Origin: Escherichia phage vB_EcoM-S1P5QW | DNA length: 64,000 nt | Direction: 5' to 3' (one strand) | Sequence record: OL956808.1 | Shown here: piece by piece, positions 1 to 64,000 of the stretch | Layout of the letters: each line of letters opens with the position of its first letter | How positions within the stretch are numbered: position 1 is the stretch's first letter | Program-made: the position numbers and the translations under genes | Notes under the pieces: generated by a model | What the model was told of the DNA's origin: nothing | The model's input: only the letters and a program-made list of their open reading frames with translations | The model's database searches: none

Positions 1-49
1 GCGGATAACTTGGAAATTCTGAGACTAGTGACTGAAGGTGCTTTTACTG

Positions 50-2032
50 TCATTGTGATATAGGCTCCAAATCGATAGTTAAGTATTGTGGACGTAAGTC
101 ATTTTCAAATACAATCAGTGAACCATCGCGAGTAAAGATAACATCATCGGTTGGGTCAGAATATAATTCAATAGTCTGAACTTCAAATTTTTCAGATGTT
201 AAATTAATTTTAGCGATATTCCAGTAAATTGTGTCAGCTGGATAGTTTATTTCACCGATAACATAGTATTTGTCACGTCCTGTGGAGTTTGCTAATTTGT
301 TAAAATCGTTTCCTGTATACGGCTGAATGTTTTCATTTTCTGTAACATCGCCAGAAGCAAATGGACCAATAATAACTTTACCAATTCCTTTAGAATCTCG
401 GTCTGTTGATACTATACGAACGTCATATAATACATCTTCTTCTAAACCAGTATCAGGATTTACAACCTTTCGTCCAGAATTAAATGAAAACGTATTAGAT
501 TCCATAGAACGATCTTTTATTTGATTATTGTATTTAATACCTGCTTCAGGCGTTTTATAGAAGTTTTGTACTTCACGAACAATTTGAATTGTCGCTGATG
601 AACCAATGATAGAATGATCTGCATCATCTACATATGTCAACATCTTAGACTTGGCAAAAGACGAGTTAAAAATTTCTACATCTTCGGTATAATAACGATC
701 AATTTTATCAATTATTTGACCTTCGAGCCACTGTTCGGATTCTTGTAGCTTATTTAAAGCATATGTGACTTTTAAATTAGTCTTAATGAAAAGATAATTA
801 GGAGAAATAATTGACGGCGTAATAGGTGCTAAATTATAATCTTTGAGATAATTTTTAATATCTTCACGCTGCACAGTAGTTAAATATAATCCTGATTTAG
901 GTTTAGCAGCAATAAATGCATAACCAGGTTTAGTAGAATCAGTGAAAGTCTGAACGGCTTGAATAATAGAACCAAATCTTTCTGAGACAAATGTATCATA
1001 ATCTGTCGCAGTTACACATCGCTGCTGAGTTTCACGCTTAATAGTACCCAATTCGCGAATACGTTCAATATCTTCTGGATCACCACCACCATCAGCACCA
1101 ACAAAATCTGGGTCGTCGTTTGGATTTTCATTAATATTGATGACAGTTATATTTGTTAATGTATCTGCATATGAAAATCCGACTGCGCCATTCGCATCTG
1201 CACCGTTAGTACTGATGTACTCAATAACAATAGTAGAGTTCTGGGTAGGTTTAAGACCTCCGATATAATTAGCGGTCAAAGCTCCTTCAGAAGCATTAAC
1301 AGAAATTTCACCTTCACCAAAATAGAATTCAGTGTTTCCGTCAATAGTTTCACGCATATAGTAAATCGTTGATGTTGAACCAGCATGAACCATTGACTTT
1401 CTCGTCCAGTTAATCCATTCCGCTCCATCAACATATAATTTAACCTGGTTTCTATCAATATTTTTATCATAAATGATAATAGGTGTTAATTTATCATAAA
1501 TGATTTCAGTTCTTACTATACGTCCCTGGGCCAATTTTAAACGTGGAAAATATTGGTTATTTTTATCACGAATAGCAATAACGTCTTCGGTAGAAACGAA
1601 GTTATATGGATTAACAGAAGTATCTTTTGCATATGCTAAAAAGCGAGTTCCGCGAGGAATAGTAATGTAATTCCTATTCAATGCGTCGGTGCATGTTAAC
1701 ATAATTTCGGTCTGCGCAGCGGATTTTGAAGTAGGTAAATATCCGTTATCTTGTGCAGCTTGAACAACTGAACTTCGTAAGTTAGCAGTACGCATAAAGC
1801 TTTCGTACACAGCAGCATTACCAAACTGCTGAATGTACAATGTATTATAAGCCAAAAGGTCACACAGAACGTTTAATCTTGAGCCTTCAAAATCATAATC
1901 CAAAAATTCATTTTGGCCATTAAGCCATTCAATGAGGTTTTGTTTTATTTCAGCAAACGTACCCCCGACGAATATCTCGGGAATAGCATTTGCTGTTCTT
2001 GTTAATTGATAATTTACAGGGGTATTTGCCAT
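50..2032 (-). CDS. 6: baseplate wedge subunit gp6
   Basis: 660-aa ORF; length and position downstream of 53-5-5.1-5.4 on the same strand match T4 gp6. Confidence 0.85.
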   Translation of the reverse strand: MANTPVNYQLTRTANAIPEIFVGGTFAEIKQNLIEWLNGQNEFLDYDFEGSRLNVLCDLLAYNTLYIQQFGNAAVYESFMRTANLRSSVVQAAQDNGYLPTSKSAAQTEIMLTCTDALNRNYITIPRGTRFLAYAKDTSVNPYNFVSTEDVIAIRDKNNQYFPRLKLAQGRIVRTEIIYDKLTPIIIYDKNIDRNQVKLYVDGAEWINWTRKSMVHAGSTSTIYYMRETIDGNTEFYFGEGEISVNASEGALTANYIGGLKPTQNSTIVIEYISTNGADANGAVGFSYADTLTNITVININENPNDDPDFVGADGGGDPEDIERIRELGTIKRETQQRCVTATDYDTFVSERFGSIIQAVQTFTDSTKPGYAFIAAKPKSGLYLTTVQREDIKNYLKDYNLAPITPSIISPNYLFIKTNLKVTYALNKLQESEQWLEGQIIDKIDRYYTEDVEIFNSSFAKSKMLTYVDDADHSIIGSSATIQIVREVQNFYKTPEAGIKYNNQIKDRSMESNTFSFNSGRKVVNPDTGLEEDVLYDVRIVSTDRDSKGIGKVIIGPFASGDVTENENIQPYTGNDFNKLANSTGRDKYYVIGEINYPADTIYWNIAKINLTSEKFEVQTIELYSDPTDDVIFTRDGSLIVFENDLRPQYLTIDLEPISQ

Positions 2033-2040
2033 TTTAAATC

Positions 2041-2334
2041 CTATTTAATGAATACTTTAGATGATGCCTGAGCCACAGTATCACCGCATGATATTGGATC
2101 AGCCATTTGAACAGCTTTCTTTCCAGTGACATATACCTTAGAAGTTCTAGGTTGTGTCACTCCGCCATGTGTTTCATATGGCTTTTTAATTTCTGTATGT
2201 TCTGTAATTGGATCACCTGCTACGAGAACAGCAATTCCTCCAGTGAATACTTTACTTTGTGTAGCATTCACAACTGTTGGAGGCCATGCTTCATGGCCGG
2301 CAGTAACACACTTATCATAACTTAATCCTGACAT
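2041..2334 (-). CDS. 5.4: PAAR-repeat baseplate spike tip protein
   Basis: 97 aa, Gly/Thr-rich PAAR-like sequence, located between gp5/5.1 and gp6 as in T4. Confidence 0.85.
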
Positions 2335-2892
2335 TTATGGCCTCTCATACACATAGCTTCTCAATTTATTAGCCCAACGACTCCAATTTCCAACTATAGT
2401 TTTTGTGTAATTTTTAACAAGAGTTTTTCTTATTGGAGCTGGAGGATTCGTTGGTTCAGTAGTATCAGAAGATGACCTAGAATTACTGCCAGAACCTCCA
2501 GATTCACCTTGTTCTTGGTAGTCATATATTAATGTTACTTCGTAAGTGAATGTCTTCTGGAGGTTTTGAGGAGCTTTCCATAAATATAACTGAGTATTAG
2601 AATCAGTTGGAAGGTCTTCCCATGAAGCAGCGGTTTTAAATTCATTATCTAAACGATATTTCAACGCATCATTTCCAAATCCAAATACAGATTCATACGT
2701 TCCATATAAACGATTTTCTTCTACTAAAACCCCAGGAGTTTCTTCGTAACTAGTTATATTTATAGATACTAACGTTTCACCTGTTTCTAATTGAGCGGTA
2801 AAGGTGACGTCGATAGAAGAACCTTCCATGGATTCTCCTAAATCAGCGCTCATTGGAAGTATATTAGCCAATGTCAATCCTCGATCCATCAA
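2335..2892 (-). CDS. hypothetical protein in gene 5.1 position
   Basis: 185-aa ORF between gp5 and the PAAR gene; annotated start overlaps gp5 stop so the true start may be an internal ATG. Confidence 0.6.
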
Positions 2893-4591
2893 TTGTGTAT
2901 TGACCAGATGAAATAGAACTCATAGATGCCATTTTTTCTGTCCAATCACCACCAACGTCCCAATCAACTGTCCCAGCAACTTTCCAAGAAAGATTTCCAT
3001 TTACTGTATTAGTCTGATTTCCTTCAACTAAAGTGGTAGCATCTCCTTTAACTGTAATGTCAGCATTACCTTCAACTACAATAGTAACATTACCTTTAAC
3101 TAGGATAGTTCCATTACCTTCAACCGTCTTAGTTTCATCGCCACGTACAAATATTGTATTGCTTCCATCTATTTGGTGGAGACGATTATCCATGTTGTAA
3201 TAAATTTCTGACCCACCGACGTTAGTCTTTTTATCGCCAGCTACCAAAAAATTACCATCAGCATTTGTTATATCATACAAATTATCAACAGTTTTTCTTG
3301 TTTTTCTTCCTGACGGTGATACTTCCTCATATGTTCCAGTCGGATGAACTAATCTGTATCGTTCTTGTCCCGGGGTATCGTCAAATTCCTGAATATGACC
3401 GCTTTCAGTTTCCATTGTGTGAACATACGGGTATTCACCTTTATATGAAGAAACAGGTTCTTTAAATAAAATTCTCGAATCATTCGGAATAGGAGGGTCA
3501 GCTGGATCAGAAGACTTTGCTACAGCAGCAGCCATTGCTGACAAAGACCTAGCCGGTGTTTTCACTTCAATACCGTATGATTCCAAATTACCGGTAAGAA
3601 TAATCATGGTAACACGGGATGCACGGCCTTTTGTTTGTTGATACCACAATGAATCACGACCGGCTTTATATGCTTTTTCCCAATCTCCAGCTAACATAGC
3701 AGTTAACATTGTGTTAAATTTAGCTACACCGCCAACACCCATCTGAAATGCCATATTTTCTAACGCCATTTGACGAGAACGATTAACTGCTTGCCAAACT
3801 GGGCCAACTTTAGAATGTGATTTAATGTCACGTTGCATATCAGCCAAATCACGTTCAAATAAAGCTACCGCTTCTTCCATTGTAATAGAACCTGGATTTC
3901 CGGTAATTTCACGACCAACTTGTTTTGATAAAACTTTATTAATTTGAGTCATATCACGAACTGGCTGCTTCATGATAAGATGACCAATACCAATTGTCGG
4001 ATATCCTTCAGTATCCCAATAAACCTTTAGTCTTAATCCTTCATCACGGCGAAGCATTTCAGCCATTGACATATTTGGATTATCATCAGTTGGAATTTCT
4101 GATAGCGGTCTATCATCGGGATTTATCGCAGTATCTAGATTGCTATCTTGGATAATATTAGAAGACGAATCATATCCTACTTCTCCGCCTTGGTTTAATA
4201 CGTTAGTATCATTTCCTAGACGTCTAGGATACTGTCCAGTCGGGTCAGAAAATCCTTCAAGTCTATTCGGTTTTTCGCGAACTATTCCACCATACGTACC
4301 AAGGACAATTCCGTTAGTTTTCCATTTGTCTAAAAAATGACCATAAACTCTAGTTCCTTCTACTGGACCAGTAACGGAGCCTCCAATTCCAGACATTGCT
4401 GCAGAAGTTATAGGTTGAATAACTGACATCCATGGTAATTTATCAGTTGGAATACCCATTACGTCGCCTTGCGCTCTTTGAGGTGGATGCAGACCAACTA
4501 CACGAACACGAACACGACCTAATTTTAATGGGTCCATTCTATCTTCAACAACACCAACAAACCAATTAAGGTTATTACTTATCATTTCCAT
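2864..4591 (-). CDS. 5: baseplate central spike protein with tail lysozyme domain gp5
   Basis: 575 aa; internal T4-lysozyme-like domain (LRLKVYWDTEGYPTIGIGHL) and C-terminal VxGxxxxxx beta-helix repeats. Confidence 0.95.
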   Translation of the reverse strand: MEMISNNLNWFVGVVEDRMDPLKLGRVRVRVVGLHPPQRAQGDVMGIPTDKLPWMSVIQPITSAAMSGIGGSVTGPVEGTRVYGHFLDKWKTNGIVLGTYGGIVREKPNRLEGFSDPTGQYPRRLGNDTNVLNQGGEVGYDSSSNIIQDSNLDTAINPDDRPLSEIPTDDNPNMSMAEMLRRDEGLRLKVYWDTEGYPTIGIGHLIMKQPVRDMTQINKVLSKQVGREITGNPGSITMEEAVALFERDLADMQRDIKSHSKVGPVWQAVNRSRQMALENMAFQMGVGGVAKFNTMLTAMLAGDWEKAYKAGRDSLWYQQTKGRASRVTMIILTGNLESYGIEVKTPARSLSAMAAAVAKSSDPADPPIPNDSRILFKEPVSSYKGEYPYVHTMETESGHIQEFDDTPGQERYRLVHPTGTYEEVSPSGRKTRKTVDNLYDITNADGNFLVAGDKKTNVGGSEIYYNMDNRLHQIDGSNTIFVRGDETKTVEGNGTILVKGNVTIVVEGNADITVKGDATTLVEGNQTNTVNGNLSWKVAGTVDWDVGGDWTEKMASMSSISSGQYTIDGSRIDIG

Positions 4592-5165
4592 AAGATTTCT
4601 CCATTATACGTATAAGGTCGTTCATAAATGAATTGATGTCTGATTTTGCTATTATTTTTATTTGACGAAGTTTTTCATTTTCAAGAACAGCAGCTTCATA
4701 CGTATCGACCGCGGCAAGTGCTCCTTCATATTGAGGATATTTTCTAGCTTTATCACCTTTGTCATACCAAACATATGGATTATCATCATATGATACTAAA
4801 TTATAAAATTTTTCACCATTTTCATTCACATGATATACTATTTGGTCTCCACCTACGTTTTTGTATTTTTGTATAGATGCTTGATAAGCAGCTTCTTGCG
4901 AAGTAATCCATCCATAATACGGATCATAATTATCATTACACATCAATAAAACCCAATACAACTGCGGATTTCCATATATAGCATTTGCTAATTCTTCCGG
5001 GCGTGGTGAACCTTTAATATAATAAGTACGTAAGCGGTATCCCGCAAGAGCACGTTTGAAATAGTCTTTATAGTTTCTAAAAATATCTGTCATAGGAATA
5101 GTCGGCGCGTTTTTATTCACCGTTTTGGCCGCATATTCAATCGGATCAAAAAATGTAAAGAGCAT
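4575..5165 (-). CDS. 53: baseplate wedge subunit gp53
   Basis: 196 aa, immediately upstream of gp5 on same strand; divergent from gene 4. Confidence 0.8.
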   Translation of the reverse strand: MLFTFFDPIEYAAKTVNKNAPTIPMTDIFRNYKDYFKRALAGYRLRTYYIKGSPRPEELANAIYGNPQLYWVLLMCNDNYDPYYGWITSQEAAYQASIQKYKNVGGDQIVYHVNENGEKFYNLVSYDDNPYVWYDKGDKARKYPQYEGALAAVDTYEAAVLENEKLRQIKIIAKSDINSFMNDLIRIMEKSYGNDK

Positions 5166-5178
5166 GGGCCCTCCTGTT

Positions 5179-5202
5179 TATAAATATATTATCTATTTAT
5201 AA
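5179..5202. promoter_or_regulatory. divergent late promoters (TATAAATA on + at 5179-5186 for gene 4; on - at 5195-5202 for genes 53/5)
   Basis: exact T4 late-promoter -10 octamer TATAAATA read on both strands in the 47-bp divergent intergenic region. Confidence 0.6.
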
Positions 5203-5212
5203 GGAGAATCCA

Positions 5213-5665
5213 ATGGCATATTCTGGAAAATGGGTTCCTAAAAATATATCAAAATATAGAGGTGACCCTAAAAAAATTACGTATAGATCAAATTGGGAAA
5301 AATTCTTTTTTGAATGGTTAGATAAAAATCCAGAAATTATTGCATGGGGTAGTGAAACAGCAGTAATTCCTTATTTTTGTAATGCAGAAGGGAAAAAACG
5401 TAGATACTTCATGGATATTTGGATGAAAGATTCTTCTGGACAAGAATTTTTTATTGAAATAAAACCTAAAAAAGAAACACAACCACCAGTTAAACCGGCA
5501 CATCTAACAACTGCAGCGAAGAAAAGATTTATGAATGAAATTTATACATATTCCGTTAATACTGACAAATGGAAAGCAGCGCAAGCTTTAGCTGAAAAGC
5601 GTGGAATAAAATTTAGAATTCTAACAGAAGATGGATTAAGAGCTCTTGGCTTTAAGGGGGCATAA
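5213..5665 (+). CDS. 4: head completion protein gp4
   Basis: 150 aa; synteny 53|4-2-3-1 and recalled T4 gp4 length. Confidence 0.85.
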
Positions 5666-6489
5666 TGGCTATTTTTCAAATAATTAATGAAAGCACTCCC
5701 CAAGTTCCAAAGGTTAAGCAATCATTAAACGAAAAGAAATGGATTCAGATAGGTCTTGAATACAGAAAGGCCAAAGCAAAAGGAATGACAGGAAAGCAAT
5801 TTGCTGAAGAAAGAGGAATCAAATACTCTACGTTTACTTCGGCAATGTCAAAATATGCTTCAGGAATTAAAACAGCTGAAAAGATTCAAAAGCTTGAATC
5901 AAAACCAATGAATAAACTCAATAAGCAAGAAAGACAACTGCTTATGATAAATTCATTCAGGCAAACATTGCGTGATAAAATTCGTAATGAAGGTGCAGCA
6001 ATTAATAATAAAACCAGAAAGTGGTTTGCTGAAACTATTAAGCAAGTAAAAGGACATAAAGTTGTTCGCCCGCAGCCGGGACGAATATATGCTTTTGCTT
6101 ATGATGCTAAACACAAGGAAACTCTTCCTTACTGGGATAAATTTCCTTTGATAATTTACCTTGGTTTAGGTAAGCATAATTTAATGTACGGATTAAACTT
6201 GCACTATATTCCACCTAAAGCTCGTCAGCAATTTCTAGAAGAGCTTTTAAAGCAATATTCAAATACACCTACTATTACTAATAAAACGAAATTAAAAATT
6301 GATTGGAGTCAAGTGAAAGGATTTAGGGGTGCAGACCAAATGATTAAGGCATATATACCTGGTAATATTATGGGTAGCCTTGTTGAAATCGCCCCGAAAG
6401 ACTGGGCGAACGTTGTATTAATGCCACTTCAGCAGTTCGTTTCAAAAGGAAAACGTTTCTCTGCAAACAAAGTCTGGTCAAATATCTAA
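5665..6489 (+). CDS. 2: DNA end protector protein gp2
   Basis: 274 aa, start overlaps gp4 stop (ATGA-type coupling); T4 gene order. Confidence 0.85.
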
Positions 6490-6595
6490 TTCTATTATCT
6501 TCCATTCTTTTCTATTGTTTGTTCTAATTGGAATTGAATGGAAGGGACTTAGACCCATTATACCACCAACATTTATGAAGCATTATGAGGAATAT

Positions 6596-7126
6596 ATGTC
6601 GCAAGCACTACAACAAATTTTTAACCAAGCAAATACAACTAACTTTGTAGTATCAATACCGCATAGTAATACTACATCTGCTTTTACTTTAAATGCTCAG
6701 TCAGTTCCTATTCCGGGAATTAGGATACCTGTTACTGATACCGTGACTGGGCCGTTTGGACTAGGCCGAGCACAACGTCCAGGTGTTACATTTGAGTACG
6801 ACCCACTCATCGTGAGATTTATAGTTGATGAAGAGCTTAAATCATGGATAGGAATGTATGAATGGATGCTAGGAACTAGTAACTATCTTACAGGCGAAAA
6901 TACTGCCCAAAAAACAGGTCCTGAATACATTACGCTTTACATTTTAGATAATAGTAAAACTGAAATCGTGATGTCAATAAACTTTTATAAGCCTTGGGTT
7001 TCTGACCTGTCTGAAGTAGAATTTAGCTACACAGAAGATTCAGACCCAGCCTTAGTATGCACAGCAACGATTCCTTATACGTATTTTCAAGTAGAAAAAG
7101 ATGGCAAAATTATAGCAGAAGTTTAA
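6596..7126 (+). CDS. 3: tail completion / sheath stabilizer gp3
   Basis: ATG at 6596 preceded by GAGG gives 176 aa, the T4 gp3 length; the longer ORF from 6515 has no RBS. Confidence 0.8.
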   Translation: MSQALQQIFNQANTTNFVVSIPHSNTTSAFTLNAQSVPIPGIRIPVTDTVTGPFGLGRAQRPGVTFEYDPLIVRFIVDEELKSWIGMYEWMLGTSNYLTGENTAQKTGPEYITLYILDNSKTEIVMSINFYKPWVSDLSEVEFSYTEDSDPALVCTATIPYTYFQVEKDGKIIAEV

Positions 7127-7149
7127 TGCTTCAGTTTCATGTGTTATAA
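7127..7149 (+). promoter_or_regulatory. candidate MotA-dependent middle promoter upstream of gene 1
   Basis: TGCTTCA (MotA-box-like) followed ~10 nt later by extended -10 TGTTATAAT. Confidence 0.4.
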
Positions 7150-7175
7150 TCTTAACTAAATTTGAGGAGAAACAT

Positions 7176-7888
7176 ATGAAACTAATCTTTTTAAGTGGTG
7201 TAAAGCGTAGCGGAAAAGATACTACTGCAGATTTTATCATGAATAATTATTCTGCAGTTAAATATCAACTTGCTGGTCCTATTAAGGATGCATTGGCTTA
7301 TGCATGGGGTGTATTTGCAGCAAACACTGACTATCCTTGCTTAACTCGTAAAGAGTTTGAAGGAATTGACTATGATCGTGAGACTAATTTAAATCTGACT
7401 AAATTAGAAGTAATTACGATTATGGAACAAGCATTTTGCTATCTTAATAGTAAAAGCCCAATTAAAGGTGTGTTTGTTTTTGATGACGCAGTTAATTTCG
7501 TAGCATTTAATAAGATTGCTGACGTTATAAATAATATTGAAGATCAATGGTCAGTCCGTCGTCTGATGCAAGCCCTAGGTACGGATTTGATTGTTAATAA
7601 CTTCGACCGCATGTATTGGGTAAAATTATTTGCTTTAGATTATCTTGATAAATTTAACTCAGGTTATGATTATTATATCGTTCCTGATACTCGTCAAGAT
7701 CATGAAATGGATGCGGCTAGGGCGATGGGTGCTACAGTAATTCATGTAGTTCGTCCTGGTCAAAAATCCAATGATACTCATATTACAGAAGCTGGATTGC
7801 CAATTCGTGATGGCGATTTAGTAATTACAAACGATGGTTCTCTTGAAGAACTTTTTTCTAAAATTAAAAATACACTAAAGGTACTATA

Positions 7889-7889
<1 letters not shown>
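7176..7889 (+). CDS. 1: deoxynucleoside monophosphate kinase gp1
   Basis: 237 aa, P-loop GVKRSGKDT at N-terminus, RBS GAGGAGA; T4 gene order. Confidence 0.9.
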
Positions 7890-8586
<697 letters not shown>

Positions 8587-8598
8587 TTTCACAAAGTT

Positions 8599-8630
8599 GT
8601 TTACACAGGGTTTTAGTAGTGATACTATTA
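8599..8630 (+). promoter_or_regulatory. T4-type early promoter (GTTTAC -35, extended -10)
   Basis: TTTCACAAAGTTGTTTACA...GTGATACTAT read in sequence upstream of the internal-protein gene. Confidence 0.55.
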
Positions 8631-8662
8631 CCCTATCAAAACAAAACCAAATGGAAATCAAA

Positions 8663-8896
8663 ATGAAAACTTTCAAAGAGTTTATCGCTGAATCTTCTGA
8701 TGTAAAAGTTGAGTTTATTTACACCGGCAAGAAAGATAAAATGGGTGAAATGCCTCATGGAGTTCTTCGTGATGCATTAGATAATTTCGGTCAACTCGCC
8801 GCAGAAGATTACGGTGATAAAATTGTTGTTACTGGTCCTGCTGCAGTTATTGAAAAATGGGCAGCAGAAAATAAATCAATTTTTCGTAAAAAATAA
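8663..8896 (+). CDS. internal (capsid-packaged) protein with capsid targeting sequence
   Basis: N-terminus MKTFKEFIAE matches T4 internal-protein CTS (MKTYQEFIAE); gene flanked by near-identical promoter/stem-loop repeats. Confidence 0.7.
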   Translation: MKTFKEFIAESSDVKVEFIYTGKKDKMGEMPHGVLRDALDNFGQLAAEDYGDKIVVTGPAAVIEKWAAENKSIFRKK

Positions 8897-8927
8897 GTTT
8901 ACTTTTAGATAGGGTAGTGATACTATT
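8897..8927 (+). promoter_or_regulatory. T4-type early promoter with stem-loop
   Basis: GTTTAC...AGGGTAGTGATACTATTACCCT (inverted repeat around -10). Confidence 0.5.
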
Positions 8928-8954
8928 ACCCTATCAACTACCGAGGAGAATAAA

Positions 8955-9140
8955 ATGAAACGTTGTGAATTAATTCGAAATGTTGCTATTGCAATTTCTG
9001 CTTCTGCTTTTAGTTTTTCAATGTTTGTTGGATTTATATGCGGATTATTGACTACAGCAGAAAATGTTTTTTCACTTGTAGCAGCATTTTTAATTGGTTT
9101 AATTGCTATCGTTATGGATAAAATTTCTAAAGGTGAATAG
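8955..9140 (+). CDS. small hydrophobic membrane protein
   Basis: 61 aa, two hydrophobic segments, RBS GAGGAGA. Confidence 0.5.
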   Translation: MKRCELIRNVAIAISASAFSFSMFVGFICGLLTTAENVFSLVAAFLIGLIAIVMDKISKGE

Positions 9141-9141
9141 A

Positions 9142-9525
9142 ATGTATAAAGTGTACGCGGATTATCAGGCTAATCCATCTGAAAAGCCAGGTTGTCAAAT
9201 TGGATGGGCTCATGATACTTTGCTTGAAGCAGTAGATGCTGCTCAAAAATTAGGATATAAATATGTAGAGATTGTTCAACTACCATCAGGAAAAGTTATT
9301 ACTCTTGAAGAGTTCAATAATATTAAACCAAACTTTTTACTTTTTGCAGGTGATAATTATTATCCTCGTGGTGGATATGCTGATTTAATCGCGAAAGCCG
9401 CTACCGAAGATGAACTTCGTGATATTATTAAAGAAAATGAAAATAAACCGATGTATGGTTCTAATCGTTTTGACTGGTGGCAAATTGTAAATGCCCATAC
9501 TCATACTATTGTTGATGAAGGCTGA
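9142..9525 (+). CDS. hypothetical protein
   Basis: 127 aa from ATG 9142 (RBS AAAGGTGAA). Confidence 0.55.
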   Translation: MYKVYADYQANPSEKPGCQIGWAHDTLLEAVDAAQKLGYKYVEIVQLPSGKVITLEEFNNIKPNFLLFAGDNYYPRGGYADLIAKAATEDELRDIIKENENKPMYGSNRFDWWQIVNAHTHTIVDEG

Positions 9526-9527
9526 TA

Positions 9528-9815
9528 ATGATTCTTTATGCGAAAGTATCATCCATTGAAAATGGATATAAATATGATCAAGACGCGACTAAAGCCTTGA
9601 TTGATGATTATGGCATTTTAACATGTTTTGAAGTTGAAAAGGTTTACATTGACCGTTCATCTTCTCAGGTTAAATTAGTGAAGGAAGACCGTAAATTTAA
9701 TACAGTAAATTTTGATTTCTTTATTGAAACAGAAAAAGGTCCTCTTGAATATGATATTTTCAAGAATCCTTTGGGTCTTGAATGCATCGTAAATATGTAT
9801 TATCATAAATGGTAA
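9528..9815 (+). CDS. hypothetical protein
   Basis: 95-aa ORF tightly packed after previous gene. Confidence 0.5.
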   Translation: MILYAKVSSIENGYKYDQDATKALIDDYGILTCFEVEKVYIDRSSSQVKLVKEDRKFNTVNFDFFIETEKGPLEYDIFKNPLGLECIVNMYYHKW

Positions 9816-9912
9816 ATATGCTTTAAGAATTATTTGTTATTATTAACTCATACCGCACTGATTAATACCCTCTATCATCAAGGGTTCTTGCTTAAGAGCC
9901 TTTGTTAATAAT

Positions 9913-9985
9913 TGGGAATTAGCCAAGTTGGTAAGGCACTGGATTTTGATTCCAGGATGCAAAGGTTCGAGTCCTTTATTCCCAG
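9913..9985 (+). tRNA. tRNA-Gln (anticodon UUG)
   Basis: cloverleaf folded by eye: acceptor TGGGAAT/ATTCCCA, anticodon loop TTTTGAT, T-arm GGTTCGAGTCC; no encoded CCA. Confidence 0.8.
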
Positions 9986-9986
9986 C

Positions 9987-10073
9987 GCGAGAATGGTCAA
10001 ATTGGTAAAGGCACAGCACTTAAAATGCTGCGGAATGATTTCCTTGTGGGTTCGAGTCCCACTTCTCGCACCA
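9987..10073 (+). tRNA. tRNA-Leu (anticodon UAA)
   Basis: acceptor GCGAGAA/TTCTCGC, anticodon loop CTTAAAA, long variable arm, encoded CCA. Confidence 0.8.
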
Positions 10074-10078
10074 AATTT

Positions 10079-10152
<74 letters not shown>

Positions 10153-10156
10153 ATTT

Positions 10157-10807
10157 ATGTCTCGTCGTGAGACGCTCAGTTCTTTATTAGGGACTGATAT
10201 GCATTTTTATCTTTATAAAATAACAAATAAAATTAATAATAAAATTTATATTGGTGTGCATTCTACCGAAAATTTAGATGATGGATATATGGGTTCTGGT
10301 AAATTATTAAAAAGAGCCCAAGATAAATATGGTATAGAAAATTTTTCTAAAGAAATATTAGAGTATTTTGATGATAAAGAATCTATGCTTGAAGCCGAGA
10401 AAAATATTGTCACAGAAGAGTTTTTAAATAGACCAGATGTGTATAATTTAAAACTTGGAGGTGAAGGTGGATGGGATCATATAAATAATTATCCTATGAC
10501 AGATCAGCAACGCGAATTAATTTCATTGGGTGTTAAAAAGGCACATTCTAACGGAAAATTAAAAGGATGGTCTTCAAATGGATTAATGAAAAATGGCTTT
10601 GCTGGTAAAACTCATTCTCAAGAAGCTAAACGTAAAATAGCAAAAGCAAACGAAGCAAAAGTTTCTGCGAATGAAAGAAAAAGAAGAATAGAAATTTCTA
10701 AATTATATGATTTTTCTAAGCGGGGTGAATTATCTAAATATGCTAAGCATATTGGCGTAAGTCATACTCAAGCAAAAAGAATTCTAAATCAAATTAACAA
10801 TATATAA
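10157..10807 (+). mobile_element. segB: GIY-YIG homing endonuclease (SegB-like) inserted in tRNA cluster
   Basis: 216-aa ORF with GIY-YIG motifs (FYLYKI...KIYIGVHS) and repeated NUMOD3-like motifs; lies between tRNA-Gly and tRNA-Ser. Confidence 0.8.
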
Positions 10808-10813
10808 ATATTT

Positions 10814-10903
10814 GGAGGCGTGGCAGAGTGGTTTAATGCACCGGTCTTGAAAACCGGCAGTCGCTCCGGCGACTCATAGGTTCAAATCCTATCGCCTCCG
10901 CCA
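10814..10903 (+). tRNA. tRNA-Ser (anticodon UGA)
   Basis: acceptor GGAGGCG/CGCCTCC, anticodon loop CTTGAAA, long variable arm, CCA. Confidence 0.8.
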
Positions 10904-10908
10904 GTTTT

Positions 10909-10985
10909 GCTGATTTAGCTCAGTAGGTAGAGCAACTCACTTGTAATGAGAAGGTCGGCGGTTCGATTCCGTCAATCAGCACCAA
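10909..10985 (+). tRNA. tRNA-Thr (anticodon UGU)
   Basis: acceptor GCTGATT/AATCAGC, anticodon loop CTTGTAA, CCA. Confidence 0.8.
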
Positions 10986-10986
10986 G

Positions 10987-11061
10987 GCCCTGTAGCTGGA
11001 AGGTTCAAGCAAGCGACTCATAATCGCCAGATGGTGGTTCAATTCCACCCAGGGCCACCAA
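10987..11061 (+). tRNA. tRNA with CAU anticodon (Ile by analogy with T4 tRNA-Ile, or Met)
   Basis: acceptor GGCCCTG/CAGGGCC, anticodon loop CTCATAA; D-arm atypical. Confidence 0.65.
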
Positions 11062-11070
11062 ATTAATTTG

Positions 11071-11157
11071 GGGAGTTATCCCGTAGAGGTAGCGGTGTGG
11101 ACTGTAAATCCATTGTCATTGCGACTCGGGTGGTTCGACTCCATCACTCCCCACCAA
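11071..11157 (+). tRNA. tRNA-Tyr (anticodon GUA), type II
   Basis: acceptor GGGGAGT/ACTCCCC, anticodon loop CTGTAAA, long variable arm resembling bacterial tRNA-Tyr. Confidence 0.65.
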
Positions 11158-11160
11158 TTT

Positions 11161-11235
11161 GGATGTGTAGCTCAATGGCAGAGCGATCGCCTGTTAAGCG
11201 ATTGGTTATAGGTTCGAATCCTATCACTTCCGCCA
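11161..11235 (+). tRNA. tRNA-Asn (anticodon GUU)
   Basis: D-arm GCTCAATGGCAGAGC, anticodon stem ATCGC/GCGAT with loop CTGTTAA, T-arm ATAGGTTCGAATCCTAT, CCA; one acceptor mismatch. Confidence 0.65.
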
Positions 11236-11349
11236 AATTTGTGACAACTGTCACATTAATATCTACTTGACGCGATTATCGGGGTTGAACTGATCACTCT
11301 TCTCTTAATTTCGTGTGAAGACATCTTGATTGTTGGAGTAGGTATTAAT

Positions 11350-11425
11350 GTGGCCGTAGTTCAGTTGGTAGAACTCGAGATTGTGATTCTCGTAGTCATG
11401 GGTTCGACTCCCATCGGTCACCCCA
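11350..11425 (+). tRNA. tRNA-His (anticodon GUG)
   Basis: anticodon loop TTGTGAT, discriminator C73 then CCA, T-arm ATGGGTTCGACTCCCAT. Confidence 0.7.
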
Positions 11426-11429
11426 ATTA

Positions 11430-11505
11430 CGGGGCATAGCTCAGAAGGAAGAGCAAGGACCTTCTAAGTCCTGGGTCGTAGGTTCGATCCCTACTGCCTC
11501 GACCA
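11430..11505 (+). tRNA. tRNA-Arg (anticodon UCU)
   Basis: anticodon loop CTTCTAA, T-arm GTAGGTTCGATCCCTAC, CCA encoded. Confidence 0.8.
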
Positions 11506-11820
11506 AACAAGAAGCCGGGTCGCTACCGGTAAGTCGTCGGACTGATGTTCCCTGGGTAAGGACTGGCATTAACAAATCTTTACGATCGGTTAATGCCCCC
11601 TTACATCACAGCAGAAACGGCGCACCGAATTATCGATTCGAGGAAATATCTTTGCCGTAAGCCGAGTAGCGTTTTTGACGGAACGTTCGGATATGGTCGA
11701 GATATGGCCTTTTAAAATATTAAGTAGCGTCAACTGCTTAATAACCGGGTTCGAATCCCGGCGTTTCGTACAAACACTTGCCTTAGCAGGTGGAACCCCG
11801 ACAAGGTTGCCGCAAGGCTT
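11506..11820 (+). ncRNA. candidate small stable RNA region (T4 species 1/2, RNA C/D-like)
   Basis: ~300 nt without convincing ORF, relatively GC-rich, contains tRNA-like T-arm CCGGGTTCGAATCCCGG, ends at a hairpin terminator. Confidence 0.35.
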
Positions 11821-11848
11821 AGCCCCGACCGAAAGGTTGGGGCTTTTT
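11821..11848 (+). terminator. intrinsic terminator hairpin plus T-run
   Basis: GCCCCGACCGAAAGGTTGGGGC followed by TTTTT. Confidence 0.7.
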
Positions 11849-11850
11849 AG

Positions 11851-11858
11851 TATAAATA
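11851..11858 (+). promoter_or_regulatory. late promoter TATAAATA
   Basis: exact octamer 37 nt upstream of the 11895 ORF. Confidence 0.5.
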
Positions 11859-11894
11859 AGTATATTAAAACCACGAATTAAAACAGGAAATAAG

Positions 11895-12368
11895 ATGAAA
11901 TCATATGCTCAATTTTTAAATGAAGCGGTGTTAAATGAAGCATCTAGCACCGAAATTCAAGCCGTTGCAAAAGCTGCCATTGCCGCGGGTAAATATTCCT
12001 ATAAAGATGCTTCTGATGAGTCACGATTCCAATTTGCTCGCGATATGAAAGCGGAAGGATTTACAGGGAATGCAGTTAGTATGGCCTGGAAAAGTCTAGT
12101 TGCTACTGGAGCTGCTTTTGCAAAGGCTTCGGGTAAACCTGCTCCTAAAGCAGATCCTAAAGTCACACAAGAGAAAAATATTGTTAAAGGAATTATCTCC
12201 AAATATGAAGCTATCCTTAAAGAGCTTTTAGTAATCAAAACTGAAGGCCAAAAACTGGCTCGTGCTTATAGTTTCAAAGATAACCCACATGCTCACTCTC
12301 TTGAGTATGTTGAAGACATCCAAAAAATTATTAAAGACCGCATTTGGTCTGCTAAACAAATCAAATAA
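11895..12368 (+). CDS. internal-protein-like protein (degenerate capsid targeting sequence)
   Basis: 157 aa, N-terminus MKSYAQFLNEA resembles CTS; Ala/Lys-rich. Confidence 0.55.
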   Translation: MKSYAQFLNEAVLNEASSTEIQAVAKAAIAAGKYSYKDASDESRFQFARDMKAEGFTGNAVSMAWKSLVATGAAFAKASGKPAPKADPKVTQEKNIVKGIISKYEAILKELLVIKTEGQKLARAYSFKDNPHAHSLEYVEDIQKIIKDRIWSAKQIK

Positions 12369-12375
12369 CATTCTT

Positions 12376-12403
12376 AGCCCCGACAGAAAGGTTGGGGCTT
12401 TTT
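12376..12403 (+). terminator. intrinsic terminator hairpin plus T-run
   Basis: AGCCCCGACAGAAAGGTTGGGGCT then TTTTT; near-duplicate of the 11821 hairpin. Confidence 0.7.
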
Positions 12404-12499
12404 GGCATCTAGGCTTTTCCGGGCCTCTCTAGGCATCATTTAGTTTATATCCTTTATAATATATTATCCTATCCTTTGATTTCCCCTCCCTGCCCTAGA

Positions 12500-12597
12500 A
12501 TTCCCTAAAACTTTTTAAAAATTTTTTCACAAAACTGTTTACATCCCTGTTCTTCCATGGTACTATATAACTATCAACTACTGATACAGAAAACAAC
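12500..12597 (+). repeat. promoter/stem-loop cassette (PeSL-like) copy
   Basis: ATTCCCTAAAA...TTTCACAAAACTGTTTACA...CTGTTCTTCCATGGTACTATA: ~85% identical to 54297-54386. Confidence 0.6.
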
Positions 12598-12873
12598 TTG
12601 GAGAACGAAATGGATAATTACGGCGAACTGTTCAACTTCTTTATGAAATGTGTTTCAGAAGATTTCGGTCGTACAGTGAATGATATTAAAGTTATCGGTC
12701 CTGATCATCCGATGTTTGAAACTTATGCGGTAATGGGCAATGAAGACGGTCAGTGGTATACTGTAAAGGTTGTGATTAACATGTTCACTGCTGAAAGTTA
12801 TGTTAAACTGTCTTCTAAAGTTTACCATGATAACGACGAAATCGCAGAAGAATATTTCAATAATATGAAATAA
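12598..12873 (+). CDS. hypothetical protein
   Basis: 91-aa ORF downstream of early promoter cassette. Confidence 0.5.
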   Translation: MENEMDNYGELFNFFMKCVSEDFGRTVNDIKVIGPDHPMFETYAVMGNEDGQWYTVKVVINMFTAESYVKLSSKVYHDNDEIAEEYFNNMK

Positions 12874-12903
12874 GTTTACATAGGCTCATGATTGAGATAT
12901 TAT
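12874..12903 (+). promoter_or_regulatory. early promoter with stem-loop
   Basis: GTTTACA then inverted repeat TAGGCTCAT...ATGAGCCTA spanning the -10. Confidence 0.5.
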
Positions 12904-12929
12904 GAGCCTATAACTTTGAGGAGAACATA

Positions 12930-13328
12930 ATGAATATTAAAGATAAAGAAATGCGAGAGTTATATAATTCATTAACACCCGAACAACAAAAATCTGTTAA
13001 AGAATTAGAGAAAGCTCTTAGTTTAAGCTTGACAAAAACTGATTGGGTCGCCGTGTATGAAGAAAAAATGAGATCGGAAAATGAAGCTGTCGAGAGAAAT
13101 GAATGGATTGTAGACACCAAGATTGGTGATGATGGATGTTCTGTTGAGGTGTCAGCTGTAGTTAAAGGTACTCATGGCGAAGAATCATGGGGTTGGCATA
13201 ATGAGGCAAACAAATATATTGTTCTCTCAACGTCAAAAACTTATGGTCAAAAGGTTCCTGTATCCAAAGCTATTATTAAGCAAGCTCAATGGGAAGCCAA
13301 TGAAATCTGCCTCGCAAAAATGAAATAA
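12930..13328 (+). CDS. hypothetical protein
   Basis: 132 aa, RBS GAGGAGAA. Confidence 0.55.
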   Translation: MNIKDKEMRELYNSLTPEQQKSVKELEKALSLSLTKTDWVAVYEEKMRSENEAVERNEWIVDTKIGDDGCSVEVSAVVKGTHGEESWGWHNEANKYIVLSTSKTYGQKVPVSKAIIKQAQWEANEICLAKMK

Positions 13329-13331
13329 CAT

Positions 13332-13361
13332 GTTTACAAACTCTCGGGAGTAGAGTATAAT
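13332..13361 (+). promoter_or_regulatory. early promoter with stem-loop
   Basis: GTTTACA...GGGAGTAGAGTATAATACTCCC (TATAAT inside hairpin loop). Confidence 0.5.
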
Positions 13362-13405
13362 ACTCCCACGGATTATAAAACCCTTAATTAACTAAAGGAA
13401 ATGCT

Positions 13406-13999
13406 ATGAACATGCTGAAGAAAATTGTTGAGTTTATTCGCACTAAACTTGGTTCTGCTATGGCTAAAAATCTATCTGTTGAAGAGCAGTATACTGCCGC
13501 AGCAGCAAAACTACTTGATAAAATTAAAGATCTAAAAACTGCTTCTGTTAAATCTATTAATGAAGAAAAGCGTATTCGTGAACTTATTGTCGAAAAGAAT
13601 CGACAGGCCGAATCAAAAGAGCGTGAAATTCGCAAGCTTCTTTCGGAAGGTCAAGATGTAACAATGCATGCTAAACTTGGTTTACTATATCGTCGAACAG
13701 CTGAGCAGTTGACTACTAAAGCTGATGGTTATGCTGAAATGCGAATTGAAATCGCCAAGAAAGTAGTTGAGTTAGATGATGCTCGCCAAGAACTTGCAGT
13801 TAAATTGGAATATATCCGTGAAACTCGCGCCGCGAATGCCCTCGGAATTAGTACTGCTGATGATGTAGTTGAAATTGCAGCACTGACTAAGGTTGATATT
13901 GAAGATACTCTTGCTCGAGTTGAAACCTTTAATGGCAATATTTCTGGGGTTGAAACTACCTCTGCCGATGTTCAGGAATACATTAATTCTCTGAAATAA
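13406..13999 (+). CDS. coiled-coil protein
   Basis: 197 aa, heptad-rich throughout; a PspA/IM30 resemblance was considered but is not convincing. Confidence 0.5.
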
Positions 14000-14005
14000 T
14001 GATAA

Positions 14006-14024
14006 GGGGCTTCGGCCCCTATTA
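14006..14024 (+). terminator. GGGGCTTCGGCCCC hairpin
   Basis: perfect 5-bp GC stem with UUCG tetraloop after stop codon. Confidence 0.55.
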
Positions 14025-14040
14025 CTTGGAGTAAGTAGGA

Positions 14041-14646
14041 ATGAAAATGCAAAGTGATTTCAATTCAATGTTTGAAGAGTTCCAAAGACAGGTTGATGTT
14101 CCAGACCAATTATTAAATGCTCTTAAACGTATGGCAGAAGGACGTAATTATTATTGGGGTTCTTCATATGAAACTGATGAAAGTCTTTCTGGATTTTATA
14201 AAGGTAAAAAGTCTTTAATACGTCCTGGAATACTTATTAACAGTATTGAATCAATTCATTCATTAACATGTGATTTTGATGTTGAATTTACTGATTTCAT
14301 TTCTCCTGAATGGACAGTATGTTATTTAAACGACGATTATGATTATCTTGGCGTTTACAGTTTAAGTGACGCATGGTTTAAACGTAATTTACAAAAGTCA
14401 AATTTGTTCTATATTGATACTACGGTAAAATTTCAGGGAAAGAAATATTTCTTTACTCTTATAGTTGACTCTGAAACAAAATATGAAAATAAGCGTATTC
14501 TTAATAAAAAGAATATCTTAACTATCGTTGATGATCTTTTTGATAAATTCGTGGAAAATCCTAATTTTGAAAGCGATTTATTATTAGAAAAATTTGTTAA
14601 GGAATGTAGAGAATATGTCAAAGCCATCACTATACCTTCCAAGTAA
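14041..14646 (+). CDS. hypothetical protein (first of tandem family with C-terminal FVxECR motif)
   Basis: 201 aa; C-terminus EKFVKECREY. Confidence 0.5.
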   Translation: MKMQSDFNSMFEEFQRQVDVPDQLLNALKRMAEGRNYYWGSSYETDESLSGFYKGKKSLIRPGILINSIESIHSLTCDFDVEFTDFISPEWTVCYLNDDYDYLGVYSLSDAWFKRNLQKSNLFYIDTTVKFQGKKYFFTLIVDSETKYENKRILNKKNILTIVDDLFDKFVENPNFESDLLLEKFVKECREYVKAITIPSK

Positions 14647-15007
14647 ACCCTTAAAGTATGAACTAAAGCGTCAGCTAATTCCTACTGATGTATTAATAGG
14701 TCCTGTGACAGCTATATCATTTGTAATTCTATTGGTTGTTGGAATGGTTATAGACTTTATGACTGATATTGAATCTGGCGTAATATTTTTGTTAGTATTA
14801 ATTCTTCCATTAGTAGTTCCATTTTTATTGGTACCTGTAAATTGGGTAGGATATTGGTATCAAGGAAGACATTATCGTAAACGTGTACGTGAATGGAAAG
14901 CTCAGTGTAAAAAGATTAAAAAGGAACACCAGCTTAAATTAGATATGCATGAATTTAACGAAATTATGAAATTTGTTAAGGAATCACGATGCAAAAGCCA
15001 AAACTAA
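14615..15007 (+). CDS. small membrane protein (tandem family)
   Basis: 130 aa from ATG 14615; hydrophobic N-terminal half, C-terminus KFVKESRCK. Confidence 0.5.
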   Translation: MSKPSLYLPSKPLKYELKRQLIPTDVLIGPVTAISFVILLVVGMVIDFMTDIESGVIFLLVLILPLVVPFLLVPVNWVGYWYQGRHYRKRVREWKAQCKKIKKEHQLKLDMHEFNEIMKFVKESRCKSQN

Positions 15008-15363
15008 ATAAAGTCAAATATTCTTTTTCTGAGTCATTTTTAATTTTTGCTGTGGCGTTGGCTGCAGCTCTTGCTGGTAGTCTTATTGGATTAATGATTG
15101 ACTGTATTATTTTAAACATCCGCAGTAATGTCAGCGGTATAGTAGATATAATAGAAGTTTGGAGTGAACTTCATTATACTATAGCGATTTCATTATTTTC
15201 ATTCTTTGGTATTATTTTATATTTTCATTATGATAATTTTAAAATAAATTGGCAAAGAAAAAAGGATTACAAAATACAATTAAAAGAATATAATAACTAC
15301 ATGTCTTATATTGAAAATGAATCAATGAAAGAATTCGTGAATGATTGTAGGAAAATCAAATGA
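14989..15363 (+). CDS. small membrane protein (tandem family)
   Basis: 124 aa; hydrophobic segments, C-terminus EFVNDCRKIK. Confidence 0.5.
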   Translation: MQKPKLNKVKYSFSESFLIFAVALAAALAGSLIGLMIDCIILNIRSNVSGIVDIIEVWSELHYTIAISLFSFFGIILYFHYDNFKINWQRKKDYKIQLKEYNNYMSYIENESMKEFVNDCRKIK

Positions 15364-15848
15364 TTTTAAAAACTCGCTGGTATGATTTAGATGATGGGGA
15401 TGATGGCATTTCAGTTGATAGAGTTGACTGGAATGGCTGTTCCGAAGATATGAAAAATTTGCTGATTAGGGAGTTTAGAATGGGATATCAACCAGTTAAG
15501 CCATCTACTGCAACAGATGATAAATTCGTGTGTATTCATAATGGTCGCGCTAAATTAACGAACACTGATTGGTTCACAGATAAGATTATGATTCTGTGGT
15601 ATATTATTAGTTTTCCTGTGACATCATTTGTATTTTGCTTCTTTGGAGAAAGTCCAGTAGACAGAACGGGAGATTGGATTATTTTAACCATACTTGTTAA
15701 TATTTTTACAGCAGCAATATTATCTGGGATATGGTACACGTTCATTGAAATGCCATGGCGTTTACGTAGGCAGCAAAAGATTTTTGATGAAAAGAAATAT
15801 ACTCAAAATTTAAATAATTTTATCACCGAATGCAGGAAATTAAAATGA
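15360..15848 (+). CDS. small membrane protein (tandem family)
   Basis: 162 aa; hydrophobic segments, C-terminus NFITECRKLK. Confidence 0.5.
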   Translation: MILKTRWYDLDDGDDGISVDRVDWNGCSEDMKNLLIREFRMGYQPVKPSTATDDKFVCIHNGRAKLTNTDWFTDKIMILWYIISFPVTSFVFCFFGESPVDRTGDWIILTILVNIFTAAILSGIWYTFIEMPWRLRRQQKIFDEKKYTQNLNNFITECRKLK

Positions 15849-16285
15849 AAACATTATCAGCTGGTATTATCTTTATGACAGAAGATAAAGATTTATTCAT
15901 GGGACGGGTTACTGGTTCTCGTAAGCCTGGAATGATGGCACATCGCTGGGATATTCCAAAAGGCCGTGTAGAAAATTCTGATTTGAGCGCACTAGATGCA
16001 GCACGAAGAGAATGCTTAGAAGAGACCGGTTTTAGCAATTATAATCCAGACCTTCTAGAAGACCTAGGTGTATTTAAATATTCTAGTAATAAAGACTTAC
16101 AGCTGTTTTATTATACGATTCCAGTAGAGCATGAGATGTTTAGAAATTGCCATTGCGAGTCTTATTTTGAAAATAAAGATGGTGTTATGATTCCAGAGAT
16201 GGATGCTTTTGCTCTTATTCCTCGTACTCAGTGGCAATATGTGATGGGTCCTTCACTTTACCGAATAATGAACAGCCTCTTTTAA
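15845..16285 (+). CDS. nudE: Nudix hydrolase NudE
   Basis: Nudix box around DAARRECLEETGF; directly upstream of lysozyme e as in T4; start at ATG 15845 after AGGAAA. Confidence 0.8.
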   Translation: MKTLSAGIIFMTEDKDLFMGRVTGSRKPGMMAHRWDIPKGRVENSDLSALDAARRECLEETGFSNYNPDLLEDLGVFKYSSNKDLQLFYYTIPVEHEMFRNCHCESYFENKDGVMIPEMDAFALIPRTQWQYVMGPSLYRIMNSLF

Positions 16286-16816
<531 letters not shown>

Positions 16817-16910
16817 AGTTATTTACTTTCTCCTAGAATTGTGATAGTATATTCACAGTTACTTGAAGAGATAAATTATTAATTAAAATATTTACATTTA
16901 AAGGATACAC

Positions 16911-17384
16911 ATGAAAACATATCAAGAATTTATTACTGAAGCAGCTATTAATTCTCAAATTATTGCTGAATCTTTTACTGATCTTTTGAAATTTAAAAAA
17001 GGACAGAAAATCACTGCTGTACTGGATGATGGTACAGAAGTTGAGATGGATGTACAGGGATATAATTATGCAGTAGATGGAAAACTGTATAATAAATCTC
17101 ATGCTAAATTTGATTCATTTGACGACTTTGTTAATACAGTTGAAGATGAAAAAACTCGTCGATCCATTGCAACAGGTGATGCTAAGGTTCTTATGGCACA
17201 TGGTCATGAACGTATTCGCGCTAAACAGAATAAAATGGGTGAAGATAATTTTGCATTAGTTGGTTATCAATCTGGTAAACAAACTTATGGCTATCAACGT
17301 ACTGCTACCATGTATAACAAAAATGGTAAAATTGCCTTTGTGAATAGTAAAGGTTCTATTCAGTACGTTAAATCGTTCAAATAA
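16911..17384 (+). CDS. internal protein with capsid targeting sequence
   Basis: N-terminus MKTYQEFITEA matches T4 internal-protein CTS; 157 aa. Confidence 0.7.
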   Translation: MKTYQEFITEAAINSQIIAESFTDLLKFKKGQKITAVLDDGTEVEMDVQGYNYAVDGKLYNKSHAKFDSFDDFVNTVEDEKTRRSIATGDAKVLMAHGHERIRAKQNKMGEDNFALVGYQSGKQTYGYQRTATMYNKNGKIAFVNSKGSIQYVKSFK

Positions 17385-17537
17385 GCAAATAAGAAATATG
17401 GGAACAACCTGGACCTCATGATTCTGTGAGGGATTCCCGCCAACCTGTAATAAGGTCGAGCCCAAGTGCGGTAATGGGTAAATACAGAAATGGACAATTC
17501 ATGCGCCACGGAATGGCCCAAACCTAGAGAGAATAAA

Positions 17538-18077
17538 ATGAGAACATTTTTAACTGGTCCTTATCTATCCCTGATGAATGCTTTTACACACCATTCTGAT
17601 GCTAGAGTAGAAGAAATTTGTAAAAACGAATATATCCCGCCATTTGAAGAATTACTTAAACAGTATTGCACACTTCGACTAGATGGTGGACGTCAATCCG
17701 GTAAATCAATTGCTGTGACTAACTTTGCTGCTAATTGGTTGTATGATGGCGGAACAGTTATCGTTCTTTCTAATACTTCAGCTTACGCTAAAATTTCTGC
17801 AAATAACATTAAAAAGGAATTTTCGCGTTATTCTAATGATGATATACGTTTTCGTTTATTTACTGATTCTGTGCGCAGTTTTATTGGTAATAAAGGAAGC
17901 AAGTTCAGAGGTTTATCGCTTTCGCGAATTTTGTATATAATTGATGAGCCTGTCAAATCTCCTGATATGGATAAGATTTATAGTGTCCATATTGAGACTG
18001 TACACTACTGCTGTAATAGTAAATGTTGTATTGGTGGTATTACTCGTCCACAGTTTTTCGTAATCGGAATGCAATGA
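17538..18077 (+). CDS. small P-loop NTPase-like protein
   Basis: 179 aa from ATG 17538 (RBS GAGAGAA); Walker-A-like GGRQSGKS and Walker-B-like ILYIIDE. Confidence 0.5.
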   Translation: MRTFLTGPYLSLMNAFTHHSDARVEEICKNEYIPPFEELLKQYCTLRLDGGRQSGKSIAVTNFAANWLYDGGTVIVLSNTSAYAKISANNIKKEFSRYSNDDIRFRLFTDSVRSFIGNKGSKFRGLSLSRILYIIDEPVKSPDMDKIYSVHIETVHYCCNSKCCIGGITRPQFFVIGMQ

Positions 18078-18403
18078 TGACAGACACTCAGCTTTTCGAA
18101 TATCTTTATTTTTCGCCAAAAACTATTAAAAATAAATTGGTGAATCATTTTGAAATTTTGGCAAATAACAACGTCTTGAGCGAATTTTATCCTAAGCAAT
18201 ACAAATTACAAAAAGGCGTATTCAAAGGATGCAGAGTTTTGTGTACTGCTCCTAATGCACGGCTAATGAATAAAATTCCATATTTTACCATGGAATTTAT
18301 TGATGGTCCTTTTAAAGGACTAATCACCCAAAGTTTAATGGCATATGATTCTGAGCCATTTTTAATTAAAGAACAATCTTGGATAAATTTATTTTCTAAT
18401 TGA
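18074..18403 (+). CDS. hypothetical protein
   Basis: 109 aa; start ATG overlaps upstream stop (ATGATGA). Confidence 0.5.
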   Translation: MMTDTQLFEYLYFSPKTIKNKLVNHFEILANNNVLSEFYPKQYKLQKGVFKGCRVLCTAPNARLMNKIPYFTMEFIDGPFKGLITQSLMAYDSEPFLIKEQSWINLFSN

Positions 18404-18409
18404 GGTTAT

Positions 18410-18772
18410 ATGAAAGCATATCAAATTCTTGAAGGCACACATAAAGGTACTATTTATTTTGAAGATGGTATTCAAGCACGAATTATTGTCTCTAAAACCT
18501 TTAAAGAGGACTCTTTTGTAGACCCAGAAATTTTCTACGGTTTGCATGCCCGTGAAATTGAAATTGAGCCACAGCCTACAGTTAAAATTGAAGGTGGTCA
18601 ACACCTGAACGTTAACGTTCTGCGTCGTGAAACTCTGGAAGATGCAGTTAAGCATCCGGAAAAATATCCGCAGCTGACCATCCGTGTATCCGGTTATGCA
18701 GTTCGCTTTAACTCTCTGACTCCGGAACAGCAGCGCGACGTTATCGCTCGTACCTTTACTGAGAGTCTGTAA
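18410..18772 (+). CDS. autonomous glycyl radical cofactor (GrcA/YfiD-like; T4 Y06I homolog)
   Basis: C-terminal ~60 aa ([39 protein letters not shown]...) carry the glycyl-radical RVSGY motif and look essentially identical to E. coli GrcA. Confidence 0.85.
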
Positions 18773-18993
18773 TGGCAAAGATAATTATTGAAGGTTCTAA
18801 AGATGTGCTAAATGCTTTCGCAGAATGGTTTAGTAATTCAGGCGAACAGCAATTTAATGAAGCCTGGAATATGGGTGATATTGATGGAATTTATCCTACG
18901 ACAGAAATTTCTGTTCAAGGATATGGCATTCATGAACCTATTCGTTTAGTTGAATATGATTTATGCACTGGTGAGGAAGTCAAATATGATTGA
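18772..18993 (+). CDS. hypothetical protein
   Basis: 73-aa ORF, ATGA overlap with upstream gene. Confidence 0.5.
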   Translation: MAKIIIEGSKDVLNAFAEWFSNSGEQQFNEAWNMGDIDGIYPTTEISVQGYGIHEPIRLVEYDLCTGEEVKYD

Positions 18994-19252
18994 AGATATT
19001 AAAGGTTATAAGCCACATACCGACGAAAAAATCGGTAAAGTAAATGCTATTAAAGACGCTGAAGTTCGTTTAGGACTTATCTTTGATGCTTTATACGATG
19101 AATTTTGGGAAGCATTTGATAGCTGTGAAGATGATGAACTCGCGAAGAATTACGCCGAAAGCCTCGATCAGTTAACTATTGCTAAAACGAAACTCAAAGA
19201 AGCCAGTATGTGGGCTTGTCGTGCAGTGTTCCAACCAGAGGAAAAATATTAA
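18986..19252 (+). CDS. hypothetical protein in vs.4 position (possible Acb2-like anti-CBASS sponge)
   Basis: 88 aa; assignment by synteny only (second gene from regB, next to the GrcA-like vs.6 position). Confidence 0.4.
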
Positions 19253-19530
19253 TGGCTCAATTAAGCGCAGGGTTTGGTTATGAGTATTATACTGCCCCTC
19301 GTCGTGTATCTGCCGCTCCTAAGAAAATTCAAAGTCTTGATGACTTCCAGGAAGTAGTCCGTAAAGCTTTCCAGGACTATGCACGTTATCTTAAAGAAGA
19401 TTCACAGGACTGTCTTGAAGAAGATGAAATTGCTTACTATGAGCAACGTCTTGAACAGCTTAAAAACCTACATGAGGTCCGTGCAGAAGTTTCAAAGTCT
19501 ATGAATAAATTGATTAGATTTAAAGAATAA
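19252..19530 (+). CDS. hypothetical protein
   Basis: 92 aa from ATG 19252. Confidence 0.5.
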
Positions 19531-19532
19531 CT

Positions 19533-19562
19533 GTTTACTTTTCCTCTTGACTGTGGTATAAT
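19533..19562 (+). promoter_or_regulatory. early promoter (GTTTAC ... TGGTATAAT)
   Basis: CTGTTTACTTTTCCTCTTGACTGTGGTATAAT upstream of regB. Confidence 0.6.
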
Positions 19563-19589
19563 TTTTCTATCAGTTAAGAGGAGAATAAC

Positions 19590-20051
19590 ATGACTATCAA
19601 TACAGAAGTTTTTATCCGTCGAAATAAGCTTCGTCGTCACTTTGAGTCGGAGTTTCGTCAAATTAACAATGAGATTCGTGAGGCATCAAAAGCAGCAGGG
19701 GTCTCATCGTTTCATCTAAAATATTCTCAGCATCTTCTTGATCGTGCAATTCAACGGGAGATTGATGAGACATATGTTTTTGAATTATTCCATAAAATAA
19801 AAGACCATGTTTTAGAAGTTAATGAATTCCTGAGTATGCCTCCGCGTCCTGACATTGACGAGGATTTTATTGATGGGGTTGAATATCGTCCTGGACGTTT
19901 AGAAATCACAGATGGAAATCTTTGGCTTGGATTTACGGTTTGTAAGCCTAATGAGAAGTTCAAAAACCCGTCACTTCAATGCAGGATGGCAATTATCAAC
20001 AATCGTCGTTTACCAGGAAAGGCTTCTAAAGCAGTAATTAAAACTCAATGA
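19590..20051 (+). CDS. regB: site-specific RNA endonuclease RegB
   Basis: 153 aa, N-terminus MTINTEVFIRRNKLRRHF as recalled for T4 RegB; RBS GAGGAGA. Confidence 0.85.
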   Translation: MTINTEVFIRRNKLRRHFESEFRQINNEIREASKAAGVSSFHLKYSQHLLDRAIQREIDETYVFELFHKIKDHVLEVNEFLSMPPRPDIDEDFIDGVEYRPGRLEITDGNLWLGFTVCKPNEKFKNPSLQCRMAIINNRRLPGKASKAVIKTQ

Positions 20052-20058
20052 GGTAAGC

Positions 20059-20604
20059 ATGAGAAAAGCACTACTCGCTGGTCTATTGGCCATTTCAATG
20101 ATGGCACATAGCTCCGAGCATACTTTCAGTAATGTCCAACTCGATAACATGCGTTACGCGTATCAATTCGGGGAACAATTTTCTAAGGATGGAAAATATA
20201 AAACACACAAAAATATCCACAAGAGCGGATTAGGTCATATAATGGCTGCCATTTTATGGCAAGAAAGCTCTGGCGGAGTTAATTTAAAATCTAAACCAAA
20301 GCATCACGCCTACGGAATGTTCCAAAATTATTTGCCTACTATGCGAGCAAGAGTTAAGGAACTTGGTTATAATATGACCGATGCTGAAATAAAAAGAATG
20401 TTGAATAAACGGTCCAATTCAGCTTCCTGGGCGTACATTGAACTTTCTTATTGGTTAAATATACATAAGGGCGATATAAGAAAAGCAATATCCTCTTATA
20501 ATTCGGGATGGAATGTTAAAGCAGGTTCTAAATATGCTTCTGAAGTCCTAGAAAAGGCTAATTACCTTAAAAATAATAAACTTTTGGAAATAGTAAATGA
20601 CTAA
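20059..20604 (+). CDS. secreted lytic-transglycosylase-like protein
   Basis: 181 aa with N-terminal signal peptide; SLT-like motif ILWQESSGG...YGMFQ. Confidence 0.55.
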   Translation: MRKALLAGLLAISMMAHSSEHTFSNVQLDNMRYAYQFGEQFSKDGKYKTHKNIHKSGLGHIMAAILWQESSGGVNLKSKPKHHAYGMFQNYLPTMRARVKELGYNMTDAEIKRMLNKRSNSASWAYIELSYWLNIHKGDIRKAISSYNSGWNVKAGSKYASEVLEKANYLKNNKLLEIVND

Positions 20605-20938
20605 AATTTTGGTTTTATGTATAGGATTAATTTCATTTTCTGCGTTAGCAGATACATCATATACTGAAATTAGAGAGTATGTAAACCGTACTGCAGCGGA
20701 TTATTGCGGGAAAAATAAAGCATGCCAAGCTGAATTTGCGCAGAAATTAATATATGCATATAAAGACGGAGAAAGAGATAAATCAAGCAGATACAAAAAC
20801 GATACATTGTTAAAACGATATGCTAAAAAGTGGAATACCTTAGAATGTTCAGTTGCGGAGGAAAAAGATAAAGCCGCTTGTCATTCAATGGTTGACCGTT
20901 TGGTAGATTCTTATAATCGAGGATTGAGTACTAGATGA
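20597..20938 (+). CDS. secreted hypothetical protein
   Basis: 113 aa with signal-peptide-like N-terminus MTKILVLCIGLISFSALA and several Cys. Confidence 0.5.
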   Translation: MTKILVLCIGLISFSALADTSYTEIREYVNRTAADYCGKNKACQAEFAQKLIYAYKDGERDKSSRYKNDTLLKRYAKKWNTLECSVAEEKDKAACHSMVDRLVDSYNRGLSTR

Positions 20939-21414
20939 TTGTAAAATATATCAAGGGCGATATTGTCGCCCTCTTTCTTGAAGGTAATATTATTGCGCAT
21001 GGGTGTAACTGTTTTCATACAATGGGCAGTGGTGTAGCTGGTCAATTAGCAAGAGCCTATCCCAAAATTTTAGAAATAGATAAAACCACTACTGAGTACG
21101 GTTCTCGTGATAAATTAGGCGATATGTCTATTGTTTTTAAACATAAACCTAATGGTTTTGGCATATGTTATAACTTGTATACGCAATACGAACCAGGTCC
21201 TAATCTTGATTATGGTGCTTTAGTAAACTGCATGATAGAATTAAATCTACAGGCAGAAACCCTTTTGTTTAAACCAGTAATTTACATTCCACGCATAGGT
21301 TGTGGTATTGCTGGCGGCGATTGGGATAAGGTTTCTAAATTAATCGACATGTTTACTCCTGATATTGATTTAATAGTGGTGGATTATGAAAGTACATTAC
21401 CCACATCCGTTTGA
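20935..21414 (+). CDS. macrodomain protein (ADP-ribose binding/hydrolase-like)
   Basis: 159 aa; motifs HGCNC...MGSGVAGQLA and IGCGIAGG resemble macro-domain N-x(6)-GGGV and G-x-G signatures. Confidence 0.6.
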   Translation: MIVKYIKGDIVALFLEGNIIAHGCNCFHTMGSGVAGQLARAYPKILEIDKTTTEYGSRDKLGDMSIVFKHKPNGFGICYNLYTQYEPGPNLDYGALVNCMIELNLQAETLLFKPVIYIPRIGCGIAGGDWDKVSKLIDMFTPDIDLIVVDYESTLPTSV

Positions 21415-21598
21415 TCCTAAAAACAAAGTGGAAATTATTCGTCAATGGGAACGCATTTGCCGTACTAAATGTCCAATTAATAGTCCACATGATGTAGATA
21501 AAGACTACATTGGAACATTCGTTGAATATACCTTTATTGATAAGAAAGGTCGTAAACAACATGTAGAAGAATATTGCTTAAAGGTTACATGGTTATGA
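21386..21598 (+). CDS. hypothetical protein
   Basis: 70-aa ORF overlapping the macrodomain gene end. Confidence 0.4.
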   Translation: MKVHYPHPFDPKNKVEIIRQWERICRTKCPINSPHDVDKDYIGTFVEYTFIDKKGRKQHVEEYCLKVTWL

Positions 21599-21801
21599 GC
21601 CAAACTAGTATTCTTAAAAATGCCCACTGTGAAAAGTGTAAGTGGCCTGTTGTTTTTGCTTTATGTAATGATGAAATGGCTTGTGATTTCGATTATTGGT
21701 GCTATTGTTCTAATAAAGGATGCATCAATCATAAAGGTGAAGGATTTTATTCGGGATTTTATCCTTATCCTGATTTCGTTAAAGAAGGTAAACCAAAATG
21801 A
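21574..21801 (+). CDS. Cys-rich small protein (putative zinc-binding)
   Basis: 75 aa with CEKCKW...CNDEMACDFDYWCYCSNKGC. Confidence 0.45.
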   Translation: MLKGYMVMSQTSILKNAHCEKCKWPVVFALCNDEMACDFDYWCYCSNKGCINHKGEGFYSGFYPYPDFVKEGKPK

Positions 21802-21974
21802 ATGATGATTTAAAATATCAATTATTACGTGAACTTGATGTTTTGATTGAACTTTCTGCGCAAAAAGGATTTATAATTGGATCAGGTCAAAAAGACCCCA
21901 ACGGTCATTCAATCGTAGCGGTTATGAATCAGAAACGAGTCATTTTAAAACTTTTGGGGATTGACATACTGTGA
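21798..21974 (+). CDS. hypothetical small protein
   Basis: 58-aa ORF below the track cutoff; ATGA overlap upstream and GTGA overlap downstream. Confidence 0.4.
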   Translation: MNDDLKYQLLRELDVLIELSAQKGFIIGSGQKDPNGHSIVAVMNQKRVILKLLGIDIL

Positions 21975-22156
21975 GTCTAAGCAAAGAACAAAAAGATAAA
22001 TTGTTTGAGCTTATCCATGAACTTCTAGATGAGCATATAGAAGCAAACACCTTTTATGATGAATACGGCCCGCTATCTCCAGAACAGCAGGAAGAATTTG
22101 CTGATCGGTTTGATAAGAAAGAAAATGAATTAATAGCTTATGTGAATACGCTTTAA
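21971..22156 (+). CDS. small helical protein (paralog family)
   Basis: 61 aa, GTG start; resembles the ~60-aa family at 23975-24888. Confidence 0.45.
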   Translation: MSLSKEQKDKLFELIHELLDEHIEANTFYDEYGPLSPEQQEEFADRFDKKENELIAYVNTL

Positions 22157-22165
22157 GAAGGTGAT

Positions 22166-22747
22166 ATGGCGAGTTTAATTTTTACTTATGCAGCAATGAA
22201 TGCTGGAAAATCTGCTTCTCTTTTGACTGCTGCACATAATTATAAAGAACGTGGAATGAGTGTATTAGTTCTTAAGCCTGCTATTGATACTCGCGATTCT
22301 GTCTGTGAAGTTGTTTCTCGCATTGGAATTAAACAGGAAGCGAATATTATTACAGATGATATGGATATTTTCGAGTTCTATAAATGGGCTGAAGCACAAA
22401 AAGATATTCATTGCGTATTTGTAGATGAAGCTCAGTTTTTAAAAACTGAACAGGTGCATCAATTAAGTCGAATTGTTGATACATATAATGTTCCTGTTAT
22501 GGCTTATGGATTAAGGACTGATTTCGCTGGAAAATTGTTTGAAGGTTCTAAAGAACTTTTAGCGATTGCAGATAAACTTATTGAACTAAAGGCAGTTTGT
22601 CATTGTGGTAAAAAAGCGATTATGACAGCTCGATTAATGGAAGATGGAACACCAGTTAAAGAAGGTAATCAAATCTGTATTGGTGATGAAATTTATGTTT
22701 CTTTGTGCAGAAAACATTGGAATGAATTAACTAAAAAGCTCGGTTAG
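22166..22747 (+). CDS. tk: thymidine kinase
   Basis: 193 aa; P-loop NAGKSASL and C-terminal Cys cluster typical of type II thymidine kinases; RBS AAGGTGA. Confidence 0.9.
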   Translation: MASLIFTYAAMNAGKSASLLTAAHNYKERGMSVLVLKPAIDTRDSVCEVVSRIGIKQEANIITDDMDIFEFYKWAEAQKDIHCVFVDEAQFLKTEQVHQLSRIVDTYNVPVMAYGLRTDFAGKLFEGSKELLAIADKLIELKAVCHCGKKAIMTARLMEDGTPVKEGNQICIGDEIYVSLCRKHWNELTKKLG

Positions 22748-22756
22748 TGCAAAAGT

Positions 22757-22764
22757 TATAAATA
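22757..22764 (+). promoter_or_regulatory. late promoter TATAAATA
   Basis: exact octamer upstream of the 22790 ORF. Confidence 0.45.
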
Positions 22765-22789
22765 GGTTTATCTAACTAAAGGGGTATAT

Positions 22790-23002
22790 ATGCTACAATT
22801 AACTGAAAAGCAACTTCGCAATCTTACTGTTCTTCAATTAGATGAAATTCGTAGGGAAGTTGGAAATATCATTTCAGCTTTGCGTCGAGAAGTATCACTC
22901 AACCAATCTCCGGCAGACTATACTAGATTGCGAAATTTTGAAAAATACCTTGATAAAGTTAAGGCCGTGCATCGGCATAAAGTAAATACAGGACAAAAAT
23001 GA
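22790..23002 (+). CDS. hypothetical protein (rI-adjacent)
   Basis: 70 aa, RBS AAAGGGG. Confidence 0.5.
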
Positions 23003-23014
23003 TAGGAGGCCTTT

Positions 23015-23308
23015 ATGGCCTTAAAAGCAACGGCACTTTTTGCCATGCTAGGATTGTCATTTGTTTTATCTCCATCGATTGAAGCGAATGTCGATCCTCA
23101 TTTTGATAAATTTATGGAATCTGGTATTAGGCACGTTTATACACTTTTTGAAAATAAAAGCGTAGAATCGTCTGAACAATTCTATAGTTTTATGAGAACG
23201 ACCTATAAAAATGACCCGTGCTCTTCTGATTTTGAATGTATAGAACGAGGCGCGGAGATGGCACAATCATACGCTAGAATTATGAACATTAAATTGGAGA
23301 CTGAATGA
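23015..23308 (+). CDS. rI: lysis inhibition regulator RI (periplasmic antiholin)
   Basis: 97 aa with signal-anchor N-terminus MALKATALFAMLGLSFVLSPSIEA; matches recalled T4 RI; RBS GGAGG. Confidence 0.85.
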   Translation: MALKATALFAMLGLSFVLSPSIEANVDPHFDKFMESGIRHVYTLFENKSVESSEQFYSFMRTTYKNDPCSSDFECIERGAEMAQSYARIMNIKLETE

Positions 23309-23691
23309 AATTCAGCGACTTTTCACAAAGTGGAAAACCTTCAAAGGCAGATGAATACTTAGGTTTATTAATGGCTGCACAAGCTTATTTTCATTCTGCA
23401 CATTTTGAAACTAAAAGTTATGCTAGACACAAAGCATACGATTTTATTTTCTCCGAGTTGCCAGATTTGATTGATAAATTTGGTGAGCAATATTTGGGGT
23501 ATTCTGGTAGAAAATACACGCCTTCAATTCCAGATGCCAGTAAACTTCCTACCGACACAATTAAAATGATTGATCGCATACTAGACCAATCTAACAGCAT
23601 TTATAAAGAAATGCCTCCAGCCATTCAAAGCACGATAGATGATATTACTGGAATGTTTTACCAGAGTAAGTATCTTCTTTCCCTCGAATAA
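23305..23691 (+). CDS. hypothetical protein (rI.1 position)
   Basis: 128 aa, ATGA overlap with rI. Confidence 0.55.
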
Positions 23692-23695
23692 CATT

Positions 23696-23719
23696 AGTCT
23701 CCTTCGGGAGACTTTTTTC
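23696..23719 (+). terminator. intrinsic terminator hairpin plus T-run
   Basis: AGTCTCCTTCGGGAGACT followed by TTTTTT. Confidence 0.7.
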
Positions 23720-23728
23720 ATTTTACCG

Positions 23729-23759
23729 GTTTACTTTCCGTTTGAGCTGTGATACTATA
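23729..23759 (+). promoter_or_regulatory. early promoter cassette
   Basis: GGTTTAC...GTGATACTATACAACTATC, same -10 module as other cassettes. Confidence 0.55.
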
Positions 23760-23786
23760 CAACTATCGGATAAAGAGGAGAACATC

Positions 23787-23975
23787 ATGAAAATTGAAGC
23801 ACTCAATCAAGAAGGAAATATCTACGTCATCATTAATGGTGATTTTTTCGTCGACATGGATGAAGTTACTAGTGAAGAACTTGTAGAATTTCTTAAGAAA
23901 CGTTATAATATGTGTGATGAAGTTGCAACTCACATGGCATGTGCAATATTCTCTCTTTCATATGTGGTGGAATAA
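23787..23975 (+). CDS. small protein
   Basis: 62 aa from ATG 23787 after RBS AAAGAGGAGAA. Confidence 0.5.
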
Positions 23976-24178
23976 TGATTAGTATCGAACAAGCGGATAA
24001 AATTAAGGAATTGGTAGCTTTAATTCGTAAAGCAGATGAGGAACTTAGTGACTTTGCTTGGTTTTCGTCAGGCATTGCAAATAAAGGTATTGATGAACTT
24101 GAAGCTAAAGTTGATAATGCTTTAGAAGCGTTAGATATGTTTCTTGATGAAATTATCGATCATAATACGAGAGTTTAA
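23975..24178 (+). CDS. small helical protein (paralog family)
   Basis: 67 aa; start overlaps upstream stop. Confidence 0.5.
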   Translation: MISIEQADKIKELVALIRKADEELSDFAWFSSGIANKGIDELEAKVDNALEALDMFLDEIIDHNTRV

Positions 24179-24180
24179 GT

Positions 24181-24375
24181 ATGCTAACACGCGAACAGTT
24201 TGAAAAAATCATTAAATTAGCACGTGATATTGAAATAGATTCATACCAATTAGCAGTTGAGCATTGTGAAGGATATTCATACGACGGTATAGAAGCAGCT
24301 AAAAAGGATTTGGATAAATCTAAAGCTAAGTTAGTTCAATATCTTGAAATGATTAGGTGGAATAATGAAAACTGA
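24181..24375 (+). CDS. small helical protein (paralog family)
   Basis: 64 aa. Confidence 0.5.
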   Translation: MLTREQFEKIIKLARDIEIDSYQLAVEHCEGYSYDGIEAAKKDLDKSKAKLVQYLEMIRWNNEN

Positions 24376-24538
24376 AAAGCAGATGTTTTTAATGAAACTA
24401 ATTGAAGAATATGCTAATGCAGTTTCTGACTATGAATGTTCTTCTCGGGAAAGAGGTACAGCTTTCGCCAAAGAAGAAATGAAAATCATGGTTGATGCTC
24501 ACACAAAGCTTCAGAATTTTATTGAAAACGTCATTTAA
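24365..24538 (+). CDS. small helical protein (paralog family)
   Basis: 57-aa ORF missed by the 60-aa cutoff; MKTEKQMFLMKLIEEYANAV resembles neighbours. Confidence 0.4.
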   Translation: MKTEKQMFLMKLIEEYANAVSDYECSSRERGTAFAKEEMKIMVDAHTKLQNFIENVI

Positions 24539-24540
24539 TG

Positions 24541-24570
24541 GTTTACAAGTTGGCAAGGTTATGGTATAGT
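24541..24570 (+). promoter_or_regulatory. early promoter (GTTTAC ... TGGTATAGT)
   Basis: read in sequence directly after upstream stop. Confidence 0.5.
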
Positions 24571-24702
24571 AATCTTGTCAACTTCCAAGGAGAAGAGAAT
24601 GAAAGTTTTGTTTGTTGTGTATGTGATGATTCAATATAATTACCCAATGTTTACTTATAATTTGGTAAACAACATTATTGATATGATTCAGAGGAGTATG
24701 TA

Positions 24703-24888
24703 ATGACAAGTGAGCAGGCTTTTAAATTAAGAGAATTAATTGAGACGTATAGTAAAGCTGTTCATACATCAACAATTATTGATGAATCAGCTTTCTCCGG
24801 ACATGCTAACAAGATTAAATACAAAACTCTTATGGAAGAAGCTAAAGTAAATCTTGATTCTTATATTGAAACTTTAATTGGTAAATAA
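24703..24888 (+). CDS. small helical protein (paralog family)
   Basis: 61 aa, RBS AGAGGAG. Confidence 0.5.
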   Translation: MTSEQAFKLRELIETYSKAVHTSTIIDESAFSGHANKIKYKTLMEEAKVNLDSYIETLIGK

Positions 24889-24889
24889 T

Positions 24890-25432
24890 ATGAAAGCTGT
24901 AATTGAAACAACTGATTTGTTCGGTGACCTAGTTATCGAAAAACGCGGTAATGTATACGTTCTGACGCAGGAAGACGATAGTATTACTATTCTTCCTATG
25001 GAACTGGCTGCGATTTTATCTTATGCTCCCTCAGGAGTTACCGGTGTAACTAATATTACAGGTGACCTCCAAGTTCGTTTTTATCGTGGCCTTTACGGCG
25101 GTAATATTGAAACTGAATTTATGTGTCTTTCTATCAACAATTGGGCAACATTCGTTGCCAAGGTGAAAGAATTCTTAGAATCTGAAACAGCCGAAACACC
25201 CGAAAAGGCTAAACTTCAATGGGCTAAAGATCGCGGTGCTAACATTATTAATCCAGTAGCTGCAAACTATACTACGACTTTGGATGTCAAGACTTCTTAT
25301 GAAGATGGCGATGTCGTACTTGTTCGCCAAAATGATGATTCTCGAGCACATATTGTCACATTTACCAAAGACGAAGCTATTGCGCTAAAGACTTATCTTG
25401 ATTCTGTCATTCCAACTATGATTTCAAAGTGA
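24890..25432 (+). CDS. hypothetical protein (paralog A)
   Basis: 180 aa from ATG 24890; shares N- and C-terminal motifs with the 25439 ORF. Confidence 0.55.
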   Translation: MKAVIETTDLFGDLVIEKRGNVYVLTQEDDSITILPMELAAILSYAPSGVTGVTNITGDLQVRFYRGLYGGNIETEFMCLSINNWATFVAKVKEFLESETAETPEKAKLQWAKDRGANIINPVAANYTTTLDVKTSYEDGDVVLVRQNDDSRAHIVTFTKDEAIALKTYLDSVIPTMISK

Positions 25433-25438
25433 GGAAAT

Positions 25439-25960
25439 ATGTTTATTTCAAGTGGAAGTGGTTTAATTCGTGTTGAATTTAAAAATGACATCTTTCTTAT
25501 TCAAGGAGATGATATTATTAAAATGAGTTATGACGAAATCAAGAAAATTTGTCATGCTCTTGAAAGTCATGGAAAAGTGAACGCTGTTATTGATATTGGC
25601 GATTTATGGGTGACGCTTTATGAAGTATCCGAAGGATTTAACATTGAAGATGAAAATAACATTTTAGCTATTGATAAAAGAACTGATTTGCTTGATATAT
25701 TAAAAGCCTATGAGCAGTCAAATGGCGGAAGAAAAGCTGCATTGATTTATCAAAAACCGCATTCATGTGGAACTGCTTCAATCATTTCAAATATTGAAGG
25801 CGAAGTTGATACTTATATGTGTGTTTTAAAAGCTGGTGGTGACCGTCATCCGGATTTTATTTCTATTCGTCAAAGCAATGGAGAAATTTCATTATCAAAA
25901 TCAGAAGCTGAAGCTATGATTAAGTATTTAACAACCGTTACGCCTTCAATGAAAGGATAA
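25439..25960 (+). CDS. hypothetical protein (paralog B)
   Basis: 173 aa; C-terminus EAMIKYLTTVTPSM parallels EAIALKTYLDSVIPTM of upstream gene. Confidence 0.55.
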   Translation: MFISSGSGLIRVEFKNDIFLIQGDDIIKMSYDEIKKICHALESHGKVNAVIDIGDLWVTLYEVSEGFNIEDENNILAIDKRTDLLDILKAYEQSNGGRKAALIYQKPHSCGTASIISNIEGEVDTYMCVLKAGGDRHPDFISIRQSNGEISLSKSEAEAMIKYLTTVTPSMKG

Positions 25961-25962
25961 TT

Positions 25963-26424
25963 ATGATTATTAATGAAAACTCTTGGCATTATAAATTATT
26001 CAAATTGTTTAACGACGAATGGCAACGACCTAAGACACTATGCGCATATTTTTGGTCTATTGCCATTCCTACATTTTTCGTTTCTATTTTTGGATGTGCT
26101 ATACTCGTAGGGCTAACAATTATTTGTGCAGAAAGCCTACAACGTTGGCTTATTTTCGGTAGTTTATGGACTCTTCTTCCATCGGCATTTATACTTGCAC
26201 TTTTGGTTGTTTTACTTATTATCGGTTCATTTGTTATTCCTGCACATTTGCGTGAAAAATATAAAGATTATAAATGGAAAAAGGATTATGCTTTACGCGT
26301 AGAAAATATTGATAGGGCGTATAAAGGTTTACCTCCTATTCAACCCAAGAAATCGATTATCGTTGAATTTTTAAAAGCTCGTAAAGCTAAAGTATGTCCT
26401 GTTATTGAATATAAGGCTGAATGA
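25963..26424 (+). CDS. membrane protein
   Basis: 153 aa with two long hydrophobic segments. Confidence 0.55.
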   Translation: MIINENSWHYKLFKLFNDEWQRPKTLCAYFWSIAIPTFFVSIFGCAILVGLTIICAESLQRWLIFGSLWTLLPSAFILALLVVLLIIGSFVIPAHLREKYKDYKWKKDYALRVENIDRAYKGLPPIQPKKSIIVEFLKARKAKVCPVIEYKAE

Positions 26425-27434
26425 TGAAAACAGTAATGAAAAGCTATTTTGGTAGTCATCTTTATGGAACTTCTACCCCAGAATCTGATGTAGATTTTAA
26501 AGAAATCTTTGTTCCTCCTGCTCGCGATATTCTTATCGGAAATGTCAAAGAGCACATGAGTAAAAACACTAACAACACATCATCTAAAAACACTAAAGAT
26601 GATATTGACCATGAACTATACAGTCTTAAATATTTCTTTAAATTAGCAGCAGATGGTGAAACTGTAGCATTGGATATGCTTCACACTCCACCTGAATTAG
26701 TGGTTAAATCTGATTTGCCTGATGTGTGGAAGTTTATTCAAGACAACCGTTCTCGTTTTTATACGACTAACATGAAATCATATTTAGGATATGTTCGCAA
26801 GCAAGCTTCTAAATACGGTGTCAAGGGTTCTCGTTTGGCTGCATTACGTGATGTATTGAAAGTAGTTAATCAAATCCCTGAGCAATGGGTTGATTACCAA
26901 GAAGACGGTTCCATTAAGCATCGTCGAACTAAAGTTGAAGATATTAAGCATCGTCTTCCAGAGAACGAATTCTGTGAATGGGTATTCCATAATCATGAGA
27001 AAACAGGTCCACAAACGTTCTACACTGTGTTGGGTCGTAAATATCAAACAACGCTTTCTCTCATTGAGCTTAAGCAGTCTTTGAATAAACTTGATGCTGA
27101 ATACGGCGAACGTGCTCGTAAGGCTGAAGCGAATGAGGGCATTGACTGGAAAGCTCTGAGTCATGCTTGCCGTGGTGGACTCCAACTATTGGAAATTTAC
27201 AAAACTGGTGACTTAGTCTATCCACTTCAAGATGCTCCATTTATTCTTGACGTGAAGTTGGGTAAGCATCCATTTAAAACGGTTCAAGAGTTTTTAGAAG
27301 ATGTGGTCGATCAAGTAGAAGCAGCATCTACTGAAGCTTCTAAGAACGGTATGCAGCAAAAAGTAGACATGAGTTTCTGGGATGACTTCCTTGAGAAGGT
27401 GTATCTCGAAAACCATCGAAGTTATTATAAATGA
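26421..27434 (+). CDS. predicted nucleotidyltransferase (Pol-beta superfamily minimal NTase motif)
   Basis: 337 aa; N-terminal YFGSHLYGTSTPESDVDF matches the hG[GS]-x(9-13)-DhD NTase signature. Confidence 0.55.
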   Translation: MMKTVMKSYFGSHLYGTSTPESDVDFKEIFVPPARDILIGNVKEHMSKNTNNTSSKNTKDDIDHELYSLKYFFKLAADGETVALDMLHTPPELVVKSDLPDVWKFIQDNRSRFYTTNMKSYLGYVRKQASKYGVKGSRLAALRDVLKVVNQIPEQWVDYQEDGSIKHRRTKVEDIKHRLPENEFCEWVFHNHEKTGPQTFYTVLGRKYQTTLSLIELKQSLNKLDAEYGERARKAEANEGIDWKALSHACRGGLQLLEIYKTGDLVYPLQDAPFILDVKLGKHPFKTVQEFLEDVVDQVEAASTEASKNGMQQKVDMSFWDDFLEKVYLENHRSYYK

Positions 27435-27437
27435 TAG

Positions 27438-27461
27438 GGAGCCTTCGGGCTCCCTTTTTTA
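27438..27461 (+). terminator. intrinsic terminator hairpin plus T-run
   Basis: GGGAGCCTTCGGGCTCCC followed by TTTTTT. Confidence 0.7.
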
Positions 27462-27464
27462 TTT

Positions 27465-27548
27465 CAAAAATTTTTCACAAAGTTGTTTACAAGCATAAAG
27501 CTTTATGGTACTATACAACTATCAACTGATACGGATTTGGAGAATAAA
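27465..27548 (+). repeat. promoter/stem-loop cassette (PeSL-like) copy
   Basis: TTTTTCACAAAGTTGTTTACA...TATGGTACTATACAACTATCAACTG shared with cassettes at 12500, 28920, 54297. Confidence 0.6.
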
Positions 27549-28517
27549 ATGAAAACTGTAACTATCAATAAGGGTATCTACTTCGGTAAAGAAATCTCTG
27601 GAACTTTTGAGCTCTTAGGCGAATGGTTCCCAGATAATGCTCCGGTGGATGCACAAGGAGATGGTAAAGTTTTTGTTGAAATTGACGGTAAGCGTCGCGG
27701 TGTTTGGGTTTACAAATCAGACATTTCATATGATGGTGTAAAAGTTGAAGAAGTTAAAGAATCATATGAAGATATGAAAACCCGCATTAATAAAAGATTT
27801 AATGTTATGGGAATGATGACGAATGGTATTATTAACGGAAACATTCGTTCATTAATTATCTCTGGTGCGGCGGGTATTGGTAAAACGTATTCTTTAGATA
27901 AAGCTTTAAATAAAGCAAATGATATTGGATACATTGAATATAAAAGCATTAACGGTAAAATCTCCGGTATCGGTCTTTATGAACAACTTTGGAATAATCG
28001 TGAAGAGAATTCTGTCCTTTTGATTGATGATGTGGATGTTTTCTCTGATATGGACATTCTTAATCTTCTAAAAGCTGCTCTGGACACTGGAGAGACCCGT
28101 AAAGTCTGCTGGAGCACTGCATCTTCTTACTTAGAAGAAAAAGGCATTGAGCGTGAGTTTGAATTTAAAGGAACGATTGTTTTTATCACAAACGTTGACA
28201 TTGACCGCGAATTAGACCGTGGTACTAAACTTGCTCCACATTTACAAGCATTAGTGTCCCGCTCAGTTTATTTGGATTTGGGTGTTCACACTAATGAAGA
28301 AATTATGGTCAGGGTTGAAGATGTTATTCTTTCAACTGACATGATGCAAAAGCGCGGTCTTTCTGATGAAGAAACTTATAAAGCATTATCATGGATGAAA
28401 GTCAATGTTAATCGTTTACGCAATGTTTCACTGCGTACTGCTCTTTATCTTGCTGACTTTATTATGACCGACAAAAACGGTTGGGAAGAAATTGCTGAGG
28501 TTACTCTTCTGAAATAA
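27549..28517 (+). CDS. AAA+ ATPase
   Basis: 322 aa from ATG 27549; Walker A GAAGIGKT, Walker B VLLIDDVD. Confidence 0.6.
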   Translation: MKTVTINKGIYFGKEISGTFELLGEWFPDNAPVDAQGDGKVFVEIDGKRRGVWVYKSDISYDGVKVEEVKESYEDMKTRINKRFNVMGMMTNGIINGNIRSLIISGAAGIGKTYSLDKALNKANDIGYIEYKSINGKISGIGLYEQLWNNREENSVLLIDDVDVFSDMDILNLLKAALDTGETRKVCWSTASSYLEEKGIEREFEFKGTIVFITNVDIDRELDRGTKLAPHLQALVSRSVYLDLGVHTNEEIMVRVEDVILSTDMMQKRGLSDEETYKALSWMKVNVNRLRNVSLRTALYLADFIMTDKNGWEEIAEVTLLK

Positions 28518-28606
28518 TTCATAAGAGGACTTCTATGACAAAAAGGCAGTTCAGAAATAGATTATATGGACTGCCATTAAAAAGATGACTAGAATTAAAC
28601 TGGTGA

Positions 28607-28921
28607 ATGGAGGTAGTGATGTTATACTCAAAGGCTCGTGAAATTTATGAAACTAAAATTAAAGACGCGGTTCATCAGTTCGCAACGACAATGCGTTGGA
28701 CAAATGATTGGGAGTATTCAAAAAATCATAAGAAGCCCTTGGTGACAAGAAAGGCTCATATGTTAGTGTTAATAGACCGTGAGCAGATTAAAGCCCGAGA
28801 AGCCCTCCAGAATCATAAAAAGGCTGCTTTTGAATGGTTTATGGATAACACTGCTCCTGAGACTAAGAAAGCAGTGAGCGCTTGGTTCAGTGGAAAAAAT
28901 TGTGAAAGAAGTTTCTTTTAG
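28607..28921 (+). CDS. hypothetical protein
   Basis: 104-aa ORF, RBS GGAGG. Confidence 0.45.
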   Translation: MEVVMLYSKAREIYETKIKDAVHQFATTMRWTNDWEYSKNHKKPLVTRKAHMLVLIDREQIKAREALQNHKKAAFEWFMDNTAPETKKAVSAWFSGKNCERSFF

Positions 28922-28981
28922 TTGTTTACAAGACCGTTCCTCTGTGGTACTATACAACTATCAACTACGGAGGAACACAAA
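28920..28981 (+). repeat. promoter/stem-loop cassette (PeSL-like) copy
   Basis: GTTTACA...GGTACTATACAACTATCAACTACGGAGGAACACAAAATG; last 41 nt identical to 54350-54390. Confidence 0.6.
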
Positions 28982-29509
28982 ATGAACGCTAAAGATATTT
29001 TCAACCTGGTAAATTACAACGATGGTAAATTTAAATCTGAAGCACAAAGCAAGTTCTTTAATGACATCTCAATCGGAGGTGAAATCACGGTTGATGGAGG
29101 ACAAATTTACAAATCCCGTTGGAATTGGATCGTTATTATCGATGAGATTGGTATTGTAGAAATTTACAAGAATACGAATAAAAATCGTACATTACACTGG
29201 TCTCGTGATACTAATGAACAGTACAAAAAGGATAAAGCATCTAAATTATCTCGTGTAACTCAAGAAGATATTGAGTTCATCAAGAAAGATATTTTGATGT
29301 ATGATAACTTAATTGCTGAAGAGCAAGCTGTTATTGATAAATTTGACGAGATTAAAGCTTCTCGTGAAATTCCTGATTTTATGAAAGAATCAGTAAATGA
29401 ACGATACACTCTCATTTCAGAGCGTATTGAAACTTACAAAAAGCAAAGAGCTGAACGCCAGAATACTCTTCGGAAGTTTGAAGAACGGTTAAAGACGGTA
29501 CTCGCATAA
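28982..29509 (+). CDS. hypothetical protein
   Basis: 175 aa from ATG 28982 directly downstream of promoter cassette; C-terminal coiled coil. Confidence 0.55.
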   Translation: MNAKDIFNLVNYNDGKFKSEAQSKFFNDISIGGEITVDGGQIYKSRWNWIVIIDEIGIVEIYKNTNKNRTLHWSRDTNEQYKKDKASKLSRVTQEDIEFIKKDILMYDNLIAEEQAVIDKFDEIKASREIPDFMKESVNERYTLISERIETYKKQRAERQNTLRKFEERLKTVLA

Positions 29510-29564
29510 CCGCTTTATACCAAGGATGGTATAATGGTTCTAAGCCCTTTTAATTGAGATTATT

Positions 29565-29966
29565 ATGAAACAGTTGATAATTAAAAGATTGAATTTATTG
29601 ATATGTTGTTTATGTATAGTAATTGCATATGGTTATTACGCAATTAATGATTATATGCATTATAAAGATTATGATGTTACTGTAGTTAATACCTTTACAG
29701 GAACTCAAGGAAAGGGGTCTAGTTTATCGTTTATTGCCGTATATGAACTAAATGACGGTTATAGATTTAGCGAATATATTTCACCGGAGATGTATTCTTC
29801 AATAGAAAAAGGTGATAATATTACTGTAAGTTTACGTCCTTTCGACGTAAAACAGACATTGTTTGATAATATTGTTTGGTTCTTTGGAATGGTATTAGTT
29901 CAATCTGTGTGTGGTGCTTATATAGTCTTTTCCATCATATTCTGCGTATTTAGTAAAATTGAGTGA
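29565..29966 (+). CDS. membrane protein
   Basis: 133 aa, hydrophobic segments at both ends. Confidence 0.5.
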   Translation: MKQLIIKRLNLLICCLCIVIAYGYYAINDYMHYKDYDVTVVNTFTGTQGKGSSLSFIAVYELNDGYRFSEYISPEMYSSIEKGDNITVSLRPFDVKQTLFDNIVWFFGMVLVQSVCGAYIVFSIIFCVFSKIE

Positions 29967-29973
29967 GGAAAAT

Positions 29974-30861
29974 ATGTCAGTAGTAATTAATAATGTCAAT
30001 GCAGTAATTAAATCTTTAGTTAATAAAAAATTGAATGAATGGACTGTACTTCGTCGTGGAGAGCCAGATAAATTTTTTCATAGATTTAACCCAACTTTGG
30101 ATTTGAATGTTATTGACAGAGATGTTCATGCTGAAATTTTAGATAAATTTAAAGTTGATATTGGGTTTGGATTAGATAAACATTTACAACGAACAAACGG
30201 GTCTGGAATGGGTTTATCTAATCGCATCATGAAAGCCCTTAATAAAATTGGAGCGTTGTCTCGTATTAACGCGAGTGAAATTCTTCGCAATTATAATAAA
30301 GGATATGACCTTTATGGTAGACTAATGCCGAAATTGTCATTCGATCAAATGATTGCGGATTTGTGGGAAAATCAACGACGATTATTAGCATTAGGCGCTC
30401 GATTAGCTAAAGGTCTAGATAAACAAATGATTTTTAAGACCAATAATACAGAAGACCTTAAATGCTTTAAATTTAGTATTCGCGGCGATGATTATTATAT
30501 CAGAGCTCGCTCTACAGATTATGTTAATATGGGGCATCATCTCTGTTTAGCTTTTGAAGTTTTAAAAGAAGCTGGAACGTTAGAATATTCATCTGGTGCT
30601 AAATGCCCGATTGGTTCAAATTGCATTTTAATTTATCGCCCGGATGAATCCAGTTTAACTAAATTTCCTACAAAACCTGTACCAGTTCGTAGTAACGAAA
30701 AACATTCTGAACAAATTGATTATTTTAATAAGCAAATTGAAGAGCTAAATATTTCTATTCAACAATATGACGATGAAATTTTCAGACTATCTGGACTGAG
30801 TAGTAAAGCTAAATCTGAACGTGAAAAATTAATTAAAATTGTTGATTTACTTAAATCTTAA
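29974..30861 (+). CDS. tandem-family protein 1 (N-terminal globular domain plus C-terminal coiled coil)
   Basis: 295 aa from ATG 29974 (RBS GAGTGAGGAA); C-terminal heptad-rich tail. Confidence 0.55.
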   Translation: MSVVINNVNAVIKSLVNKKLNEWTVLRRGEPDKFFHRFNPTLDLNVIDRDVHAEILDKFKVDIGFGLDKHLQRTNGSGMGLSNRIMKALNKIGALSRINASEILRNYNKGYDLYGRLMPKLSFDQMIADLWENQRRLLALGARLAKGLDKQMIFKTNNTEDLKCFKFSIRGDDYYIRARSTDYVNMGHHLCLAFEVLKEAGTLEYSSGAKCPIGSNCILIYRPDESSLTKFPTKPVPVRSNEKHSEQIDYFNKQIEELNISIQQYDDEIFRLSGLSSKAKSEREKLIKIVDLLKS

Positions 30862-30869
30862 GGAACACC

Positions 30870-31889
30870 ATGAAAACTCGTTCTCAAATTGAAGATATGG
30901 TTCGTAATGCCAGCTATACTCGTGATGTTATGACATTTTTGTGCCAAAATAATTTAGACCCTGATAAAGTTAATCGTGATATTCACTTTAAATATATGAA
31001 TAGCAGTGAATGGTTACGTCATTTTAGTAAAGCGGGGTATATTACACAAATGACTGCTCGTGAGCAGCTCACCGATTTCTGTAAAACTATTGATTATAAA
31101 AATCCTCTATTTGTTCAAGGTGTTGGTCAGAGTAAGGTCGATTTATCATCTGGATTTTTCAATCCAAATCATTATCGTATTGAATGGAGATTTATTGCTC
31201 TATTCCGTAAACAATTAAAGCAAATTTTGTCGACGGCTAGTCGATTAAAAGGTTCTGATATTAACTTAAAGAACCTGAAATTTGATGGTTATACTCTTCA
31301 GATGGAAGTAAGACCATTAAAAGAAAATAATAGAACTGCACGAATTAGCTTTAAACCTAATACAAAAAATTCTCTTTCAATTTGTGAATGTCTTAAATCA
31401 CAGCTGACAGAAGCATTTAAGTATATGGATGTTGTTGCTGCTGTTCAATCTAAGATTTCGCAGCATTTCGAACGATTTAAATTAGATACGACAACATATG
31501 AACTTGATATGATCGTTTCATTTAAATACGATTTTTTGAGAAAGGACGAAGTCCCGCAAGAGAAAAAGCAGGAAGTGCAAGATAACTTAAATTTATCTAA
31601 TTACTCATCAAACGATCCTAAATTTTGGATGTATAGTTCAGGTAATAAAGATGCATGGAAATTCAATAAAGTGAATTTTCTTCCTATTGAAAATCCGAGT
31701 CTTAAACCTGTTGAAAAATGGCACGCGGATGCGATTGAGAAGTCCCTTAAGGCAGTAGATGATGAACTCGTTAAAGCGACCAATGAAGTGTTAGAAGCTG
31801 AAAAGATGCTAGAAAAAGCACAAGAAAAAGTCAAAAATCTCACGAAGCAACGTTCTAAACTGAACAATGCACTAAATGCACTGAACTAG
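30870..31889 (+). CDS. tandem-family protein 2
   Basis: 339 aa; shares central W/R-rich motif and C-terminal coiled coil with neighbours. Confidence 0.55.
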   Translation: MKTRSQIEDMVRNASYTRDVMTFLCQNNLDPDKVNRDIHFKYMNSSEWLRHFSKAGYITQMTAREQLTDFCKTIDYKNPLFVQGVGQSKVDLSSGFFNPNHYRIEWRFIALFRKQLKQILSTASRLKGSDINLKNLKFDGYTLQMEVRPLKENNRTARISFKPNTKNSLSICECLKSQLTEAFKYMDVVAAVQSKISQHFERFKLDTTTYELDMIVSFKYDFLRKDEVPQEKKQEVQDNLNLSNYSSNDPKFWMYSSGNKDAWKFNKVNFLPIENPSLKPVEKWHADAIEKSLKAVDDELVKATNEVLEAEKMLEKAQEKVKNLTKQRSKLNNALNALN

Positions 31890-31919
31890 TTTACTTTGCC
31901 ACAAGGATGTGGTATAATG
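31889..31919 (+). promoter_or_regulatory. early promoter (GTTTAC ... TGGTATAAT)
   Basis: TAGTTTACTTTGCCACAAGGATGTGGTATAAT at the gene junction. Confidence 0.55.
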
Positions 31920-31946
31920 TTCTTACTTTCTACTGAGGAGATTAAT

Positions 31947-32948
31947 ATGACTCGTAACGAATATATCAAATCATTCAATAGCGTTATTGATGATAAAGCT
32001 ATACCGATGTTTGGTCAAAATATCGTTCTTTCTATTATCAATCAATGGCTCAATAGTGTTGATGCAAGTATTGTTTCTTCTACTAAATTTATTCATGAAA
32101 TTCGTAAAATTTCTAGCCGTGTAGATAAAGATGTTATCAAGAAAACCTTTAAAGAGTCTCGTCTTCTTTCATATTTGGTTAATCGGGATATTCTTGGTAA
32201 TTTTGGGAAAGAAATTAAACGAACTAAAGATGTAGTAGGATATAATTGGTTCGGTGATGTTAATTCTTATCATCTTAATAATAAAGAAGACCCTGAGAAT
32301 ATTTTTACTCGTCGTTGGATTAGTAATTTCAGACTTTTCAAAGGACAGATTCTAAAATCAGCTTCTAAATTATGTTATGGCGATTATCGTCAAATTCATC
32401 CTTTGGCTTCTGATATGATTATCATAAAAGAATATGAGCTTGATAAAAATAAAGTAGCTATTTTTGTGAATTATGGATTTTTTACACCAGAAACTAACCA
32501 AAAGAACATTAATAAATTTTTCTCAATTGCTAGCACTATAACTCGTCAATTAGAGACCGCATTACTTTGTATGGAAACAGTAGAAAATATTCATACATAT
32601 CCTTTTAAGAATATATGCGGTTGGGAAGGATATAAAATTGTAGTTAGTCTTCGTGAAGTGAAATGTACTTATTCACTTACTAGTAAAGAAATTTACCAAC
32701 AAAAATGTGATGAAATTGTGAATACTCCTAAAGAAGAAACTACCCTTGAGGAACTAATGGAATGTCTTGATGATTCGCCTGAACCTGTAGAAATTCGTCC
32801 AGAAGTTATTGCACTAGAAAAAGCTTATAAAGAAGTTCTAGAAATTTCTAATAAAGCGCAGAAAGAATATGAGCAGGCTAAAAGGATTTGGGAAGAATCT
32901 GTTAATCGTCTTGATCGTTTGGAACAAGCTTTACAGTTAATTAAGTAA
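31947..32948 (+). CDS. tandem-family protein 3
   Basis: 333 aa from ATG 31947 (RBS GAGGAGA). Confidence 0.55.
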   Translation: MTRNEYIKSFNSVIDDKAIPMFGQNIVLSIINQWLNSVDASIVSSTKFIHEIRKISSRVDKDVIKKTFKESRLLSYLVNRDILGNFGKEIKRTKDVVGYNWFGDVNSYHLNNKEDPENIFTRRWISNFRLFKGQILKSASKLCYGDYRQIHPLASDMIIIKEYELDKNKVAIFVNYGFFTPETNQKNINKFFSIASTITRQLETALLCMETVENIHTYPFKNICGWEGYKIVVSLREVKCTYSLTSKEIYQQKCDEIVNTPKEETTLEELMECLDDSPEPVEIRPEVIALEKAYKEVLEISNKAQKEYEQAKRIWEESVNRLDRLEQALQLIK

Positions 32949-33000
32949 TTTAAAGCCAAGGATGGCTCGGAGTATAAATCATTAACCAAGTGAGAAGAAC

Positions 33001-33927
33001 ATGAAAACTCGTAAACATTATATTGATTATTTTGACAGTCTTATTACTAAACATCGTAATTATCAGATAGGACACAGAGCAGTAATCAATAATATTCTTC
33101 GTGATTTTTTAGACTATATTGGATGGGAAAACCATATTTGTAAAGATACACAAAATGCGTATTCACATTCTCTTGGTTCTTTGCTCGAGTGGTTCAAACG
33201 TTCCAGATTACTATCTTCTGTGATAGCTGTTAATAATGTTAAAAAATTTATGTATCCAAGCTACATTGAGACTAATGTATCAAATGCTAATGTTGTTACA
33301 TTTAATATTATTAATGACGTGAAAAGAACTTATTTAGAAGAATGGTTTTCTAAAAATAGTAAAGAAAAATTTGCCAGTGAGTTTTCACACGAATTTAATA
33401 ATAATGTGAATATGCTTTTTAAGCATTCTCGTAGACTGTTTTGTCATGGCGATGATCGTACTATTAATGTAAATGTAAAAGATTGGGTTACGGCTAAATT
33501 CATTCCATCATCACAGAATGGACCATTTGAATTGTCAATTATTGTTTGTGCTCCGCATGAAATATATAAAAATCTTCCATATATGAAACCATGTGAAGCT
33601 AATAAACATAATAAAACGATTCGTTCTTTGACTTATAATCTTCGTACGTTATTGTCTAAAATGGACGTAGTTGAATCCTTTGATGATAATACGAATTATG
33701 GTCTTTCACTGTTTGAAACTAAAGTTGTTATTAAGTTAAAGGACCCTAATAAATTTAAACCTACGCCAAAGCCCAATCATGGGAATGATACTATGAAAGA
33801 AGAACGCGAATATCTCAGTGCCCGTTTGGTTGAAGTTGAAAAACAGATTGAAGAGCATACTAAAGTTATTAAGGCTTTAACCGCCAAAGCAAATGGTTTA
33901 CGTGATGCTATTGAGGTACTGAAATGA
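33001..33927 (+). CDS. tandem-family protein 4
   Basis: 308 aa; N-terminus MKTRKHYIDYF parallels MKTRSQIEDMV of protein 2; C-terminal coiled coil. Confidence 0.55.
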   Translation: MKTRKHYIDYFDSLITKHRNYQIGHRAVINNILRDFLDYIGWENHICKDTQNAYSHSLGSLLEWFKRSRLLSSVIAVNNVKKFMYPSYIETNVSNANVVTFNIINDVKRTYLEEWFSKNSKEKFASEFSHEFNNNVNMLFKHSRRLFCHGDDRTINVNVKDWVTAKFIPSSQNGPFELSIIVCAPHEIYKNLPYMKPCEANKHNKTIRSLTYNLRTLLSKMDVVESFDDNTNYGLSLFETKVVIKLKDPNKFKPTPKPNHGNDTMKEEREYLSARLVEVEKQIEEHTKVIKALTAKANGLRDAIEVLK

Positions 33928-34220
33928 AAAAGCGTTTATTAGAAGATATTGCCGAAGCTTCAGATTTTCCTGAATGGACTCCATGCGCTGGGTTTGATAA
34001 AGGACTGCTAGTTACTGACGATTTAGATTTTAAACCTCCAGCATGGGATGCTATTATGGCTATGGTTGAACGACGTGAAAGAGCTTCTAAAAACGTTCCT
34101 AATTGCCCTGAGTGTGGAACTGAACAGGTGCAATTGGTCCATTGGCAGACTAATAATCTTCGTTATAAATGTCGTCATTGTAAACGCCGATTTGACCGAG
34201 AAGAAAATGACAAAGCGTAA
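33924..34220 (+). CDS. zinc-ribbon protein
   Basis: 98 aa with CPECG...CRHCKRRF. Confidence 0.5.
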
Positions 34221-34449
34221 AGAATATATGGAGGCTGCTGAAAAGGCAGTCCGTGAATTAGCAATAGCTTATTATAATGAACATGGTAAATTTCCTGATA
34301 GATACAGCGTGCTTAAATCAGCTTTAACTCGTTCATATAAAAATATGCTATCAGAAGTAAGTGATATTATATACAAACATAAAGAACAAACGGGCCAAAG
34401 TCTTGATTACGACGAGACTTTTAAACAAGTACTAGGAATTAAGGAATAA
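34207..34449 (+). CDS. hypothetical protein
   Basis: 80 aa from ATG 34207. Confidence 0.45.
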
Positions 34450-34450
34450 T

Positions 34451-34714
34451 ATGTTTAAAGTATATGGTTATGATAGCAACATCCATAAATGCGTGTACTG
34501 CGATAATGCAAAACGTCTTTTGACTGTGAAGAAACAGCCGTTTGAATTTATCAACATTATGCCAGAAAAAGGTGTTTTTGATGATGAGAAAATCGCTGAG
34601 CTTCTGACTAAACTAGGTCGTGATACTCAAATCGGCTTGACAATGCCTCAGGTATTTGCTCCTGATGGAAGTCATATTGGTGGATTTGACCAACTGCGAG
34701 AATACTTTAAATGA
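34451..34714 (+). CDS. nrdC: glutaredoxin (phage thioredoxin) NrdC
   Basis: 87 aa with CVYC redox motif near N-terminus; matches recalled T4 NrdC. Confidence 0.85.
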   Translation: MFKVYGYDSNIHKCVYCDNAKRLLTVKKQPFEFINIMPEKGVFDDEKIAELLTKLGRDTQIGLTMPQVFAPDGSHIGGFDQLREYFK

Positions 34715-34926
34715 TGCTCGAAGGAAATGACTATATTCATGATTATCGTGGAAGCGCGGTATATGTAGGTGATGAAGTTGCAGTTTATTATGGGTATGGA
34801 ACTTTGATGACAGCCAAGGTTATTCAAATTAAAAATAATCGTGCTAAACTCGAAGTTTATTATTCTAATGGTGAAAAGTCTATTTCTAAGTGGAAATACG
34901 GCGATTGCATGGTCAAACTGGGGTAA
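34711..34926 (+). CDS. hypothetical protein
   Basis: 71 aa. Confidence 0.45.
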   Translation: MMLEGNDYIHDYRGSAVYVGDEVAVYYGYGTLMTAKVIQIKNNRAKLEVYYSNGEKSISKWKYGDCMVKLG

Positions 34927-34928
34927 AT

Positions 34929-35099
34929 ATGATATACGATATTAGTGCAGCAAGAGCTCCATCAATGGTTACTATTCCTGTTGAAGAATTAGATCGTCTT
35001 CATAAAATTGAAGAACTTCTTTGGGAAATTGAATGTGACCTGCCATCAGGATTAGAATCCTGGATTGATTATGAAGAACTTAATAAGCTTCGGGGTTAA
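34929..35099 (+). CDS. hypothetical small protein
   Basis: 56 aa from ATG 34929. Confidence 0.4.
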   Translation: MIYDISAARAPSMVTIPVEELDRLHKIEELLWEIECDLPSGLESWIDYEELNKLRG

Positions 35100-35221
35100 A
35101 CCTTGGTGGGCGGCTAGATGGGAAACTGTAGAGCCAGAGCCGGAAGAACCGGTTTACACTGATGAAGAAACAATATATAATGAACCAACGATAAATGACT
35201 TAATTGATATGGAGATGGGAC

Positions 35222-35668
35222 ATGATTACAGTAGATAAGTGGTTTAGAATTAATCGTGCTGATACAGGGCTGTGTAATTACTGGCCGGAACTTAGTGCAG
35301 GTACTGTCTTTAAAGTTCGTGAACTTGCAAAAGAATGTGAAGATGATATAGAACCTGATACTGGAATTATTGAAATTGAACTTTCTGATGGAAAGATTAT
35401 TAACATCTATGATAAGCCAATTACGTATTGGTGCTTGTGGAATACTGAATCAGTCGAAAATGGCGAAATTGAAGAAGTTGTAGAGCGAACTAATCAAGTT
35501 GTTCAGAAGCCTAAAGCCGGTTTTCAAGGTGAACGTATTTCATACGCATTAGCTAAATCGGCGTTGAAAAAAGATATTGATGATTACGAAGGAAATTTGA
35601 TGCAAGCTGCGGCAGAATATATTGAATGGCTTGAAACTCAAATTTCTTTTTCTGACCGAGCATTTTAA
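35222..35668 (+). CDS. hypothetical protein (possible pin-position gene)
   Basis: 148 aa from ATG 35222 (RBS GGAGATGGGA); lies between nrdC and gene 49 where T4 carries pin. Confidence 0.45.
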   Translation: MITVDKWFRINRADTGLCNYWPELSAGTVFKVRELAKECEDDIEPDTGIIEIELSDGKIINIYDKPITYWCLWNTESVENGEIEEVVERTNQVVQKPKAGFQGERISYALAKSALKKDIDDYEGNLMQAAAEYIEWLETQISFSDRAF

Positions 35669-35717
35669 TACTTGAAAATAATAAATACCCTTATCTATTT
35701 AAGGTAAGGGTTTTATT

Positions 35718-36191
35718 ATGTTATTGACTGGCAAATTATATAAAGAAGAAAAACAGAAATTTTATGATGCACAAAACGGTAAATGCTTAATTTGCCAACG
35801 AGAACTAAATCCTGATGTTCAAGCTAATCACCTCGACCATGACCATGAATTAAATGGACCAAAAGCAGGAAAGGTACGTGGATTGCTTTGTAATCTCTGC
35901 AATGCCGCAGAAGGTCAAATGAAGCACAAATTTAATCGTTCTGGCTTAAAGGGACAAGGTGTTGATTATCTTGAATGGTTAGAAAATTTACTTACTTATT
36001 TAAAATCCGATTACACCCAAAATAATATTCACCCTAACTTTGTTGGAGATAAAACAAAGGAATTTTCTCGTTTAGGAAAAGAGGAAATGATGGCTGAGAT
36101 GCTTCAAAGAGGATTTGAATATAATGAATCTGACACCAAAACACAGTTAATAGCTTCATTTAAGAAGCAGCTTAGAAAGAGTTTAAAATGA
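35718..36191 (+). CDS. 49: recombination endonuclease VII (Holliday junction resolvase)
   Basis: 157 aa; matches recalled T4 endo VII including zinc-binding CLICQ...HDHE...CNLCN. Confidence 0.92.
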   Translation: MLLTGKLYKEEKQKFYDAQNGKCLICQRELNPDVQANHLDHDHELNGPKAGKVRGLLCNLCNAAEGQMKHKFNRSGLKGQGVDYLEWLENLLTYLKSDYTQNNIHPNFVGDKTKEFSRLGKEEMMAEMLQRGFEYNESDTKTQLIASFKKQLRKSLK

Positions 36192-38005
36192 CAATTGAAA
36201 AAGAAATTGAAGGATTGATTCATAAAACTAATAAAGACCTTTTAAACGAGAATGCTAATAAAGATTCTCGTGTTTTTCCAACTCAACGGGACCTTATGGC
36301 TGGTATTGTGTCTAAACACATTGCCAAAAATATGGTCCCGTCTTTTATTATGAAAGCGCATGAAAGCGGAATTATTCATTTCCATGATATTGATTATTCC
36401 CCTGCTCTTCCATTTACTAATTGTTGTTTAGTAGATTTAAAAGGAATGCTTGAGAACGGATTTAAGCTTGGTAATGCACAGATTGAAACTCCTAAATCAA
36501 TTGGAGTTGCTACTGCAATTATGGCACAAATTACTGCACAGGTTGCTTCCCATCAATACGGCGGAACGACTTTTGCTAATGTAGATAAAGTACTTTCTCC
36601 TTATGTTAAACGCACCTATGCAAAACATATTGAGGATGCAGAAAAATGGCAAATCGCTGATGCGTTGAATTATGCTCAATCTAAAACAGAAAAAGACGTA
36701 TACGATGCATTCCAAGCTTATGAATATGAAGTAAATACTCTCTTTAGTTCAAACGGGCAAACACCTTTTGTAACAATTACATTTGGTACAGGAACTGACT
36801 GGACTGAACGAATGATTCAGAAAGCAATTCTGAAAAATCGTATTAAAGGTCTCGGTCGTGATGGGATAACTCCTATTTTTCCTAAGCTTGTTATGTTCGT
36901 CGAAGAAGGCGTTAATCTTTACAAAGACGATCCGAATTACGACATTAAGCAACTTGCTTTAGAGTGTGCAAGCAAAAGGATGTATCCTGATATTATTTCA
37001 GCTAAGAATAATAAAGCTATCACTGGTTCATCTGTTCCTGTTTCTCCAATGGGTTGCCGTAGTTTCTTGAGCGTATGGAAAGATTCGACTGGTAATGAAA
37101 TTCTTGATGGACGTAATAATCTTGGTGTTGTAACACTGAATCTTCCTCGCATTGCATTAGATTCTTATATTGGAACACAATTTAACGAACAGAAATTTGT
37201 TGAATTATTCAATGAACGAATGGATTTATGTTTTGAAGCTTTGATGTGTAGAATTAGTTCCTTAAAAGGAGTTAAAGCGACTGTTGCTCCTATTCTTTAC
37301 CAAGAAGGTGCATTCGGGGTTCGTCTTAAACCTGATGACGATATAATTGAGTTATTTAAAAACGGCAGAAGTTCAGTGTCTTTAGGATACATAGGTATTC
37401 ATGAATTGAATATTCTTGTTGGTCGTGACATTGGACAAGAAATTTTAACTAAAATGAATGCTCATCTTAAACAGTGGACTGAAAGAACCGGATTTGCTTT
37501 TAGTTTATATTCGACTCCTGCTGAAAACCTTTGTTATCGCTTCTGTAAACTCGATACAGAAAAATATGGAAGCGTAAAAGATGTTACCGATAAAGGTTGG
37601 TACACTAACAGTTTCCATGTTTCAGTAGAAGAAAATATTACTCCGTTTGAAAAGATTTCTCGTGAAGCGCCATATCATTTCATTGCGACAGGTGGTCACA
37701 TTTCTTATGTTGAACTTCCTGATATGAAAAATAACTTAAAAGGTCTTGAGGCCGTGTGGGATTATGCTGCACAGCATTTAGATTATTTTGGTGTTAATAT
37801 GCCGGTAGATAAATGTTTTACATGTGGAAGTACCCATGAAATGACTCCTACTGAAAACGGATTTGTTTGTTCTATTTGTGGAGAAACTGATCCTAAAAAG
37901 ATGAACACAATAAGAAGAACATGTGGTTATTTGGGAAATCCGAACGAACGCGGATTTAATCTCGGTAAAAATAAAGAAATCATGCATAGGGTTAAACACC
38001 AATGA
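36188..38005 (+). CDS. nrdD: anaerobic ribonucleoside-triphosphate reductase NrdD (uninterrupted)
   Basis: 605 aa; C-terminal glycyl radical region and CxxC pairs (CFTCGSTHEMTPTENGFVCSICG); no intron. Confidence 0.9.
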   Translation: MTIEKEIEGLIHKTNKDLLNENANKDSRVFPTQRDLMAGIVSKHIAKNMVPSFIMKAHESGIIHFHDIDYSPALPFTNCCLVDLKGMLENGFKLGNAQIETPKSIGVATAIMAQITAQVASHQYGGTTFANVDKVLSPYVKRTYAKHIEDAEKWQIADALNYAQSKTEKDVYDAFQAYEYEVNTLFSSNGQTPFVTITFGTGTDWTERMIQKAILKNRIKGLGRDGITPIFPKLVMFVEEGVNLYKDDPNYDIKQLALECASKRMYPDIISAKNNKAITGSSVPVSPMGCRSFLSVWKDSTGNEILDGRNNLGVVTLNLPRIALDSYIGTQFNEQKFVELFNERMDLCFEALMCRISSLKGVKATVAPILYQEGAFGVRLKPDDDIIELFKNGRSSVSLGYIGIHELNILVGRDIGQEILTKMNAHLKQWTERTGFAFSLYSTPAENLCYRFCKLDTEKYGSVKDVTDKGWYTNSFHVSVEENITPFEKISREAPYHFIATGGHISYVELPDMKNNLKGLEAVWDYAAQHLDYFGVNMPVDKCFTCGSTHEMTPTENGFVCSICGETDPKKMNTIRRTCGYLGNPNERGFNLGKNKEIMHRVKHQ

Positions 38006-38472
38006 ATTACGATAGATTTTATCCCTGTGATTTTGTGAATGGCCCTGGATGCAGGGTCGTTCTTTTCGTTACAGGTTGTTTGCATAAATGCGAAGGGTGT
38101 TATAATAAATCAACATGGAATGCTAGAAATGGTGCTCCATTCACTGGTGAAACACTAGAACAATTAATTGAATGTTTGAATAATGATTATATAGAAGGAT
38201 TAACTATAACCGGAGGAGACCCTCTTTATCCTGATAACAGAGACGTGATTCACTCTGTGGTTCAAACTATTAAAAATCTTTATCCCAATAAAAGCATTTG
38301 GTTGTGGACAGGATATAAGTTTGAAGATATTAAACAACTAGAAATGCTTAAATATGTTGATGTTATTATTGATGGGAAGTATGAGAAAAATCTTCCGACC
38401 AAAAAGCTGTGGCGAGGATCAGATAATCAGCGGCTTTGGTCAAATACCGATGGGGTGTGGAAACATGATTAA
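38002..38472 (+). CDS. nrdG: anaerobic RNR activating protein NrdG (radical SAM)
   Basis: 156 aa; Cys cluster CLHKCEGC. Confidence 0.85.
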   Translation: MNYDRFYPCDFVNGPGCRVVLFVTGCLHKCEGCYNKSTWNARNGAPFTGETLEQLIECLNNDYIEGLTITGGDPLYPDNRDVIHSVVQTIKNLYPNKSIWLWTGYKFEDIKQLEMLKYVDVIIDGKYEKNLPTKKLWRGSDNQRLWSNTDGVWKHD

Positions 38473-38587
38473 ATTGAATTATATTATGGATACTATAAAT
38501 GATATGATTTTTCATTTTGGTCCAGAATTTTATTCCCAATATAGTTTAGTGCTTATCAATGCTTGGTTAATTAATTAAGGGTAAAAT

Positions 38588-38800
38588 ATGTATAAATTTC
38601 GTAAAGGTTTAGCTGATTTTCTTACAACTGTAACATTCTTTCTGTTTATGGCAGTTGGAGCTATTTTCCTTATTCCTTTTATTGTTATATTTTTCGTAAT
38701 TAGTTTGATTTCTCCAGAAAAGGGCTTATCTTCTAGTGAGTTCAATGAGCGTCTGGATAAAATTACTAATAAGCTGAATGCTGCTCTTAGTAAGGAATAG
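38588..38800 (+). CDS. small membrane protein
   Basis: 70 aa, central hydrophobic stretch. Confidence 0.45.
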   Translation: MYKFRKGLADFLTTVTFFLFMAVGAIFLIPFIVIFFVISLISPEKGLSSSEFNERLDKITNKLNAALSKE

Positions 38801-38802
38801 TT

Positions 38803-39111
38803 GTGAAACAAAATAAGATTGAAGTCTATGGAATTCCAGATGAAGTAGGTCGTTGTCCTGGATGTCAATCAGTTACAAAACTCCTAAAGGAGCTCAATGC
38901 TCCTTTTACTTTCTATAAAGTTCTTACAAATAATGGTAAGATTGAGTATGATCGTCCACTGATTGTATCTCTTGCTAAACGCGCTGGATTCACATCTCTT
39001 AACATTCGTTATCCGGTCATTTTCATTAATGATTCTAGACAAAAGAACATTAAACACTTCAAAGAAACTCTCATTTCACTTGGATATGATAGAGATATCA
39101 TAGAAGACTAA
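38803..39111 (+). CDS. nrdH: glutaredoxin-like protein NrdH
   Basis: 102 aa with CPGC motif. Confidence 0.8.
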   Translation: MKQNKIEVYGIPDEVGRCPGCQSVTKLLKELNAPFTFYKVLTNNGKIEYDRPLIVSLAKRAGFTSLNIRYPVIFINDSRQKNIKHFKETLISLGYDRDIIED

Positions 39112-39113
39112 GA

Positions 39114-39134
39114 CGGGCCCTCTGGGCCTTTCTT
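39114..39134 (+). terminator. hairpin terminator
   Basis: GGGCCCTCTGGGCC followed by T-rich run. Confidence 0.5.
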
Positions 39135-39208
39135 TCTCACATTCTGTATATTACCATTCTAAGCTATCGTTCCCTTCTTATCATTCCCTAAAATAATTTT
39201 CACAAAGT

Positions 39209-39240
39209 TGTTTACAACAAGTTCAAACCGTGGTATTATT
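39209..39240 (+). promoter_or_regulatory. early promoter cassette
   Basis: TTTTCACAAAGTTGTTTACA...GTGGTATTATT. Confidence 0.55.
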
Positions 39241-39269
39241 AACATATGAATTACCTTTGAGGAATTGAT

Positions 39270-39446
39270 ATGGTTGATAAAGAGATTAAAATTGACCAGT
39301 ACTATCGTGTTAACGGACATATCGTTATTGTTACAGCAGTCGATGATTTAGATGTTCATTATACTGTGATTAAATGGAACAAACGTATGATTTGTGATCG
39401 TGCTGTATTTAGTTCAGTTGCTAAGGAAATTAAACTCCATGGGTAA
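39270..39446 (+). CDS. hypothetical small protein
   Basis: 58-aa ORF below the track cutoff, directly downstream of promoter, RBS GAGGAA. Confidence 0.4.
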   Translation: MVDKEIKIDQYYRVNGHIVIVTAVDDLDVHYTVIKWNKRMICDRAVFSSVAKEIKLHG

Positions 39447-39732
39447 AACGTATCGTCGTAAAGACTTAAAAGTGCGTGATTATGACTATTTCGGAAAGCG
39501 TAAAGCTCCTGATGGGGTAAGTCATAAAGATATGGTTGAAAACATTTTTCGCTCAGATAAATGGCGTAGAATGAAAGGTATTGATTCAGAAGTTAAAGAT
39601 GAGTTAAATCGTCAATTACGTGGTGAAGTAAGAAAGTTGAAAAAATCAGTTTACATTGACGATGATTTTGATTATAATACTTCTCAACGAGTTGCTAAAC
39701 GTAAATCAAACGAGTGTTATCGTTACAGCTGA
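39439..39732 (+). CDS. highly basic small protein
   Basis: 97 aa, Lys/Arg-rich. Confidence 0.45.
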   Translation: MGKTYRRKDLKVRDYDYFGKRKAPDGVSHKDMVENIFRSDKWRRMKGIDSEVKDELNRQLRGEVRKLKKSVYIDDDFDYNTSQRVAKRKSNECYRYS

Positions 39733-39739
39733 GGAAAAT

Positions 39740-39871
39740 ATGAATATCAAACGAATGCTTTTTAAGCAAGGGCTATATACTTTAAATGTTACTCCAAAAG
39801 GTGATACAACTAAGTGGTCAGTAAATGACTGGATTAAATTTATTGATGAAAACGGTAACTGGAAAATTTAA
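39740..39871 (+). CDS. hypothetical small protein
   Basis: 43 aa after RBS GAGGAAAA. Confidence 0.35.
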   Translation: MNIKRMLFKQGLYTLNVTPKGDTTKWSVNDWIKFIDENGNWKI

Positions 39872-40072
39872 ATGAATCCTGAATCTAAATTATCACAACG
39901 AATTGCCGAATCTCGTCGTCAGTTCTTTGAAAATATGATAGCCCAAGGTATTGATGATGAAGTTTTTCTAAACTGGTTTTGGAATCACAAATATTCGAGT
40001 TGCTCAGGAGCAATATTAATATCAGCCGCAATGATGTACGAAGGCTGGAAGGGTGCCAAAAAGTTTAGCTAA
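39872..40072 (+). CDS. hypothetical protein
   Basis: 66 aa, followed by GGGCTTCGGCCC hairpin. Confidence 0.45.
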   Translation: MNPESKLSQRIAESRRQFFENMIAQGIDDEVFLNWFWNHKYSSCSGAILISAAMMYEGWKGAKKFS

Positions 40073-40089
40073 GGGCTTCGGCCCTTTTT
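40072..40089 (+). terminator. GGGCTTCGGCCC hairpin plus T-run
   Basis: AGGGCTTCGGCCCT then TTTTT. Confidence 0.65.
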
Positions 40090-40124
40090 GGATAATAAAA
40101 TTTTAACGTAATTGAGGATAATGT

Positions 40125-40451
40125 ATGACTATTCAAATTAAAAACGTCATTAATTCTTACGCATATGATAAAGTAGTTTCTTTGCTAGAAAAAGGCGATA
40201 TTGTAACTCCTCAAATTTTGGATAAATGGGAAAAAGAGCTTCATCAAATGATGAAACAGAATGATCAGAAGATTGGACGCAATACTGTCCGTGAATTGTT
40301 GGTTCAATATATCTTGTCAGAATTTGATGTTAAAGCTTTTGGTGTAGAATCTAAAGCTTATCAAAAGCATGAAATTTCCGATAAAACTATTCGTCGCATG
40401 AAAAATCAACGCAAGAAAAAATTTGCAGACCTGAAAATTACTAAGGTATAA
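40125..40451 (+). CDS. hypothetical protein
   Basis: 108 aa, RBS GAGGA. Confidence 0.5.
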   Translation: MTIQIKNVINSYAYDKVVSLLEKGDIVTPQILDKWEKELHQMMKQNDQKIGRNTVRELLVQYILSEFDVKAFGVESKAYQKHEISDKTIRRMKNQRKKKFADLKITKV

Positions 40452-40453
40452 TT

Positions 40454-40669
40454 ATGAACGAAGCTCTTATTAACGATTTGCGTCTTGCCGGATATGAAGT
40501 AAATACAAATGGCATTGGTTTAACTCAAATTGAAGGAAACGGATTCATCCTTGAGTATGAATTTAGCCAATGGTGGTTATATGCCAATTACGGCGAATTG
40601 ATTGAATATGTTGATCAATTTGATTCATTAGATGCAGCTCTTGAAGCGGCTAAGTTGATGAATGTATGA
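40454..40669 (+). CDS. hypothetical protein
   Basis: 71 aa. Confidence 0.45.
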   Translation: MNEALINDLRLAGYEVNTNGIGLTQIEGNGFILEYEFSQWWLYANYGELIEYVDQFDSLDAALEAAKLMNV

Positions 40670-40935
40670 AATTTATTAATATTTCTATTACTATTGAAAA
40701 TTATGGCATTTTCTATGTTGACCAATACATGAAAATTTCATTTTTCCCAAATAAGACTGGTGTTGGATATTGGGAAAGCCATGTTTCTGAATTAAATGAA
40801 AGTGAATATGCTAGCACACATGAAAAGTTTTTAGACTTTTTATATCATGCTGATTTAACTAGTCATTATATAGATATTCATGAATTTAAAAAGATGATGG
40901 AGAAAGTATTCCAAGCATACTGCTTACTTAGATAA
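40666..40935 (+). CDS. hypothetical protein
   Basis: 89 aa. Confidence 0.45.
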   Translation: MKFINISITIENYGIFYVDQYMKISFFPNKTGVGYWESHVSELNESEYASTHEKFLDFLYHADLTSHYIDIHEFKKMMEKVFQAYCLLR

Positions 40936-41013
40936 CTGATATCCTCTATGCTTTAAGATAGATCTTCAAATATTATGATATAATAGATCTATGAATTGAG
41001 CTAAGAGGTGAAA

Positions 41014-41571
41014 ATGTCAGAAACTAAGCCTAAATATAATTACGTAAACAATAAAGAGCTTTTACAAGCTATTATTGATTGGAAAACAGAATTAGCAAAT
41101 AATAAAGACCCAAATAAAGTAGTTCGTCAGAATGATACTATCGGATTGGCCATTATGCTTATCGCAGAAGGCTTATCTAAACGTTTCAACTTTTCAGGAT
41201 ACACCCAATCCTGGAAACAAGAAATGATTGCAGATGGTATAGAAGCTTCTATTAAGGGGCTTCATAATTTTGATGAAACGAAATATAAAAACCCACATGC
41301 ATATATAACTCAAGCTTGTTTTAATGCATTCGTCCAACGTATTAAAAAAGAACGTAAGGAAGTTGCAAAGAAATACAGTTACTTCGTTCACAATGTCTAT
41401 GACAGTCGTGACGACGATATGGTTGCGTTAGTAGATGAAACTTTTATTCAAGACATCTACGATAAAATGACGCATTACGAAGAATCAACCTATAGAACAC
41501 CGGGGGCTGAAAAGAAAAGTGTTGTAGACGATTCTCCTAGTTTGGATTTTTTATATGAGGCTAACGATTAA
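41014..41571 (+). CDS. 55: late-transcription sigma factor gp55
   Basis: 185 aa from [20 protein letters not shown], as recalled for T4 gp55. Confidence 0.92.
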
Positions 41572-41773
41572 CCTCTCCGGATTCTTGGAAGAAATACCTG
41601 AAGTTGAAGCTATTCCCTATTTGCTTAAAATGTATCTCAGGGAAGTTTTAGCTCTTGACATTGATATTGATCCAGAAAATCCGTATGATACCGCTTTTAA
41701 ATCTAATGGTGTAGAATTAAATTACAGGTATCATTTAACAGATGATGATTTTTATTTTATATTAGAGAAATAA
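41555..41773 (+). CDS. hypothetical protein
   Basis: 72 aa overlapping gp55 end. Confidence 0.4.
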
Positions 41774-41774
41774 T

Positions 41775-42092
41775 ATGACTGATAAACCCGAAATTAATGA
41801 TGAAGTGGAAAAGCTTATTTCTTCTATTGAAGAAAAGAACCGTCTTGAAGCAGAAAGAAAAGCAAATAAGTTATTGTCTAAAAACAAACGTGAACTGAAT
41901 CGTCTTTATAAGCACGCTCAGATCGCAGCTGAAAATAATAATTTTGCTCAATACGAATATGCTATCAAGAAAAGTCGGGATATTCTAAAACAGCCATATA
42001 ACGATGAACTCATCAGTATTCTTTGGAAGACTACTAGATCGCAAATTGAGGATATGATTGATGCTTACACACGTAAAATTCAAGCGTCTTAA
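41775..42092 (+). CDS. hypothetical coiled-coil protein
   Basis: 105 aa. Confidence 0.45.
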   Translation: MTDKPEINDEVEKLISSIEEKNRLEAERKANKLLSKNKRELNRLYKHAQIAAENNNFAQYEYAIKKSRDILKQPYNDELISILWKTTRSQIEDMIDAYTRKIQAS

Positions 42093-42264
42093 AATTAATG
42101 CAGGATTTACTGAATCTTTGAATGGTCATCTTTGTGTGAAAATTTCTGAAAAAGAATACCATGATAGTTCAATTAAAGAAGTTAATCCTCCTATTGTAAG
42201 AGCAGACCCTAATATGAAAGTGTGGGTTGATTCTTATCAAGTCAAAAAATGGTGGCAGTTATGA
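42058..42264 (+). CDS. hypothetical protein
   Basis: 68 aa. Confidence 0.4.
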   Translation: MMLTHVKFKRLKINAGFTESLNGHLCVKISEKEYHDSSIKEVNPPIVRADPNMKVWVDSYQVKKWWQL

Positions 42265-42267
42265 AAG

Positions 42268-42441
42268 ATGAACACCCAGACTTCTGAAATAGATTATAAT
42301 AAAATTCGTTCCTCTAAAGAGGAAATGATGAGACTCTTTAAAGAGTCTCATGATAAAGCTAAAGCAGAAGGAACTATAAAATATAAGCGCATAAAATTTA
42401 AAAGTTCTAACGAGCCTCTGTATGGCGTATTATGTGGATAG
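42268..42441 (+). CDS. hypothetical small protein
   Basis: 57-aa ORF below the cutoff; stop overlaps the AGGAGCTTCGGCTCCT hairpin. Confidence 0.35.
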   Translation: MNTQTSEIDYNKIRSSKEEMMRLFKESHDKAKAEGTIKYKRIKFKSSNEPLYGVLCG

Positions 42442-42507
42442 GAGCTTCGGCTCCTATATTGCTTTATAAATTTTTGGTAAAATAAACCAAAACAAAGAGG
42501 ATATTAA

Positions 42508-43710
42508 ATGAAAGTATGTATTTTTATGGCTCGAGGTCTTGAAGGTTGTGGTGTAACAAAATTCTCACTCGAGCAACGTGATTGGTTTATTAAAAATAGT
42601 CATGAAGTGACTTTGGTTTATGCTAAAGATAAATCATTTACTCGTAATTGCGCGCATGATTATAAATCATTTTCAATTCCGGTTTTATTGGCAAAAGAAT
42701 ATGATAAAACACTTAAGCTGGTAAATGATTGTGATATTCTAATTATCAATTCAGTTCCTGCTACTTCGGTTGAAGAAGACACGATTAATAACTATAAAAA
42801 AATTATTGATAACATTAAACCTTCTGTTCGTGTTGTAGTTTATCAACATGACCATTCTTCTCTTTCTTTGCGTCGAAATTTGGGATTAGAAGAAACTGTT
42901 CGTCGAGCTGATGTTATTTTTAGCCATTCTGATAATGGTGATTTTAATAAAGTTCTGATGAAAGAGTGGTATCCAGAAACTGTTTCTCTGTTTGATGATA
43001 TTGAAGAAGCACCGACCGTATATAACTTTCAGCCTCCTATGGATATTGCGAAGGTTCGATCAACCTACTGGAAAGATGTTTCTGAAATTAACATGAATAT
43101 CAACCGTTGGATTGGTCGTACGACTACATGGAAAGGTTTTTATCAGATGTTTGATTTTCACGAAAAACATCTTAAACCTGCAGGACTAAGTACTATTATG
43201 GAAGGTCTGGAACGTTCTCCAGCGTTCATTCCTATTAAAGAAAAAGGAATTCCATACGAGTATTATCGTCTTCATCAAGTAGACCAAATTAAAATTGCTC
43301 CTAATTTGCCAACGCAAATTCTTGACCGTTATGTAAATAGCGAAATGCTTGAACGTATGAGTAAATCCGGATTTGGTTATCAGTTGAGTAAGTTGGATAA
43401 AAAATATCTACAGCGCTCTTTAGAATATACTCATCTCGAGCTTGGTGCATGTGGAACAATTCCGGTATTTTGGAAATCTACTGGCGAAAATTTAAAATTC
43501 CGTGTTGATAATACTCCTTTGACCTCGCATGATAGCGGTATCATTTGGTTTGATGAAAATGATATGGAATCAACATTTGAACGTATTAAAGAACTGTCAT
43601 CTGACCGAGCTCTTTATGACCGTGAGCGAGAAAAAGCATATGAATTTTTGTATCAGCATCAAGATTCAAGCTTCTGCTTTAAAGAACAGTTTGACATTAT
43701 TACAAAATAA
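42508..43710 (+). CDS. a-gt: DNA alpha-glucosyltransferase
   Basis: 400 aa; close to recalled T4 alpha-gt (CIFMARGLEGCGVTKFSLEQRDWFIKN...). Confidence 0.9.
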   Translation: MKVCIFMARGLEGCGVTKFSLEQRDWFIKNSHEVTLVYAKDKSFTRNCAHDYKSFSIPVLLAKEYDKTLKLVNDCDILIINSVPATSVEEDTINNYKKIIDNIKPSVRVVVYQHDHSSLSLRRNLGLEETVRRADVIFSHSDNGDFNKVLMKEWYPETVSLFDDIEEAPTVYNFQPPMDIAKVRSTYWKDVSEINMNINRWIGRTTTWKGFYQMFDFHEKHLKPAGLSTIMEGLERSPAFIPIKEKGIPYEYYRLHQVDQIKIAPNLPTQILDRYVNSEMLERMSKSGFGYQLSKLDKKYLQRSLEYTHLELGACGTIPVFWKSTGENLKFRVDNTPLTSHDSGIIWFDENDMESTFERIKELSSDRALYDREREKAYEFLYQHQDSSFCFKEQFDIITK

Positions 43711-43730
43711 AGGGCTTCGGCCCTTTAGCT
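43711..43730 (+). terminator. GGGCTTCGGCCC hairpin
   Basis: AGGGCTTCGGCCCT immediately after alpha-gt stop. Confidence 0.55.
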
Positions 43731-43749
43731 TTATACGGAGTTTGATATA

Positions 43750-43890
43750 ATGATATTTCTTGGATATGTGATACTTTTTCTTGCATTTTATCTATTCACT
43801 AGAGCATGCTGGATTGGGTTCTTTAGCACTCCAGATGGATTTATTTCAATAATTTTATTTTGCATTTCAATGACGGTTCTTGATATATGA
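43750..43890 (+). CDS. small hydrophobic peptide
   Basis: 46-aa ORF almost entirely hydrophobic; stop overlaps gene 47 start. Confidence 0.35.
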   Translation: MIFLGYVILFLAFYLFTRACWIGFFSTPDGFISIILFCISMTVLDI

Positions 43891-44906
43891 AAATTTTAAA
43901 TTTAGGTGATTGGCATTTAGGCGTTAAAGCCGATGATGAGTGGGTTCAATCCATTCAGTTAGATGGAATTAAACAAGCAATAGAATATTCTAAGAAAAAT
44001 GGAATTACTACCTGGATTCAATATGGCGATATTTTTGATGTGCGAAAAGCAATCACGCATAAAACTATGGAGTTCGCTCGTGAAATAGTTCAAATGCTTG
44101 ATGATGCTGGTATTACCCTACATACTGTTGTAGGAAACCATGATATGCACTTTAAAAATACTTTAACTCCAAATGCCTCTACTGAGCTTTTGGCTAAATA
44201 TCCTAATGTTAAAGTATATGATAAGCCTACTACAGTAGATTTTGACGGATGTTTAATTGATTTAATTCCTTGGATGTGTGAAGAAAATACTGGTGAAATT
44301 CTCGAGCACATAAAAACTTCTTCTGCTTCTTTTTGTGTTGGTCACTGGGAACTGAATGGATTTTATTTTTATAAAGGAATGAAATCTCACGGTCTTGAAC
44401 CTGATTTCCTTAAGACTTATAAAGAAGTGTGGTCTGGTCACTTCCATACTATTTCTGAGGCTGCAAACGTCAAATATATTGGGACACCATGGACACTAAC
44501 TGCAGGTGACGAGAATGACCCTCGTGGGTTCTGGATGTTTGATACAGAAACAGAACGAATGGAATTTATTCCAAACAACACTACCTGGCATCGTAGAATT
44601 CATTATCCATTTAAAGGAAAAATTGACTATAAAGATTTTACAAATCTATCAGTACGTGTTATAGTAACTGAGGTAGACAAAAATCTGACGAAGTTCGAAT
44701 CTGAACTAGAAAAAGTTGTGCATTCATTACGAGTTGTGTCAAAGATTGATAACTCTGTCGAGTCAGATGACAGTGAAGAAGTTGAAGTTCAATCTCTTCA
44801 GACGTTAATGGAAGAATACATTAATGCAATTCCAGACATCACTGATTCTGATCGTGAAGCACTTATTCAATATGCAAATCAGTTATATGTAGAGGCAACA
44901 CAATGA
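43887..44906 (+). CDS. 47: recombination nuclease subunit gp47 (Mre11-like)
   Basis: 339 aa; phosphoesterase motifs DWHLG, GNHD, GHWE. Confidence 0.9.
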   Translation: MKILNLGDWHLGVKADDEWVQSIQLDGIKQAIEYSKKNGITTWIQYGDIFDVRKAITHKTMEFAREIVQMLDDAGITLHTVVGNHDMHFKNTLTPNASTELLAKYPNVKVYDKPTTVDFDGCLIDLIPWMCEENTGEILEHIKTSSASFCVGHWELNGFYFYKGMKSHGLEPDFLKTYKEVWSGHFHTISEAANVKYIGTPWTLTAGDENDPRGFWMFDTETERMEFIPNNTTWHRRIHYPFKGKIDYKDFTNLSVRVIVTEVDKNLTKFESELEKVVHSLRVVSKIDNSVESDDSEEVEVQSLQTLMEEYINAIPDITDSDREALIQYANQLYVEATQ

Positions 44907-45166
44907 TTTTTGATGAATTTAAAGATGTCATGATGAGTCAGCATTTTGAATGCGAAGTAAAAGATGATATTGGGCATAAAGAAATTATTGAATATTGGTT
45001 TGAACCGCTAGAAGTTGAAGATAATTGTATTAAAAAGGTTACAGTCTGCACTGACTGGGCTGTATCTTTTAACTTCAACATTTTAGATAATGACACACCT
45101 AAATCATTACGAGATATGGCTGTATCTTGTATTAAGGATGCATACTGTGAAGTTTTCGACATTTGA
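44903..45166 (+). CDS. hypothetical protein (possible 5' part of a frameshifted gene)
   Basis: 87-aa ORF; overlaps the next ORF by 77 nt in another frame. Confidence 0.4.
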   Translation: MIFDEFKDVMMSQHFECEVKDDIGHKEIIEYWFEPLEVEDNCIKKVTVCTDWAVSFNFNILDNDTPKSLRDMAVSCIKDAYCEVFDI

Positions 45167-45353
45167 CATTAATGATGAATTCATAGCAAATATTGATTAT
45201 ACCGAAGAAGATTCTAGATATGTTGGAATAATTTATATTACATCAAAAACAGCACAAGGTGTTGTTTGCATGGCTGAATTTGATGAATACTTTTTAGATT
45301 ATGATGATATGATAGAATGGTCTAAAAGATACATTAAAAGGAATCTTTTGTGA
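45090..45353 (+). CDS. hypothetical protein (possible 3' part of a frameshifted gene)
   Basis: 87-aa ORF ending 1 nt after gene 46 start; no convincing RBS. Confidence 0.35.
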   Translation: MTHLNHYEIWLYLVLRMHTVKFSTFDINDEFIANIDYTEEDSRYVGIIYITSKTAQGVVCMAEFDEYFLDYDDMIEWSKRYIKRNLL

Positions 45354-47032
45354 AGAATTTTAAACTAAACCGAGTTAGGTATCAAAATATAATGTCAGTA
45401 GGTGGAAATCCTATTGACATTCAATTAGATAAGGTTCAAAAAACTCTTATTACTGGCCGAAATGGCGGTGGTAAGTCTACTATGTTAGAAGCCATCACAT
45501 TTGGGCTTTTTGGCAAGCCATTTCGTGATGTAAAGAAAGGTCAATTAATAAACAGCACAAATAAGAAAGAACTTTTAGTTGAACTGTGGATGGAATATGA
45601 TGAGAAAAAGTACTATATCAAAAGAGGACAAAAACCGAACGTTTTCGAAATCACCGTTAACGGTACACGTCTTAATGAATCTGCCAGCAGTAAAGATTTC
45701 CAAGCAGAATTTGAACAGCTTATCGGAATGTCATATGCCAGTTTCAAGCAGATTGTTGTTCTTGGTACAGCAGGGTATACCCCTTTCATGGGTTTGTCGA
45801 CCCCTGCGCGAAGAAAGCTTGTGGAAGACCTGCTTGAGGTAGGAACATTAGCTGAAATGGATAAGCTTAATAAAGCACTAATACGTGAATTAAATTCACA
45901 AAACCAAGTGCTTGATGTTAAAAAAGATAGTATTATCCAACAAATTAAAATATATAATGATAACGTTGAACGCCAGAAAAAATTAACGGGTGACAACCTT
46001 ACTCGTCTTCAAAATATGTATGATGATTTGGCAAAAGAAGCTAGAACGCTAAAATCGGAAATAGAAGAAGCTAACGAAAGATTAGTTAATATTGTTTTGG
46101 ATGAAGACCCGACTGATGCATTTAATAAAATCGGTCAAGAAGCATTTTTAATTAAATCAAAAATTGATTCGTATAATAAAGTCATTAATATGTATCACGA
46201 AGGTGGATTATGTCCAACCTGTTTGTCACAATTAAGTTCCGGTGATAAAGTTGTTTCTAAAATTAAAGATAAAGTTTCTGAATGCACGCATTCATTTGAA
46301 CAGCTTTCAACACATCGTGATAATTTAAAAGTTCTTGTTGATGAATACCGAGATAATATTAAAACCCAGCAGACGTTGGCAAATGATATTCGCAATAAAA
46401 AGCAATCTCTAATCACGACGGTAGATAAAGCTAAAAAAGTTAAAGCAGCTATAGAAAAAGCATCATCCGAGTTTATTGACCATGCTGATGAAATAGCACT
46501 GCTTCAAGAAGAACTTGATAAAATTGTTAAGACAAAAACTAATTTAGTAATGGAAAAATACCACAGAGGAATTTTGACTGACATGCTCAAAGATTCTGGT
46601 ATTAAAGGTGCTATTATTAAAAAGTACATTCCATTATTTAATAAGCAGATTAACCATTATCTTAAAATAATGGAAGCGGATTATGTGTTTACATTAGATG
46701 AAGAATTTAATGAGACAATTAAATCCCGTGGTCGTGAAGATTTTAGTTATGCTTCATTTAGTCAAGGTGAAAAAGCACGAATTGATATTGCTCTTTTATT
46801 TACTTGGCGTGATATTGCTGAAAAAGTTTCAGGTGTTAAAATAAACACACTAATTCTTGATGAAGTTTTTGATTCAGCGACCGACGTTGAAGGTGTAAAA
46901 GCTATTTCAACTATTTTAGATAGTTTAAAAAATACTAATGTTTTTGTTATTTCACATAGAGACCATGACCCGCAAGCATACGGTCAGCATCTTCAAATGA
47001 AGAAAGTTGGTCGATTTACTGTAATGGTTTAA
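45350..47032 (+). CDS. 46: recombination nuclease ATPase subunit gp46 (Rad50-like)
   Basis: 560 aa; Walker A GRNGGGKST, central coiled coil with CPTC zinc hook, signature SQGE, Walker B LILDE. Confidence 0.92.
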   Translation: MKNFKLNRVRYQNIMSVGGNPIDIQLDKVQKTLITGRNGGGKSTMLEAITFGLFGKPFRDVKKGQLINSTNKKELLVELWMEYDEKKYYIKRGQKPNVFEITVNGTRLNESASSKDFQAEFEQLIGMSYASFKQIVVLGTAGYTPFMGLSTPARRKLVEDLLEVGTLAEMDKLNKALIRELNSQNQVLDVKKDSIIQQIKIYNDNVERQKKLTGDNLTRLQNMYDDLAKEARTLKSEIEEANERLVNIVLDEDPTDAFNKIGQEAFLIKSKIDSYNKVINMYHEGGLCPTCLSQLSSGDKVVSKIKDKVSECTHSFEQLSTHRDNLKVLVDEYRDNIKTQQTLANDIRNKKQSLITTVDKAKKVKAAIEKASSEFIDHADEIALLQEELDKIVKTKTNLVMEKYHRGILTDMLKDSGIKGAIIKKYIPLFNKQINHYLKIMEADYVFTLDEEFNETIKSRGREDFSYASFSQGEKARIDIALLFTWRDIAEKVSGVKINTLILDEVFDSATDVEGVKAISTILDSLKNTNVFVISHRDHDPQAYGQHLQMKKVGRFTVMV

Positions 47033-47050
47033 TTTATAAGAGATTATGCT
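47027..47050 (+). promoter_or_regulatory. candidate MotA-dependent middle promoter
   Basis: TGCTTTA box followed 11 nt later by TATAAT inside an inverted repeat. Confidence 0.45.
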
Positions 47051-47087
47051 TTAATTTATTAGAGTATAATCTCTATGGAGGAAAAAC

Positions 47088-47276
47088 ATGGAATATTCAA
47101 CTGGACAGCATCTATTAACTATTCCTGAAATAAAACGATATATTCTGAGAAATAATTTTTCTAATGAAGAGCATATAGTTACTGAATATATGCTTAGGAA
47201 TGCATTTAAAGCAGAATATACAAAAATAATGTCCAATAGAAATGAAGCTTGGACTGTTACTGATTATTATGACTAA
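47088..47276 (+). CDS. hypothetical protein
   Basis: 62 aa, RBS GGAGGAAAAA. Confidence 0.5.
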   Translation: MEYSTGQHLLTIPEIKRYILRNNFSNEEHIVTEYMLRNAFKAEYTKIMSNRNEAWTVTDYYD

Positions 47277-47285
47277 AGGTGTATT

Positions 47286-47675
47286 ATGACTAAAATTACT
47301 GTGAATTATACTGTTGATGTAAAAGATATTCAGCCAAAACACGTGCGTTCTGAATCAAATCCACAAAACCAAAATAAAATCCGTCGAGCATGGGTTTTGT
47401 CTCTTTCTGATAACGCAATGGAAGTTATTCAGAACAAAATTAAATCTGCACCTGCTCGTCATGCGTATTATGAAGCTATCGATCGTGAAGTAAGTAATAA
47501 ATGGATTGAACTAATGCGCAAACATACTACAGAATCTCTAAACGCCGGTGCTAAATTTATTATGACTTCATGTGGTGAACGCCTTGAAGATGATTATTGC
47601 GGTAATGCAGATGAACGTCTGATTGTTGCTGCACAAATTGTTGCGGAAACAATTGTGGCCGAGTTTAATAAATGA
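47286..47675 (+). CDS. rpbA: RNA polymerase binding protein RpbA
   Basis: 129 aa in the rpbA position between 46 and 45; length matches recalled T4 RpbA. Confidence 0.6.
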
Positions 47676-48559
47676 ATTTAGTATATCTTATTAGCTTTCC
47701 AGAGCGGGAAGCTAAAAATATTTTTCCGTGTTATTATATAGGTTCAAAAATTAACGCAATTTTCGATGGAACAAATATAATTGATTCAGCTGGAAAGATT
47801 TATACTGGAAGCGTGTCATCGAGTTATAGCGATGAATATTTTGAACTTATTAAAACCACTAAATATACCGTCAAAATTTTAGCTGAAACTATATTAGATC
47901 CAAGAAAATTGGAGAGATTTTTTCAATTAAAAGTTAAAGCAAAGAGTAATATAAAATATTTTAATAAAGCATACGCAGATGAAAATACTTTAATTGGTGC
48001 TAAAGGATATGGAACATATAAAAATGTTTTAACTGGAAAAATTGTAAAGCTTTCGCAATCTGAAATTACGCCTGAGTATGTCGGTATTCGTAAAGGTTAC
48101 AAACATAGTTCTGAAGTAAAATACAAAATATCTAATTCAATGAAGAATCACTGGACCGATGAGAAAAAGCTTAAACTCTCAAATAAGATGAAATTGAAAT
48201 ATCTTGATTGTAGTTATGCTAAAAAGTTTAGTGATATAATGAATTCAGAAAGTGTAAGATCAAAAATTTCTAAATCTCAAAAAGAATTATGGAATAATGC
48301 TGAAAGAAGACAGAGAGCTTCAATTCAAGCAACTGTTAGAAATAATTTACCGGAATTCAAATCAAAATTTAGAAAATCTAAAGCTAGAGGAACTTGGATT
48401 GAACATGAAGATGAATTAAAATCTTTATGGCATGCTTACGGAAAACCAAGTTATAATAAATTTCGTAAAATTGCAGTAGCTAATGGGTTTAACGACGAAT
48501 CTTATCAGGGTGCTGTACGGTCCTGGTCTAACTATTATGTAAATAGGAAATTGAAATGA
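47672..48559 (+). mobile_element. freestanding GIY-YIG homing endonuclease (Seg-like) between rpbA and gene 45
   Basis: 295 aa; GIY-YIG motifs (LVYLISF...CYYIGSK) and repeated NUMOD3-like C-terminal motifs; ATGA overlaps on both sides. Confidence 0.7.
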
Positions 48560-49242
48560 AATTATCTAAAGACACACTGAATATTTTGAAAAATTTCGCT
48601 ACTATTAACTCTGGCATTATGCTTAAATCAGGTCAATTTATTATGACTCGCGCAGTTAATGGTACAACTTATGCAGAAGCAAATATTTCTGACACTATTG
48701 ATTTTGATGTAGCGATTTACGATTTGAACGGTTTTCTCGGTATTCTGTCTCTAGTTAATGATGATGCAGAAATTTCCCAGTCAGAAGATGGAAATATTAA
48801 AATTGCTGATGCCCGCTCAACAATTTTTTGGCCAGCAGCCGATCCGAGTACAGTAGTTGCTCCTAATAAACCAATTCCATTCCCGGTAGCATCTGTTGTT
48901 ACTGAAATTAAAGCTGAAGACCTTCAACAACTGTTGCGTGTATCTCGTGGTCTGCAAATTGATACAATTGCTATCACGGTAAAAGAAGGTAAAATCGTAA
49001 TTAATGGTTTTAATAAAGTAGAAGATTCTGCTCTTACCCGTGTTAAATATTCTTTGACTCTTGGTGATTATGATGGTGAAAATACATTTAATTTCATTAT
49101 CAATATGGCAAATATGAAAATGCAACCAGGAAATTATAAACTTCTGCTCTGGGCAAAAGGTAAACAAGGCGCTGCTAAATTTGAAGGTGAACACGCGAAT
49201 TATGTAGTAGCTCTTGAAGCTGATTCTACCCACGATTTTTAA
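48556..49242 (+). CDS. 45: sliding clamp gp45
   Basis: 228 aa, N-terminus MKLSKDTLNILKNFATINSGIMLKSGQF as recalled for T4 gp45. Confidence 0.92.
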   Translation: MKLSKDTLNILKNFATINSGIMLKSGQFIMTRAVNGTTYAEANISDTIDFDVAIYDLNGFLGILSLVNDDAEISQSEDGNIKIADARSTIFWPAADPSTVVAPNKPIPFPVASVVTEIKAEDLQQLLRVSRGLQIDTIAITVKEGKIVINGFNKVEDSALTRVKYSLTLGDYDGENTFNFIINMANMKMQPGNYKLLLWAKGKQGAAKFEGEHANYVVALEADSTHDF

Positions 49243-49245
49243 TAG

Positions 49246-49259
49246 AGGGCTTCGGCCCT
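49246..49259 (+). terminator. GGGCTTCGGCCC hairpin
   Basis: AGGGCTTCGGCCCT between 45 and 44. Confidence 0.5.
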
Positions 49260-49293
49260 TTATAATTTACACTAAAACTTGAATGAGGAAATT

Positions 49294-50253
49294 ATGATTA
49301 CCGTAAATGAAAAAGAACACATTCTTGAACAGAAATATCGTCCATCTACTATCGATGAATGTATTCTTCCCGCCTTTGATAAAGAAACCTTTAAATCTAT
49401 TACAAGTAAAGGTAAGATTCCACATATTATTCTTCATTCTCCTTCTCCAGGAACAGGTAAAACAACTGTAGCAAAAGCATTGTGTCATGATGTAAATGCT
49501 GATATGATGTTTGTGAATGGATCAGACTGTAAAATTGATTTCGTTCGTGGTCCTTTGACTAATTTTGCCAGCGCCGCTTCATTTGATGGTCGTCAAAAAG
49601 TAATAGTTATTGATGAATTTGACCGCTCAGGATTAGCAGAGTCTCAGCGACATCTTCGTTCCTTTATGGAAGCTTATAGTTCAAACTGTAGTATTATTAT
49701 TACTGCTAACAATATTGATGGTATTATTAAACCGCTTCAGTCACGCTGCCGAGTTATTACGTTCGGTCAACCGACCGATGAAGATAAAATTGAAATGATG
49801 AAGCAGATGATTCGTCGATTGACTGAAATCTGCAAGCATGAAGGAATTGCTATAGCTGATATGAAAGTTGTAGCAGCTTTGGTTAAAAAGAATTTTCCTG
49901 ATTTTCGTAAAACTATTGGCGAGCTCGATAGTTATTCATCTAAAGGTGTTTTGGATGCTGGTATTTTATCACTGGTTACTAACGATCGTGGTGCTATTGA
50001 TGATGTTCTTGAGTCTCTCAAAAATAAAGATGTTAAACAACTCAGAGCTTTAGCACCAAAATATGCGGCTGATTATTCGTGGTTCGTTGGTAAACTTGCC
50101 GAAGAAATCTATACACGCGTAACTCCACAAAGTATTATTCGTATGTATGAAATTGTTGGTGAAAATAACCAGTATCACGGAATTGCGGCTAATACGGAAT
50201 TACATTTAGCATATCTTTTCATTCAATTGGCATGCGAAATGCAGTGGAAGTGA
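49294..50253 (+). CDS. 44: clamp loader large subunit gp44 (AAA+)
   Basis: 319 aa from ATG 49294 (RBS GAGGAA); Walker A GTGKTT, DEFD box. Confidence 0.92.
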
Positions 50254-50254
50254 T

Positions 50255-50818
50255 ATGAGCTTATTTGAAGATGATATTCAATTAAACGAGCATCAAGTTG
50301 CTTGGTATTCAAAAGATTGGACAGCTGTCCAATCCGCTGCTGATTCTTTTAAAGAAAAAGCTGAAAATGAATTTTTTGAAATAATTGGAGCTATTAATAA
50401 TAAAACTAAATGCTCTATTGCTCAAAAAGATTATTCAAAATTCATGGTCGAAAATGCATTATCACAATTTCCAGAGTGCATGCCAGCTGTATATGCTATG
50501 AATTTAATTGGATCAGGTTTAAGTGATGAAGCCCATTTTAATTATCTGATGGCTGCAGTTCCTCGTGGTAAAAGATATGGTAAATGGGCAAAACTGGTCG
50601 AAGATTCCACCGAAGTATTGATTATTAAGTTACTTGCTAAGCGGTATCAAGTTAATACAAATGATGCAATTAACTATAAATCAATTCTTACTAAAAATGG
50701 AAAACTACCTTTAGTATTAAAAGAACTTAAAGGATTAGTCACGGATGATTTTTTAAAAGAAGTGACTAAGAACGTAAAAGAACAGAAACAACTCAAAAAA
50801 CTAGCATTGGAATGGTAA
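50255..50818 (+). CDS. 62: clamp loader small subunit gp62
   Basis: 187 aa immediately after gene 44. Confidence 0.88.
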
Positions 50819-50819
50819 A

Positions 50820-51188
50820 ATGATTGAAATTACTCTTAAAAAACCTGAAGATTTTCTGAAAGTAAAAGAAACTTTGACTCGTATGGGAATTGCTAATAAT
50901 AAAGATAAAGTTCTGTATCAGTCCTGTCATATTCTTCAGAAAAAAGGACTATACTATATCGTTCATTTTAAAGAAATGCTTCGTATGGATGGCCGGCAAG
51001 TTGAAATGACAGAAGAAGATGAAGTTCGTCGTGATTCGATTGCATGGCTGTTAGAAGATTGGGGACTGATTGAAATCGTTCCTGGACAAAGAACTTTTAT
51101 GAAAGATTTAACTAATAACTTCCGAGTTATTTCTTTTAAACAAAAACATGAATGGAAACTCGTTCCTAAATATACGATTGGTAATTAA
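50820..51188 (+). CDS. regA: translational repressor RegA
   Basis: 122 aa, MIEITLKKPEDFLKVKETLTRMGIA as recalled for T4 RegA. Confidence 0.92.
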   Translation: MIEITLKKPEDFLKVKETLTRMGIANNKDKVLYQSCHILQKKGLYYIVHFKEMLRMDGRQVEMTEEDEVRRDSIAWLLEDWGLIEIVPGQRTFMKDLTNNFRVISFKQKHEWKLVPKYTIGN

Positions 51189-51198
51189 GGTAAATTAT

Positions 51199-51435
51199 AT
51201 GACACAATCAGAGATTCAGTTTACCGAAGCTTTTCTAATATTCGAAAATCTAAAACAAACATATGGTCTGTCTTCTACTCAACTGGTTTTTGACCTCCCG
51301 GAAGATAAACAAATAGAATTCCAAAAAGAATTCCAACGATTAGTTTACCCACGCCAACGCGCATTTCATGCGATTATCAAAACCACAAATAAAGATGGCA
51401 AGTCCGTTATATCGCGTCGTACAATAGAAATTTAA
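51199..51435 (+). CDS. hypothetical protein
   Basis: 78 aa from ATG 51199 (RBS AAGG). Confidence 0.5.
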   Translation: MTQSEIQFTEAFLIFENLKQTYGLSSTQLVFDLPEDKQIEFQKEFQRLVYPRQRAFHAIIKTTNKDGKSVISRRTIEI

Positions 51436-51440
51436 AGCAA

Positions 51441-51456
51441 AGGGGCTTCGGCCCCT
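51441..51456 (+). terminator. GGGGCTTCGGCCCC hairpin
   Basis: perfect GC stem with UUCG loop upstream of gene 43. Confidence 0.5.
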
Positions 51457-51515
51457 TATTTGGAGTATAATATATCAAGAGCCTAATAACTCGGGCTATA
51501 AACTAAGGAATATCT

Positions 51516-54212
51516 ATGAAAGAATTTTATATCTCTATCGAAACAGTCGGAAATAATATTGTTGAACGTTATATTGATGAAAACGGAAAGGAACGTACTC
51601 GTGAAGTAGAATATCTTCCGACTATGTTTAGGCATTGTAAGGAAGAGTCAAAATACAAAGACATCTATGGTAAAAACTGCGCTCCTCAAAAATTTCCATC
51701 AATGAAAGATGCTCGAGATTGGATGAAGCGAATGGAAGACATCGGTCTCGAAGCTCTCGGTATGAACGATTTTAAACTCGCTTATATCAGTGATACGTAT
51801 GGTTCAGAAATTGTTTATGACCGAAAATTTGTTCGTGTAGCTAACTGTGACATTGAGGTTACTGGTGATAAATTTCCTGACCCAATGAAAGCTGAATATG
51901 AAATTGATGCTATCACTCATTACGATTCAATTGATGATCGTTTTTATGTTTTCGACCTTTTGAATTCAATGTACGGTTCAGTATCAAAATGGGATGCAAA
52001 GTTAGCTGCTAAGCTTGACTGTGAAGGTGGTGATGAAGTTCCTCAAGAAATTCTTGACCGAGTAATTTATATGCCATTCGATAATGAGCGTGATATGCTC
52101 ATGGAATATATCAATCTCTGGGAACAGAAACGACCTGCTATTTTTACTGGTTGGAATATTGAGGGATTTGACGTTCCGTATATCATGAATCGCGTTAAAA
52201 TGGTTCTCGGTGAACGTAGTATGAAACGCTTCTCTCCAATCGGTCGAGTAAAATCTAAACTAATTCAAAATATGTACGGCAGCAAAGAAATTTATTCTAT
52301 TGATGGCGTATCTATTCTTGATTATTTAGATTTGTATAAGAAATTCGCATTTACTAATTTGCCGTCATTCTCTTTGGAATCAGTTGCTCAGCATGAAACC
52401 AAAAAGGGTAAATTACCATACGACGGTCCTATTAATAAACTTCGTGAGACTAATCATCAACGATACATTAGTTATAACATCATTGACGTAGAATCAGTTC
52501 AAGCAATTGATAAAATTCGCGGGTTTATCGATCTAGTTTTAAGTATGTCTTATTACGCTAAAATGCCTTTTTCCGGTGTAATGAGTCCTATTAAAACTTG
52601 GGATGCTATTATTTTTAACTCATTGAAAAGTGAACATAAGGTTATTCCTCAACAAGGTTCGCACGTTAAACAAAGTTTTCCGGGTGCATTTGTATTTGAA
52701 CCTAAACCGATTGCTCGTCGATACATTATGAGTTTTGACTTGACGTCTCTGTATCCTAGCATTATTCGTCAGGTTAACATTAGTCCTGAGACTATTCGTG
52801 GGCAGTTTAAAGTTCATCCAATTCATGAATATATCGCAGGAACAGCTCCTAAACCGAGTGATGAATATTCTTGTTCTCCGAATGGATGGATGTACGATAA
52901 GCATCAAGAAGGTATCATTCCAAAGGAAATCGCTAAAGTATTTTTCCAGCGTAAAGATTGGAAAAAGAAAATGTTCGCTGAAGAAATGAATGCCGAAGCT
53001 ATTAAAAAGATTATTATGAAAGGCGCAGGGTCTTGTTCAACTAAACCTGAAGTTGAACGATATGTTAAGTTCAGTGATGATTTCTTAAATGAACTATCGA
53101 ATTATACTGAATCTGTTCTCAATAGTTTGATTGAAGAATGTGAAAAAGCAGCTACACTTGCTAATACAAATCAGCTGAACCGTAAAATTCTTATTAACAG
53201 CCTTTACGGTGCTCTTGGTAATATTCATTTCCGTTACTATGATTTGCGAAATGCTACTGCTATCACAATTTTTGGTCAAGTTGGTATTCAGTGGATTGCT
53301 CGTAAAATTAATGAGTATCTGAATAAAGTATGTGGAACTAATGGCGAAGATTTCATCGCAGCAGGTGATACTGATTCGGTATATGTTTGTGTAGATAAAG
53401 TTATTGAAAAAGTAGGTCTTGACCGATTCAAAGAGCAGAACGATTTGGTTGAATTTATGAATCAGTTCGGTAAGAAAAAGATGGAACCTATGATTGATGT
53501 TGCATATCGTGAGTTATGTGATTATATGAATAACCGCGAGCATCTGATGCATATGGACCGTGAAGCTATTTCTTGCCCTCCGCTTGGTTCAAAGGGTGTT
53601 GGTGGATTTTGGAAAGCGAAAAAGCGTTATGCTCTGAACGTTTATGATATGGAAGATAAGCGTTTTGCTGAACCACATCTAAAAATCATGGGTATGGAAA
53701 CTCAGCAGAGTTCAACGCCTAAAGCGGTCCAAGAAGCTCTCGAAGAAAGTATTCGTCGTATTCTTCAGGAAGGTGAAGAGTCTGTCCAAGAATATTACAA
53801 GAACTTCGAGAAAGAATATCGTCAACTTGACTATAAAGTTATTGCTGAAGTAAAAACTGCGAACGATATAGCGAAATATGATGATAAAGGTTGGCCAGGA
53901 TTTAAATGCCCGTTCCATATTCGTGGGGTGCTAACTTATCGTCGAGCTGTTAATGGTCTGGGTGTAGCTCCAATTTTGGATGGAAATAAAGTAATGGTTC
54001 TTCCATTACGTGAAGGAAATCCATTTGGTGACAAGTGTATTGCTTGGCCGTCGGGCACAGAACTTCCAAAAGAAATTCGTTCTGACGTACTGTCTTGGAT
54101 TGACTACTCAACTTTGTTCCAAAAATCGTTTGTTAAACCGCTTGCAGGCATGTGTGAATCGGCTGGTATGGACTATGAAGAAAAAGCTTCGTTAGACTTC
54201 CTGTTTGGCTGA
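51516..54212 (+). CDS. 43: DNA polymerase gp43 (family B)
   Basis: 898 aa; exonuclease and polymerase motifs (YGDTDS, KILINSLYG), N-terminus as recalled for T4 gp43. Confidence 0.97.
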   Translation: MKEFYISIETVGNNIVERYIDENGKERTREVEYLPTMFRHCKEESKYKDIYGKNCAPQKFPSMKDARDWMKRMEDIGLEALGMNDFKLAYISDTYGSEIVYDRKFVRVANCDIEVTGDKFPDPMKAEYEIDAITHYDSIDDRFYVFDLLNSMYGSVSKWDAKLAAKLDCEGGDEVPQEILDRVIYMPFDNERDMLMEYINLWEQKRPAIFTGWNIEGFDVPYIMNRVKMVLGERSMKRFSPIGRVKSKLIQNMYGSKEIYSIDGVSILDYLDLYKKFAFTNLPSFSLESVAQHETKKGKLPYDGPINKLRETNHQRYISYNIIDVESVQAIDKIRGFIDLVLSMSYYAKMPFSGVMSPIKTWDAIIFNSLKSEHKVIPQQGSHVKQSFPGAFVFEPKPIARRYIMSFDLTSLYPSIIRQVNISPETIRGQFKVHPIHEYIAGTAPKPSDEYSCSPNGWMYDKHQEGIIPKEIAKVFFQRKDWKKKMFAEEMNAEAIKKIIMKGAGSCSTKPEVERYVKFSDDFLNELSNYTESVLNSLIEECEKAATLANTNQLNRKILINSLYGALGNIHFRYYDLRNATAITIFGQVGIQWIARKINEYLNKVCGTNGEDFIAAGDTDSVYVCVDKVIEKVGLDRFKEQNDLVEFMNQFGKKKMEPMIDVAYRELCDYMNNREHLMHMDREAISCPPLGSKGVGGFWKAKKRYALNVYDMEDKRFAEPHLKIMGMETQQSSTPKAVQEALEESIRRILQEGEESVQEYYKNFEKEYRQLDYKVIAEVKTANDIAKYDDKGWPGFKCPFHIRGVLTYRRAVNGLGVAPILDGNKVMVLPLREGNPFGDKCIAWPSGTELPKEIRSDVLSWIDYSTLFQKSFVKPLAGMCESAGMDYEEKASLDFLFG

Positions 54213-54224
54213 TAGAATAAATCT

Positions 54225-54247
54225 AGGGACCTCCGGGTCCCTTTTTC
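54225..54247 (+). terminator. intrinsic terminator hairpin plus T-run
   Basis: AGGGACCTCCGGGTCCCT followed by TTTTT. Confidence 0.7.
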
Positions 54248-54296
54248 ATACAAGTAATATAAATCTATACTTATGAAAAACAGATGATTCTGGACC

Positions 54297-54386
54297 TTTA
54301 GAATTCCCTAAAAAAATTTCACAAAACTGTTTACAAGACTGTTCTTCCATGGTACTATACAACTATCAACTACGGAGGAACACAAA
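54297..54386 (+). repeat. promoter/stem-loop cassette (PeSL-like) copy
   Basis: AGAATTCCCTAAAAAAATTTCACAAAACTGTTTACAAGACTGTTCTTCCATGGTACTATACAACTATCAACTACGGAGGAACAC; near-duplicate of 12500-12590 and 28920-28981. Confidence 0.65.
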
Positions 54387-54638
54387 ATGAAAAATATTCA
54401 AACTAATTTTATTCAAAATTTAAAAGTTGTTAACGCAGAAAAAGCTAATAAACTCTTTAAAGTTAAAGAATTTGAAAATGAAGGTAACACTTACGGTATT
54501 ATAGAACAAAATGGAATGGTTACTGGATTAGAAATTTATAATGGTAAAGGAAAATTTCAGTCACAGCCAATTTCTGTTATGGGTGTAAGAAAAGGAATTA
54601 AAACTGAAGATGCTTTAAAGTTATTTGTTAAGTTTTAA
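54387..54638 (+). CDS. hypothetical protein
   Basis: 83 aa downstream of promoter cassette. Confidence 0.55.
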   Translation: MKNIQTNFIQNLKVVNAEKANKLFKVKEFENEGNTYGIIEQNGMVTGLEIYNGKGKFQSQPISVMGVRKGIKTEDALKLFVKF

Positions 54639-54650
54639 GAGGAAATTATT

Positions 54651-55031
54651 ATGAAAATCGCTATTTTGGTTATTGCATTAGGTCTTACTGGTTGTGTGGC
54701 TCAAGGACCGGTAGTAAATCAGTCTGATGTAGGAAAAATTGTAAACTGTTCAAGCAAGTTTTATAATCCTAATGTCAAGTGTTATAAAGAAGCTCCAAAG
54801 CAAACAGTAGAACAAATGCAGGCGAATTTTGACGAAGCTATTCGTCCAGATGAATCTGCTCAAGCATATCGTAATTCGGATGTAATTACACGCGAAGAAA
54901 AAATTGAAAACTACTGCGCCGAGCTTTGGGCTAATTGGGCTAATAATTACCAATGGCGTACCGGTAAAAATGCTCCGATGGAGTATGTAGTGAATTCTTA
55001 TAATTCATGCGTAAAAAATTTGACTAAGTGA
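54651..55031 (+). CDS. predicted lipoprotein
   Basis: 126 aa; signal peptide with lipobox LTGC; RBS GAGGAAA. Confidence 0.6.
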   Translation: MKIAILVIALGLTGCVAQGPVVNQSDVGKIVNCSSKFYNPNVKCYKEAPKQTVEQMQANFDEAIRPDESAQAYRNSDVITREEKIENYCAELWANWANNYQWRTGKNAPMEYVVNSYNSCVKNLTK

Positions 55032-55038
55032 GGAAAAC

Positions 55039-55290
55039 ATGGAAACTTTAGTAGCAGGTTCAATTTTTATGGTTTTAGTTTCAGGCGTGTTGGCTATTAT
55101 TATATACATGCTTCCATGGTTTATCGCCTTGATGCGTGGGTCAAAATCGACAGTAGGAATCTTTTTCACGTCTTTACTGTTTAACTGGTCAATTATTGGT
55201 TGGTTTATTACATTTATTTGGTCAATTGCGGGTGAAACTAAAAAGTCTGCACAGCCAAATCAGGTAATTATCATCAGAGAGAAGGAATGA
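55039..55290 (+). CDS. imm: superinfection immunity membrane protein Imm
   Basis: 83 aa, two transmembrane segments, located between 43 and 42 as in T4. Confidence 0.8.
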   Translation: METLVAGSIFMVLVSGVLAIIIYMLPWFIALMRGSKSTVGIFFTSLLFNWSIIGWFITFIWSIAGETKKSAQPNQVIIIREKE

Positions 55291-55436
55291 AAAGCAAAAT
55301 TATAGCAGTGTTGCTTTTAATCTTGATGATTATAATAAGTATATACTATAGTGTAACGGTTCCTCTTATGATTCCAACTATTATTTTAGGTTGGAGCTTA
55401 TTACTGTTACAAGTTAAATATGAATGTATCAATTGA
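55287..55436 (+). CDS. small hydrophobic peptide
   Basis: 49-aa ORF below the cutoff, ATGA overlap with imm. Confidence 0.4.
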   Translation: MKSKIIAVLLLILMIIISIYYSVTVPLMIPTIILGWSLLLLQVKYECIN

Positions 55437-55443
55437 GGTTTAA

Positions 55444-56184
55444 ATGATTAGTGACTCTATGACAGTTGAAGAAATCCGTCTTCATTTGGGGCTTGCATTA
55501 AAGGAAAAAGATTTCGTAGTTGATAAAACTGGTGTTAAAACTGTTGAAATTATTGGCGCATCATTTGTAGCAGATGAACCCTTTATTTTTGGCGCTCTTA
55601 ATGATGAATACATTCAGCGTGAACTTGAATGGTACAAGTCTCAAAGTCTGTTTGTTAAAGATATTCCAGGTGAAACACCAAAGATTTGGCAGCAGGTAGC
55701 ATCTTCTAAAGGCGAAATTAACTCGAATTATGGTTGGGCTATTTGGTCAGAAGATAACTATGCCCAGTATGATATGTGTTTAGCTGAACTTGGTCAAAAT
55801 CCTGATTCTCGACGTGGTATCATGATTTATACTCGTCCATCTATGCAGTTTGACTATAATAAAGATGGTATGTCAGATTTCATGTGCACGAATACAGTAC
55901 AGTACCTGATTCGTGACAAGAAAGTCAATGCAGTAGTAAGCATGCGCTCAAATGACGTGGTCTTCGGATTCCGTAATGATTATGCATGGCAAAAATACGT
56001 ATTAGATAAATTAGTATCTGATTTGAATGCAGGCGATTCAACTCGTCAGTATAAAGCAGGTTCTATTATATGGAATGTTGGAAGTCTTCATGTATATTCT
56101 CGTCATTTTTACTTGGTTGATCATTGGTGGAATACTGGCGAAACTCATATTGTGAAAAAAGACTATAAAGGTGAGTGGAAATGA
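55444..56184 (+). CDS. 42: dCMP hydroxymethylase gp42
   Basis: 246 aa; thymidylate-synthase-like fold, matches recalled T4 gp42 closely. Confidence 0.92.
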   Translation: MISDSMTVEEIRLHLGLALKEKDFVVDKTGVKTVEIIGASFVADEPFIFGALNDEYIQRELEWYKSQSLFVKDIPGETPKIWQQVASSKGEINSNYGWAIWSEDNYAQYDMCLAELGQNPDSRRGIMIYTRPSMQFDYNKDGMSDFMCTNTVQYLIRDKKVNAVVSMRSNDVVFGFRNDYAWQKYVLDKLVSDLNAGDSTRQYKAGSIIWNVGSLHVYSRHFYLVDHWWNTGETHIVKKDYKGEWK

Positions 56185-57023
56185 TTCAATTCGTAATTCC
56201 AAGTTATCAACGTGTCGGGGCAGTTTCTGCCCTTGATATGTTTCCGACTGATTATGAACCGCATATTGTAGTGCGTGAACACGAAGAAAAAGCTTATTAT
56301 GATGCTTATGGGTCTAGAGCTAAAATTATAACTATTCCTGATGATGTAAACGGAATTGCCGGTACTCGTAAAGCAATTACTGATATGTATGCAGGTCAAC
56401 GAATTTGGATGATTGACGATGATACTACTATTCGTATGAGTTCAATGCGAAAAAGAGATGACCGTCGTTGTGTGGATAAAGTCAATCAATTGACTCATGA
56501 ACAGTTCTATGAATTGATTCAATATGTTGAGGATGCCATGGATTGTGGGTATTATCATGGCCATGCTCGTCTACCTATTTTTAAAATTACTTCATCTTGG
56601 GGCAATTATCGTGAAAATTCATATGGATTCACGAATACATGGTATGACCTCGGAAAACTTACTACAGAACAAATTGGGTATGGAAAAATTGATTTATGCG
56701 AAGATATGTATGCATTTCTCAATTTAATTAGTCAAGGTTATCCGCATTTGGCCTTGTTCAAATATCTGGTTGTATCTGGAAAAGCACAAGCTCCTGGCGG
56801 GTGTAGTTCAATTCGTAGTAATTCTAAACATAATAGAGCGCTTGAGCAAATCAATAGAGAGTTTCCAGAGCAAGCTCGTTGGAAAACTTCTAATATTGAA
56901 AAACGAAAATCGTTGGGTGAAGAAGACGAGCCATTAAAGGTTCTTCGCATGTGTGTTTCACGTAAAGAAAAATCAGAAGCATTTCATAAGTTTAATGCTA
57001 TTCATCCAATAGCAGTTGATTAA
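56175..57023 (+). CDS. DNA glycosyltransferase in the beta-gt locus (GT-A fold with DxD; likely T2/T6-type beta-glucosyl-HMC-alpha-glucosyltransferase)
   Basis: 282 aa with WMIDDDTT DxD motif; unlike the 351-aa T4 beta-gt but in the same position. Confidence 0.6.
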   Translation: MEMIQFVIPSYQRVGAVSALDMFPTDYEPHIVVREHEEKAYYDAYGSRAKIITIPDDVNGIAGTRKAITDMYAGQRIWMIDDDTTIRMSSMRKRDDRRCVDKVNQLTHEQFYELIQYVEDAMDCGYYHGHARLPIFKITSSWGNYRENSYGFTNTWYDLGKLTTEQIGYGKIDLCEDMYAFLNLISQGYPHLALFKYLVVSGKAQAPGGCSSIRSNSKHNRALEQINREFPEQARWKTSNIEKRKSLGEEDEPLKVLRMCVSRKEKSEAFHKFNAIHPIAVD

Positions 57024-57100
57024 TGCCTAAATTTATTGTGTTATAATTACTCTATCTTTAACCAGTGAGGAAAATATAATGATGCCTATGGAAAAAATGA

Positions 57101-58282
57101 ATGTCTATTGCAGATTTAAAATCCCGTTTGATTAAAGCTTCCACTTCTAAAATGACTGCTGAACTGACTACATCTAAATTCTTTAATGAAAAGGATGTAA
57201 TCCGTACAAAAATCCCAATGCTTAATATTGCTATTTCTGGTGCGATTGATGGCGGCATGCAGTCTGGTTTAACTATTTTCGCAGGGCCTTCTAAACACTT
57301 TAAATCAAATATGTCTTTGACTATGGTTGCGGCATATTTGAACAAATATCCTGACGCGGTTTGTCTATTCTATGATAGCGAATTTGGTATTACTCCAGCT
57401 TATTTACGATCCATGGGAGTTGACCCGGAACGAGTAATTCATACGCCAATTCAGTCAGTTGAACAGCTGAAAATTGATATGGTGAACCAGCTTGAAGCTA
57501 TTGAGCGTGGTGAAAAGGTTATTGTATTCATCGACTCAATCGGTAATATGGCTTCTAAGAAAGAAACGGAAGATGCCTTGAATGAAAAATCTGTGGCAGA
57601 TATGACTCGTGCTAAATCACTGAAGTCATTATTCCGTATTGTTACTCCTTATTTTAGCATTAAAAATATTCCATGTGTTGCGGTTAACCATACAATTGAA
57701 ACAATTGAAATGTTTAGTAAAACCGTGATGACAGGTGGTACAGGCGTAATGTATTCGGCTGATACTGTATTCATTATCGGTAAACGCCAGATTAAAGATG
57801 GTTCTGATCTTCAGGGGTATCAATTTGTTCTAAATGTAGAAAAATCTCGTACCGTTAAAGAAAAAAGTAAATTCTTTATTGATGTTAAATTTGACGGTGG
57901 TATCGATCCTTATTCTGGATTGTTAGATATGGCTCTAGAATTAGGATTTGTTGTAAAACCTAAGAATGGTTGGTATGCTCGTGAATTTCTTGACGAAGAA
58001 ACTGGCGAGATGATTCGCGAAGAAAAATCTTGGCGTGCAAAAGATACCAACTGCACTACATTCTGGGGTCCTTTATTTAAGCATCAACCATTCCGAGATG
58101 CTATTAAACGTGCTTATCAGTTAGGTGCTATTGATAGTAATGAAATTGTTGAAGCTGAAGTTGATGAATTGATTAACTCAAAGGTTGAAAAATTTAAATC
58201 TCCAGAAAGTAAAAGTAAATCAGCAGCTGATTTAGAAACTGACCTCGAGCAGTTAAGTGATATGGAAGAATTTAATGAATAA
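57101..58282 (+). CDS. uvsX: RecA-like recombinase UvsX
   Basis: 393 aa; Walker A GPSKHFKS and near-identity to recalled T4 UvsX over most of its length. Confidence 0.95.
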   Translation: MSIADLKSRLIKASTSKMTAELTTSKFFNEKDVIRTKIPMLNIAISGAIDGGMQSGLTIFAGPSKHFKSNMSLTMVAAYLNKYPDAVCLFYDSEFGITPAYLRSMGVDPERVIHTPIQSVEQLKIDMVNQLEAIERGEKVIVFIDSIGNMASKKETEDALNEKSVADMTRAKSLKSLFRIVTPYFSIKNIPCVAVNHTIETIEMFSKTVMTGGTGVMYSADTVFIIGKRQIKDGSDLQGYQFVLNVEKSRTVKEKSKFFIDVKFDGGIDPYSGLLDMALELGFVVKPKNGWYAREFLDEETGEMIREEKSWRAKDTNCTTFWGPLFKHQPFRDAIKRAYQLGAIDSNEIVEAEVDELINSKVEKFKSPESKSKSAADLETDLEQLSDMEEFNE

Positions 58283-58616
58283 AGATGATTTAGACTTAGA
58301 TCTAGAAATTATCGATGAATCCCCCTCTTCGGAGGGGGAAGAAAGAAAAGAACGTCTTTTTAACGAGTCTCTTAAGATAATTAAATCTGCCATGGAAAAT
58401 GTTATCCAGGAGATTGTCATTAAACTAGAAGATGGTTCTACACATATAGTGTATGTAACTAAACTGGATTGGGTTGATGGAAAGGTTGTAATGGACTTTG
58501 CTGTTCTTGACCAAGAAAGAAAAGCTGAGTTAGCTCCTCATGTAGAAAAATGTATTACAATGCAACTACAAGATGCATTTAATAAAAGGTCAAAGAAAAA
58601 GTTTAAATTCTTTTAA
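58257..58616 (+). CDS. 40: head vertex assembly chaperone gp40
   Basis: 119-aa ORF between uvsX and 41; alternative start ATG 58275 (113 aa) has RBS GGAAGAA. Confidence 0.65.
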   Translation: MIWKNLMNKDDLDLDLEIIDESPSSEGEERKERLFNESLKIIKSAMENVIQEIVIKLEDGSTHIVYVTKLDWVDGKVVMDFAVLDQERKAELAPHVEKCITMQLQDAFNKRSKKKFKFF

Positions 58617-58625
58617 GGAGTAAGT

Positions 58626-60053
58626 GTGGTAGAAATTATTCTTTCTCATCTTATATTTGATCAAGCTTATTTTTCAAAAGTTTGGCCATATATGGATTCA
58701 GAATATTTTGAAAGTGGTCCAGCTAAAAATACATTCAAATTAATTAAATCTCATGTCAATGAGTATCATAGCGTTCCATCTATTAATGCGTTAAATGTTG
58801 CATTAGAAAATAGTTCATTTACTGAAACAGAATATTCTGGTGTAAAAACACTTATTTCAAAACTGGCTGATTCTCCAGAAGACCACAGCTGGTTAGTAAA
58901 AGAAACAGAAAAATATGTTCAGCAAAGGGCGATGTTTAATGCTACGTCTAAAATAATCGAAATTCAAACTAATGCTGAGCTTCCTCCGGAAAAACGAAAT
59001 AAGAAAATGCCGGATGTTGGTGCTATTCCTGACATCATGCGGCAAGCATTATCTATTTCATTTGATAGTTACGTTGGTCATGATTGGATGGATGACTATG
59101 AAGCACGTTGGCTATCTTATATGAATAAAGCTCGTAAAGTTCCATTTAAACTCAGAATTCTAAACAAAATTACTAAAGGCGGAGCTGAGACTGGAACACT
59201 GAACGTTTTAATGGCTGGCGTTAACGTTGGTAAATCATTAGGTCTGTGTTCATTAGCAGCAGATTATTTACAGCTCGGACATAATGTTCTTTACATTTCC
59301 ATGGAAATGGCAGAAGAAGTCTGTGCTAAGCGTATTGACGCTAACATGCTTGATGTTTCTCTTGATGACATTGATGATGGGCATATTTCTTACGCTGAGT
59401 ATAAAGGAAAAATGGAAAAATGGCGTGAGAAATCTACTCTCGGTCGTTTAATCGTTAAACAGTATCCTACTGGTGGAGCAGACGCTAACACATTCAGGTC
59501 TCTCTTGAATGAATTGAAGCTCAAGAAGAATTTTGTTCCAACAATCATTATTGTCGACTATCTAGGTATTTGTAAATCTTGCCGCATCAGAGTTTATTCA
59601 GAAAATAGTTACACAACTGTTAAAGCTATTGCAGAGGAATTGCGTGCTCTGGCTGTTGAAACCGAAACTGTTCTTTGGACTGCAGCACAGGTTGGTAAAC
59701 AAGCTTGGGACTCTTCCGATGTTAACATGAGCGATATTGCAGAATCTGCTGGTCTTCCAGCAACAGCTGATTTTATGCTTGCGGTCATTGAAACCGAGGA
59801 GCTAGCAGCTGCTGAACAACAACTCATTAAGCAAATCAAATCACGATATGGCGATAAGAACAAATGGAATAAGTTTTTGATGGGTGTTCAAAAAGGAAAT
59901 CAGAAATGGGTAGAAATTGAACAAGATTCTACTCCAACCGAAGTGAGTGAAGTAGCAGGTTCACAACAGATTCAGGCTGAACAGAATCGCTATCAAAGAA
60001 ACGAATCAGCTCGAGCTCAGTTAGATGCTTTGGCAAATGAATTAAAATTTTAG
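58626..60053 (+). CDS. 41: replicative DNA helicase gp41 (DnaB-like)
   Basis: 475 aa, GTG start; Walker A GVNVGKS; N-terminus MVEIILSHLIFDQAYF as recalled for T4 gp41. Confidence 0.95.
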   Translation: MVEIILSHLIFDQAYFSKVWPYMDSEYFESGPAKNTFKLIKSHVNEYHSVPSINALNVALENSSFTETEYSGVKTLISKLADSPEDHSWLVKETEKYVQQRAMFNATSKIIEIQTNAELPPEKRNKKMPDVGAIPDIMRQALSISFDSYVGHDWMDDYEARWLSYMNKARKVPFKLRILNKITKGGAETGTLNVLMAGVNVGKSLGLCSLAADYLQLGHNVLYISMEMAEEVCAKRIDANMLDVSLDDIDDGHISYAEYKGKMEKWREKSTLGRLIVKQYPTGGADANTFRSLLNELKLKKNFVPTIIIVDYLGICKSCRIRVYSENSYTTVKAIAEELRALAVETETVLWTAAQVGKQAWDSSDVNMSDIAESAGLPATADFMLAVIETEELAAAEQQLIKQIKSRYGDKNKWNKFLMGVQKGNQKWVEIEQDSTPTEVSEVAGSQQIQAEQNRYQRNESARAQLDALANELKF

Positions 60054-60082
60054 TTTACAGGCTGACAAGACTATGGTATAGT
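60054..60082 (+). promoter_or_regulatory. early promoter with stem-loop
   Basis: GTTTACAGGCTGACAAGACTATGGTATAGTAGTCTTGT (inverted repeat around -10). Confidence 0.55.
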
Positions 60083-60111
60083 AGTCTTGTTGGTTAAATG
60101 AGGAGATTGTT

Positions 60112-60294
60112 ATGGAATTGGTAAAGGTAGTTTTTATGGGGTGGTTTAAGAATGAAAGCATGTTTACTAAAGAAACCACAATGATGAAAGATGACGTTCA
60201 ATGGGCTACTACTCAATATGCTGAAGTTAATAAAGCATTAGTTAAAGCTTTCATTGATGACAAGAAAGTATGTGAAGTAGATTGCCGAGGATAA
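60112..60294 (+). CDS. dmd: Dmd (discriminator of mRNA degradation; antitoxin of RnlA/LsoA)
   Basis: 60 aa; sequence recalled as T4 Dmd (gene 61.5); adjacent to gene 41; RBS GAGGAGA. Confidence 0.75.
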   Translation: MELVKVVFMGWFKNESMFTKETTMMKDDVQWATTQYAEVNKALVKAFIDDKKVCEVDCRG

Positions 60295-60295
60295 T

Positions 60296-60553
60296 ATGCA
60301 TATTGTTTTATTTAAACCTACTCCGTATAACGTCAGGAAAAATACTCAATTCAAAGCACTTATTGCAGATACGTGGGAATTGGTGCTAGATATTCCAGCA
60401 GAAGAAAGTCCTCCATTTGGTCGAGTGGAATTTATTAAGTTTGTTGTACGTCCTACGAAGAGGCAGATTCGTCAGTGTAAAAGGCATTTTCGTAAGATCG
60501 TTAAGCTAGAGAAACAGTTTGTAACATGTGATTATGCAGAAGTTTTAAAATAG
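60296..60553 (+). CDS. hypothetical protein
   Basis: 85 aa, basic. Confidence 0.5.
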   Translation: MHIVLFKPTPYNVRKNTQFKALIADTWELVLDIPAEESPPFGRVEFIKFVVRPTKRQIRQCKRHFRKIVKLEKQFVTCDYAEVLK

Positions 60554-60555
60554 CT

Positions 60556-60585
60556 GTTTACTTTTGTTGGAAATTGAGATACTAT
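60556..60585 (+). promoter_or_regulatory. early promoter
   Basis: GTTTAC...GAGATACTATAT upstream of sp. Confidence 0.5.
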
Positions 60586-60613
60586 ATAAACATAAACTAC
60601 TGAGGAGATTATC

Positions 60614-60907
60614 ATGAAAAAATTTATTTTTGCTACAATTTTTACTTTGGCTTCTTGTGCTGCTCAGCCTGCTATGGCAGGTTATGATAAAGATTTGTGT
60701 GAATGGTCTATGACTGCAGATCAGACTGAAGTTGAAACTCAAATTGAAGCGGATATTATGAATATCGTTGAGCGTGATCGTCCTGAAATGAAAGCTGAAG
60801 TACAAAAACAGCTTAAGTCTGGTGGTGTAATGCAGTATAATTATGTTCTGTATTGCGATAAAAACTTTAATAACAAAAATATCATCGCTGAAGTGGTAGG
60901 TGAATAA
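60614..60907 (+). CDS. sp: periplasmic protein Spackle (superinfection exclusion; lysozyme inhibitor)
   Basis: 97 aa with signal peptide MKKFIFATIFTLASCAAQPAMA; length and locus match T4 sp (61.3). Confidence 0.7.
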   Translation: MKKFIFATIFTLASCAAQPAMAGYDKDLCEWSMTADQTEVETQIEADIMNIVERDRPEMKAEVQKQLKSGGVMQYNYVLYCDKNFNNKNIIAEVVGE

Positions 60908-61533
60908 TGCTTTATCAAATGCACAAGTGCAAAGATACATACAAATATAAAGGTGCCCAGTGTTATATCATTAATCGTGAAAACGCGGGTCCAGGTCATT
61001 CGCATCAATCACGGTTTGTATTCGTTAAAAACAATGAAATTATAGCAGTTGCTAATTACATGCTTGTGACTAATGATGTTAATCCGGTGCCTTTTACATA
61101 TTATAATCTAATGGATTTGGCGTACGATTATAATTGGTTTAATCATGACACTTTGGCTCATATCGAAGGCGTAGGATTTGACATCTCTTATTCTAGTTAT
61201 TCGTTGTGTCCTATGAGCCGAGCTCATAAAGAGCCTGAATATTTTTCATTTCGTCGGCGTGTAGACTTTAAACGCAGTACAGAGTATGTCGGTGGAATCT
61301 TTGTTAAAGATAATCGAATTACTCGCATTATTTATCCTTTGGGCTGTGGTCAAAAAGATATTGATGTTGATTTAGACTTTACTGAAAACATCATTAATCA
61401 TATTGCTTCTGTATATTTTGATATTGATCACAAAATTGTAATATGTGGATATGAATTGCCATCTGAAAAACAGTCTAAAGTAAATGTTTCTATTGATGAC
61501 CAAATTTTTAATGCTTTTATGAATAGAGGTTAA
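60907..61533 (+). CDS. hypothetical protein
   Basis: 208 aa, Cys/His-containing. Confidence 0.5.
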   Translation: MLYQMHKCKDTYKYKGAQCYIINRENAGPGHSHQSRFVFVKNNEIIAVANYMLVTNDVNPVPFTYYNLMDLAYDYNWFNHDTLAHIEGVGFDISYSSYSLCPMSRAHKEPEYFSFRRRVDFKRSTEYVGGIFVKDNRITRIIYPLGCGQKDIDVDLDFTENIINHIASVYFDIDHKIVICGYELPSEKQSKVNVSIDDQIFNAFMNRG

Positions 61534-61534
61534 T

Positions 61535-61699
61535 ATGAAAACATATAAAGAATTTATTAAAGAAGATATGGTCGCTGGAGATTCAGGCGGTAATCCTGAA
61601 AATATCTCTACTGGAACAACGTCAGGCGCTGTAGTAAATAAAGGCCCTGAACAGATTCCTAAAAAGAAAAAAGAGGAATCTAAAGAAAAAGAAGAGTAA
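61535..61699 (+). CDS. small protein with capsid-targeting-like N-terminus
   Basis: 54-aa ORF below the cutoff; N-terminus MKTYKEFIKE resembles internal-protein CTS; Lys/Glu-rich tail. Confidence 0.45.
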   Translation: MKTYKEFIKEDMVAGDSGGNPENISTGTTSGAVVNKGPEQIPKKKKEESKEKEE

Positions 61700-61701
61700 A
61701 A

Positions 61702-62730
61702 ATGTCATCAATACCTTGGATTGATAATGAGTTTGCATACCGTGCATTAGCTCATTTACCTAAATTCACACAAGTAAATAATAGTTCAACTTTTAAATTA
61801 CGGTTTAGATGTCCTGTTTGTGGAGATTCAAAAACCGACCAGAATAAAGCTCGTGGATGGTATTATGGTGATAATAATGAAGGAAATATTCATTGTTATA
61901 ACTGTAATTATCATGCACCAATCGGAATATATTTAAAGGAGTTTGAACCTGATTTATATCGTGAGTATATCTTTGAAATAAGAAAAGAAAAAGGTAAAAG
62001 TCGTCCAATAGAAAAACCTAAAGAACTTCCTAAGCAACCTGAGAAGAAAATAATTAAATCTCTTCCGTCATGTGTTAGATTAGATAAACTGGCGGAAGAC
62101 CATCCAATTATAAAATATGTAAAAGCTCGTTGTATTCCAAAGGATAAATGGAAATATCTTTGGTTTACAACCGAATGGCCTAAATTAGTTAATAGCATAG
62201 CACCGGGAACATACAAAAAGGAAATTTCTGAGCCTCGTCTTGTTATTCCAATTTATAATGCTAATGGAAAAGCTGAGTCTTTTCAAGGACGTGCATTAAA
62301 GAAAGATGCTCCTCAAAAATATATCACCATTAAAGCTTATCCTGAGGCAACAAAAATTTACGGTGTTGAACGAGTTAAAGATGGTGATGTATATGTTCTA
62401 GAAGGACCTATAGATTCACTTTTTATTGAAAATGGTATAGCTATTACGGGTGGTCAATTAGACCTAGAAGTTGTTCCATTTAAAGATAGACGAGTGTGGG
62501 TTTTAGATAATGAACCTCGTCACCCTGACACTATCAAACGAATGACTAAATTAGTTGATGCAGGAGAAAGGGTTATGTTTTGGGATAAATCTCCCTGGAA
62601 ATCAAAAGATGTCAATGATATGATTAGAAAGGAAGGTGCAACCCCTGAACAAATTATGGAATATATGAAAAATAATATTGCCCAGGGGTTGATGGCTAAA
62701 ATGCGGCTATCTAAATATGCTAAGATTTAA
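61702..62730 (+). CDS. 61: DNA primase gp61
   Basis: 342 aa; zinc-binding CPVCGDS...CYNCNYH and TOPRIM-like region; as recalled for T4 gp61. Confidence 0.92.
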   Translation: MSSIPWIDNEFAYRALAHLPKFTQVNNSSTFKLRFRCPVCGDSKTDQNKARGWYYGDNNEGNIHCYNCNYHAPIGIYLKEFEPDLYREYIFEIRKEKGKSRPIEKPKELPKQPEKKIIKSLPSCVRLDKLAEDHPIIKYVKARCIPKDKWKYLWFTTEWPKLVNSIAPGTYKKEISEPRLVIPIYNANGKAESFQGRALKKDAPQKYITIKAYPEATKIYGVERVKDGDVYVLEGPIDSLFIENGIAITGGQLDLEVVPFKDRRVWVLDNEPRHPDTIKRMTKLVDAGERVMFWDKSPWKSKDVNDMIRKEGATPEQIMEYMKNNIAQGLMAKMRLSKYAKI

Positions 62731-62927
62731 ATCAACCCAACTAAAGCAAATGCTAAATCTACAAATGTATCAAGAGTAACTACTGGAATATTAATACCAT
62801 GTGCAATTGCAATTGGTGATAAAATAAAGTTCCAGAGTAAAATTCCTACCATAGCAGAAATAGTAAAAGCTATACGTTTTTTATTACCTTTTATGGCATT
62901 AACAAGTGCCATTAATTTTTGTACCAT
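62727..62927 (-). CDS. small membrane protein on opposite strand
   Basis: 66 aa, two hydrophobic segments; strong SD AAGGAGGA 7 nt upstream of ATG on the minus strand; convergent with primase. Confidence 0.65.
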   Translation of the reverse strand: MVQKLMALVNAIKGNKKRIAFTISAMVGILLWNFILSPIAIAHGINIPVVTLDTFVDLAFALVGLI

Positions 62928-62998
62928 ATGTCCTCCTTATTGCTTTATATATTTATTGTATAATTAATCTACTAACCCATGAATTGAAAGGAAAAATA

Positions 62999-63517
62999 AT
63001 GGCTTACTTTAATGAATGTGCTCATTTGATCGAAGGTGTTGATAAAGCAAATCGTGCATATGCTGAGAATATTATGCACAATATTGACCCACTGCAGGTT
63101 ATGCTTGACATGCAGCGGCATTTACAGATTCGTTTGGCTAATGATAAACCAGAAACAAATCGTCATCCTGATTCACTTGAAACTGCAGGAGAAGTTCTTG
63201 CTTGGTTGCGAAACCAAGACGATTATATCGCAGATGAAACTCGCGAGCTATATACTTCTCTTGGTGGTATGAGTAATGGTGAAAAAGAAGCTTCTGCTGT
63301 ATGGAAACCTTGGAAGAAACGTTATTCTGAAATGCAATCCAAGAAAATTCAAGATTTATCTCCTGAAGATCAGCTTGAAATTAAATTTGAACTGATTGAC
63401 CAATTTCACTTTTTCATGAATAAATTTATTGCTCTTGGAATGTCAGCTGAAGAAATCTTTAAACTTTATTACCTGAAAAATGCTGAAAACTTCGCTCGTC
63501 AAGACCGAGGTTATTAA
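62999..63517 (+). CDS. 56: dCTP pyrophosphatase gp56 (MazG-like)
   Basis: 172 aa from ATG 62999 (RBS AAAGGAAAA, -10 TATAAT upstream); T4 gp56 is ~171 aa. Confidence 0.8.
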   Translation: MAYFNECAHLIEGVDKANRAYAENIMHNIDPLQVMLDMQRHLQIRLANDKPETNRHPDSLETAGEVLAWLRNQDDYIADETRELYTSLGGMSNGEKEASAVWKPWKKRYSEMQSKKIQDLSPEDQLEIKFELIDQFHFFMNKFIALGMSAEEIFKLYYLKNAENFARQDRGY

Positions 63518-63717
63518 TGGCTCGTTTAAATAAGCGTCAGCTCAAGAAAGCCCATAAGAAACGTATTGACCAGCTATTTAAAGATTATAACAAGGAGCTC
63601 GTATGTGAGCTCTTAACTAATCAACTTCGTATGGTTGATTGGGTTATAGAAGAAGGTCCTGACGAAATTTTTGTCAGCGAAGAAGCCTTAAAATTAATTA
63701 TAGAGCATTCAAAATGA
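63517..63717 (+). CDS. hypothetical protein
   Basis: 66 aa, basic N-terminus. Confidence 0.45.
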   Translation: MARLNKRQLKKAHKKRIDQLFKDYNKELVCELLTNQLRMVDWVIEEGPDEIFVSEEALKLIIEHSK

Positions 63718-63923
63718 AATTTGATTTCTACGCGTGGCAAAAAGCCGGGAGACCGGCTACTCGAGCATTTGGTTCTGATGGATATAATATTAGAGCCCAT
63801 TGGAAATTTAATGCTCCAGAAGATTATTCTCCGGTAATTATTAACGGCGATGTTGTTATATTAACTAAAATCGGGTATTTTAACGTTCCGCGAGAATTTA
63901 TTATAAATAATCATGTAATTTAA
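63714..63923 (+). CDS. hypothetical protein
   Basis: 69 aa. Confidence 0.45.
   Translation: MKFDFYAWQKAGRPATRAFGSDGYNIRAHWKFNAPEDYSPVIINGDVVILTKIGYFNVPREFIINNHVI
63902..63909 (+). promoter_or_regulatory. late promoter TATAAATA upstream of soc
   Basis: exact octamer 30 nt before soc start. Confidence 0.55.
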
Positions 63924-63939
63924 ATAAAAGGAGAATTAC

Positions 63940-64000
63940 ATGGCTAGTACTCGCGGTTATGTTAATATTAAAACATTTGACCAAGCAGTTGATGGTGGTA
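63940..64000 (+). CDS. soc: small outer capsid protein Soc (5' fragment, runs off window)
   Basis: N-terminus MASTRGYVNIKTFDQAVDGG matches recalled T4 Soc start; RBS AAAGGAG. Confidence 0.75.
   Translation, partial: MASTRGYVNIKTFDQAVDGG

Follow-up and report, generated by a model that had tools for sequence, protein, structure and literature searches.

Four capsid-targeting-type leaders in a T4-like phage genome, and the likeness of the gp61.1 core to the gp23 maturation junction

We analysed a window of 64,000 nucleotides (the whole stretch of DNA under study, from Escherichia phage vB_EcoM-S1P5QW, OL956808.1) in which four open reading frames open with leaders of the type that directs T4 internal proteins (Ips) into the prohead core. 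Judged from sequence, these four ORFs likely form two classes: Ip6, Ip4 and probably the ORF at 11895 as polymorphic Ips, and gp61.1 as a head-assembly or internal peptide. The core of gp61.1 duplicates the junction at which gp23 matures, comprising the site cut by the prohead protease gp21 together with the N-arm that follows it, and we infer that gp21 processes gp61.1 into a prohead peptide, which would set it apart from the variable anti-restriction effectors.

Four leaders in a T4-like genome

Two parts of the window, compared with phage genomes by megablast, matched hundreds of Tequatrovirus records with 95-99% identity, identifying the window at the sequence level as part of a T4-like (Tequatrovirus) genome. 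Gene order follows that of T4 around the first three leader sites (57A, 57B, ip gene, tRNA.4, tRNA cluster, e.8...e, ip gene, vs.8) and around the fourth (41, dmd, 61.4, sp, 61.2, 61.1, 61). A sequence-only reading of this DNA had listed four N-termini resembling the T4 internal-protein targeting sequence, and all four were recovered on the + strand, each at the ATG that opens its ORF (Table 1). We scanned the entire window in six frames with a strict leader pattern (M[KR][TS][YF].[EQ]F[ILV].E) and, alongside it, a looser one; both matched only at 8663, 11895, 16911 and 61535, while the loosest scan, covering all ORFs of at least 40 aa, turned up nothing further than the in-frame ATG at 8651, upstream of the first gene's start.

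Each leader closes with [L/I]-x-E (IAE, LNE, ITE and IKE at residues 8-10), the cleavage motif of gp21, the T4 prohead protease, which cuts C-terminal to Glu and has the Ips among its substrates (PMC5694885). [quoted passage not shown]

Table 1. Coordinates of the leaders, genes and associated elements in the window
Feature	Position	Strand	Remarks
Leader MKTFKEFIAE and its ORF	8663-8896	+	77 aa
Leader MKSYAQFLNE and its ORF	11895-12368	+	157 aa
Leader MKTYQEFITE and its ORF	16911-17384	+	157 aa
Leader MKTYKEFIKE and its ORF	61535-61699	+	54 aa
Promoter-like site of sigma-70/T4-early type upstream of Ip6, TTTACA-17-TACTAT with TG	8600..8628	+	Consensus match only
Ip6 (ipVI) gene	8663..8896	+	77/77 identical to GiZh ipVI
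Ip6 leader MKTFKEFIAE, residues 1-10	8663-8692	+	Predicted gp21 cut after Glu10
36-nt direct repeat, left copy	11818..11853	+	Contains terminator-like hairpin 11821-11844
T4 late-promoter box, TATAAATA	11851..11858	+	44 nt upstream of ATG 11895
ORF 11895, 157 aa	11895..12368	+	156/157 identical to RB32ORF133c; phrog_2280
36-nt hairpin repeat, right copy	12373..12408	+	92% identical; closes the cassette
Ip4 gene, 157 aa	16911..17384	+	157/157 identical to RB32 Ip4
Gene 61.1, 54 aa	61535..61699	+	52/54 identical to T4 NP_049649.1; 54/54 to phage Aplg8
61.1 leader MKTYKEFIKE	61535..61564	+	28/33 nt identical to Ip4 leader
61.1 core, residues 11-38, DMVAGDSGGNPENISTGTTSGAVVNKGP	61565..61648	+	Homologous to mature gp23* N-arm (residues 66-93)
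61.1 Lys/Glu-rich tail, residues 43-54, KKKKEESKEKEE	61661..61696	+	Lys-rich tail conserved in family

Since the window is only 35% G+C, and codons for Lys, Phe, Ile and Glu are frequent in it, such leaders might conceivably arise as chance matches in AT-rich DNA. We consider coincidence extremely improbable: the leader pattern gave 0 matches when the window was shuffled 200 times by mononucleotide, all four leaders stand at the ATG starts of conserved genes, two of the four genes belong to PHROG families named internal virion protein, and there are identities to named Ips. One other ORF, MKAYQILEG.. at 18410-18772, is the counterpart of T4 vs.6, which carries the annotation autonomous glycyl radical cofactor (GrcA-like); its start resembles the leaders only superficially and does not match the CTS pattern.

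T-even Ips are diverse, with the CTS as their one common feature, and at least 10 of them have been reported (Repoila et al. 1994, as summarised in PMC3012670 and PMC12373910). The CTS alone brings foreign proteins such as GFP or a nuclease into the core (PMC3012670, PMC9958956), by a localisation mechanism that a recent review calls 'mysterious' (PMC9958956). T4 ipI-III have early RNA and late protein (PMC9697503 supplement), and the ejection proteins named in mass spectrometry of the T4 head are IPII, IPIII and Alt, with 61.1 unmentioned. IPI inhibits GmrSD and IPIII is required on strain ECOR17. In 2025, Ip1, Ip2 and Ip3 were shown to inhibit GmrSD type IV restriction enzymes, a different one for each Ip, and ip4-10 showed no reproducible inhibition of, or interaction with, a GmrSD panel (PMC12373910); neither ORF 11895 nor 61.1 was found among the sequences tested in that screen. 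The test against type IV restriction systems, which had been put forward as a check, is therefore largely published already for Ip1-3 and ip4-10.

By analogy with T4 IPI-III, the N-terminal CTS of some ten residues would dock each Ip on the prohead scaffolding core, gp21 would remove this leader after the Glu of [L/I]-x-E, and hundreds of mature copies would remain with the packaged DNA and be co-injected, most likely to block, once inside, a host defence present at DNA entry. The route that had been proposed from the letters (packaging, injection and anti-restriction activity) is the one accepted for the Ip class in the literature on CTS targeting and on Ip1-3 and GmrSD. The leaders are indeed of CTS type, and two of the four proteins fall within the packaged and injected T-even Ip class, which includes anti-restriction factors.

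Two named internal proteins and a candidate third

Those two proteins, Ip6 and Ip4, occupy both classical ip loci (after 57B and after e). Ip6 takes the place of T4 ipI at the ipI locus, immediately after 57B; it matches phrog_8111 'internal virion protein' (E = 3e-51), its predicted mature form of 67 aa has a pI of 6.5 and is thus not basic, and it is preceded by an early-type promoter-like site, as in T4 ip genes. Ip4, found just downstream of lysozyme e and replacing T4 ipIII-ipII-denV, matches both phrog_3155 'internal virion protein' (E = 6e-102) and Pfam DUF7412, has a predicted mature pI of 9.1, and is additionally present in RB14 and AR1. We also observed that e, Ip4 and vs.8 are directly adjacent at 16816-18080, as in RB32, with ipIII, ipII and denV (endonuclease V) absent there. 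Ip6, Ip4 and ORF 11895 are all accessory and polymorphic, with other genes or nothing at the T4 counterpart sites.

Pfam and NCBIfam searches with Ip6, Ip4 and ORF 11895 gave DUF7412 (for Ip4) alone, the NCBIfam matches being weak and far below cut-offs. Against PDB sequences, Ip6 had no match, and Ip4 and ORF 11895 gave only sub-threshold matches or repeat-protein artefacts; designer PPR matches from the PDB search were discarded, with 0 passing stretches. We infer from their names and homology that Ip6 and Ip4 are packaged. The proposal that the proteins at 8663 and 16911 are new injected effectors does not hold, as both are already named in public records, and they contribute nothing new beyond two already-named additions to an established class.

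ORF 11895 is probably an unnamed internal protein. Its leader, which had been described as degenerate, is of CTS type and is conserved within its family, with the pattern M-K-[TS]-Y-x-[EQ]-F-L-x-E kept in homologues down to 39% identity (Yersinia and Klebsiella phages); the description undervalued what is the most plausible new Ip of the four. A second LNE follows the MKSYAQFLNE leader at residues 13-15. The protein belongs to a PHROG of unknown function (phrog_2280) and is found in 511 phage records, and among the matches listed nearly all are annotated as 'hypothetical protein' and none as an internal protein. The late-promoter box upstream of the gene lies immediately 3' of a terminator-like hairpin, and the predicted mature protein is about 16 kDa with a pI of 9.5.

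The two hairpin-bearing repeats frame a 555-bp cassette (11818-12408), with the left copy running into the late-promoter box. From its layout, this cassette looks like a module inserted via recombination between hairpin elements; T4 carries no gene at this position. An AlphaFold model of ORF 11895 is all-helical and two-part, with a disordered leader (pLDDT 71), and a Foldseek search of BFVD with this model recovered only its own family, while a search for the family in virion proteomics was without result.

Four independent features of ORF 11895 fit an Ip: the conserved leader, the late promoter, the basic mature form and the repeat-flanked cassette. Alternatively, the protein could be a late cytoplasmic or structural protein that stays outside the head, its CTS resemblance stemming only from shared ancestry of the cassette's 5' end, as might be suspected from a locus (between the tRNA cluster and e.8) outside both classical ip loci, from its carrying no Ip name among the matches listed, and from there being no fold or family that gives it a function. 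We consider this unlikely, since homologues keep the leader even where their bodies have fallen to 39% identity, and since the gene has a late promoter, a basic mature product and the presence/absence polymorphism that is typical of ip cassettes. As an Ip, ORF 11895 would define a third ip locus, and the RB32ORF133c-type protein, carried by about 500 sequenced T-even phages, is worth adding to Ip panels in anti-defence screens.

We also made several observations on the neighbouring tRNA cluster. ARAGORN called 11 tRNA genes at 9913-11771 (Gln, Leu, Gly, Ser, Thr, Met(cat), Tyr, Asn, His, Arg and Lys), compared with eight annotated in T4, although the 94-nt 'tRNA-Lys' (11678-11771) lies at the site of the small stable RNA rnaC in relatives, so this call may reflect the tRNA-like fold of rnaC. 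Within the cluster, between tRNA-Gly and tRNA-Ser, lies a 216-aa ORF (10157-10807) whose N-terminus reads, by eye, like that of a GIY-YIG homing endonuclease (segB-like). The position of this ORF in the cluster differs from that of T4 segB, and the tRNA-Pro of T4 and GiZh is missing in the window.

The gp61.1 core and the gp23 maturation junction

The fourth leader belongs to an ORF that had been singled out as unannotated and at an unusual locus beside primase, as a possible injected effector. It is annotated publicly, as T4 gene 61.1 (NP_049649.1), and the locus is indeed unusual and suggests a biology unlike that of the Ips, but gp61.1 is not a variable effector cassette, being conserved family-wide with a body that copies the gp23 junction. 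Its start codon and the stop region of 61.2 overlap (TAATATG), 2 nt separate its end from gene 61, and it sits inside an early operon, without a promoter to itself. In T4, the gene gives early RNA, and a time-resolved proteome did not detect its protein (PMC9697503 supplement). The literature that we found on gp61.1 consists of table entries only. Directly upstream in the window (60112-61533) lie dmd, 61.4 (tifA, a ToxN inhibitor), sp (spackle) and 61.2 (adfA, anti-DarTG), and the corresponding T4 region dmd-61.4-sp-61.2 has been proposed as an anti-toxin island; in more distant relatives, the interval from 41 to 61.1 contains different genes or is empty.

The protein matches phrog_1823 (E = 7e-34), and the family additionally forms the C-terminal part of phrog_2086. 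Using tblastn, we found 61.1 in 1396 phage records, the hosts of which include Escherichia, Klebsiella, Acinetobacter, Aeromonas and Enterobacter among others, and repeating the search at a high E-value added nothing; an exhaustive HMMER scan gave homologues in 31 cluster representatives, and a profile search in 256 clusters. No second 61.1-like copy was found within the window. Unlike the Ips, 61.1 is not polymorphic, and it lies between 41 (helicase) and 61 (primase) across Straboviridae. The order 41-61.1-61 is kept in RB43 (166 aa), Ac42 (150 aa), Aeromonas phage 60AhydR15PP (62 aa), Krischvirus kaaroe (58 aa) and KVP40-type vibriophages, and in one metagenomic contig 61.1 (239 aa) is the sole gene between 41 and 61. 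Few other small proteins of unknown function are conserved across Straboviridae as gp61.1 is.

An alignment of 33 family members defines a core (hydrophobic-x-E/x-[MV]-[VI]-A-G-D-S-G-G-N-P-x-N-I-A-S-G-x-T-S-G-x-V-x-x-x-G-P) followed by a Lys-rich tail, and the window's 61.1 has this core, this tail and the 41-61 location. What precedes the core varies, being either a short leader, often MK[TS][FY]xEF-like, or a helical domain of about 100 residues that lacks known relatives; since many homologues have this domain where others have the leader, it is not the IP-type CTS that the family conserves. Neither Pfam nor PHROGs gave a function for the N-domain of the long forms. The AlphaFold model of a long-form homologue (pLDDT 65) has the core predicted as disordered, and a Foldseek search of the PDB with it gave no match. 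As a separate observation, the metagenomic homologues P0030, P0048, P0107 and P0045 (L011 4001-4720) carry an extra domain of about 100 residues past the Lys tail, which opens with a CTS-like stretch (MNEVSNFKQFVEGLE, MNEVMTFCQF..). These proteins are possibly, by their sequence, prohead-protease polyproteins with multiple cleavage sites, formed by fusion of an Ip-like gene downstream.

In Acinetobacter phage 133, the 61.1 tblastn match fell on gene 23. BLASTP against the T4 head proteins aligned 61.1 residues 2-38 with gp23 57-93 (16/37 identical), setting the FIKE of 61.1 on FLTE65 of gp23, which is the gp21 cleavage site. When the 33-member profile was searched against 177,635 distinct PDB sequences, T4 gp23 alone was recovered, at residues 58-101 (E = 3.3e-12), with the next-best match at E = 0.06; the N-arm of phage 133 gp23 agrees with the 61.1 consensus at 17/28 positions by manual count. 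In the 33 family members, at any N-terminal length, P1 is almost always Glu and P3 hydrophobic, and this constancy suggests that the 61.1 junction itself is functional. The 61.1-gp23 relation appears to be undescribed so far, as we found no paper mentioning such a likeness.

The likeness is limited to this segment. In a search of gp61.1 against Pfam, including the Gp23 family, there was no match at E <= 0.1, the query being only 54 aa long, and we rejected gp61.1 as a gp23-family major capsid protein given this result and homology confined to gp23 58-101. We also observed that GenBank and UniRef entries for some 61.1 homologues bear the name 'major capsid (domain-containing) protein', and one the name 'methyltransferase', as artefacts of a short stretch of similarity to the gp23 N-terminus. 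With no capsid fold and no Pfam match, 'major capsid protein' is wrong as a functional name for 61.1 homologues.

In the unexpanded prohead, gp23 residues 66-105 are disordered, lie inside and probably touch the scaffold, whereas after expansion they form an external N-arm/N-fist that binds neighbouring capsomers and Soc, and mutations within the segment (A66D, A94V and G97S) alter head length (PMC9546572).

Possible roles of gp61.1 and comparison with known systems

As a CTS is sufficient for targeting, the simplest model for gp61.1 consists of docking, a gp21 cut and release of a peptide. gp61.1 would dock on the prohead core as the N-terminal region of gp23 does, gp21 would cut it after Glu10, and the Lys-tailed peptide thus released (44 residues, 4.6 kDa, predicted pI 5) would act in head assembly or as an internal peptide. 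Targeting of the long-form homologues would fall to the N-domain. The early cluster that contains 61.1 also includes gene 40, which encodes an early-expressed head-assembly factor, so a head gene in an early cluster has precedent. Like scaffold fragments, a 4.6-kDa product could leave through the pores of the prohead (PMC9546572). Early RNA with an undetected protein in T4, no listing in mass spectrometry of the T4 head, a small product and anti-TA neighbours count against this model, and for that reason we keep two alternatives.

The first shares most of its steps with the model just described, with retention of the peptide as the only difference. gp61.1 would act as a head-assembly factor that does not stay in the head, either as a pseudo-substrate or regulator of gp21 or as a competitor for the scaffold site to which the gp23 N-terminal region binds, and would affect maturation timing or head length. 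The exact copy of the gp23 cleavage junction, the head-length mutations in the corresponding gp23 segment, a core predicted to be disordered (as expected of a linear-motif mimic) and the presence of gene 40 in the cluster all fit such a factor, whereas T4 already possesses inh, a gene named as a protease inhibitor, and the strong overlap with the main explanation leaves little to set the two apart. We regard it as possible, if doubtful.

The second alternative, which we consider unlikely, would make gp61.1 an early cytoplasmic counter-defence protein, either an antitoxin of the dmd-tifA-adfA kind or a decoy of the gp23 N-terminus for host sensors or proteases. The gene lies directly downstream of adfA (61.2) in the proposed anti-TA island, whose other genes have been called 'attractive anti-toxin candidates', its RNA is early with the protein undetected late in T4, and it mimics a segment of gp23, a protein that triggers Lit exclusion, with capsid proteins triggering other defences as well. 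However, phages without the island also have 61.1 between 41 and 61, in one contig as the sole gene there, which is not the behaviour of an accessory gene, and the junction with Glu at P1 and a hydrophobic P3 has no obvious role in a decoy. The Gol determinant, which we take to be a conserved gp23 stretch downstream of residue 100, would be missing from 61.1. A review attributes stabilisation of EF-Tu binding to about 100 residues in the first quarter of gp23, and as it gives no coordinates for Gol, the determinant may overlap gp23 58-101.

Returning to gp61.1 as a processed prohead peptide, we tentatively advance a further reading, in which it is an unrecognised family-wide prohead component and at the same time a 'missing link' whose features would indicate that the Ip targeting sequence imitates the gp23 propeptide/N-arm junction. 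An IP-CTS profile run over nine T4 head proteins (2695 windows) placed the gp23 junction 57-66 at the top, a score that 4.9% of shuffles reach, and the signal there comes mostly from the F-[IL]-x-E-A part; this sequence likeness is only suggestive of a CTS that imitates the end of the gp23 propeptide. If the reading is true, gp61.1 would yield a 44-residue mimic of the gp23* N-arm with a role of its own, for instance in head-length control, capsid/DNA contact or injection. Recognition of the gp23-junction copy in 61.1 provides a concrete and testable hypothesis, including one for how the capsid-targeting sequence works, and corrects the 'major capsid protein' mis-annotations.

Among known systems, the closest to Ip6 and Ip4 are T4 IPI-III and the T-even Ip4-Ip12 (Repoila et al. 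1994; Mullaney & Black 1996), of which they are members by name and sequence, sharing the leader of about 10 residues ending in [L/I]-x-E, the two loci and the small, unrelated bodies; GmrSD targets are published for Ip1-3 only, in contrast to Ip4 and Ip6. ORF 11895 has in common with the T-even Ips the leader, a late expression signal, its size and its basic charge (with a pI close to those of IPII, 9.6, and IPIII, 9.7), but differs in its third locus at the tRNA/e.8 junction, its repeat-flanked cassette and its lack of an Ip name. That cassette resembles the promoter/stem-loop mobile cassettes (PeSL model; PMC2839356, PMC4122927) of T4-type hyperplastic regions in being bounded by hairpins, one of them fused to a promoter, and in its absence from T4 at this site, although the promoter is of late type (TATAAATA) and not early.

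For gp61.1, the leader is all that is held in common with the T-even Ips. The small, highly charged gp21 substrates gp67, gp68 and the core-derived internal peptides are comparable with its predicted 4.6-kDa charged product, but gp67 and gp68 are encoded by late genes in the head cluster and have no sequence similarity to 61.1, for which core membership is predicted only. Another counterpart is gp23 itself, in the stretch (58-101) that spans the propeptide end, the Glu65/Ala66 site and the N-arm/N-fist of gp23*: gp61.1 matches exactly there, with the cleavage site in register, while differing from gp23 in having no HK97-fold body, in ending with a Lys-rich tail and in being encoded in an early replication cluster.

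Follow-up and report, generated by a model that had tools for sequence, protein, structure and literature searches.

The 114-nt spacer between tRNA-Asn and tRNA-His in the tRNA cluster of Escherichia phage vB_EcoM-S1P5QW (sequence record OL956808.1; the 64,000-nt stretch analyzed here is hereafter called the window) contains a 95-nt element that, on the evidence of its conservation and predicted fold, is a real, conserved and structured non-coding RNA of the kind known from T-even tRNA clusters. These clusters have been studied for fifty years, and the element constitutes a third non-tRNA RNA beside rnaC and rnaD, unrelated to them in sequence and supported by covariation. Its absence from the model phage T4 may explain why it has been overlooked; in the literature we found no description of a spacer RNA between tRNA-Asn and tRNA-His. 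Many of the phages that carry the element are candidates for phage therapy.

The window derives from a T4-like phage, its positions 11100-11480 being 99.0-99.5% identical to the top database records, which include Shigella phage SH7, RB18, teqhad and ACG-C40. ARAGORN places the tRNA genes, all on the + strand, in the order Gln, Leu, Gly, Ser, Thr, Met, Tyr, Asn, His and Arg. With tRNA-Asn ending at 11235 and tRNA-His starting at 11350, the gap between them spans 11236-11349, in agreement with the 114 nt given by a first-pass annotation of the sequence. That annotation had also stated that all other tRNAs of the cluster lie 1-10 nt apart, which is accurate for most gaps (Gln-Leu 0, Leu-Gly 5, Ser-Thr 5, Thr-Met 1, Met-Tyr 9, Tyr-Asn 4 and His-Arg 4 nt, hence 0-9 nt) but not for the 660-nt gap between tRNA-Gly and tRNA-Ser, which contains a SegB-like open reading frame (ORF). 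Two further non-tRNA RNAs, homologues of T4 rnaD and rnaC, are present after tRNA-Arg and start about 160 nt downstream of the spacer. The 94-nt 'tRNA-Lys' reported by ARAGORN lies inside the rnaC homologue and is therefore read as a miscall; an odd 'tRNA-Met' in locus L002 and a 'tRNA-Phe' in locus L006 appear, by eye, to be miscalls of the same type. A terminator-like hairpin is found 3' of the rnaC homologue. The T4 cluster is transcribed as one primary transcript, which terminates beyond species I RNA (PMC2330249). The coordinates of these features are collected in Table 1.

Table 1. Features of the Asn-His spacer and of the surrounding tRNA cluster in window coordinates, together with the interior variants of the element.
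Feature	Position	Strand	Remarks
11-bp hairpin (CAAGGGUUCUUGCUUAAGAGCCUUUG)	9879..9904		ends 8 nt 5' of tRNA-Gln, the first tRNA of the cluster
GIY-YIG homing-endonuclease ORF	10157/10199..10807	+	between tRNA-Gly and tRNA-Ser
tRNA-Asn (GTT), upstream boundary	11161..11235	+	ARAGORN; Rfam tRNA 71.6 bits
Linker AAUUU and small hairpin GUGAC-AACU-GUCAC (11241-11254)	11236..11254	+	sequence, folds
P1 5' strand (AUUAAUAUCUACUU)	11255..11268	+	14-bp closing helix; pairs with 11336-11349
P2 long hairpin	11270..11316	+	6 pairs changed on both sides
P3 hairpin	11320..11334	+	4-bp GACA/UGUU, 7-nt loop
P1 3' strand (GAGUAGGUAUUAAU)	11336..11349	+	last base U11349 is tRNA-His position -1
tRNA-His (GTG), downstream boundary	11350..11425	+	ARAGORN; Rfam 65.1 bits
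T4 rnaD homologue	11510..11626		87% identity
T4 rnaC homologue	11633..11770		97% identity
'tRNA-Lys' (ARAGORN)	11678..11771		94 nt
Terminator-like hairpin 3' of the rnaC homologue	11821..11844
Terminator-like hairpin pair (AGCCCCGAC[C/A]GAAAGGTTGGGGCTTTTT)	11821..11850 and 12377..12405		near-identical copies
157-aa ORF	11895..12368		between the two terminator-like hairpins
Variant A interior (GGGGUUGAACUGAUCAC...)			window, Karamvirus, some Jiaodavirus, A7_1, contig L041
Variant B interior (GGCAGAAGUCAUGAAC...)			STP4-a, other Jiaodavirus
Variant C interior, longer			Erwinia phage IT22, one IMG/VR contig

The spacer consists of a short linker with a small hairpin, the AAUUU of the linker directly following the 3' CCA of tRNA-Asn, and of the 95-nt element (11255-11349). 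On the tRNA strand, alignment and RNAalifold resolve the element into a three-way junction made up of a closing helix (P1) and two hairpins (P2 and P3). The underlying alignment and covariance model (R1) comprise 16 distinct sequences from a handful of lineages, and the refined structure contains 34 pairs, with 96.8% of the cells paired in P1, 100% in P3 and 77-81% in P2, which is less well supported than the rest of the fold. Over the 14 bp of P1, half of which are A-U, five pairs change on both sides. The second pair of P3 is seen as A-U, G-C, U-A and C-G and the fourth as AU and CG, and its loop reads UCUUGAU in the window and UCAUGAU in most other lineages. P2 is composed of a basal helix (ACGCGA/UCGUGU), an inner helix ((U)CGGGG/CUCU(UA)), a UU/UU internal loop, a GA/UC segment and a 9-nt apical loop (ACUGAUCAC, 11289-11297).

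Both structural features that the first-pass annotation had pointed out in the spacer are present. The hairpin it noticed is the GTGAC-AACT-GTCAC hairpin of the linker, which turns out to be the least conserved part of the spacer and to occur only in Tequatrovirus-type sequences and in Salmonella phage STP4-a. The stretch that it found reminiscent of a T-arm is GGGGTTGAAC (11281-11290), but here the resemblance is superficial: the string belongs to P2, where it forms the 5' side and loop of the hairpin and pairs with CUCU.

The complete spacer folds on the + strand with -30.7 kcal/mol (z = -2.98), a value equaled by two of 200 shuffles, and less well on the - strand (z = -1.93). For a 23-pair consensus, 96.2% of the cells hold standard pairs, compared with 38-52% when pairing partners are slid by 1-3 columns, and nine pairs (36 cells) change on both sides. 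Such compensatory changes maintain the fold in several genera of T4-like phages and in a lineage of the Vequintavirinae. The observed covariation score was reached by none of 500 shuffles; since the 16 sequences stem from few lineages, shuffle statistics of this kind are inflated by shared ancestry, and the slid controls and the diversity of pair types provide the more reliable evidence for the fold. Many of the pairs are G·U, which become A·C on the opposite strand, so that the constraint acts on RNA of the tRNA strand. Model R1 scores window positions 11255-11349 at 110.2 bits (E = 9e-22), and it is markedly asymmetric between strands: the + strand reaches about 110 bits, the - strand 14-20. 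A search of the + strand of the spacer for promoter-like and terminator-like sites found none.

Two resemblances to known RNAs were considered and set aside. The junction contains a hammerhead-like combination of CUGAUCA and GAAG, but its core differs at essential positions and has no Rfam match. The P3 loop UCAUGAU is similar to the tRNA-His anticodon loop UUGUGAU, which is probably a matter of chance, given that position 33 is C and that the window has UCUUGAU.

The first-pass annotation had proposed a covariance-model search against Rfam and an alignment with the tRNA regions of related phages as checks. Searches of the window and seven related loci against Rfam 15 at permissive thresholds identified no family for the element; the sole overlapping match, to SpF41, scored 21.9 bits (E = 3), below its gathering score of 52, and lies mostly over tRNA-Asn, and the same search with variants B, C and D returned nothing. 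The comparison with related phages revealed a conserved spacer, which by itself matches 355 phage records. About 195 of these are Tequatrovirus-type sequences with at least 95% identity, and more distant copies are found in Enterobacter and Cronobacter Karamvirus (86% identity to the spacer), Klebsiella Jiaodavirus (81%), the Salmonella Gelderlandvirus STP4-a (76%) and Escherichia phage A7_1, a member of the Vequintavirinae with an otherwise unrelated backbone (87% over 76 nt). Overall, hundreds of T4-like genomes belonging to several genera carry the element, as do a few Vequintavirinae, and it invariably has a tRNA gene on either side; its carriers include phages infecting E. coli, Shigella, Klebsiella, Enterobacter, Salmonella and Erwinia. 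Across the window and 14 further loci, model R1 detects a single copy in each phage, at E = 1e-14 to 1e-22, and no paralogous copies, and neither model R1 nor blastn finds the element in the T4 locus. In a pattern scan of metagenomes, 14 of 25 matches were true and the remaining 11 were false positives in MetH-like coding sequence, while pattern scans of IMG/VR yielded only 5-6 loci, every one of a known type. A pattern scan of bacterial genomes (one per species) did not find the element; it returned 13 matches, all with a low model score, which we take, judging by that score only, to be further MetH-like coding false positives.

Homologous copies of the element differ mainly in their interior (Table 1). 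Variants A and B align without gaps, and the variant B helix is continuous where variant A has the UU/UU internal loop, so the two are probably diverged homologues; an identical P1 sequence carries variant A in Roth01 and variant B in 5N. The T-arm-like GGGGTTGAAC is not kept in variants B and C, and variant B has GGCAGAAGTC instead. The apex of P2 is identical at 25-28 of 29 positions across four groups carrying variant A, and is more conserved in sequence than the covarying P1; variants B and C have another sequence at this place, and PEi26 lacks the apex altogether. An unfiltered search with the model also revealed two versions reduced to P1 and located directly before tRNA-His, one in Morganella phage MP1 with a 30-nt interior (24.9 bits) and one in Edwardsiella phage PEi26 with a 3-nt loop (19.1 bits). 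These P1-only versions point to P1 as the common core and to P2 and P3 as an expansion. In A7_1, divergence is greatest at the outer ends of P1.

The arrangement of P1 relative to tRNA-His is precise, the last base of the helix being position -1 of the tRNA in each His-linked copy. In addition, the 3' arm of the linker hairpin, GUCAC (11250-11254), can pair with GUGGC (11350-11354), the five bases with which tRNA-His begins. In the minimum-energy fold of the precursor (spacer plus tRNA), P1 is prolonged into bases 1-5 and 7-8 of tRNA-His, giving a helix of about 21 bp (19-21 bp) that forms at the expense of the acceptor stem, and BLAST independently identified P1 and this extension as a 24-nt inverted repeat. 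The sequence (C/T)TGTCAC directly 5' of P1 is common to the window type, Karamvirus, STP4-a and the Roskildevirus type, and UGUCAC at this place, complementary to the start of tRNA-His, is present in the window type, Karamvirus, STP4-a and the IT22 type; the 5' arm GTGAC occurs only in the window type and STP4-a. The extension is absent where the upstream tRNA abuts P1, and in the window the GUGAC..GUCAC hairpin would be expected to compete with it.

The element does not always accompany tRNA-His. In 11 of 201 Tequatrovirus records, including teqskov, REP2, REP3, UFV-AREG1 and TB004, tRNA-His is deleted with only GTG left, and the intact element then precedes tRNA-Arg. STP4-a has likewise lost tRNA-His, and its element adjoins the deletion. 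The order is Lys-element-Asn in metagenome contig L041 and Gly-element-Gln in A7_1. The element is therefore not strictly tied to tRNA-His, which argues against a purely His-specific role in cis.

The phage tRNA-His gene itself shows an unusual feature at the position where P1 ends. In the window (11349-11425) it has T rather than G at -1, together with C73 and an encoded CCA, and T at -1 was present in all ten phage tRNA-His genes examined, which represent ten groups (L001, L002, L013 and L042-L048). This set includes genes from Aeromonas phage phiAS5, Klebsiella phage KB57, Vibrio phage D479 and mycobacteriophage Catera, which lack P1; T at -1 therefore accompanies P1 in some phages and occurs without it in others, so that a link between the two is not demonstrable. 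In the host gene, E. coli hisR, this position is occupied by G (L049 150-226), and to our knowledge G-1 is encoded in every bacterial C73-type tRNA-His. Histidylation by E. coli HisRS is more than 100-fold lower without G-1 (PMC5499578; also PMC9976931). Phages of alpha-proteobacteria have been described that carry tRNA-His genes without G-1, but with A73 (PMC5389517), and we found no literature on G-1-less tRNA-His genes in phages of enterobacteria. The G-1-less phage tRNA-His raises the question of how, or whether, such tRNAs get histidylated.

We place moderate confidence in an interpretation by which the spacer encodes a structured non-coding RNA module of the polycistronic tRNA transcript that is excised during maturation, with P1 serving as a processing and stability helix and P2 and P3 as an added domain. 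The fold on the tRNA strand, the location between two tRNAs and the abutment of P1 on tRNA-His +1 are observed; excision and accumulation are what we infer from them. The element would be co-transcribed in the single precursor of the tRNA cluster, its 3' end would be generated by RNase P cleavage at tRNA-His +1 and its 5' end by 3' maturation of tRNA-Asn, which would begin in the AAUUU past the CCA. The RNA so released would measure about 95-114 nt and, since both of its ends would be locked in P1, should be stable and resistant to exonucleases, like rnaC and rnaD. The two remaining suggestions of the first-pass annotation, a processing signal or a small RNA, gain support as far as sequence can provide it: the segment is conserved, structured on the tRNA strand and bounded by tRNAs, and its helix ends at -1.

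P1 looks ancestral, a leader helix of the tRNA-His precursor that most likely acts in cis, either as an entry site for an endonuclease or by setting the order of folding and processing; together with the upstream GUCAC, it can invade the 5' acceptor strand by 5-7 bp. A classical RNase III site requires some 20 bp (about two turns), for which P1 alone is short; a helix of 19-21 bp is obtained only if GUCAC pairs with tRNA-His bases 1-5, and this extension competes with the acceptor stem. P2 and P3 would be a later expansion, and their sequence conservation suggests that this domain has a binding partner, either a protein or a second RNA. Counting against an essential function of P2 and P3 is the lack of both in PEi26 and MP1.

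The most probable alternative is that the spacer is a cis-acting processing stem and nothing else, with P1, extended or not, forming an RNase III-type site that splits the precursor and the spacer being degraded without further function. We regard this as possible though rather unlikely. P1 is the sole part common to all versions, including PEi26 with its triloop, it attains about 21 bp with the extension, a comparable 11-bp hairpin lies just 5' of tRNA-Gln, and E. coli RNase III contributes to T4 tRNA maturation (PMC4810235); however, the conservation of the P2 apex and of the P3 loop across genera exceeds what a spacer needs, the element is intact where tRNA-His is gone, and P1 by itself has only 14 bp, half of them A-U. 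A second alternative assigns to the leader helix the task of compensating for the missing G-1, for instance by shifting RNase P so as to leave U-1 with the 5' phosphate that HisRS needs. U-1 takes part in the terminal pair of P1, the phage carries T where the host gene has G, histidylation drops steeply without G-1 (PMC5499578), and the G-1 base mainly positions the 5' phosphate (PMC9976931), all of which this idea would accommodate. It is nevertheless very unlikely indeed, because T at -1 also occurs in tRNA-His genes without a P1-type helix (phiAS5, KB57, D479 and Catera), the element persists without tRNA-His, and no mechanism is known that would allow a leader helix to displace the RNase P cleavage site in this manner. 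A broader version, in which the element is the visible part of a non-canonical maturation of tRNA-His lacking an encoded G-1, with P1 (and perhaps P2 and P3) directing the 5'-end site or enzyme or recruiting a factor that restores identity, is quite unlikely, even when pooled with its weaker form, according to which P2 and P3 would constitute a trans-acting RNA released via the tRNA processing machinery as a decoy or sponge for a host tRNA-targeting defence. Should a tie to tRNA-His maturation or to counter-defence prove true, the element would gain in interest.

Three further explanations do without a functional RNA. The terminal inverted repeats, the presence of one P1 with different interiors in Roth01 (A) and 5N (B), the occurrence in the unrelated backbone of a Vequintavirinae phage and the preferred SegB cut at the 3' end of the adjoining tRNA-Asn (PMC2330249) could all be taken to indicate a DNA-level element, that is, a miniature inverted-repeat mobile element or a scar of recombination or homing that mimics an RNA helix. 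Yet the G·U pairs are valid on the + strand only, in keeping with the strong strand asymmetry of the model score, P3 covaries internally, the element is present in a single copy per genome, no target-site duplication or direct repeat at the flanks and no dispersed copies were found in 15 loci, and the outer ends of P1 are least conserved in A7_1, the opposite of what is seen in the terminal repeats of transposons; this explanation is accordingly very unlikely. The decayed tRNA gene entertained by the first-pass annotation is highly improbable and already close to refuted. Beyond its location in a tRNA array and the loosely T-arm-like GGGGTTGAAC, little speaks for it: ARAGORN makes no call in 11236-11349, no member of the Rfam tRNA clan matches the spacer at E<=10, or its counterpart in seven related loci at E<=1, BLAST shows no similarity to the adjacent tRNAs, the T-arm-like string has no TTC loop motif and gives way to other sequence in variants B and C (GGCAGAAGTC in B), and covariation backs a three-way junction closed by a helix of 14 bp, not a cloverleaf. 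Least probable of all, and likewise close to refuted, is a small protein encoded in the spacer, where some GenBank records annotate a 'hypothetical protein'. One + frame is open across variant A into tRNA-His, and JD18 and MLF4 carry automatic ORF annotations, but such an ORF would have to cross a tRNA gene, has no start codon before 11326 in the window, is interrupted by 3-4 stops in variant B and is shifted by single-base indels between near-identical copies (L039, L027), while in our own reading of the open frame all the differences examined between the window and Karamvirus alter the amino acid. These stops, the single-base indels and the substitution pattern led us to reject the small-ORF reading.

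An RNA module excised from the tRNA transcript would have its nearest counterparts in T4 rnaC (species 1) and rnaD (species 2), structured non-tRNA RNAs of about 120-140 nt that are encoded in the T-even tRNA cluster on the tRNA strand and belong to the same precursor. Like them, the element lies inside the cluster on the tRNA strand and has no promoter or terminator of its own. Unlike them, it folds into a three-way junction closed by a helix that adjoins tRNA-His, T4 does not carry it, and it shows no sequence similarity to either, blastn with a word size of 7 giving only chance matches of 8-25 nt; moreover, rnaC has a tRNA-like 3' domain, miscalled by ARAGORN, which the element lacks. A second parallel is offered by RNase III stems such as the hairpin upstream of T4 tRNA-Gln and the stems of rRNA operons, where, as here, long helices flank or precede a stable RNA in a polycistronic precursor. 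In contrast to those stems, the predicted helix described here encloses a spacer and not a mature RNA, has 14 bp unless it invades the acceptor strand, and is accompanied by two extra conserved hairpins. In architecture alone, the layout of a closing P1 with two hairpins is also that of purine riboswitch-type three-way-junction aptamers. By eye, the loops of the two hairpins show some complementarity in variants A (AUCA/UGAU) and B (UCAUGA/UCAUGA), although this putative pairing amounts to only 4-6 nt and there is none in variant C; the element further differs from the purine riboswitch in having no Rfam match at E<=10, other junction sequences and no downstream expression platform.

Several observations on the surrounding cluster were made in the course of this work. 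The 11-bp hairpin that precedes tRNA-Gln is probably the counterpart of the leader hairpin in T4; it was to this tRNA-Gln leader hairpin that Pragai and Apirion reportedly assigned the RNase III site in 1981. The GIY-YIG ORF between tRNA-Gly and tRNA-Ser is 83% identical to T4 SegB over residues 1-117, its C-terminal half is unrelated to T4 SegB and carries a NUMOD3 motif, and its position in the cluster differs from that of T4 segB; from its sequence, it looks like SegB with an exchanged DNA-binding domain. The tRNAs additional to the T4 set include Tyr, Asn and His (window 11070-11425), and relatives (L001, L002) also have Asp; together, Tyr, Asn, His and Asp make up the queuosine family, the four tRNAs with a GUN anticodon. 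In T2L, RB1 and RB3, SegB cuts preferentially in the 3' part of tRNA-Asn (PMC2330249). Given that the Septu defence is countered by a phage tRNA-Tyr (PMC13096335), the Tyr/Asn/His(/Asp) block may be a counter-defence set, and the recognition of phage tRNA loci as anti-defence loci makes it reasonable to regard the element itself as a candidate for a part in supplying tRNAs or in counter-defence.

Other long inter-tRNA gaps are found in the clusters of Jiaodavirus and Karamvirus (L001 856-1108, 1185-1345, 1675-1770 and 1856-1921; L002 754-996 and 1073-1229). They fold into stems that close the entire gap, are conserved between the two genera as judged by eye, and include an rnaD-like motif (UAAGUCGUCGG) within the Asn-Asp gap. 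These gaps may encode further undescribed cluster RNAs and, as they also fold into closed stems, structured spacer RNAs look to be general in such clusters. Finally, the terminator-like hairpin downstream of the rnaC homologue has a near-identical second copy, spotted by eye, on the far side of the 157-aa ORF, and the pair looks like a duplicated regulatory cassette.

Follow-up and report, generated by a model that had tools for sequence, protein, structure and literature searches.

The question raised by this locus is what is encoded between the last canonical tRNA gene of a phage tRNA operon and the terminator of that operon. In the stretch of Escherichia phage vB_EcoM-S1P5QW analyzed here (64,000 nt of record OL956808.1, referred to below as the window), ten tRNA genes were identified with ARAGORN at 9913–11505, the last being tRNA-Arg(UCU). 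The interval that follows, 11506–11848, had been described in the original prediction as a non-coding, structured region of higher G+C content than its surroundings, lying where phage T4 encodes its stable species 1 and 2 RNAs. Judged from its sequence, this interval closes a Tequatrovirus tRNA operon at its 3′ end and comprises, in order, rnaD, rnaC, a trailer hairpin and a terminator (Table 1). The best overall explanation, held with good confidence, is that rnaD and rnaC are two separate structured non-coding stable RNAs, orthologous to those of T4, followed by the trailer hairpin and the terminator.

Table 1. Features at the 3′ end of the tRNA operon and in the adjoining inserted cassette (positions in the window).
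Feature	Position	Strand	Remarks
tRNA-Arg(UCU)	11430–11505	+	last canonical tRNA of the operon; ARAGORN; Rfam tRNA 63.9 bits
rnaD (T4 species 2 RNA)	11507–11627	+	coordinates from RB6/T4; model R2 132.9 bits
rnaD 5′ hairpin P1	11514–11530	+	consensus fold
rnaD closing helix P0	11533–11539 with 11618–11623	+	G[U]CGUCG/CGGCGC
rnaD unpaired CCCUG	11550–11554	+	within UUCCCUG 11548–11554
rnaD variable hairpin P3	11556–11604	+	consensus fold
rnaC (T4 species 1 RNA)	11633–11772	+	T4/RB6 annotation corresponds to 11633–11770
rnaC acceptor 5′ strand	11634–11640	+	CGAUUCG
rnaC long arm	11641–11711	+	consensus fold
rnaC A-rich linker	11712–11717	+	consensus fold
rnaC 10-bp hairpin	11718–11743	+	loop CGUCAA 11728–11733
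rnaC T arm	11745–11761	+	CCGGG-TTCGAAT-CCCGG
rnaC acceptor 3′ strand	11762–11768	+	CGUUUCG
rnaC invariant U	11769	+	followed by ACA 11770–11772
Conserved 3′ trailer	11773–11820	+	hairpin CACUUGC-CUUA-GCAGGUG (11775–11792), then AACCCCGACAAGGUUG
Intrinsic terminator of tRNA operon	11821–11849	+	10-bp stem, 7 G-C pairs, GAAA loop, T5 run
TATAAATA motif	11851–11858	+	in inserted cassette
157-aa ORF	11895–12368	+	in inserted cassette; matches phrog_2280, function unassigned
Second terminator copy	12373–12408	+	direct repeat, 92% identity over 36 nt

A blastn search with 11506–11860 matched 805 phage records, with query coverage of 80% or more in 679, and nearly all of these records are from T4-like phages of enterobacteria. 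The matching segment is labeled rnaC/rnaD in few, carefully annotated records, namely RB6, GiZh, and T4 (NC_000866). Alignment with these three was colinear from tRNA-Arg to the terminator and base-for-base over the annotated rnaD and rnaC, and the coordinates given here for both RNAs were transferred from the RB6 and T4 annotation. The rnaD sequence starts 1–2 nt past the CCA of tRNA-Arg(UCU) and has the same length as that of RB6 with zero indels, while rnaC lies 3′ of tRNA-Arg and rnaD and 5′ of the operon terminator, as it does in T4. Compared with T4, 135 of 139 positions are identical in rnaC (97%), 104 of 121 in rnaD (86%) and 75 of 79 in the trailer and terminator, against only 50 of 76 in the neighboring tRNA-Arg, so that both RNAs are better conserved than the adjoining tRNA gene. 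On the basis of this identity and of the transferred annotation, the placement at the T4 species 1 and 2 RNAs was correct, and the orthology of the two sequences with T4 rnaD and rnaC, as judged from these alignments, is nearly certain. The reading needed refinement over the acceptor pairing (see below) and over the arrangement of the two RNAs, as the transcript order is rnaD (species 2) followed by rnaC (species 1) and the T arm belongs to rnaC alone. The T4 features T4s001 and T4s002 are the same entities, with the same order, trailer and terminator and with allelic differences only; this phage differs from T4 in carrying one more tRNA upstream, a tRNA-His, and in the ORF cassette inserted downstream. 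RNAC of T4 has been validated by Northern blot as a stable transcript of ~140 nt, and both RNAs have been classed as late (PMC9697503); the 58-nt probe used in that work is identical at all 58 positions to 11633–11690 of the window. For T4 rnaD, a stable transcript of ~120 nt is given in the T4 literature.

The G+C content over 11400–11849 is 0.48–0.52 compared with roughly 0.26–0.40 in the coding DNA on each side, as had been predicted, and the tRNA genes upstream share the same high value. A scan against Rfam, which had been suggested as a check, matched no family to rnaC, to rnaD or to a longer rnaD-containing RNA (see below) in the window or in Karam-, Jiaoda-, and Vequinta-type loci, whether by gathering threshold or by E-value.

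Most GenBank records annotate the region as encoding one or more small proteins, and many carry hypothetical-protein annotations under the match. Open stretches are present, the longest reaching 95 aa on both strands of the window. They are not conserved, as the same frames amount to 47–59 aa in T4 and no frame of at least 45 aa exists in IME08, in DNA which is 86–97% identical, and the substitutions track base-pair covariation rather than codon periodicity. No conserved ORF was therefore found over the region in these homologues, in line with its description as non-coding, and a protein-coding function is extremely improbable.

To describe rnaC, 19 distinct sequences were collected from GenBank phages and IMG/VR contigs, representing Tequatro-, Mosig-, Karam-, Teguna-, Gelderland-, and Mosugukvirus as well as a further group (L014-16). 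The length of the RNA is 139–142 nt in all 19, even where the long arm is unalignable, and its middle third splits into classes which cannot be aligned with each other. A consensus obtained with RNAalifold from a plain MAFFT alignment of 16 of these sequences, from at least six genera, is a four-way junction consisting of a terminal 7-bp stem, an arm, a linker, a 10-bp hairpin and a T arm. The terminal stem joins the two ends of the RNA and a 3-bp helix opens into the 70-nt arm. The 10-bp hairpin has the loop CGYCAA and is separated by 1 nt from the 5-bp T stem, which carries a UUCGAAU loop and directly abuts the 3′ strand of the terminal stem. Across the 16 sequences the share of paired cells is 95.6%, and compensatory change is seen at 27 of the 43 pairs, although most of the sequences aligned for rnaC, as for rnaD, are closely related and counting cells exaggerates how many of the events were independent. 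Controls in which the partners were slid by 1–3 columns gave 35–47% paired, and among 500 shuffles none reached the observed value on four of five measures and one did so on the fifth. Covariation had been named as a way to check the structure, and it bears it out. The window rnaC on its own adopts the same fold (MFE -50 kcal/mol, z = -4.2). A covariance model built for rnaC (R1) recovers 22 loci and scores the window sequence at 148.6 bits. The folds of rnaC and rnaD described here are, as models, very probably correct.

The T-arm-like element noticed in the original prediction is present in this fold. Its stem covaries (CCGGG/CCCGG, CCUGG/CCAGG, CUUGG/CCAAG) with 100% of cells paired, and it is for this reason not a chance match. 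The acceptor pairing proposed with it, CGGAACG with CGTTTCG, stood in part: it pairs at seven of seven positions in the window (one as G.U), but it is not conserved in the 16 homologues, where no covariation was observed and 81.3% of cells paired compared with 83.0% in shuffled sequences. CGGAACG instead forms the 3′ strand of the apical hairpin in the long arm, and CGUUUCG has its conserved pairing with CGAUUCG at the 5′ terminus of rnaC. The resulting terminal stem covaries (C-G/A-U, G-C/A-U, and U.U/U-A/C-G) with three compensatory pairs, and none of 500 shuffles matched its percentage paired or its covariation score. Two central U.U oppositions occur in this acceptor-like stem in 13 of the 16 sequences. 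Of the nucleotides following the stem, U73, C75, and A76 are invariant, the tail being of the form NCA: CCA in L014-16 and PM2 (4 of 16), ACA in T4 and Karamvirus, and UCA in Tegunavirus. A junction segment GGCC...AAAAU is also invariant, its GGCC occupying 11706–11709 in the window.

As modeled, rnaC is a tRNA-shaped RNA of 139 nt without an anticodon arm. Its resemblance is to canonical tRNA, and to class II tRNA-Ser especially, with which it shares a terminal stem of 7 bp stacked upon a T arm of 5 bp whose 7-nt loop is UUCGAAU, one discriminator-like U ahead of NCA or CCA, and a hairpin 1 nt before the T arm, at the site of the class II tRNA hairpin. Model R1 aligns real tRNAs end to end with 15–27 bits, and the best single-tRNA matches are class II tRNA-Ser at 22–27 bits; another match, at 1074–1187 of L022, was discarded as an artefact spanning two adjacent tRNAs. 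rnaC differs from tRNA in its length, in the tandem U.U within the stem, in having no consistent anticodon and in the replacement of the D and anticodon arms by the 70-nt arm, a 6–9-nt linker and the hairpin with its 6-nt loop. Without an anticodon arm, rnaC cannot decode. The tRNA-like features were reportedly noted when the RNA sequence of species 1 was determined in 1975. The title of a 1978 publication already refers to "transfer RNA-like molecules" in T-even infections.

The possibility that rnaC contains a genuine decoding tRNA was also considered, as ARAGORN places a tRNA-Lys(ttt) of 94 nt, with a long variable arm, at 11678–11771, inside rnaC, and as the acceptor pairing of the original prediction would imply. 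The pairing required for it, ACGGAAC with GUUUCGU, is complete in the window (7/7), and CUUUUAA at 11709–11715 agrees in all seven letters with the anticodon loop of E. coli tRNA-Lys. The call is nonetheless absent in T4, RB6, and GiZh, which differ from the window here in the length of the A run (one A) and at two other bases, and becomes tRNA-Phe(gaa) in the Karamvirus-like contig L013. Its internal stem does not covary and is disrupted in TG1, Melville, L014-16, and PM2, while the would-be anticodon stem pairs at only three of five positions and the C-U-U of the supposed loop sits in covarying helix 2. No match to the Rfam tRNA family (RF00005) was obtained over rnaC even at E-values up to 10, the tRNA-Sec model gave 17 bits against a threshold of 47, and the mature T4 RNA is annotated with 139 nt and not 94. 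The tRNA-Lys call is accordingly an artefact of the tRNA-like 3′ half of rnaC, and a decoding tRNA at this position is very improbable. A role of CUUUUAA as an anticodon-loop decoy for an anticodon nuclease such as PrrC was likewise rejected as unsupported: its central two bases vary (UU, UG, AC, CU, AU), it has no flanking stem and three of its seven bases lie in a covarying helix.

In the tRNA-like domain of tmRNA, in the bacterial Y-RNA-like YrlA and in the 3′ tRNA-like structures of plant viruses, an acceptor/T mimic recruits tRNA enzymes and another module replaces the remaining tRNA body. The modeled rnaC is built in a similar manner, with an acceptor/T mimic and the rest of the tRNA body replaced. 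The mimic is all that it shares with tmRNA, as there is no tag ORF and there are no pseudoknots; ARAGORN made no tmRNA call and Rfam gave no tmRNA or YrlA match for rnaC.

The consensus for rnaD consists of a 5′ hairpin followed by a long irregular hairpin, made up of a closing helix, a second helix and a variable apical hairpin, with UUCCCUG unpaired between the helices and its CCCUG core invariant in the first 19 sequences. In a plain alignment 96.5% of cells pair; in an alignment of 31 sequences (A5), which was fitted to the model and leans toward it, the value is 93.9% and 15 of 20 pairs are compensatory. The corresponding covariance model (R2) finds diverged copies in L015, L016, and L022 and twice in PM2, and these bring compensatory changes to the otherwise invariant closing helix (G-C to C-G and G-C to A-U). 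The rnaD-like domain of Karam-, Jiaoda-, and Mosugukvirus and of L016 continues into a conserved 3′ domain of ~130 nt, closed by a long-range helix of NNNNNUUUCG with CGAAANNNNN in which covariation was seen by eye. T4-type rnaD has no such 3′ domain, and in these other genera rnaD is the 5′ domain of a longer RNA.

Several further readings of rnaD were set aside. A tRNA-like 3′ end (GGCGCACC[A]) is not conserved, as several Tequatroviruses have CACAG and the RNA continues in other genera. A likeness by eye to the hammerhead ribozyme in rnaD (CUGAUG...GAAAC) and in the Jiaodavirus 3′ domain (UGAUGAG...CGAAAG) was rejected, there being no room for stem I, a U at the equivalent of A9, and no Rfam hammerhead match. 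An anti-Shine-Dalgarno role for the C/U-rich loops is speculative, the second motif being absent from the T4 type.

The two RNAs are combined differently among phages. Dhakavirus IME08 has kept rnaD and the trailer with rnaC cleanly deleted, and in Karam-, Teguna-, Gelderland-, and Mosugukvirus rnaC is found between tRNAs with no rnaD adjoining. A full rnaD is present in the Vequintavirinae phages W70 and A73, where it adjoins a tRNA-Met identical at 72 of 75 positions to that of the window, which suggests that segments of tRNA arrays have passed from one phage family to another. Going by these arrangements, rnaC and rnaD are each a self-contained mobile cassette within phage tRNA arrays. As rnaC is missing in Dhakavirus and rnaD is missing beside rnaC in several genera, neither RNA is indispensable. 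T4 deletion mutants which have lost the whole tRNA region grow on laboratory hosts. Such mobile cassettes, and the crossing of rnaD into the Vequintavirinae, fit the current picture, in which conflict with host defenses that target tRNA shapes such arrays.

RNase P recognizes its substrates by a 12-bp acceptor/T minihelix that carries NCCA as its 3′ tail. As rnaC presents a 12-bp acceptor/T stack of this kind, it is probably excised by the host tRNA machinery. Following established tRNA maturation, rnaD and rnaC would be co-transcribed with the tRNAs, and rnaC would be excised and stabilized through cleavage by RNase P at its 5′ end, where the nucleotide preceding the terminal stem (-1) is U in most sequences, followed by 3′ trimming, CCA repair and T-loop modification. 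On this scheme the mature RNA would begin at C11634 with a 5′-monophosphate and end at U11769 plus a non-templated CCA. Maturation by tRNA enzymes is considered probable by analogy. The predicted processing differs slightly from the deposited T4 coordinates, since in the T4 annotation rnaC begins 1 nt before the site predicted for RNase P cleavage and finishes with ...GUA and not CCA. T4 tRNAs without an encoded CCA are known to be trimmed and repaired (PMC11143913).

The role of the species 1 and 2 RNAs has been an open question since the 1970s. The original prediction called their functions unclear, and the literature agrees, with statements of unknown function only, including papers of 2010, 2022, and 2025. 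It is proposed here that rnaC may act in trans as a tRNA mimic, occupying a tRNA-recognizing protein (a host tRNA-targeting defense or a tRNA-processing enzyme) rather than base pairing, and that rnaD may act via its invariant unpaired loop. Shape-dependent protein binding is favored over base pairing because the invariant nucleotides of rnaC are concentrated in the junction, in the T loop and in a single hairpin loop, and because the long arm keeps its length while varying in sequence. That rnaC is a protein-binding mimic or decoy is suggested tentatively from the modeled fold. It is somewhat less likely still, and speculative, that rnaC would be a decoy or inhibitor for a host enzyme which reads the acceptor/T elbow, with a tRNA-targeting immune nuclease or a nucleotidyltransferase as candidates, and that rnaD would be the surviving 5′ domain of a wider, so far undescribed family of structured, array-borne phage RNAs, acting via CCCUG, the two together serving RNA-based counter-defense or host takeover. 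If true, this would answer the 50-year-old question of what the species 1 and 2 RNAs do.

The published context fits a mimic or decoy. In an evolution experiment with a T4-like phage on ECOR34, the only SNP common to all lines mapped to rnaD (PMC12685909). Phage tRNAs have been reported to counter tRNA-targeting defenses (PMC10264068; PMC11464382; PMC11555353), the examples being T5 tRNA-Lys against PARIS (PMC11464382), tRNA-Tyr against a retron (PMC11555353) and anticodon-loop variants (PMC10264068). Like rnaC, these are encoded in phage tRNA arrays, and by analogy an anti-defense role would plausibly explain why selection retains tRNA-shaped RNAs which phages can do without on laboratory hosts. 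However, the anti-defense tRNAs decode and replace cleaved host tRNAs, and rnaC does not decode, so that in such a context it could presumably act only as a decoy or inhibitor.

It is also possible, though unlikely, that the RNAs have no function in trans and are structured spacer and trailer segments of the tRNA operon whose folds guide or protect the precursor, as entry sites for RNase P, E or III or as a barrier to 3′ exonucleases, and which persist as stable by-products. Such a reading agrees with their constant location inside tRNA arrays, their dispensability in some lineages and 50 years without a function being found. It does not readily explain why certain unpaired positions never vary between genera (in rnaC, GGCC, AAAAU, and the loop CGYCAA; in rnaD, AAGUCGUC and CCCUG) or why the length of rnaC is held so constant. 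The movement of each RNA as a self-contained cassette among array positions and into another phage subfamily also argues against it, and a mere spacer could do without a complete acceptor/T mimic ending in UNCA.

A further alternative is based on E. coli 3′ETS-leuZ, a tRNA-operon spacer RNA that processing sets free and that binds Hfq and acts as a sponge for sRNAs. By this comparison rnaD, rnaC and/or the terminator-ended trailer would be base-pairing riboregulators or sRNA sponges. The genomic logic is the same, as judged by position these would be stable RNAs derived from a tRNA operon precursor, with the trailer and terminator placed as the 3′ETS is, although both rnaC and rnaD are considerably bigger RNAs with more structure. 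In the trailer, a seed-like hairpin precedes a terminator that ends in a U tail; the trailer is nearly invariant in T4, RB69, RB6, and IME08, being retained in the latter despite the deletion of rnaC, and its fold has z = -4.1. rnaD offers an A-R-N-like 5′ leader (AACAAGAAG) and the invariant C/U-rich unpaired UUCCCUG, with GAGUUCCCUC in the P3 loops of other genera, a motif that is however missing from T4-type rnaD. No target was identified, and blastn against 5,426 complete E. coli genomes gave no similarity, short seed matches being below the reach of this method. In rnaC, moreover, conservation indicates shape and not a seed. Riboregulation by any of these RNAs is therefore rated as doubtful, on a par with the by-product explanation, and protein binding by rnaC, itself tentative, is retained as the preferred reading.

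The elements themselves are already known, being the textbook rnaC and rnaD of T4. Refinements which were not found stated elsewhere are the covariation model built across genera, the correction of the acceptor stem, the behavior of the RNAs as cassettes and the link of rnaD to a longer RNA family. The comparative models offer experimental handles on the role of the two RNAs, namely the acceptor/T mimic with its UNCA tail, the arm of constant length and the invariant loops. Annotation of the locus is poor, as there is no Rfam family, spurious hypothetical proteins are given in most GenBank records and ARAGORN can miscall rnaC as tRNA-Lys or tRNA-Phe.

A hairpin terminator with a duplicate downstream had also been predicted at the end of the region, and both are real. 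The operon terminator is a G+C-rich hairpin (11821–11844) followed by TTTTT; it is conserved in T4, RB69, and RB6 and is annotated as a terminator in the GiZh record. The AACCCCGACAAGGUUG element of the trailer is a repeat of its 5′ half. The second copy of the terminator closes the inserted cassette, which T4 and RB6 do not have.

Transfer of tRNA-array material is suggested by a comparison outside the T4-like phages. The Vequintavirinae member Escherichia phage W70 (locus L004, 2422-2600) carries a tRNA-Met(CAU) with a full rnaD, the T4 species 2 RNA, immediately 3' of it. Because this tRNA is identical to the window tRNA at 10986-11060 in 72 of 75 positions and directly adjoins a full rnaD, the sequences suggest that T4-like and rV5-like coliphages exchange tRNA-array segments. 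The window array itself lacks tRNA-Pro, which in T4, RB6, and GiZh occupies the interval between tRNA-Gly and tRNA-Ser; here a homing endonuclease gene separates these two tRNAs. The interval between tRNA-Asn and tRNA-Arg (11236-11425) holds an extra 114-nt non-coding spacer and a tRNA-His compared with RB6 and GiZh. The starts of these two elements form the arms of a 24-nt inverted repeat (11244-11267 with 11337-11360; 83% complementary).

At the 3' end of the operon, the trailer that follows rnaC (T4 species 1 RNA) contains AACCCCGACAAGGUUG, a half-copy of the 5' arm of the operon terminator. The trailer sequence is near-invariant among T4, RB69, RB6, and IME08, being retained despite the deletion of rnaC in the last of these. 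The trailer together with the terminator would yield a terminator-ended fragment of ~79 nt, placed like the 3'ETS of a tRNA operon. The trailer could represent either a processing signal or a small RNA, the third in this region. Beyond it lies an inserted cassette (11850-12408), extra relative to T4 and RB6, with a copy of the operon terminator on either side. Past the second copy, the sequence (GGCATCTAGGC...) picks up again with what T4 and RB6 have 3' of their one terminator copy. The repeated terminators appear to mark the recombination joints. A Pfam search of the cassette ORF gave no match.

Features of the tRNA region and of related loci (bare coordinates are window positions; L-numbers are comparison loci from GenBank phages or IMG/VR contigs)
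Feature	Location	Details
GIY-YIG homing endonuclease, segB-like	10157-10807	Pfam GIY-YIG, SegE_GIY-YIG, NUMOD3; phrog_314
Trailer, rnaC-to-terminator interval	11773-11820	7-bp hairpin, then AACCCCGACAAGGUUG
T4-late-promoter-like TATAAATA	11851-11858	In the cassette, upstream of ORF
157-aa ORF	11895-12368	phrog_2280 (unknown function)
~130-nt domain	L007 780-918; L008 783-906; L013 6909-7045; L016; L023	In L016 and L023, downstream of rnaD-like hits
Conserved non-coding block	L022 ~560-790 (minus strand); L023 ~5890-6090 (minus strand); L016	In L016, downstream of rnaD-like RNA

In Karam-, Jiaoda-, and Mosugukvirus and one further group, the rnaD-like domain is extended by ~130 nt of conserved, structured RNA that form a further domain with the motifs AAAGAUUAUAUCUGUGCACGGGUAUAUGAGAGCC ... 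CACGAAAG. This domain matched no Rfam family. It is closed by a long-range helix, covarying by eye, with which a local hairpin competes. Another conserved non-coding block, found in the tRNA regions of three loci and following the pattern GGCAGUC(C/U)A(G/A)AGAGAUGAGU ... GUUCUAC.UCAAGCUACUUG ... CCCGGACAAAUGCGGGUUAACUUCA, may be an additional undescribed structured RNA.

Across rnaD and rnaC, most matching phage GenBank records carry between one and three 'hypothetical protein' annotations, just a handful annotating the two as RNAs, and spurious tRNA-Lys or tRNA-Phe calls are possible in this region with ARAGORN.

Follow-up and report, generated by a model that had tools for sequence, protein, structure and literature searches.

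The recurrent elements in the early region of Escherichia phage vB_EcoM-S1P5QW are best read as immediate-early promoters of Tequatrovirus, built as compact junction cassettes of the PeSL (promoter-early stem-loop) type that would exchange genes by homologous recombination; we put the probability of this reading at about 0.85. The finding is real but already known, as PeSLs were defined in RB49 and phi1 with reporter assays and mini-circles (Arbiol 2010, PMC2839356), and a PeSL consensus, TTTACW-N17-TAYWAT, was given for PST and T4, a pair of T-even phages, together with the internal-protein locus as a case (Comeau 2014, PMC4122927). The only part that may add knowledge is a translational gate with an embedded early promoter at regB and nrdC.8.

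The window, i.e. the whole 64,000-nt stretch that was analysed, is the early-gene region of a T4-like coliphage of the genus Tequatrovirus, and three stretches of it were 95–98% identical to hundreds of Tequatrovirus records, roughly 500–770 in number. The gene order on its + strand follows the minus strand of T4. It starts with 4, 2, 3, 1, 57A, 57B, an internal-protein gene, the tRNAs and e.8 to e, continues with internal proteins, regB, tk, the nrdC series, nrdD/G, 55, a-gt, 47, 46 and 45, and ends with 44, 62, regA, 43, imm, 42, uvsX, 41 and 61. Late baseplate genes occupy positions 1–5165 on the opposite strand. An Rfam search of the whole window returned tRNAs only.

A strict pattern taken from the T4 early consensus, TTTAC[AT]-N17-TA[CTG][ATG][AG]T, matched 19 times on the + strand of the 64-kb window and 0 times on the − strand (mean of 0.36 and maximum of 3 in shuffled sequences). 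Three matches are intragenic (35153, 39650 and 44637), and the remaining 16 are intergenic, each followed by a Shine-Dalgarno (SD) sequence and an ATG, 55–89 nt after the −35 element. A generic sigma-70 consensus scan of 20 kb did not discriminate (87 sites, with 77 ± 8 expected), so only the T4-specific pattern was informative. The 16 intergenic cassettes, referred to below by the positions of their −35 elements, and the genes that they border are as follows (z, stability of the fold relative to shuffled sequences).

Cassette 1, 8580..8665, + strand: junction of 57B and the internal-protein gene; −35 at 8600–8605, −10 at 8623–8628, ATG at 8663; hairpin enclosing the −10 (z −3.96).
Internal virion protein gene, 8663..8896, + strand: between cassettes 1 and 2; phrog_8111, E 3e-51.
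Cassette 2, 8878..8957, + strand: internal-protein gene to trna.4-like gene; −35 at 8898, −10 at 8921, GGAG SD, ATG at 8955; 12-bp hairpin enclosing the −10 (z −3.82).
Cassette 3, 12500..12612, + strand: upstream of e.8, the site on which the first-pass annotation centred; ATTCCCTAAAA box and TTTCACAAAACTG, then −35 at 12538 and −10 at 12561, CTATCAACTAC, GGAG SD, ATG at 12610; terminator-like hairpin ~130 nt upstream, within the repeat 12373–12408.
Cassette 4, 12864..12932, + strand: e.8 to the e.7 slot; stop codon abutting the −35 at 12875, GGAG SD, ATG at 12930; 13-bp hairpin around the −10 (z −5.97); left border of the e.7-slot swap.
132-aa gene in the e.7 slot, 12930..13328, + strand: between cassettes 4 and 5.
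Cassette 5, 13322..13408, + strand: e.7 slot to e.6; −35 at 13333, TATAAT, ATG at 13406; hairpin around the −10 (z −2.44); right border of the e.7-slot swap.
Cassette 6, 16811..16913, + strand: e to the Ip4-type internal-protein gene; −35 at 16822, ATG at 16911; hairpin around the −10 (z −2.65).
Cassette 7, 19523..19592, + strand: putative regB promoter; −35 at 19534, TATAAT at 19557, ATG at 19590; spacer UUCCUCUUGACUG pairing with SD region CAGUUAAGAGGAG (z −5.42).
Cassette 8, 23696..23789, + strand: rI.-1 to mobD.5-like gene; intrinsic terminator at 23696–23713, −35 at 23730, GGAG SD, ATG at 23787.
Cassette 9, 24531..24601, + strand: −35 at 24542, TATAGT, GGAG SD, ATG at 24599; 16-bp hairpin around the −10 (z −5.90); paralogue of cassette 15 (family D8).
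Cassette 10, 27436..27551, + strand: nrdC.11 to nrdC.10; terminator at 27436–27455, TTTCACAAAGTTG, −35 at 27486, SD GGAGAATAAAA with the full RegB consensus, ATG at 27549.
Cassette 11, 28905..28984, + strand: nrdC.9 to nrdC.8; −35 at 28925, ATG at 28982; spacer GUUCCUCUGUGGU pairing with ACUACGGAGGAAC at the SD (z −3.31); 42-nt exact repeat shared with cassette 14.
Cassette 12, 31879..31949, + strand: stop codon TAG overlapping the G of GTTTAC, −35 at 31890, TATAAT, GGAG SD, ATG at 31947; small hairpin in the spacer.
Cassette 13, 39183..39272, + strand: ATTCCCTAAAA box at 39183, TTTCACAAAGTTG, −35 at 39211, TATTAT, ATG at 39270.
Cassette 14, 54225..54389, + strand: gene 43 to the 83-aa ORF; terminator at 54225–54246, ATTCCCTAAAA at 54303, −35 at 54330, −10 at 54353, nrdC.8-type leader with SD, ATG at 54387; chimeric relative to T4, RB14 and PST.
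83-aa accessory ORF, 54387..54638, + strand: directly behind cassette 14; absent from T4, RB14 and PST.
Cassette 15, 60043..60114, + strand: gene 41 to dmd-like gene; stop codon overlapping the −35 at 60054, GGAG SD, ATG at 60112; 15-bp hairpin around the −10 (z −5.00).
Cassette 16, 60546..60616, + strand: −35 at 60557, TACTAT, GGAG SD, ATG at 60614; no hairpin.

The cassette unit is ~60–110 nt long. Its 5′ end is formed by the stop codon of the preceding gene or by an intrinsic terminator, and it contains, in this order, an A+T-rich UP-like tract, a GTTTAC(A/T) −35 and, after 17 nt of spacer, a TGn-extended −10 that reads TA(C/T)(T/A)AT, then a start region (A)CAACTATCAACTAC, a GGAG SD sequence and the ATG of the next gene. 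The −35/−10 spacer is 17 nt in all 16 intergenic copies, a G directly precedes TTTAC in 15, and TGn precedes the −10 in 13. The A+T content of the 29 nt upstream (−30 to −2) is 77%, compared with 65% window-wide, and the stop codon of the upstream gene lies no more than ~6 nt from the −35 or overlaps it in about 10 cassettes (manual count over the 16 sequences). The consensus of the 16 copies reads aaA..tGTTTACa, 12 unconserved positions, tgTGgTA.tATa..ccTATcaacTa...agga, and the conserved start region is CTATCAAC.

The early promoter component has been a textbook feature of T4 for decades. The published T4 early consensus comprises GTTTAC at −36 to −31, an A-rich upstream tract, 17-nt spacing, a GT/TG motif before −12, and further conserved positions beyond the −35 and −10 (PMC1524935, PMC2988021). 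The cassettes have GTTTAC, an A-rich tract at about −40 to −44, the GT/TG motif and TAnnnT, and in the related record SA21RB the homologous sites are annotated by similarity as T4 early promoters, several with an overlapping predicted hairpin. Judged from this consensus and the T4 literature, the cassettes are probably sigma-70 early promoters of the T4 type, which the host sigma-70 RNA polymerase would fire right after infection. By definition, transcription from T4 early promoters begins in the first minute, with a host polymerase that is either unmodified or modified by Alt.

The translation start signals point to a second layer of control. GGAG occurs in the SD of 12 of the 16 cassette genes and of 11 of the 98 other genes of the window (Fisher p 3e-7). 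The first-pass annotation had named GGAGGAAC as a frequent ribosome-binding site, but this sequence is present in two cassettes only, and GGAG is the general feature. The T4 endoribonuclease RegB cuts GGAG in early SD sequences, with strong sites following GGAGRAYARAA, and the promoter of T4 regB itself is called a typical early one (PMC3014915). Cassettes 8898 and 27486 match all 11 positions of the RegB consensus, and several others match 9–10. The cassette would therefore combine an on signal, the strong early promoter, with a likely off signal, the RegB site, at which RegB would later cut and shut the early messages off.

The first-pass annotation had described a composite element in eight copies. 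The element was found at all eight sites, every one of which belongs to the 16 intergenic cassettes, so the sites held while the size of the family was underestimated by half. In a repeat search of the window, the listed cassettes fell into families D1 (seven copies) and D2 (five copies). The sequence GGTACTATACAACTATCAACT had four matches with at most one mismatch (0.00 expected), TTTCACAAARYTGTTTACA had five exact matches (0.36 expected for up to three mismatches), and the ATTCCCTAAAA box occurs exactly three times in the window, each time 27–38 nt upstream of a −35. An identical repeat shared by the copies at 28920 and 54350 was confirmed to run into the start codon (ATGAA), but its length is 42 nt (28945–28986 = 54350–54391) rather than the reported 41. 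For the copies at 12500 and 54297, the reported identity of ~85% over ~90 nt is somewhat high: it is ~93% over a 58-nt ungapped core (counted by eye from the alignment), 79% (68/86) over the gapped core, and ~71% over the full 98/90 nt. A scan of IMG/VR with a cassette 21-mer returned 20 stretches, found on a few T4-like contigs only. We considered and rejected an origin of the repeats by gene duplication, since the proteins encoded downstream of similar cassettes are unrelated.

Similarity among the copies could also result from selection for polymerase contacts. According to this explanation, the cassettes are strong promoters and nothing else, and gene swaps end at gene boundaries because only such products are viable. 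It draws on the extended consensus of T4 early promoters, which is known to reach beyond the −35 and −10. However, the identity also covers spacer and leader positions that are not read by the polymerase, as in the 42-nt repeat that continues into the ATG. We consider this explanation unlikely, and the comparison with related phages provides further evidence on both of its sides.

The homologous 63–70 kb of T4, TadeuszReichstein (TadR), RB14, PST and T2 were compared with the window by chaining local blastn alignments. Homology with these five relatives ends or resumes inside cassettes at five loci. The slot of the internal-protein gene (8683/8684 to 8897–8917), which as previously noted is flanked by cassettes (8600 and 8898), contains different internal-protein genes in T4, RB14, PST and T2. 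The e.7 slot (12873/12934 to 13321/13395) is occupied by three unrelated genes, one in the window, one in T4 and TadR, and one in RB14, PST and T2; the left crossover maps to cassette 12875, either in its SD–ATG interval or at its −35, and the right one to the −35 of cassette 13333. At the Ip4-type gene at 16911, homology spans the cassette and the first 31 nt of the gene, which encode its N-terminus (MKTYQEFI..) and presumably resemble the capsid-targeting sequence of internal proteins. At the nrdC.11/nrdC.10 junction, TadR has a 275-nt insertion with an extra gene inside cassette 27486, and T2 has, by annotation, an ADP-ribosylase-like gene between nrdC.11 and nrdC.10, with the alignment breaking at 27452. 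At the 43/imm.1 junction, the 83-aa ORF of the window is inserted right after CAACTAC of cassette 54330, with a cassette on the left side only. Invariance of the flanked genes among relatives would have spoken against the first-pass proposal; gene content varies at each of the ip, e.7, nrdC.11/nrdC.10 and 43/imm.1 slots.

The 43/imm.1 junction is the most informative of these loci. T4 carries the spacer AGACTGTTCTTCCATGG with an nrdC.10-type leader, RB14 an e.8-type spacer with an e.8-type leader, and PST an e.8-type spacer with an nrdC.10-type leader. The window and TadR combine the T4 spacer with an nrdC.8-type leader and the 83-aa ORF, and in T2 the same ORF follows an nrdC.8-type spacer and an nrdC.8-type leader. 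Six phages thus have five combinations of spacer, leader and gene between flanks that are 95–98% identical, and the other copies of the e.8-, nrdC.10- and nrdC.8-type modules lie 26–42 kb away. Only 30 Tequatrovirus records contained the 83-aa ORF, each time in the 43/imm.1 slot, and a homologue (54%) in Dhakavirus IME08 is located at another cassette-type junction, after rI.-1, where it is preceded by a terminator plus GTTTACA-N17-TACTAT-AGACCTATCAACTAATG. In the sequences compared, the 43/imm.1 chimeras are the clearest evidence for what appears to be exchange between dispersed cassette copies. That a single locus combines these modules differently from phage to phage argues against cassettes that are promoters only, as do homology tracts that end inside cassettes, between SD and ATG or at the −35.

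The distribution of breakpoints depends on the null that is chosen. Eleven of the 73 distinct breakpoint clusters fall into cassette intervals, which cover 4% of the sequence (binomial p 1.6e-4). When gene junctions were used as the null, with a junction counted as broken if a breakpoint lay within −110 to +40 of the start codon, there was no cassette excess in the five relatives (7 of 16 cassette junctions vs 35 of 95 other junctions; p 0.59), and an analysis of only those junctions whose spacers are ≥40 nt long also gave no excess (7/16 vs 14/34; p 1.0). These comparable frequencies favour the promoter-only explanation. Because there is no excess over other gene junctions, preferential recombination at cassettes is not claimed, and of the earlier description of the cassettes as a likely recombination substrate we retain the exchange points inside cassettes in five relatives and the chimeras at one junction, but not preferential use. 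By the alignments, the cassettes are demonstrably used for exchange and would represent one route to plasticity.

In our preferred reading, the cassettes exchange genes through their own homology. They share 40–90 nt of near-identical sequence in one orientation over 52 kb, so homologous recombination of the phage would be able to exchange DNA within them, yielding swapped accessory genes and chimeric promoters. A dedicated site-specific system, in which a recombinase or homing endonuclease targets the conserved box or the stem-loop, is a possibility that Arbiol et al. raised for the PeSL stem-loop (PMC2839356), and homing endonuclease genes are frequent in this region. However, the exchange points are scattered over the −35, the spacer, the position after CAACTAC and the SD–ATG interval, as expected of homology-driven exchange, and no recombinase gene linked to the cassettes was seen, which leaves such a system with hardly any probability.

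Stem-loops were analysed by folding the 51 nt from the −35 and comparing the stability with that of shuffled sequences. Nine cassettes (8600, 8898, 12875, 13333, 16822, 19534, 24542, 28925 and 60054) have an in-promoter hairpin with z values of −2.4 to −6.0. A stem-loop is present in 13 of the 16 cassettes when the small one in a spacer and three cassettes with an upstream terminator only are included. Canonical intrinsic terminators are located directly upstream of cassettes 23730, 27486 and 54330 and ~130 nt upstream of 12538. Folding gave no stem-loop for cassettes 39211 and 60557 and a marginal one only for 31890. The PeSL stem-loop subclasses, in which the stem-loop lies between or over the −35 and −10, upstream of them or shortly downstream, match those seen here (PMC2839356), and together with the T4 early consensus these positions bear out the first-pass reading of the elements as PeSL-like promoter/stem-loop units.

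The in-promoter hairpins are of two classes. Class A comprises seven cassettes, in which the −10 lies within the stem-loop and the SD remains unpaired. In class B, represented by 19534 (regB) and 28925 (nrdC.8), the promoter spacer provides the 5′ arm and the SD the 3′ arm; this pairing is weaker in 54330 and is formed over a longer loop in 12538. None of the in-promoter hairpins is followed by a U-tract, so a terminator function is not evident from the sequence. Class A stems in relatives retain pairing with different sequences; for example, the stem of the first ip cassette is ATAGGGTA/TACCCTAT in one phage and GATGAGGTA/TACCTCATC in another. The stem-loops would affect read-through RNA from upstream: hairpins of class A may attenuate or insulate, and in class B the promoter spacer would pair with the SD or AUG of the cassette's own gene, leaving only RNA that started at its own promoter, with the start site in the loop, translatable.

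Class B pairing at regB and nrdC.8 was examined further. The spacer/SD duplexes have energies of −21.6 kcal/mol for regB, −22.2 for nrdC.8, −16.7 for cassette 54330 and −11.0 for e.8, and the z values of the whole region are −5.4 for regB and −3.3 for nrdC.8. The −10 and the predicted start of regB lie in the loop of the UUCCUCUUGACUG/CAGUUAAGAGGAG hairpin, and the same applies to the class B hairpin of nrdC.8. There is no terminator between regB and the upstream gene, so transcripts that originate at upstream promoters should include the two arms of the hairpin. The regB RNA from its own promoter would lack the 5′ arm and be unstructured; when RNAs from the predicted own starts of regB and nrdC.8 were folded, they gave −1.2 and 0 kcal/mol, i.e. 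they were unstructured. As a positive control, the known hairpin of gene e with the late promoter in its loop was recovered at 16285–16327 (−16.2, z −4.5).

The regB arms in other lineages differ in sequence but retain complementarity. The Gelderlandvirus arms are UUCUCCUCUUUAUG/CAUAAAGAGGAGAA, those of a Mosig-like contig UCUCCUCUAGUUG/CAACUAGAGGAGA, and those of Dhaka-like contigs UCUCCUGUAAG/CUUACAGGAGA. Muldoonvirus has AAGACUCAUGAUA/UAUCAUGAGUCUU, with the start codon as the pairing partner, and in Gaprivervirus the region around the AUG is paired with the −10 region. In a MAFFT alignment of regB leaders the stems were out of register, which makes the counting of pairs misleading, and covariation was therefore assessed with a matrix of cognate and non-cognate spacer/TIR duplex energies from 10 lineages and permutation. 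The cognate duplex was the best in both its row and its column for 5 of the 10 lineages, and the mean was −14.6 kcal/mol for cognate and −8.8 kcal/mol for non-cognate pairs, with the observed cognate mean reached by 0 of 50,000 permutations (p < 2e-5). The arms of the nrdC.8 cassette also change in step. Applied to the 16 cassettes within the window, the cognate test yielded a p of 0.01. Four cassettes drive this result, which makes spacer/SD pairing the mark of a subclass and not a rule of the family.

Based on these results we propose, tentatively, that in a subset of cassettes (regB, nrdC.8, the 83-aa ORF and, weakly, e.8) the promoter spacer may serve as an anti-SD arm that closes the translation start in read-through RNA, so that protein would then be made only from the gene's own short-lived early promoter. 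The gate arms covary across at least five genera, and two further genera, Muldoonvirus and Gaprivervirus, pair the start codon and not the SD. The in-promoter hairpins could instead act as DNA and stimulate recombination or replication, either as cruciforms or as hairpins in single strands. At the DNA level an inverted repeat is symmetrical, and sequencing stops at PeSL stem-loops on single-stranded DNA were reported by Arbiol et al. (PMC2839356). However, the stems of regB and nrdC.8 contain G-U pairs, which favour structure in the sense-strand RNA and would be A-C mismatches on the other strand. In addition, the spacer consistently pairs with the region of translation initiation (SD or AUG) in different genera, which points to translation. 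An action of the hairpins as DNA is thus very unlikely.

If the gate exists, it would impose a hard time window on the synthesis of the RegB nuclease, and the hairpin would shield the GGAG of read-through RNA from RegB itself. It would also account for the joint transfer of spacer and leader as modules in recombination, and would be a tidy addition to the post-transcriptional control of T4. The design resembles the hairpins of T4 e, soc, 49 and I-TevI, in which the SD or AUG is paired in read-through RNA and an inner promoter yields a translatable shorter RNA. In that known type the embedded promoter is a late one and the gate delays expression, whereas at regB and nrdC.8 the embedded promoter is early and the 5′ arm is its own −35/−10 spacer, so the gate would confine translation to the short life of that promoter. 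A review of T4 translational control lists this hairpin design for e, soc, 49 and I-TevI; regB is not listed. A gate at regB or nrdC.8 was not described in the searchable literature, a scope outside which the older regB papers lie.

The cassettes as a whole agree with PeSLs in the order of their elements (stop codon or A+T-rich tract, sigma-70-like boxes 17 nt apart, stem-loop, SD, ATG), in their intergenic location within hyperplastic early regions, and in their position beside indels and replacements, 7 of the 16 being broken in at least one of the five relatives. Nothing essential differs; the PeSLs of RB49 and phi1 have TTGACA-type promoters and G/C-rich stems, and promoter and terminator activity of reporters as well as mini-circles between neighbouring copies were demonstrated there, whereas the cassettes of the window were analysed as sequence. 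With T4 early promoters (PMC2988021, PMC1524935) they share GTTTAC, the UP-like tract, the extended consensus and a site 5′ to early or novel ORFs. That literature treats transcription signals only, and the stem-loop, the leader and a role in recombination are outside its definition. Lambdoid morons (Hendrix et al. 2000, via PMC2839356) are similar in being single accessory genes with their own promoter and terminator, but they have no conserved repeated flanks and are thought to be inserted by illegitimate recombination, whereas the cassettes themselves supply the homology.

The cassettes illustrate how T4-like phages keep a fixed core genome and yet trade small accessory genes, among them internal proteins that counter host defences, neighbours of superinfection-exclusion genes and ADP-ribosyltransferase-like genes. 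An incoming gene would bring, or land behind, a ready-made strong early promoter and ribosome-binding site. For annotation, the cassettes predict early genes and swap-prone slots, and for engineering they may be used as natural landing pads.

Homing-endonuclease genes, which in the window are located at 10157–10807 and 47672–48559, constitute many of the other indels, both in the relatives and in the window.

A homologue of the 83-aa ORF (54387–54638, + strand), the accessory ORF behind cassette 14 at the 43/imm.1 junction, was found in Dhakavirus IME08, in which it occupies another slot, after rI.-1 (junction at 2395–2480 of locus L029). The IME08 homologue is preceded by a terminator and an early-promoter cassette whose start box is likewise CTATCAACTA. 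Members of the 83-aa ORF family are thus located at junctions of the cassette type in two genera, at a different locus in each.

A gene encoding 157 aa is flanked by terminator-like direct repeats of 36 nt each that are 92% identical:

11818–11853, first terminator-like direct repeat
11895–12368, ORF of the 157-aa gene
12373–12408, second terminator-like direct repeat

In T4, PST, and T2, the repeat occurs only once and the 157-aa gene is missing, a difference that looks like the result of a clean repeat-to-repeat deletion or insertion. The N-terminus of its product, MKSYAQFLNE, is similar to the starts of internal-protein genes. The corresponding motif, MK(T/S)(Y/F)x(E/Q)F(I/L)xE, forms the start of four genes in the window (at 8663, 11895, 16911, and 61535), two of which are annotated as internal virion proteins. 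The other two are the 157-aa ORF at 11895 and a 54-aa gp61.1-like ORF at 61535, and their products might also be targeted to the head.

Two homing-endonuclease genes were identified by PHROG matches:

10157–10807, homing-endonuclease gene interrupting the tRNA cluster
47672–48559, homing-endonuclease gene between rpbA and gene 45

The latter is missing in all five relatives compared (T4, TadeuszReichstein, RB14, PST, and T2). Directly after tRNA-Arg, ARAGORN predicted a 94-nt 'tRNA-Lys' (11678–11771), which is without Rfam support and is located where T4 encodes two small stable RNAs, rnaC and rnaD.

An exact 11-mer, ATTCCCTAAAA, is present at 12500, 39183, and 54303, 27–38 nt upstream of the −35 boxes of three cassettes, and lies outside the published promoter consensus, as far as the accessible literature describes it. 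Three more matches to the strict early-promoter pattern (35153, 39650, and 44637) are all located within coding sequence, with no SD or ATG downstream, and could represent either internal promoters or matches by chance.

In the regB leader (19534–19592), the SD is complementary to the spacer of regB's own early promoter, and the loop holds the −10 box and the predicted start. Complementary arms are also found in regB leaders from other lineages (loci L034–L052), and these arms covary in at least five genera. In Muldoonvirus and Gaprivervirus, the pairing partner is the start codon rather than the SD. The well-known hairpin of the T4 lysozyme gene (gene e) was also found (16285–16327; −16.2 kcal/mol, z −4.5), with the SD sequestered and the late promoter TATAAATA located within the loop.
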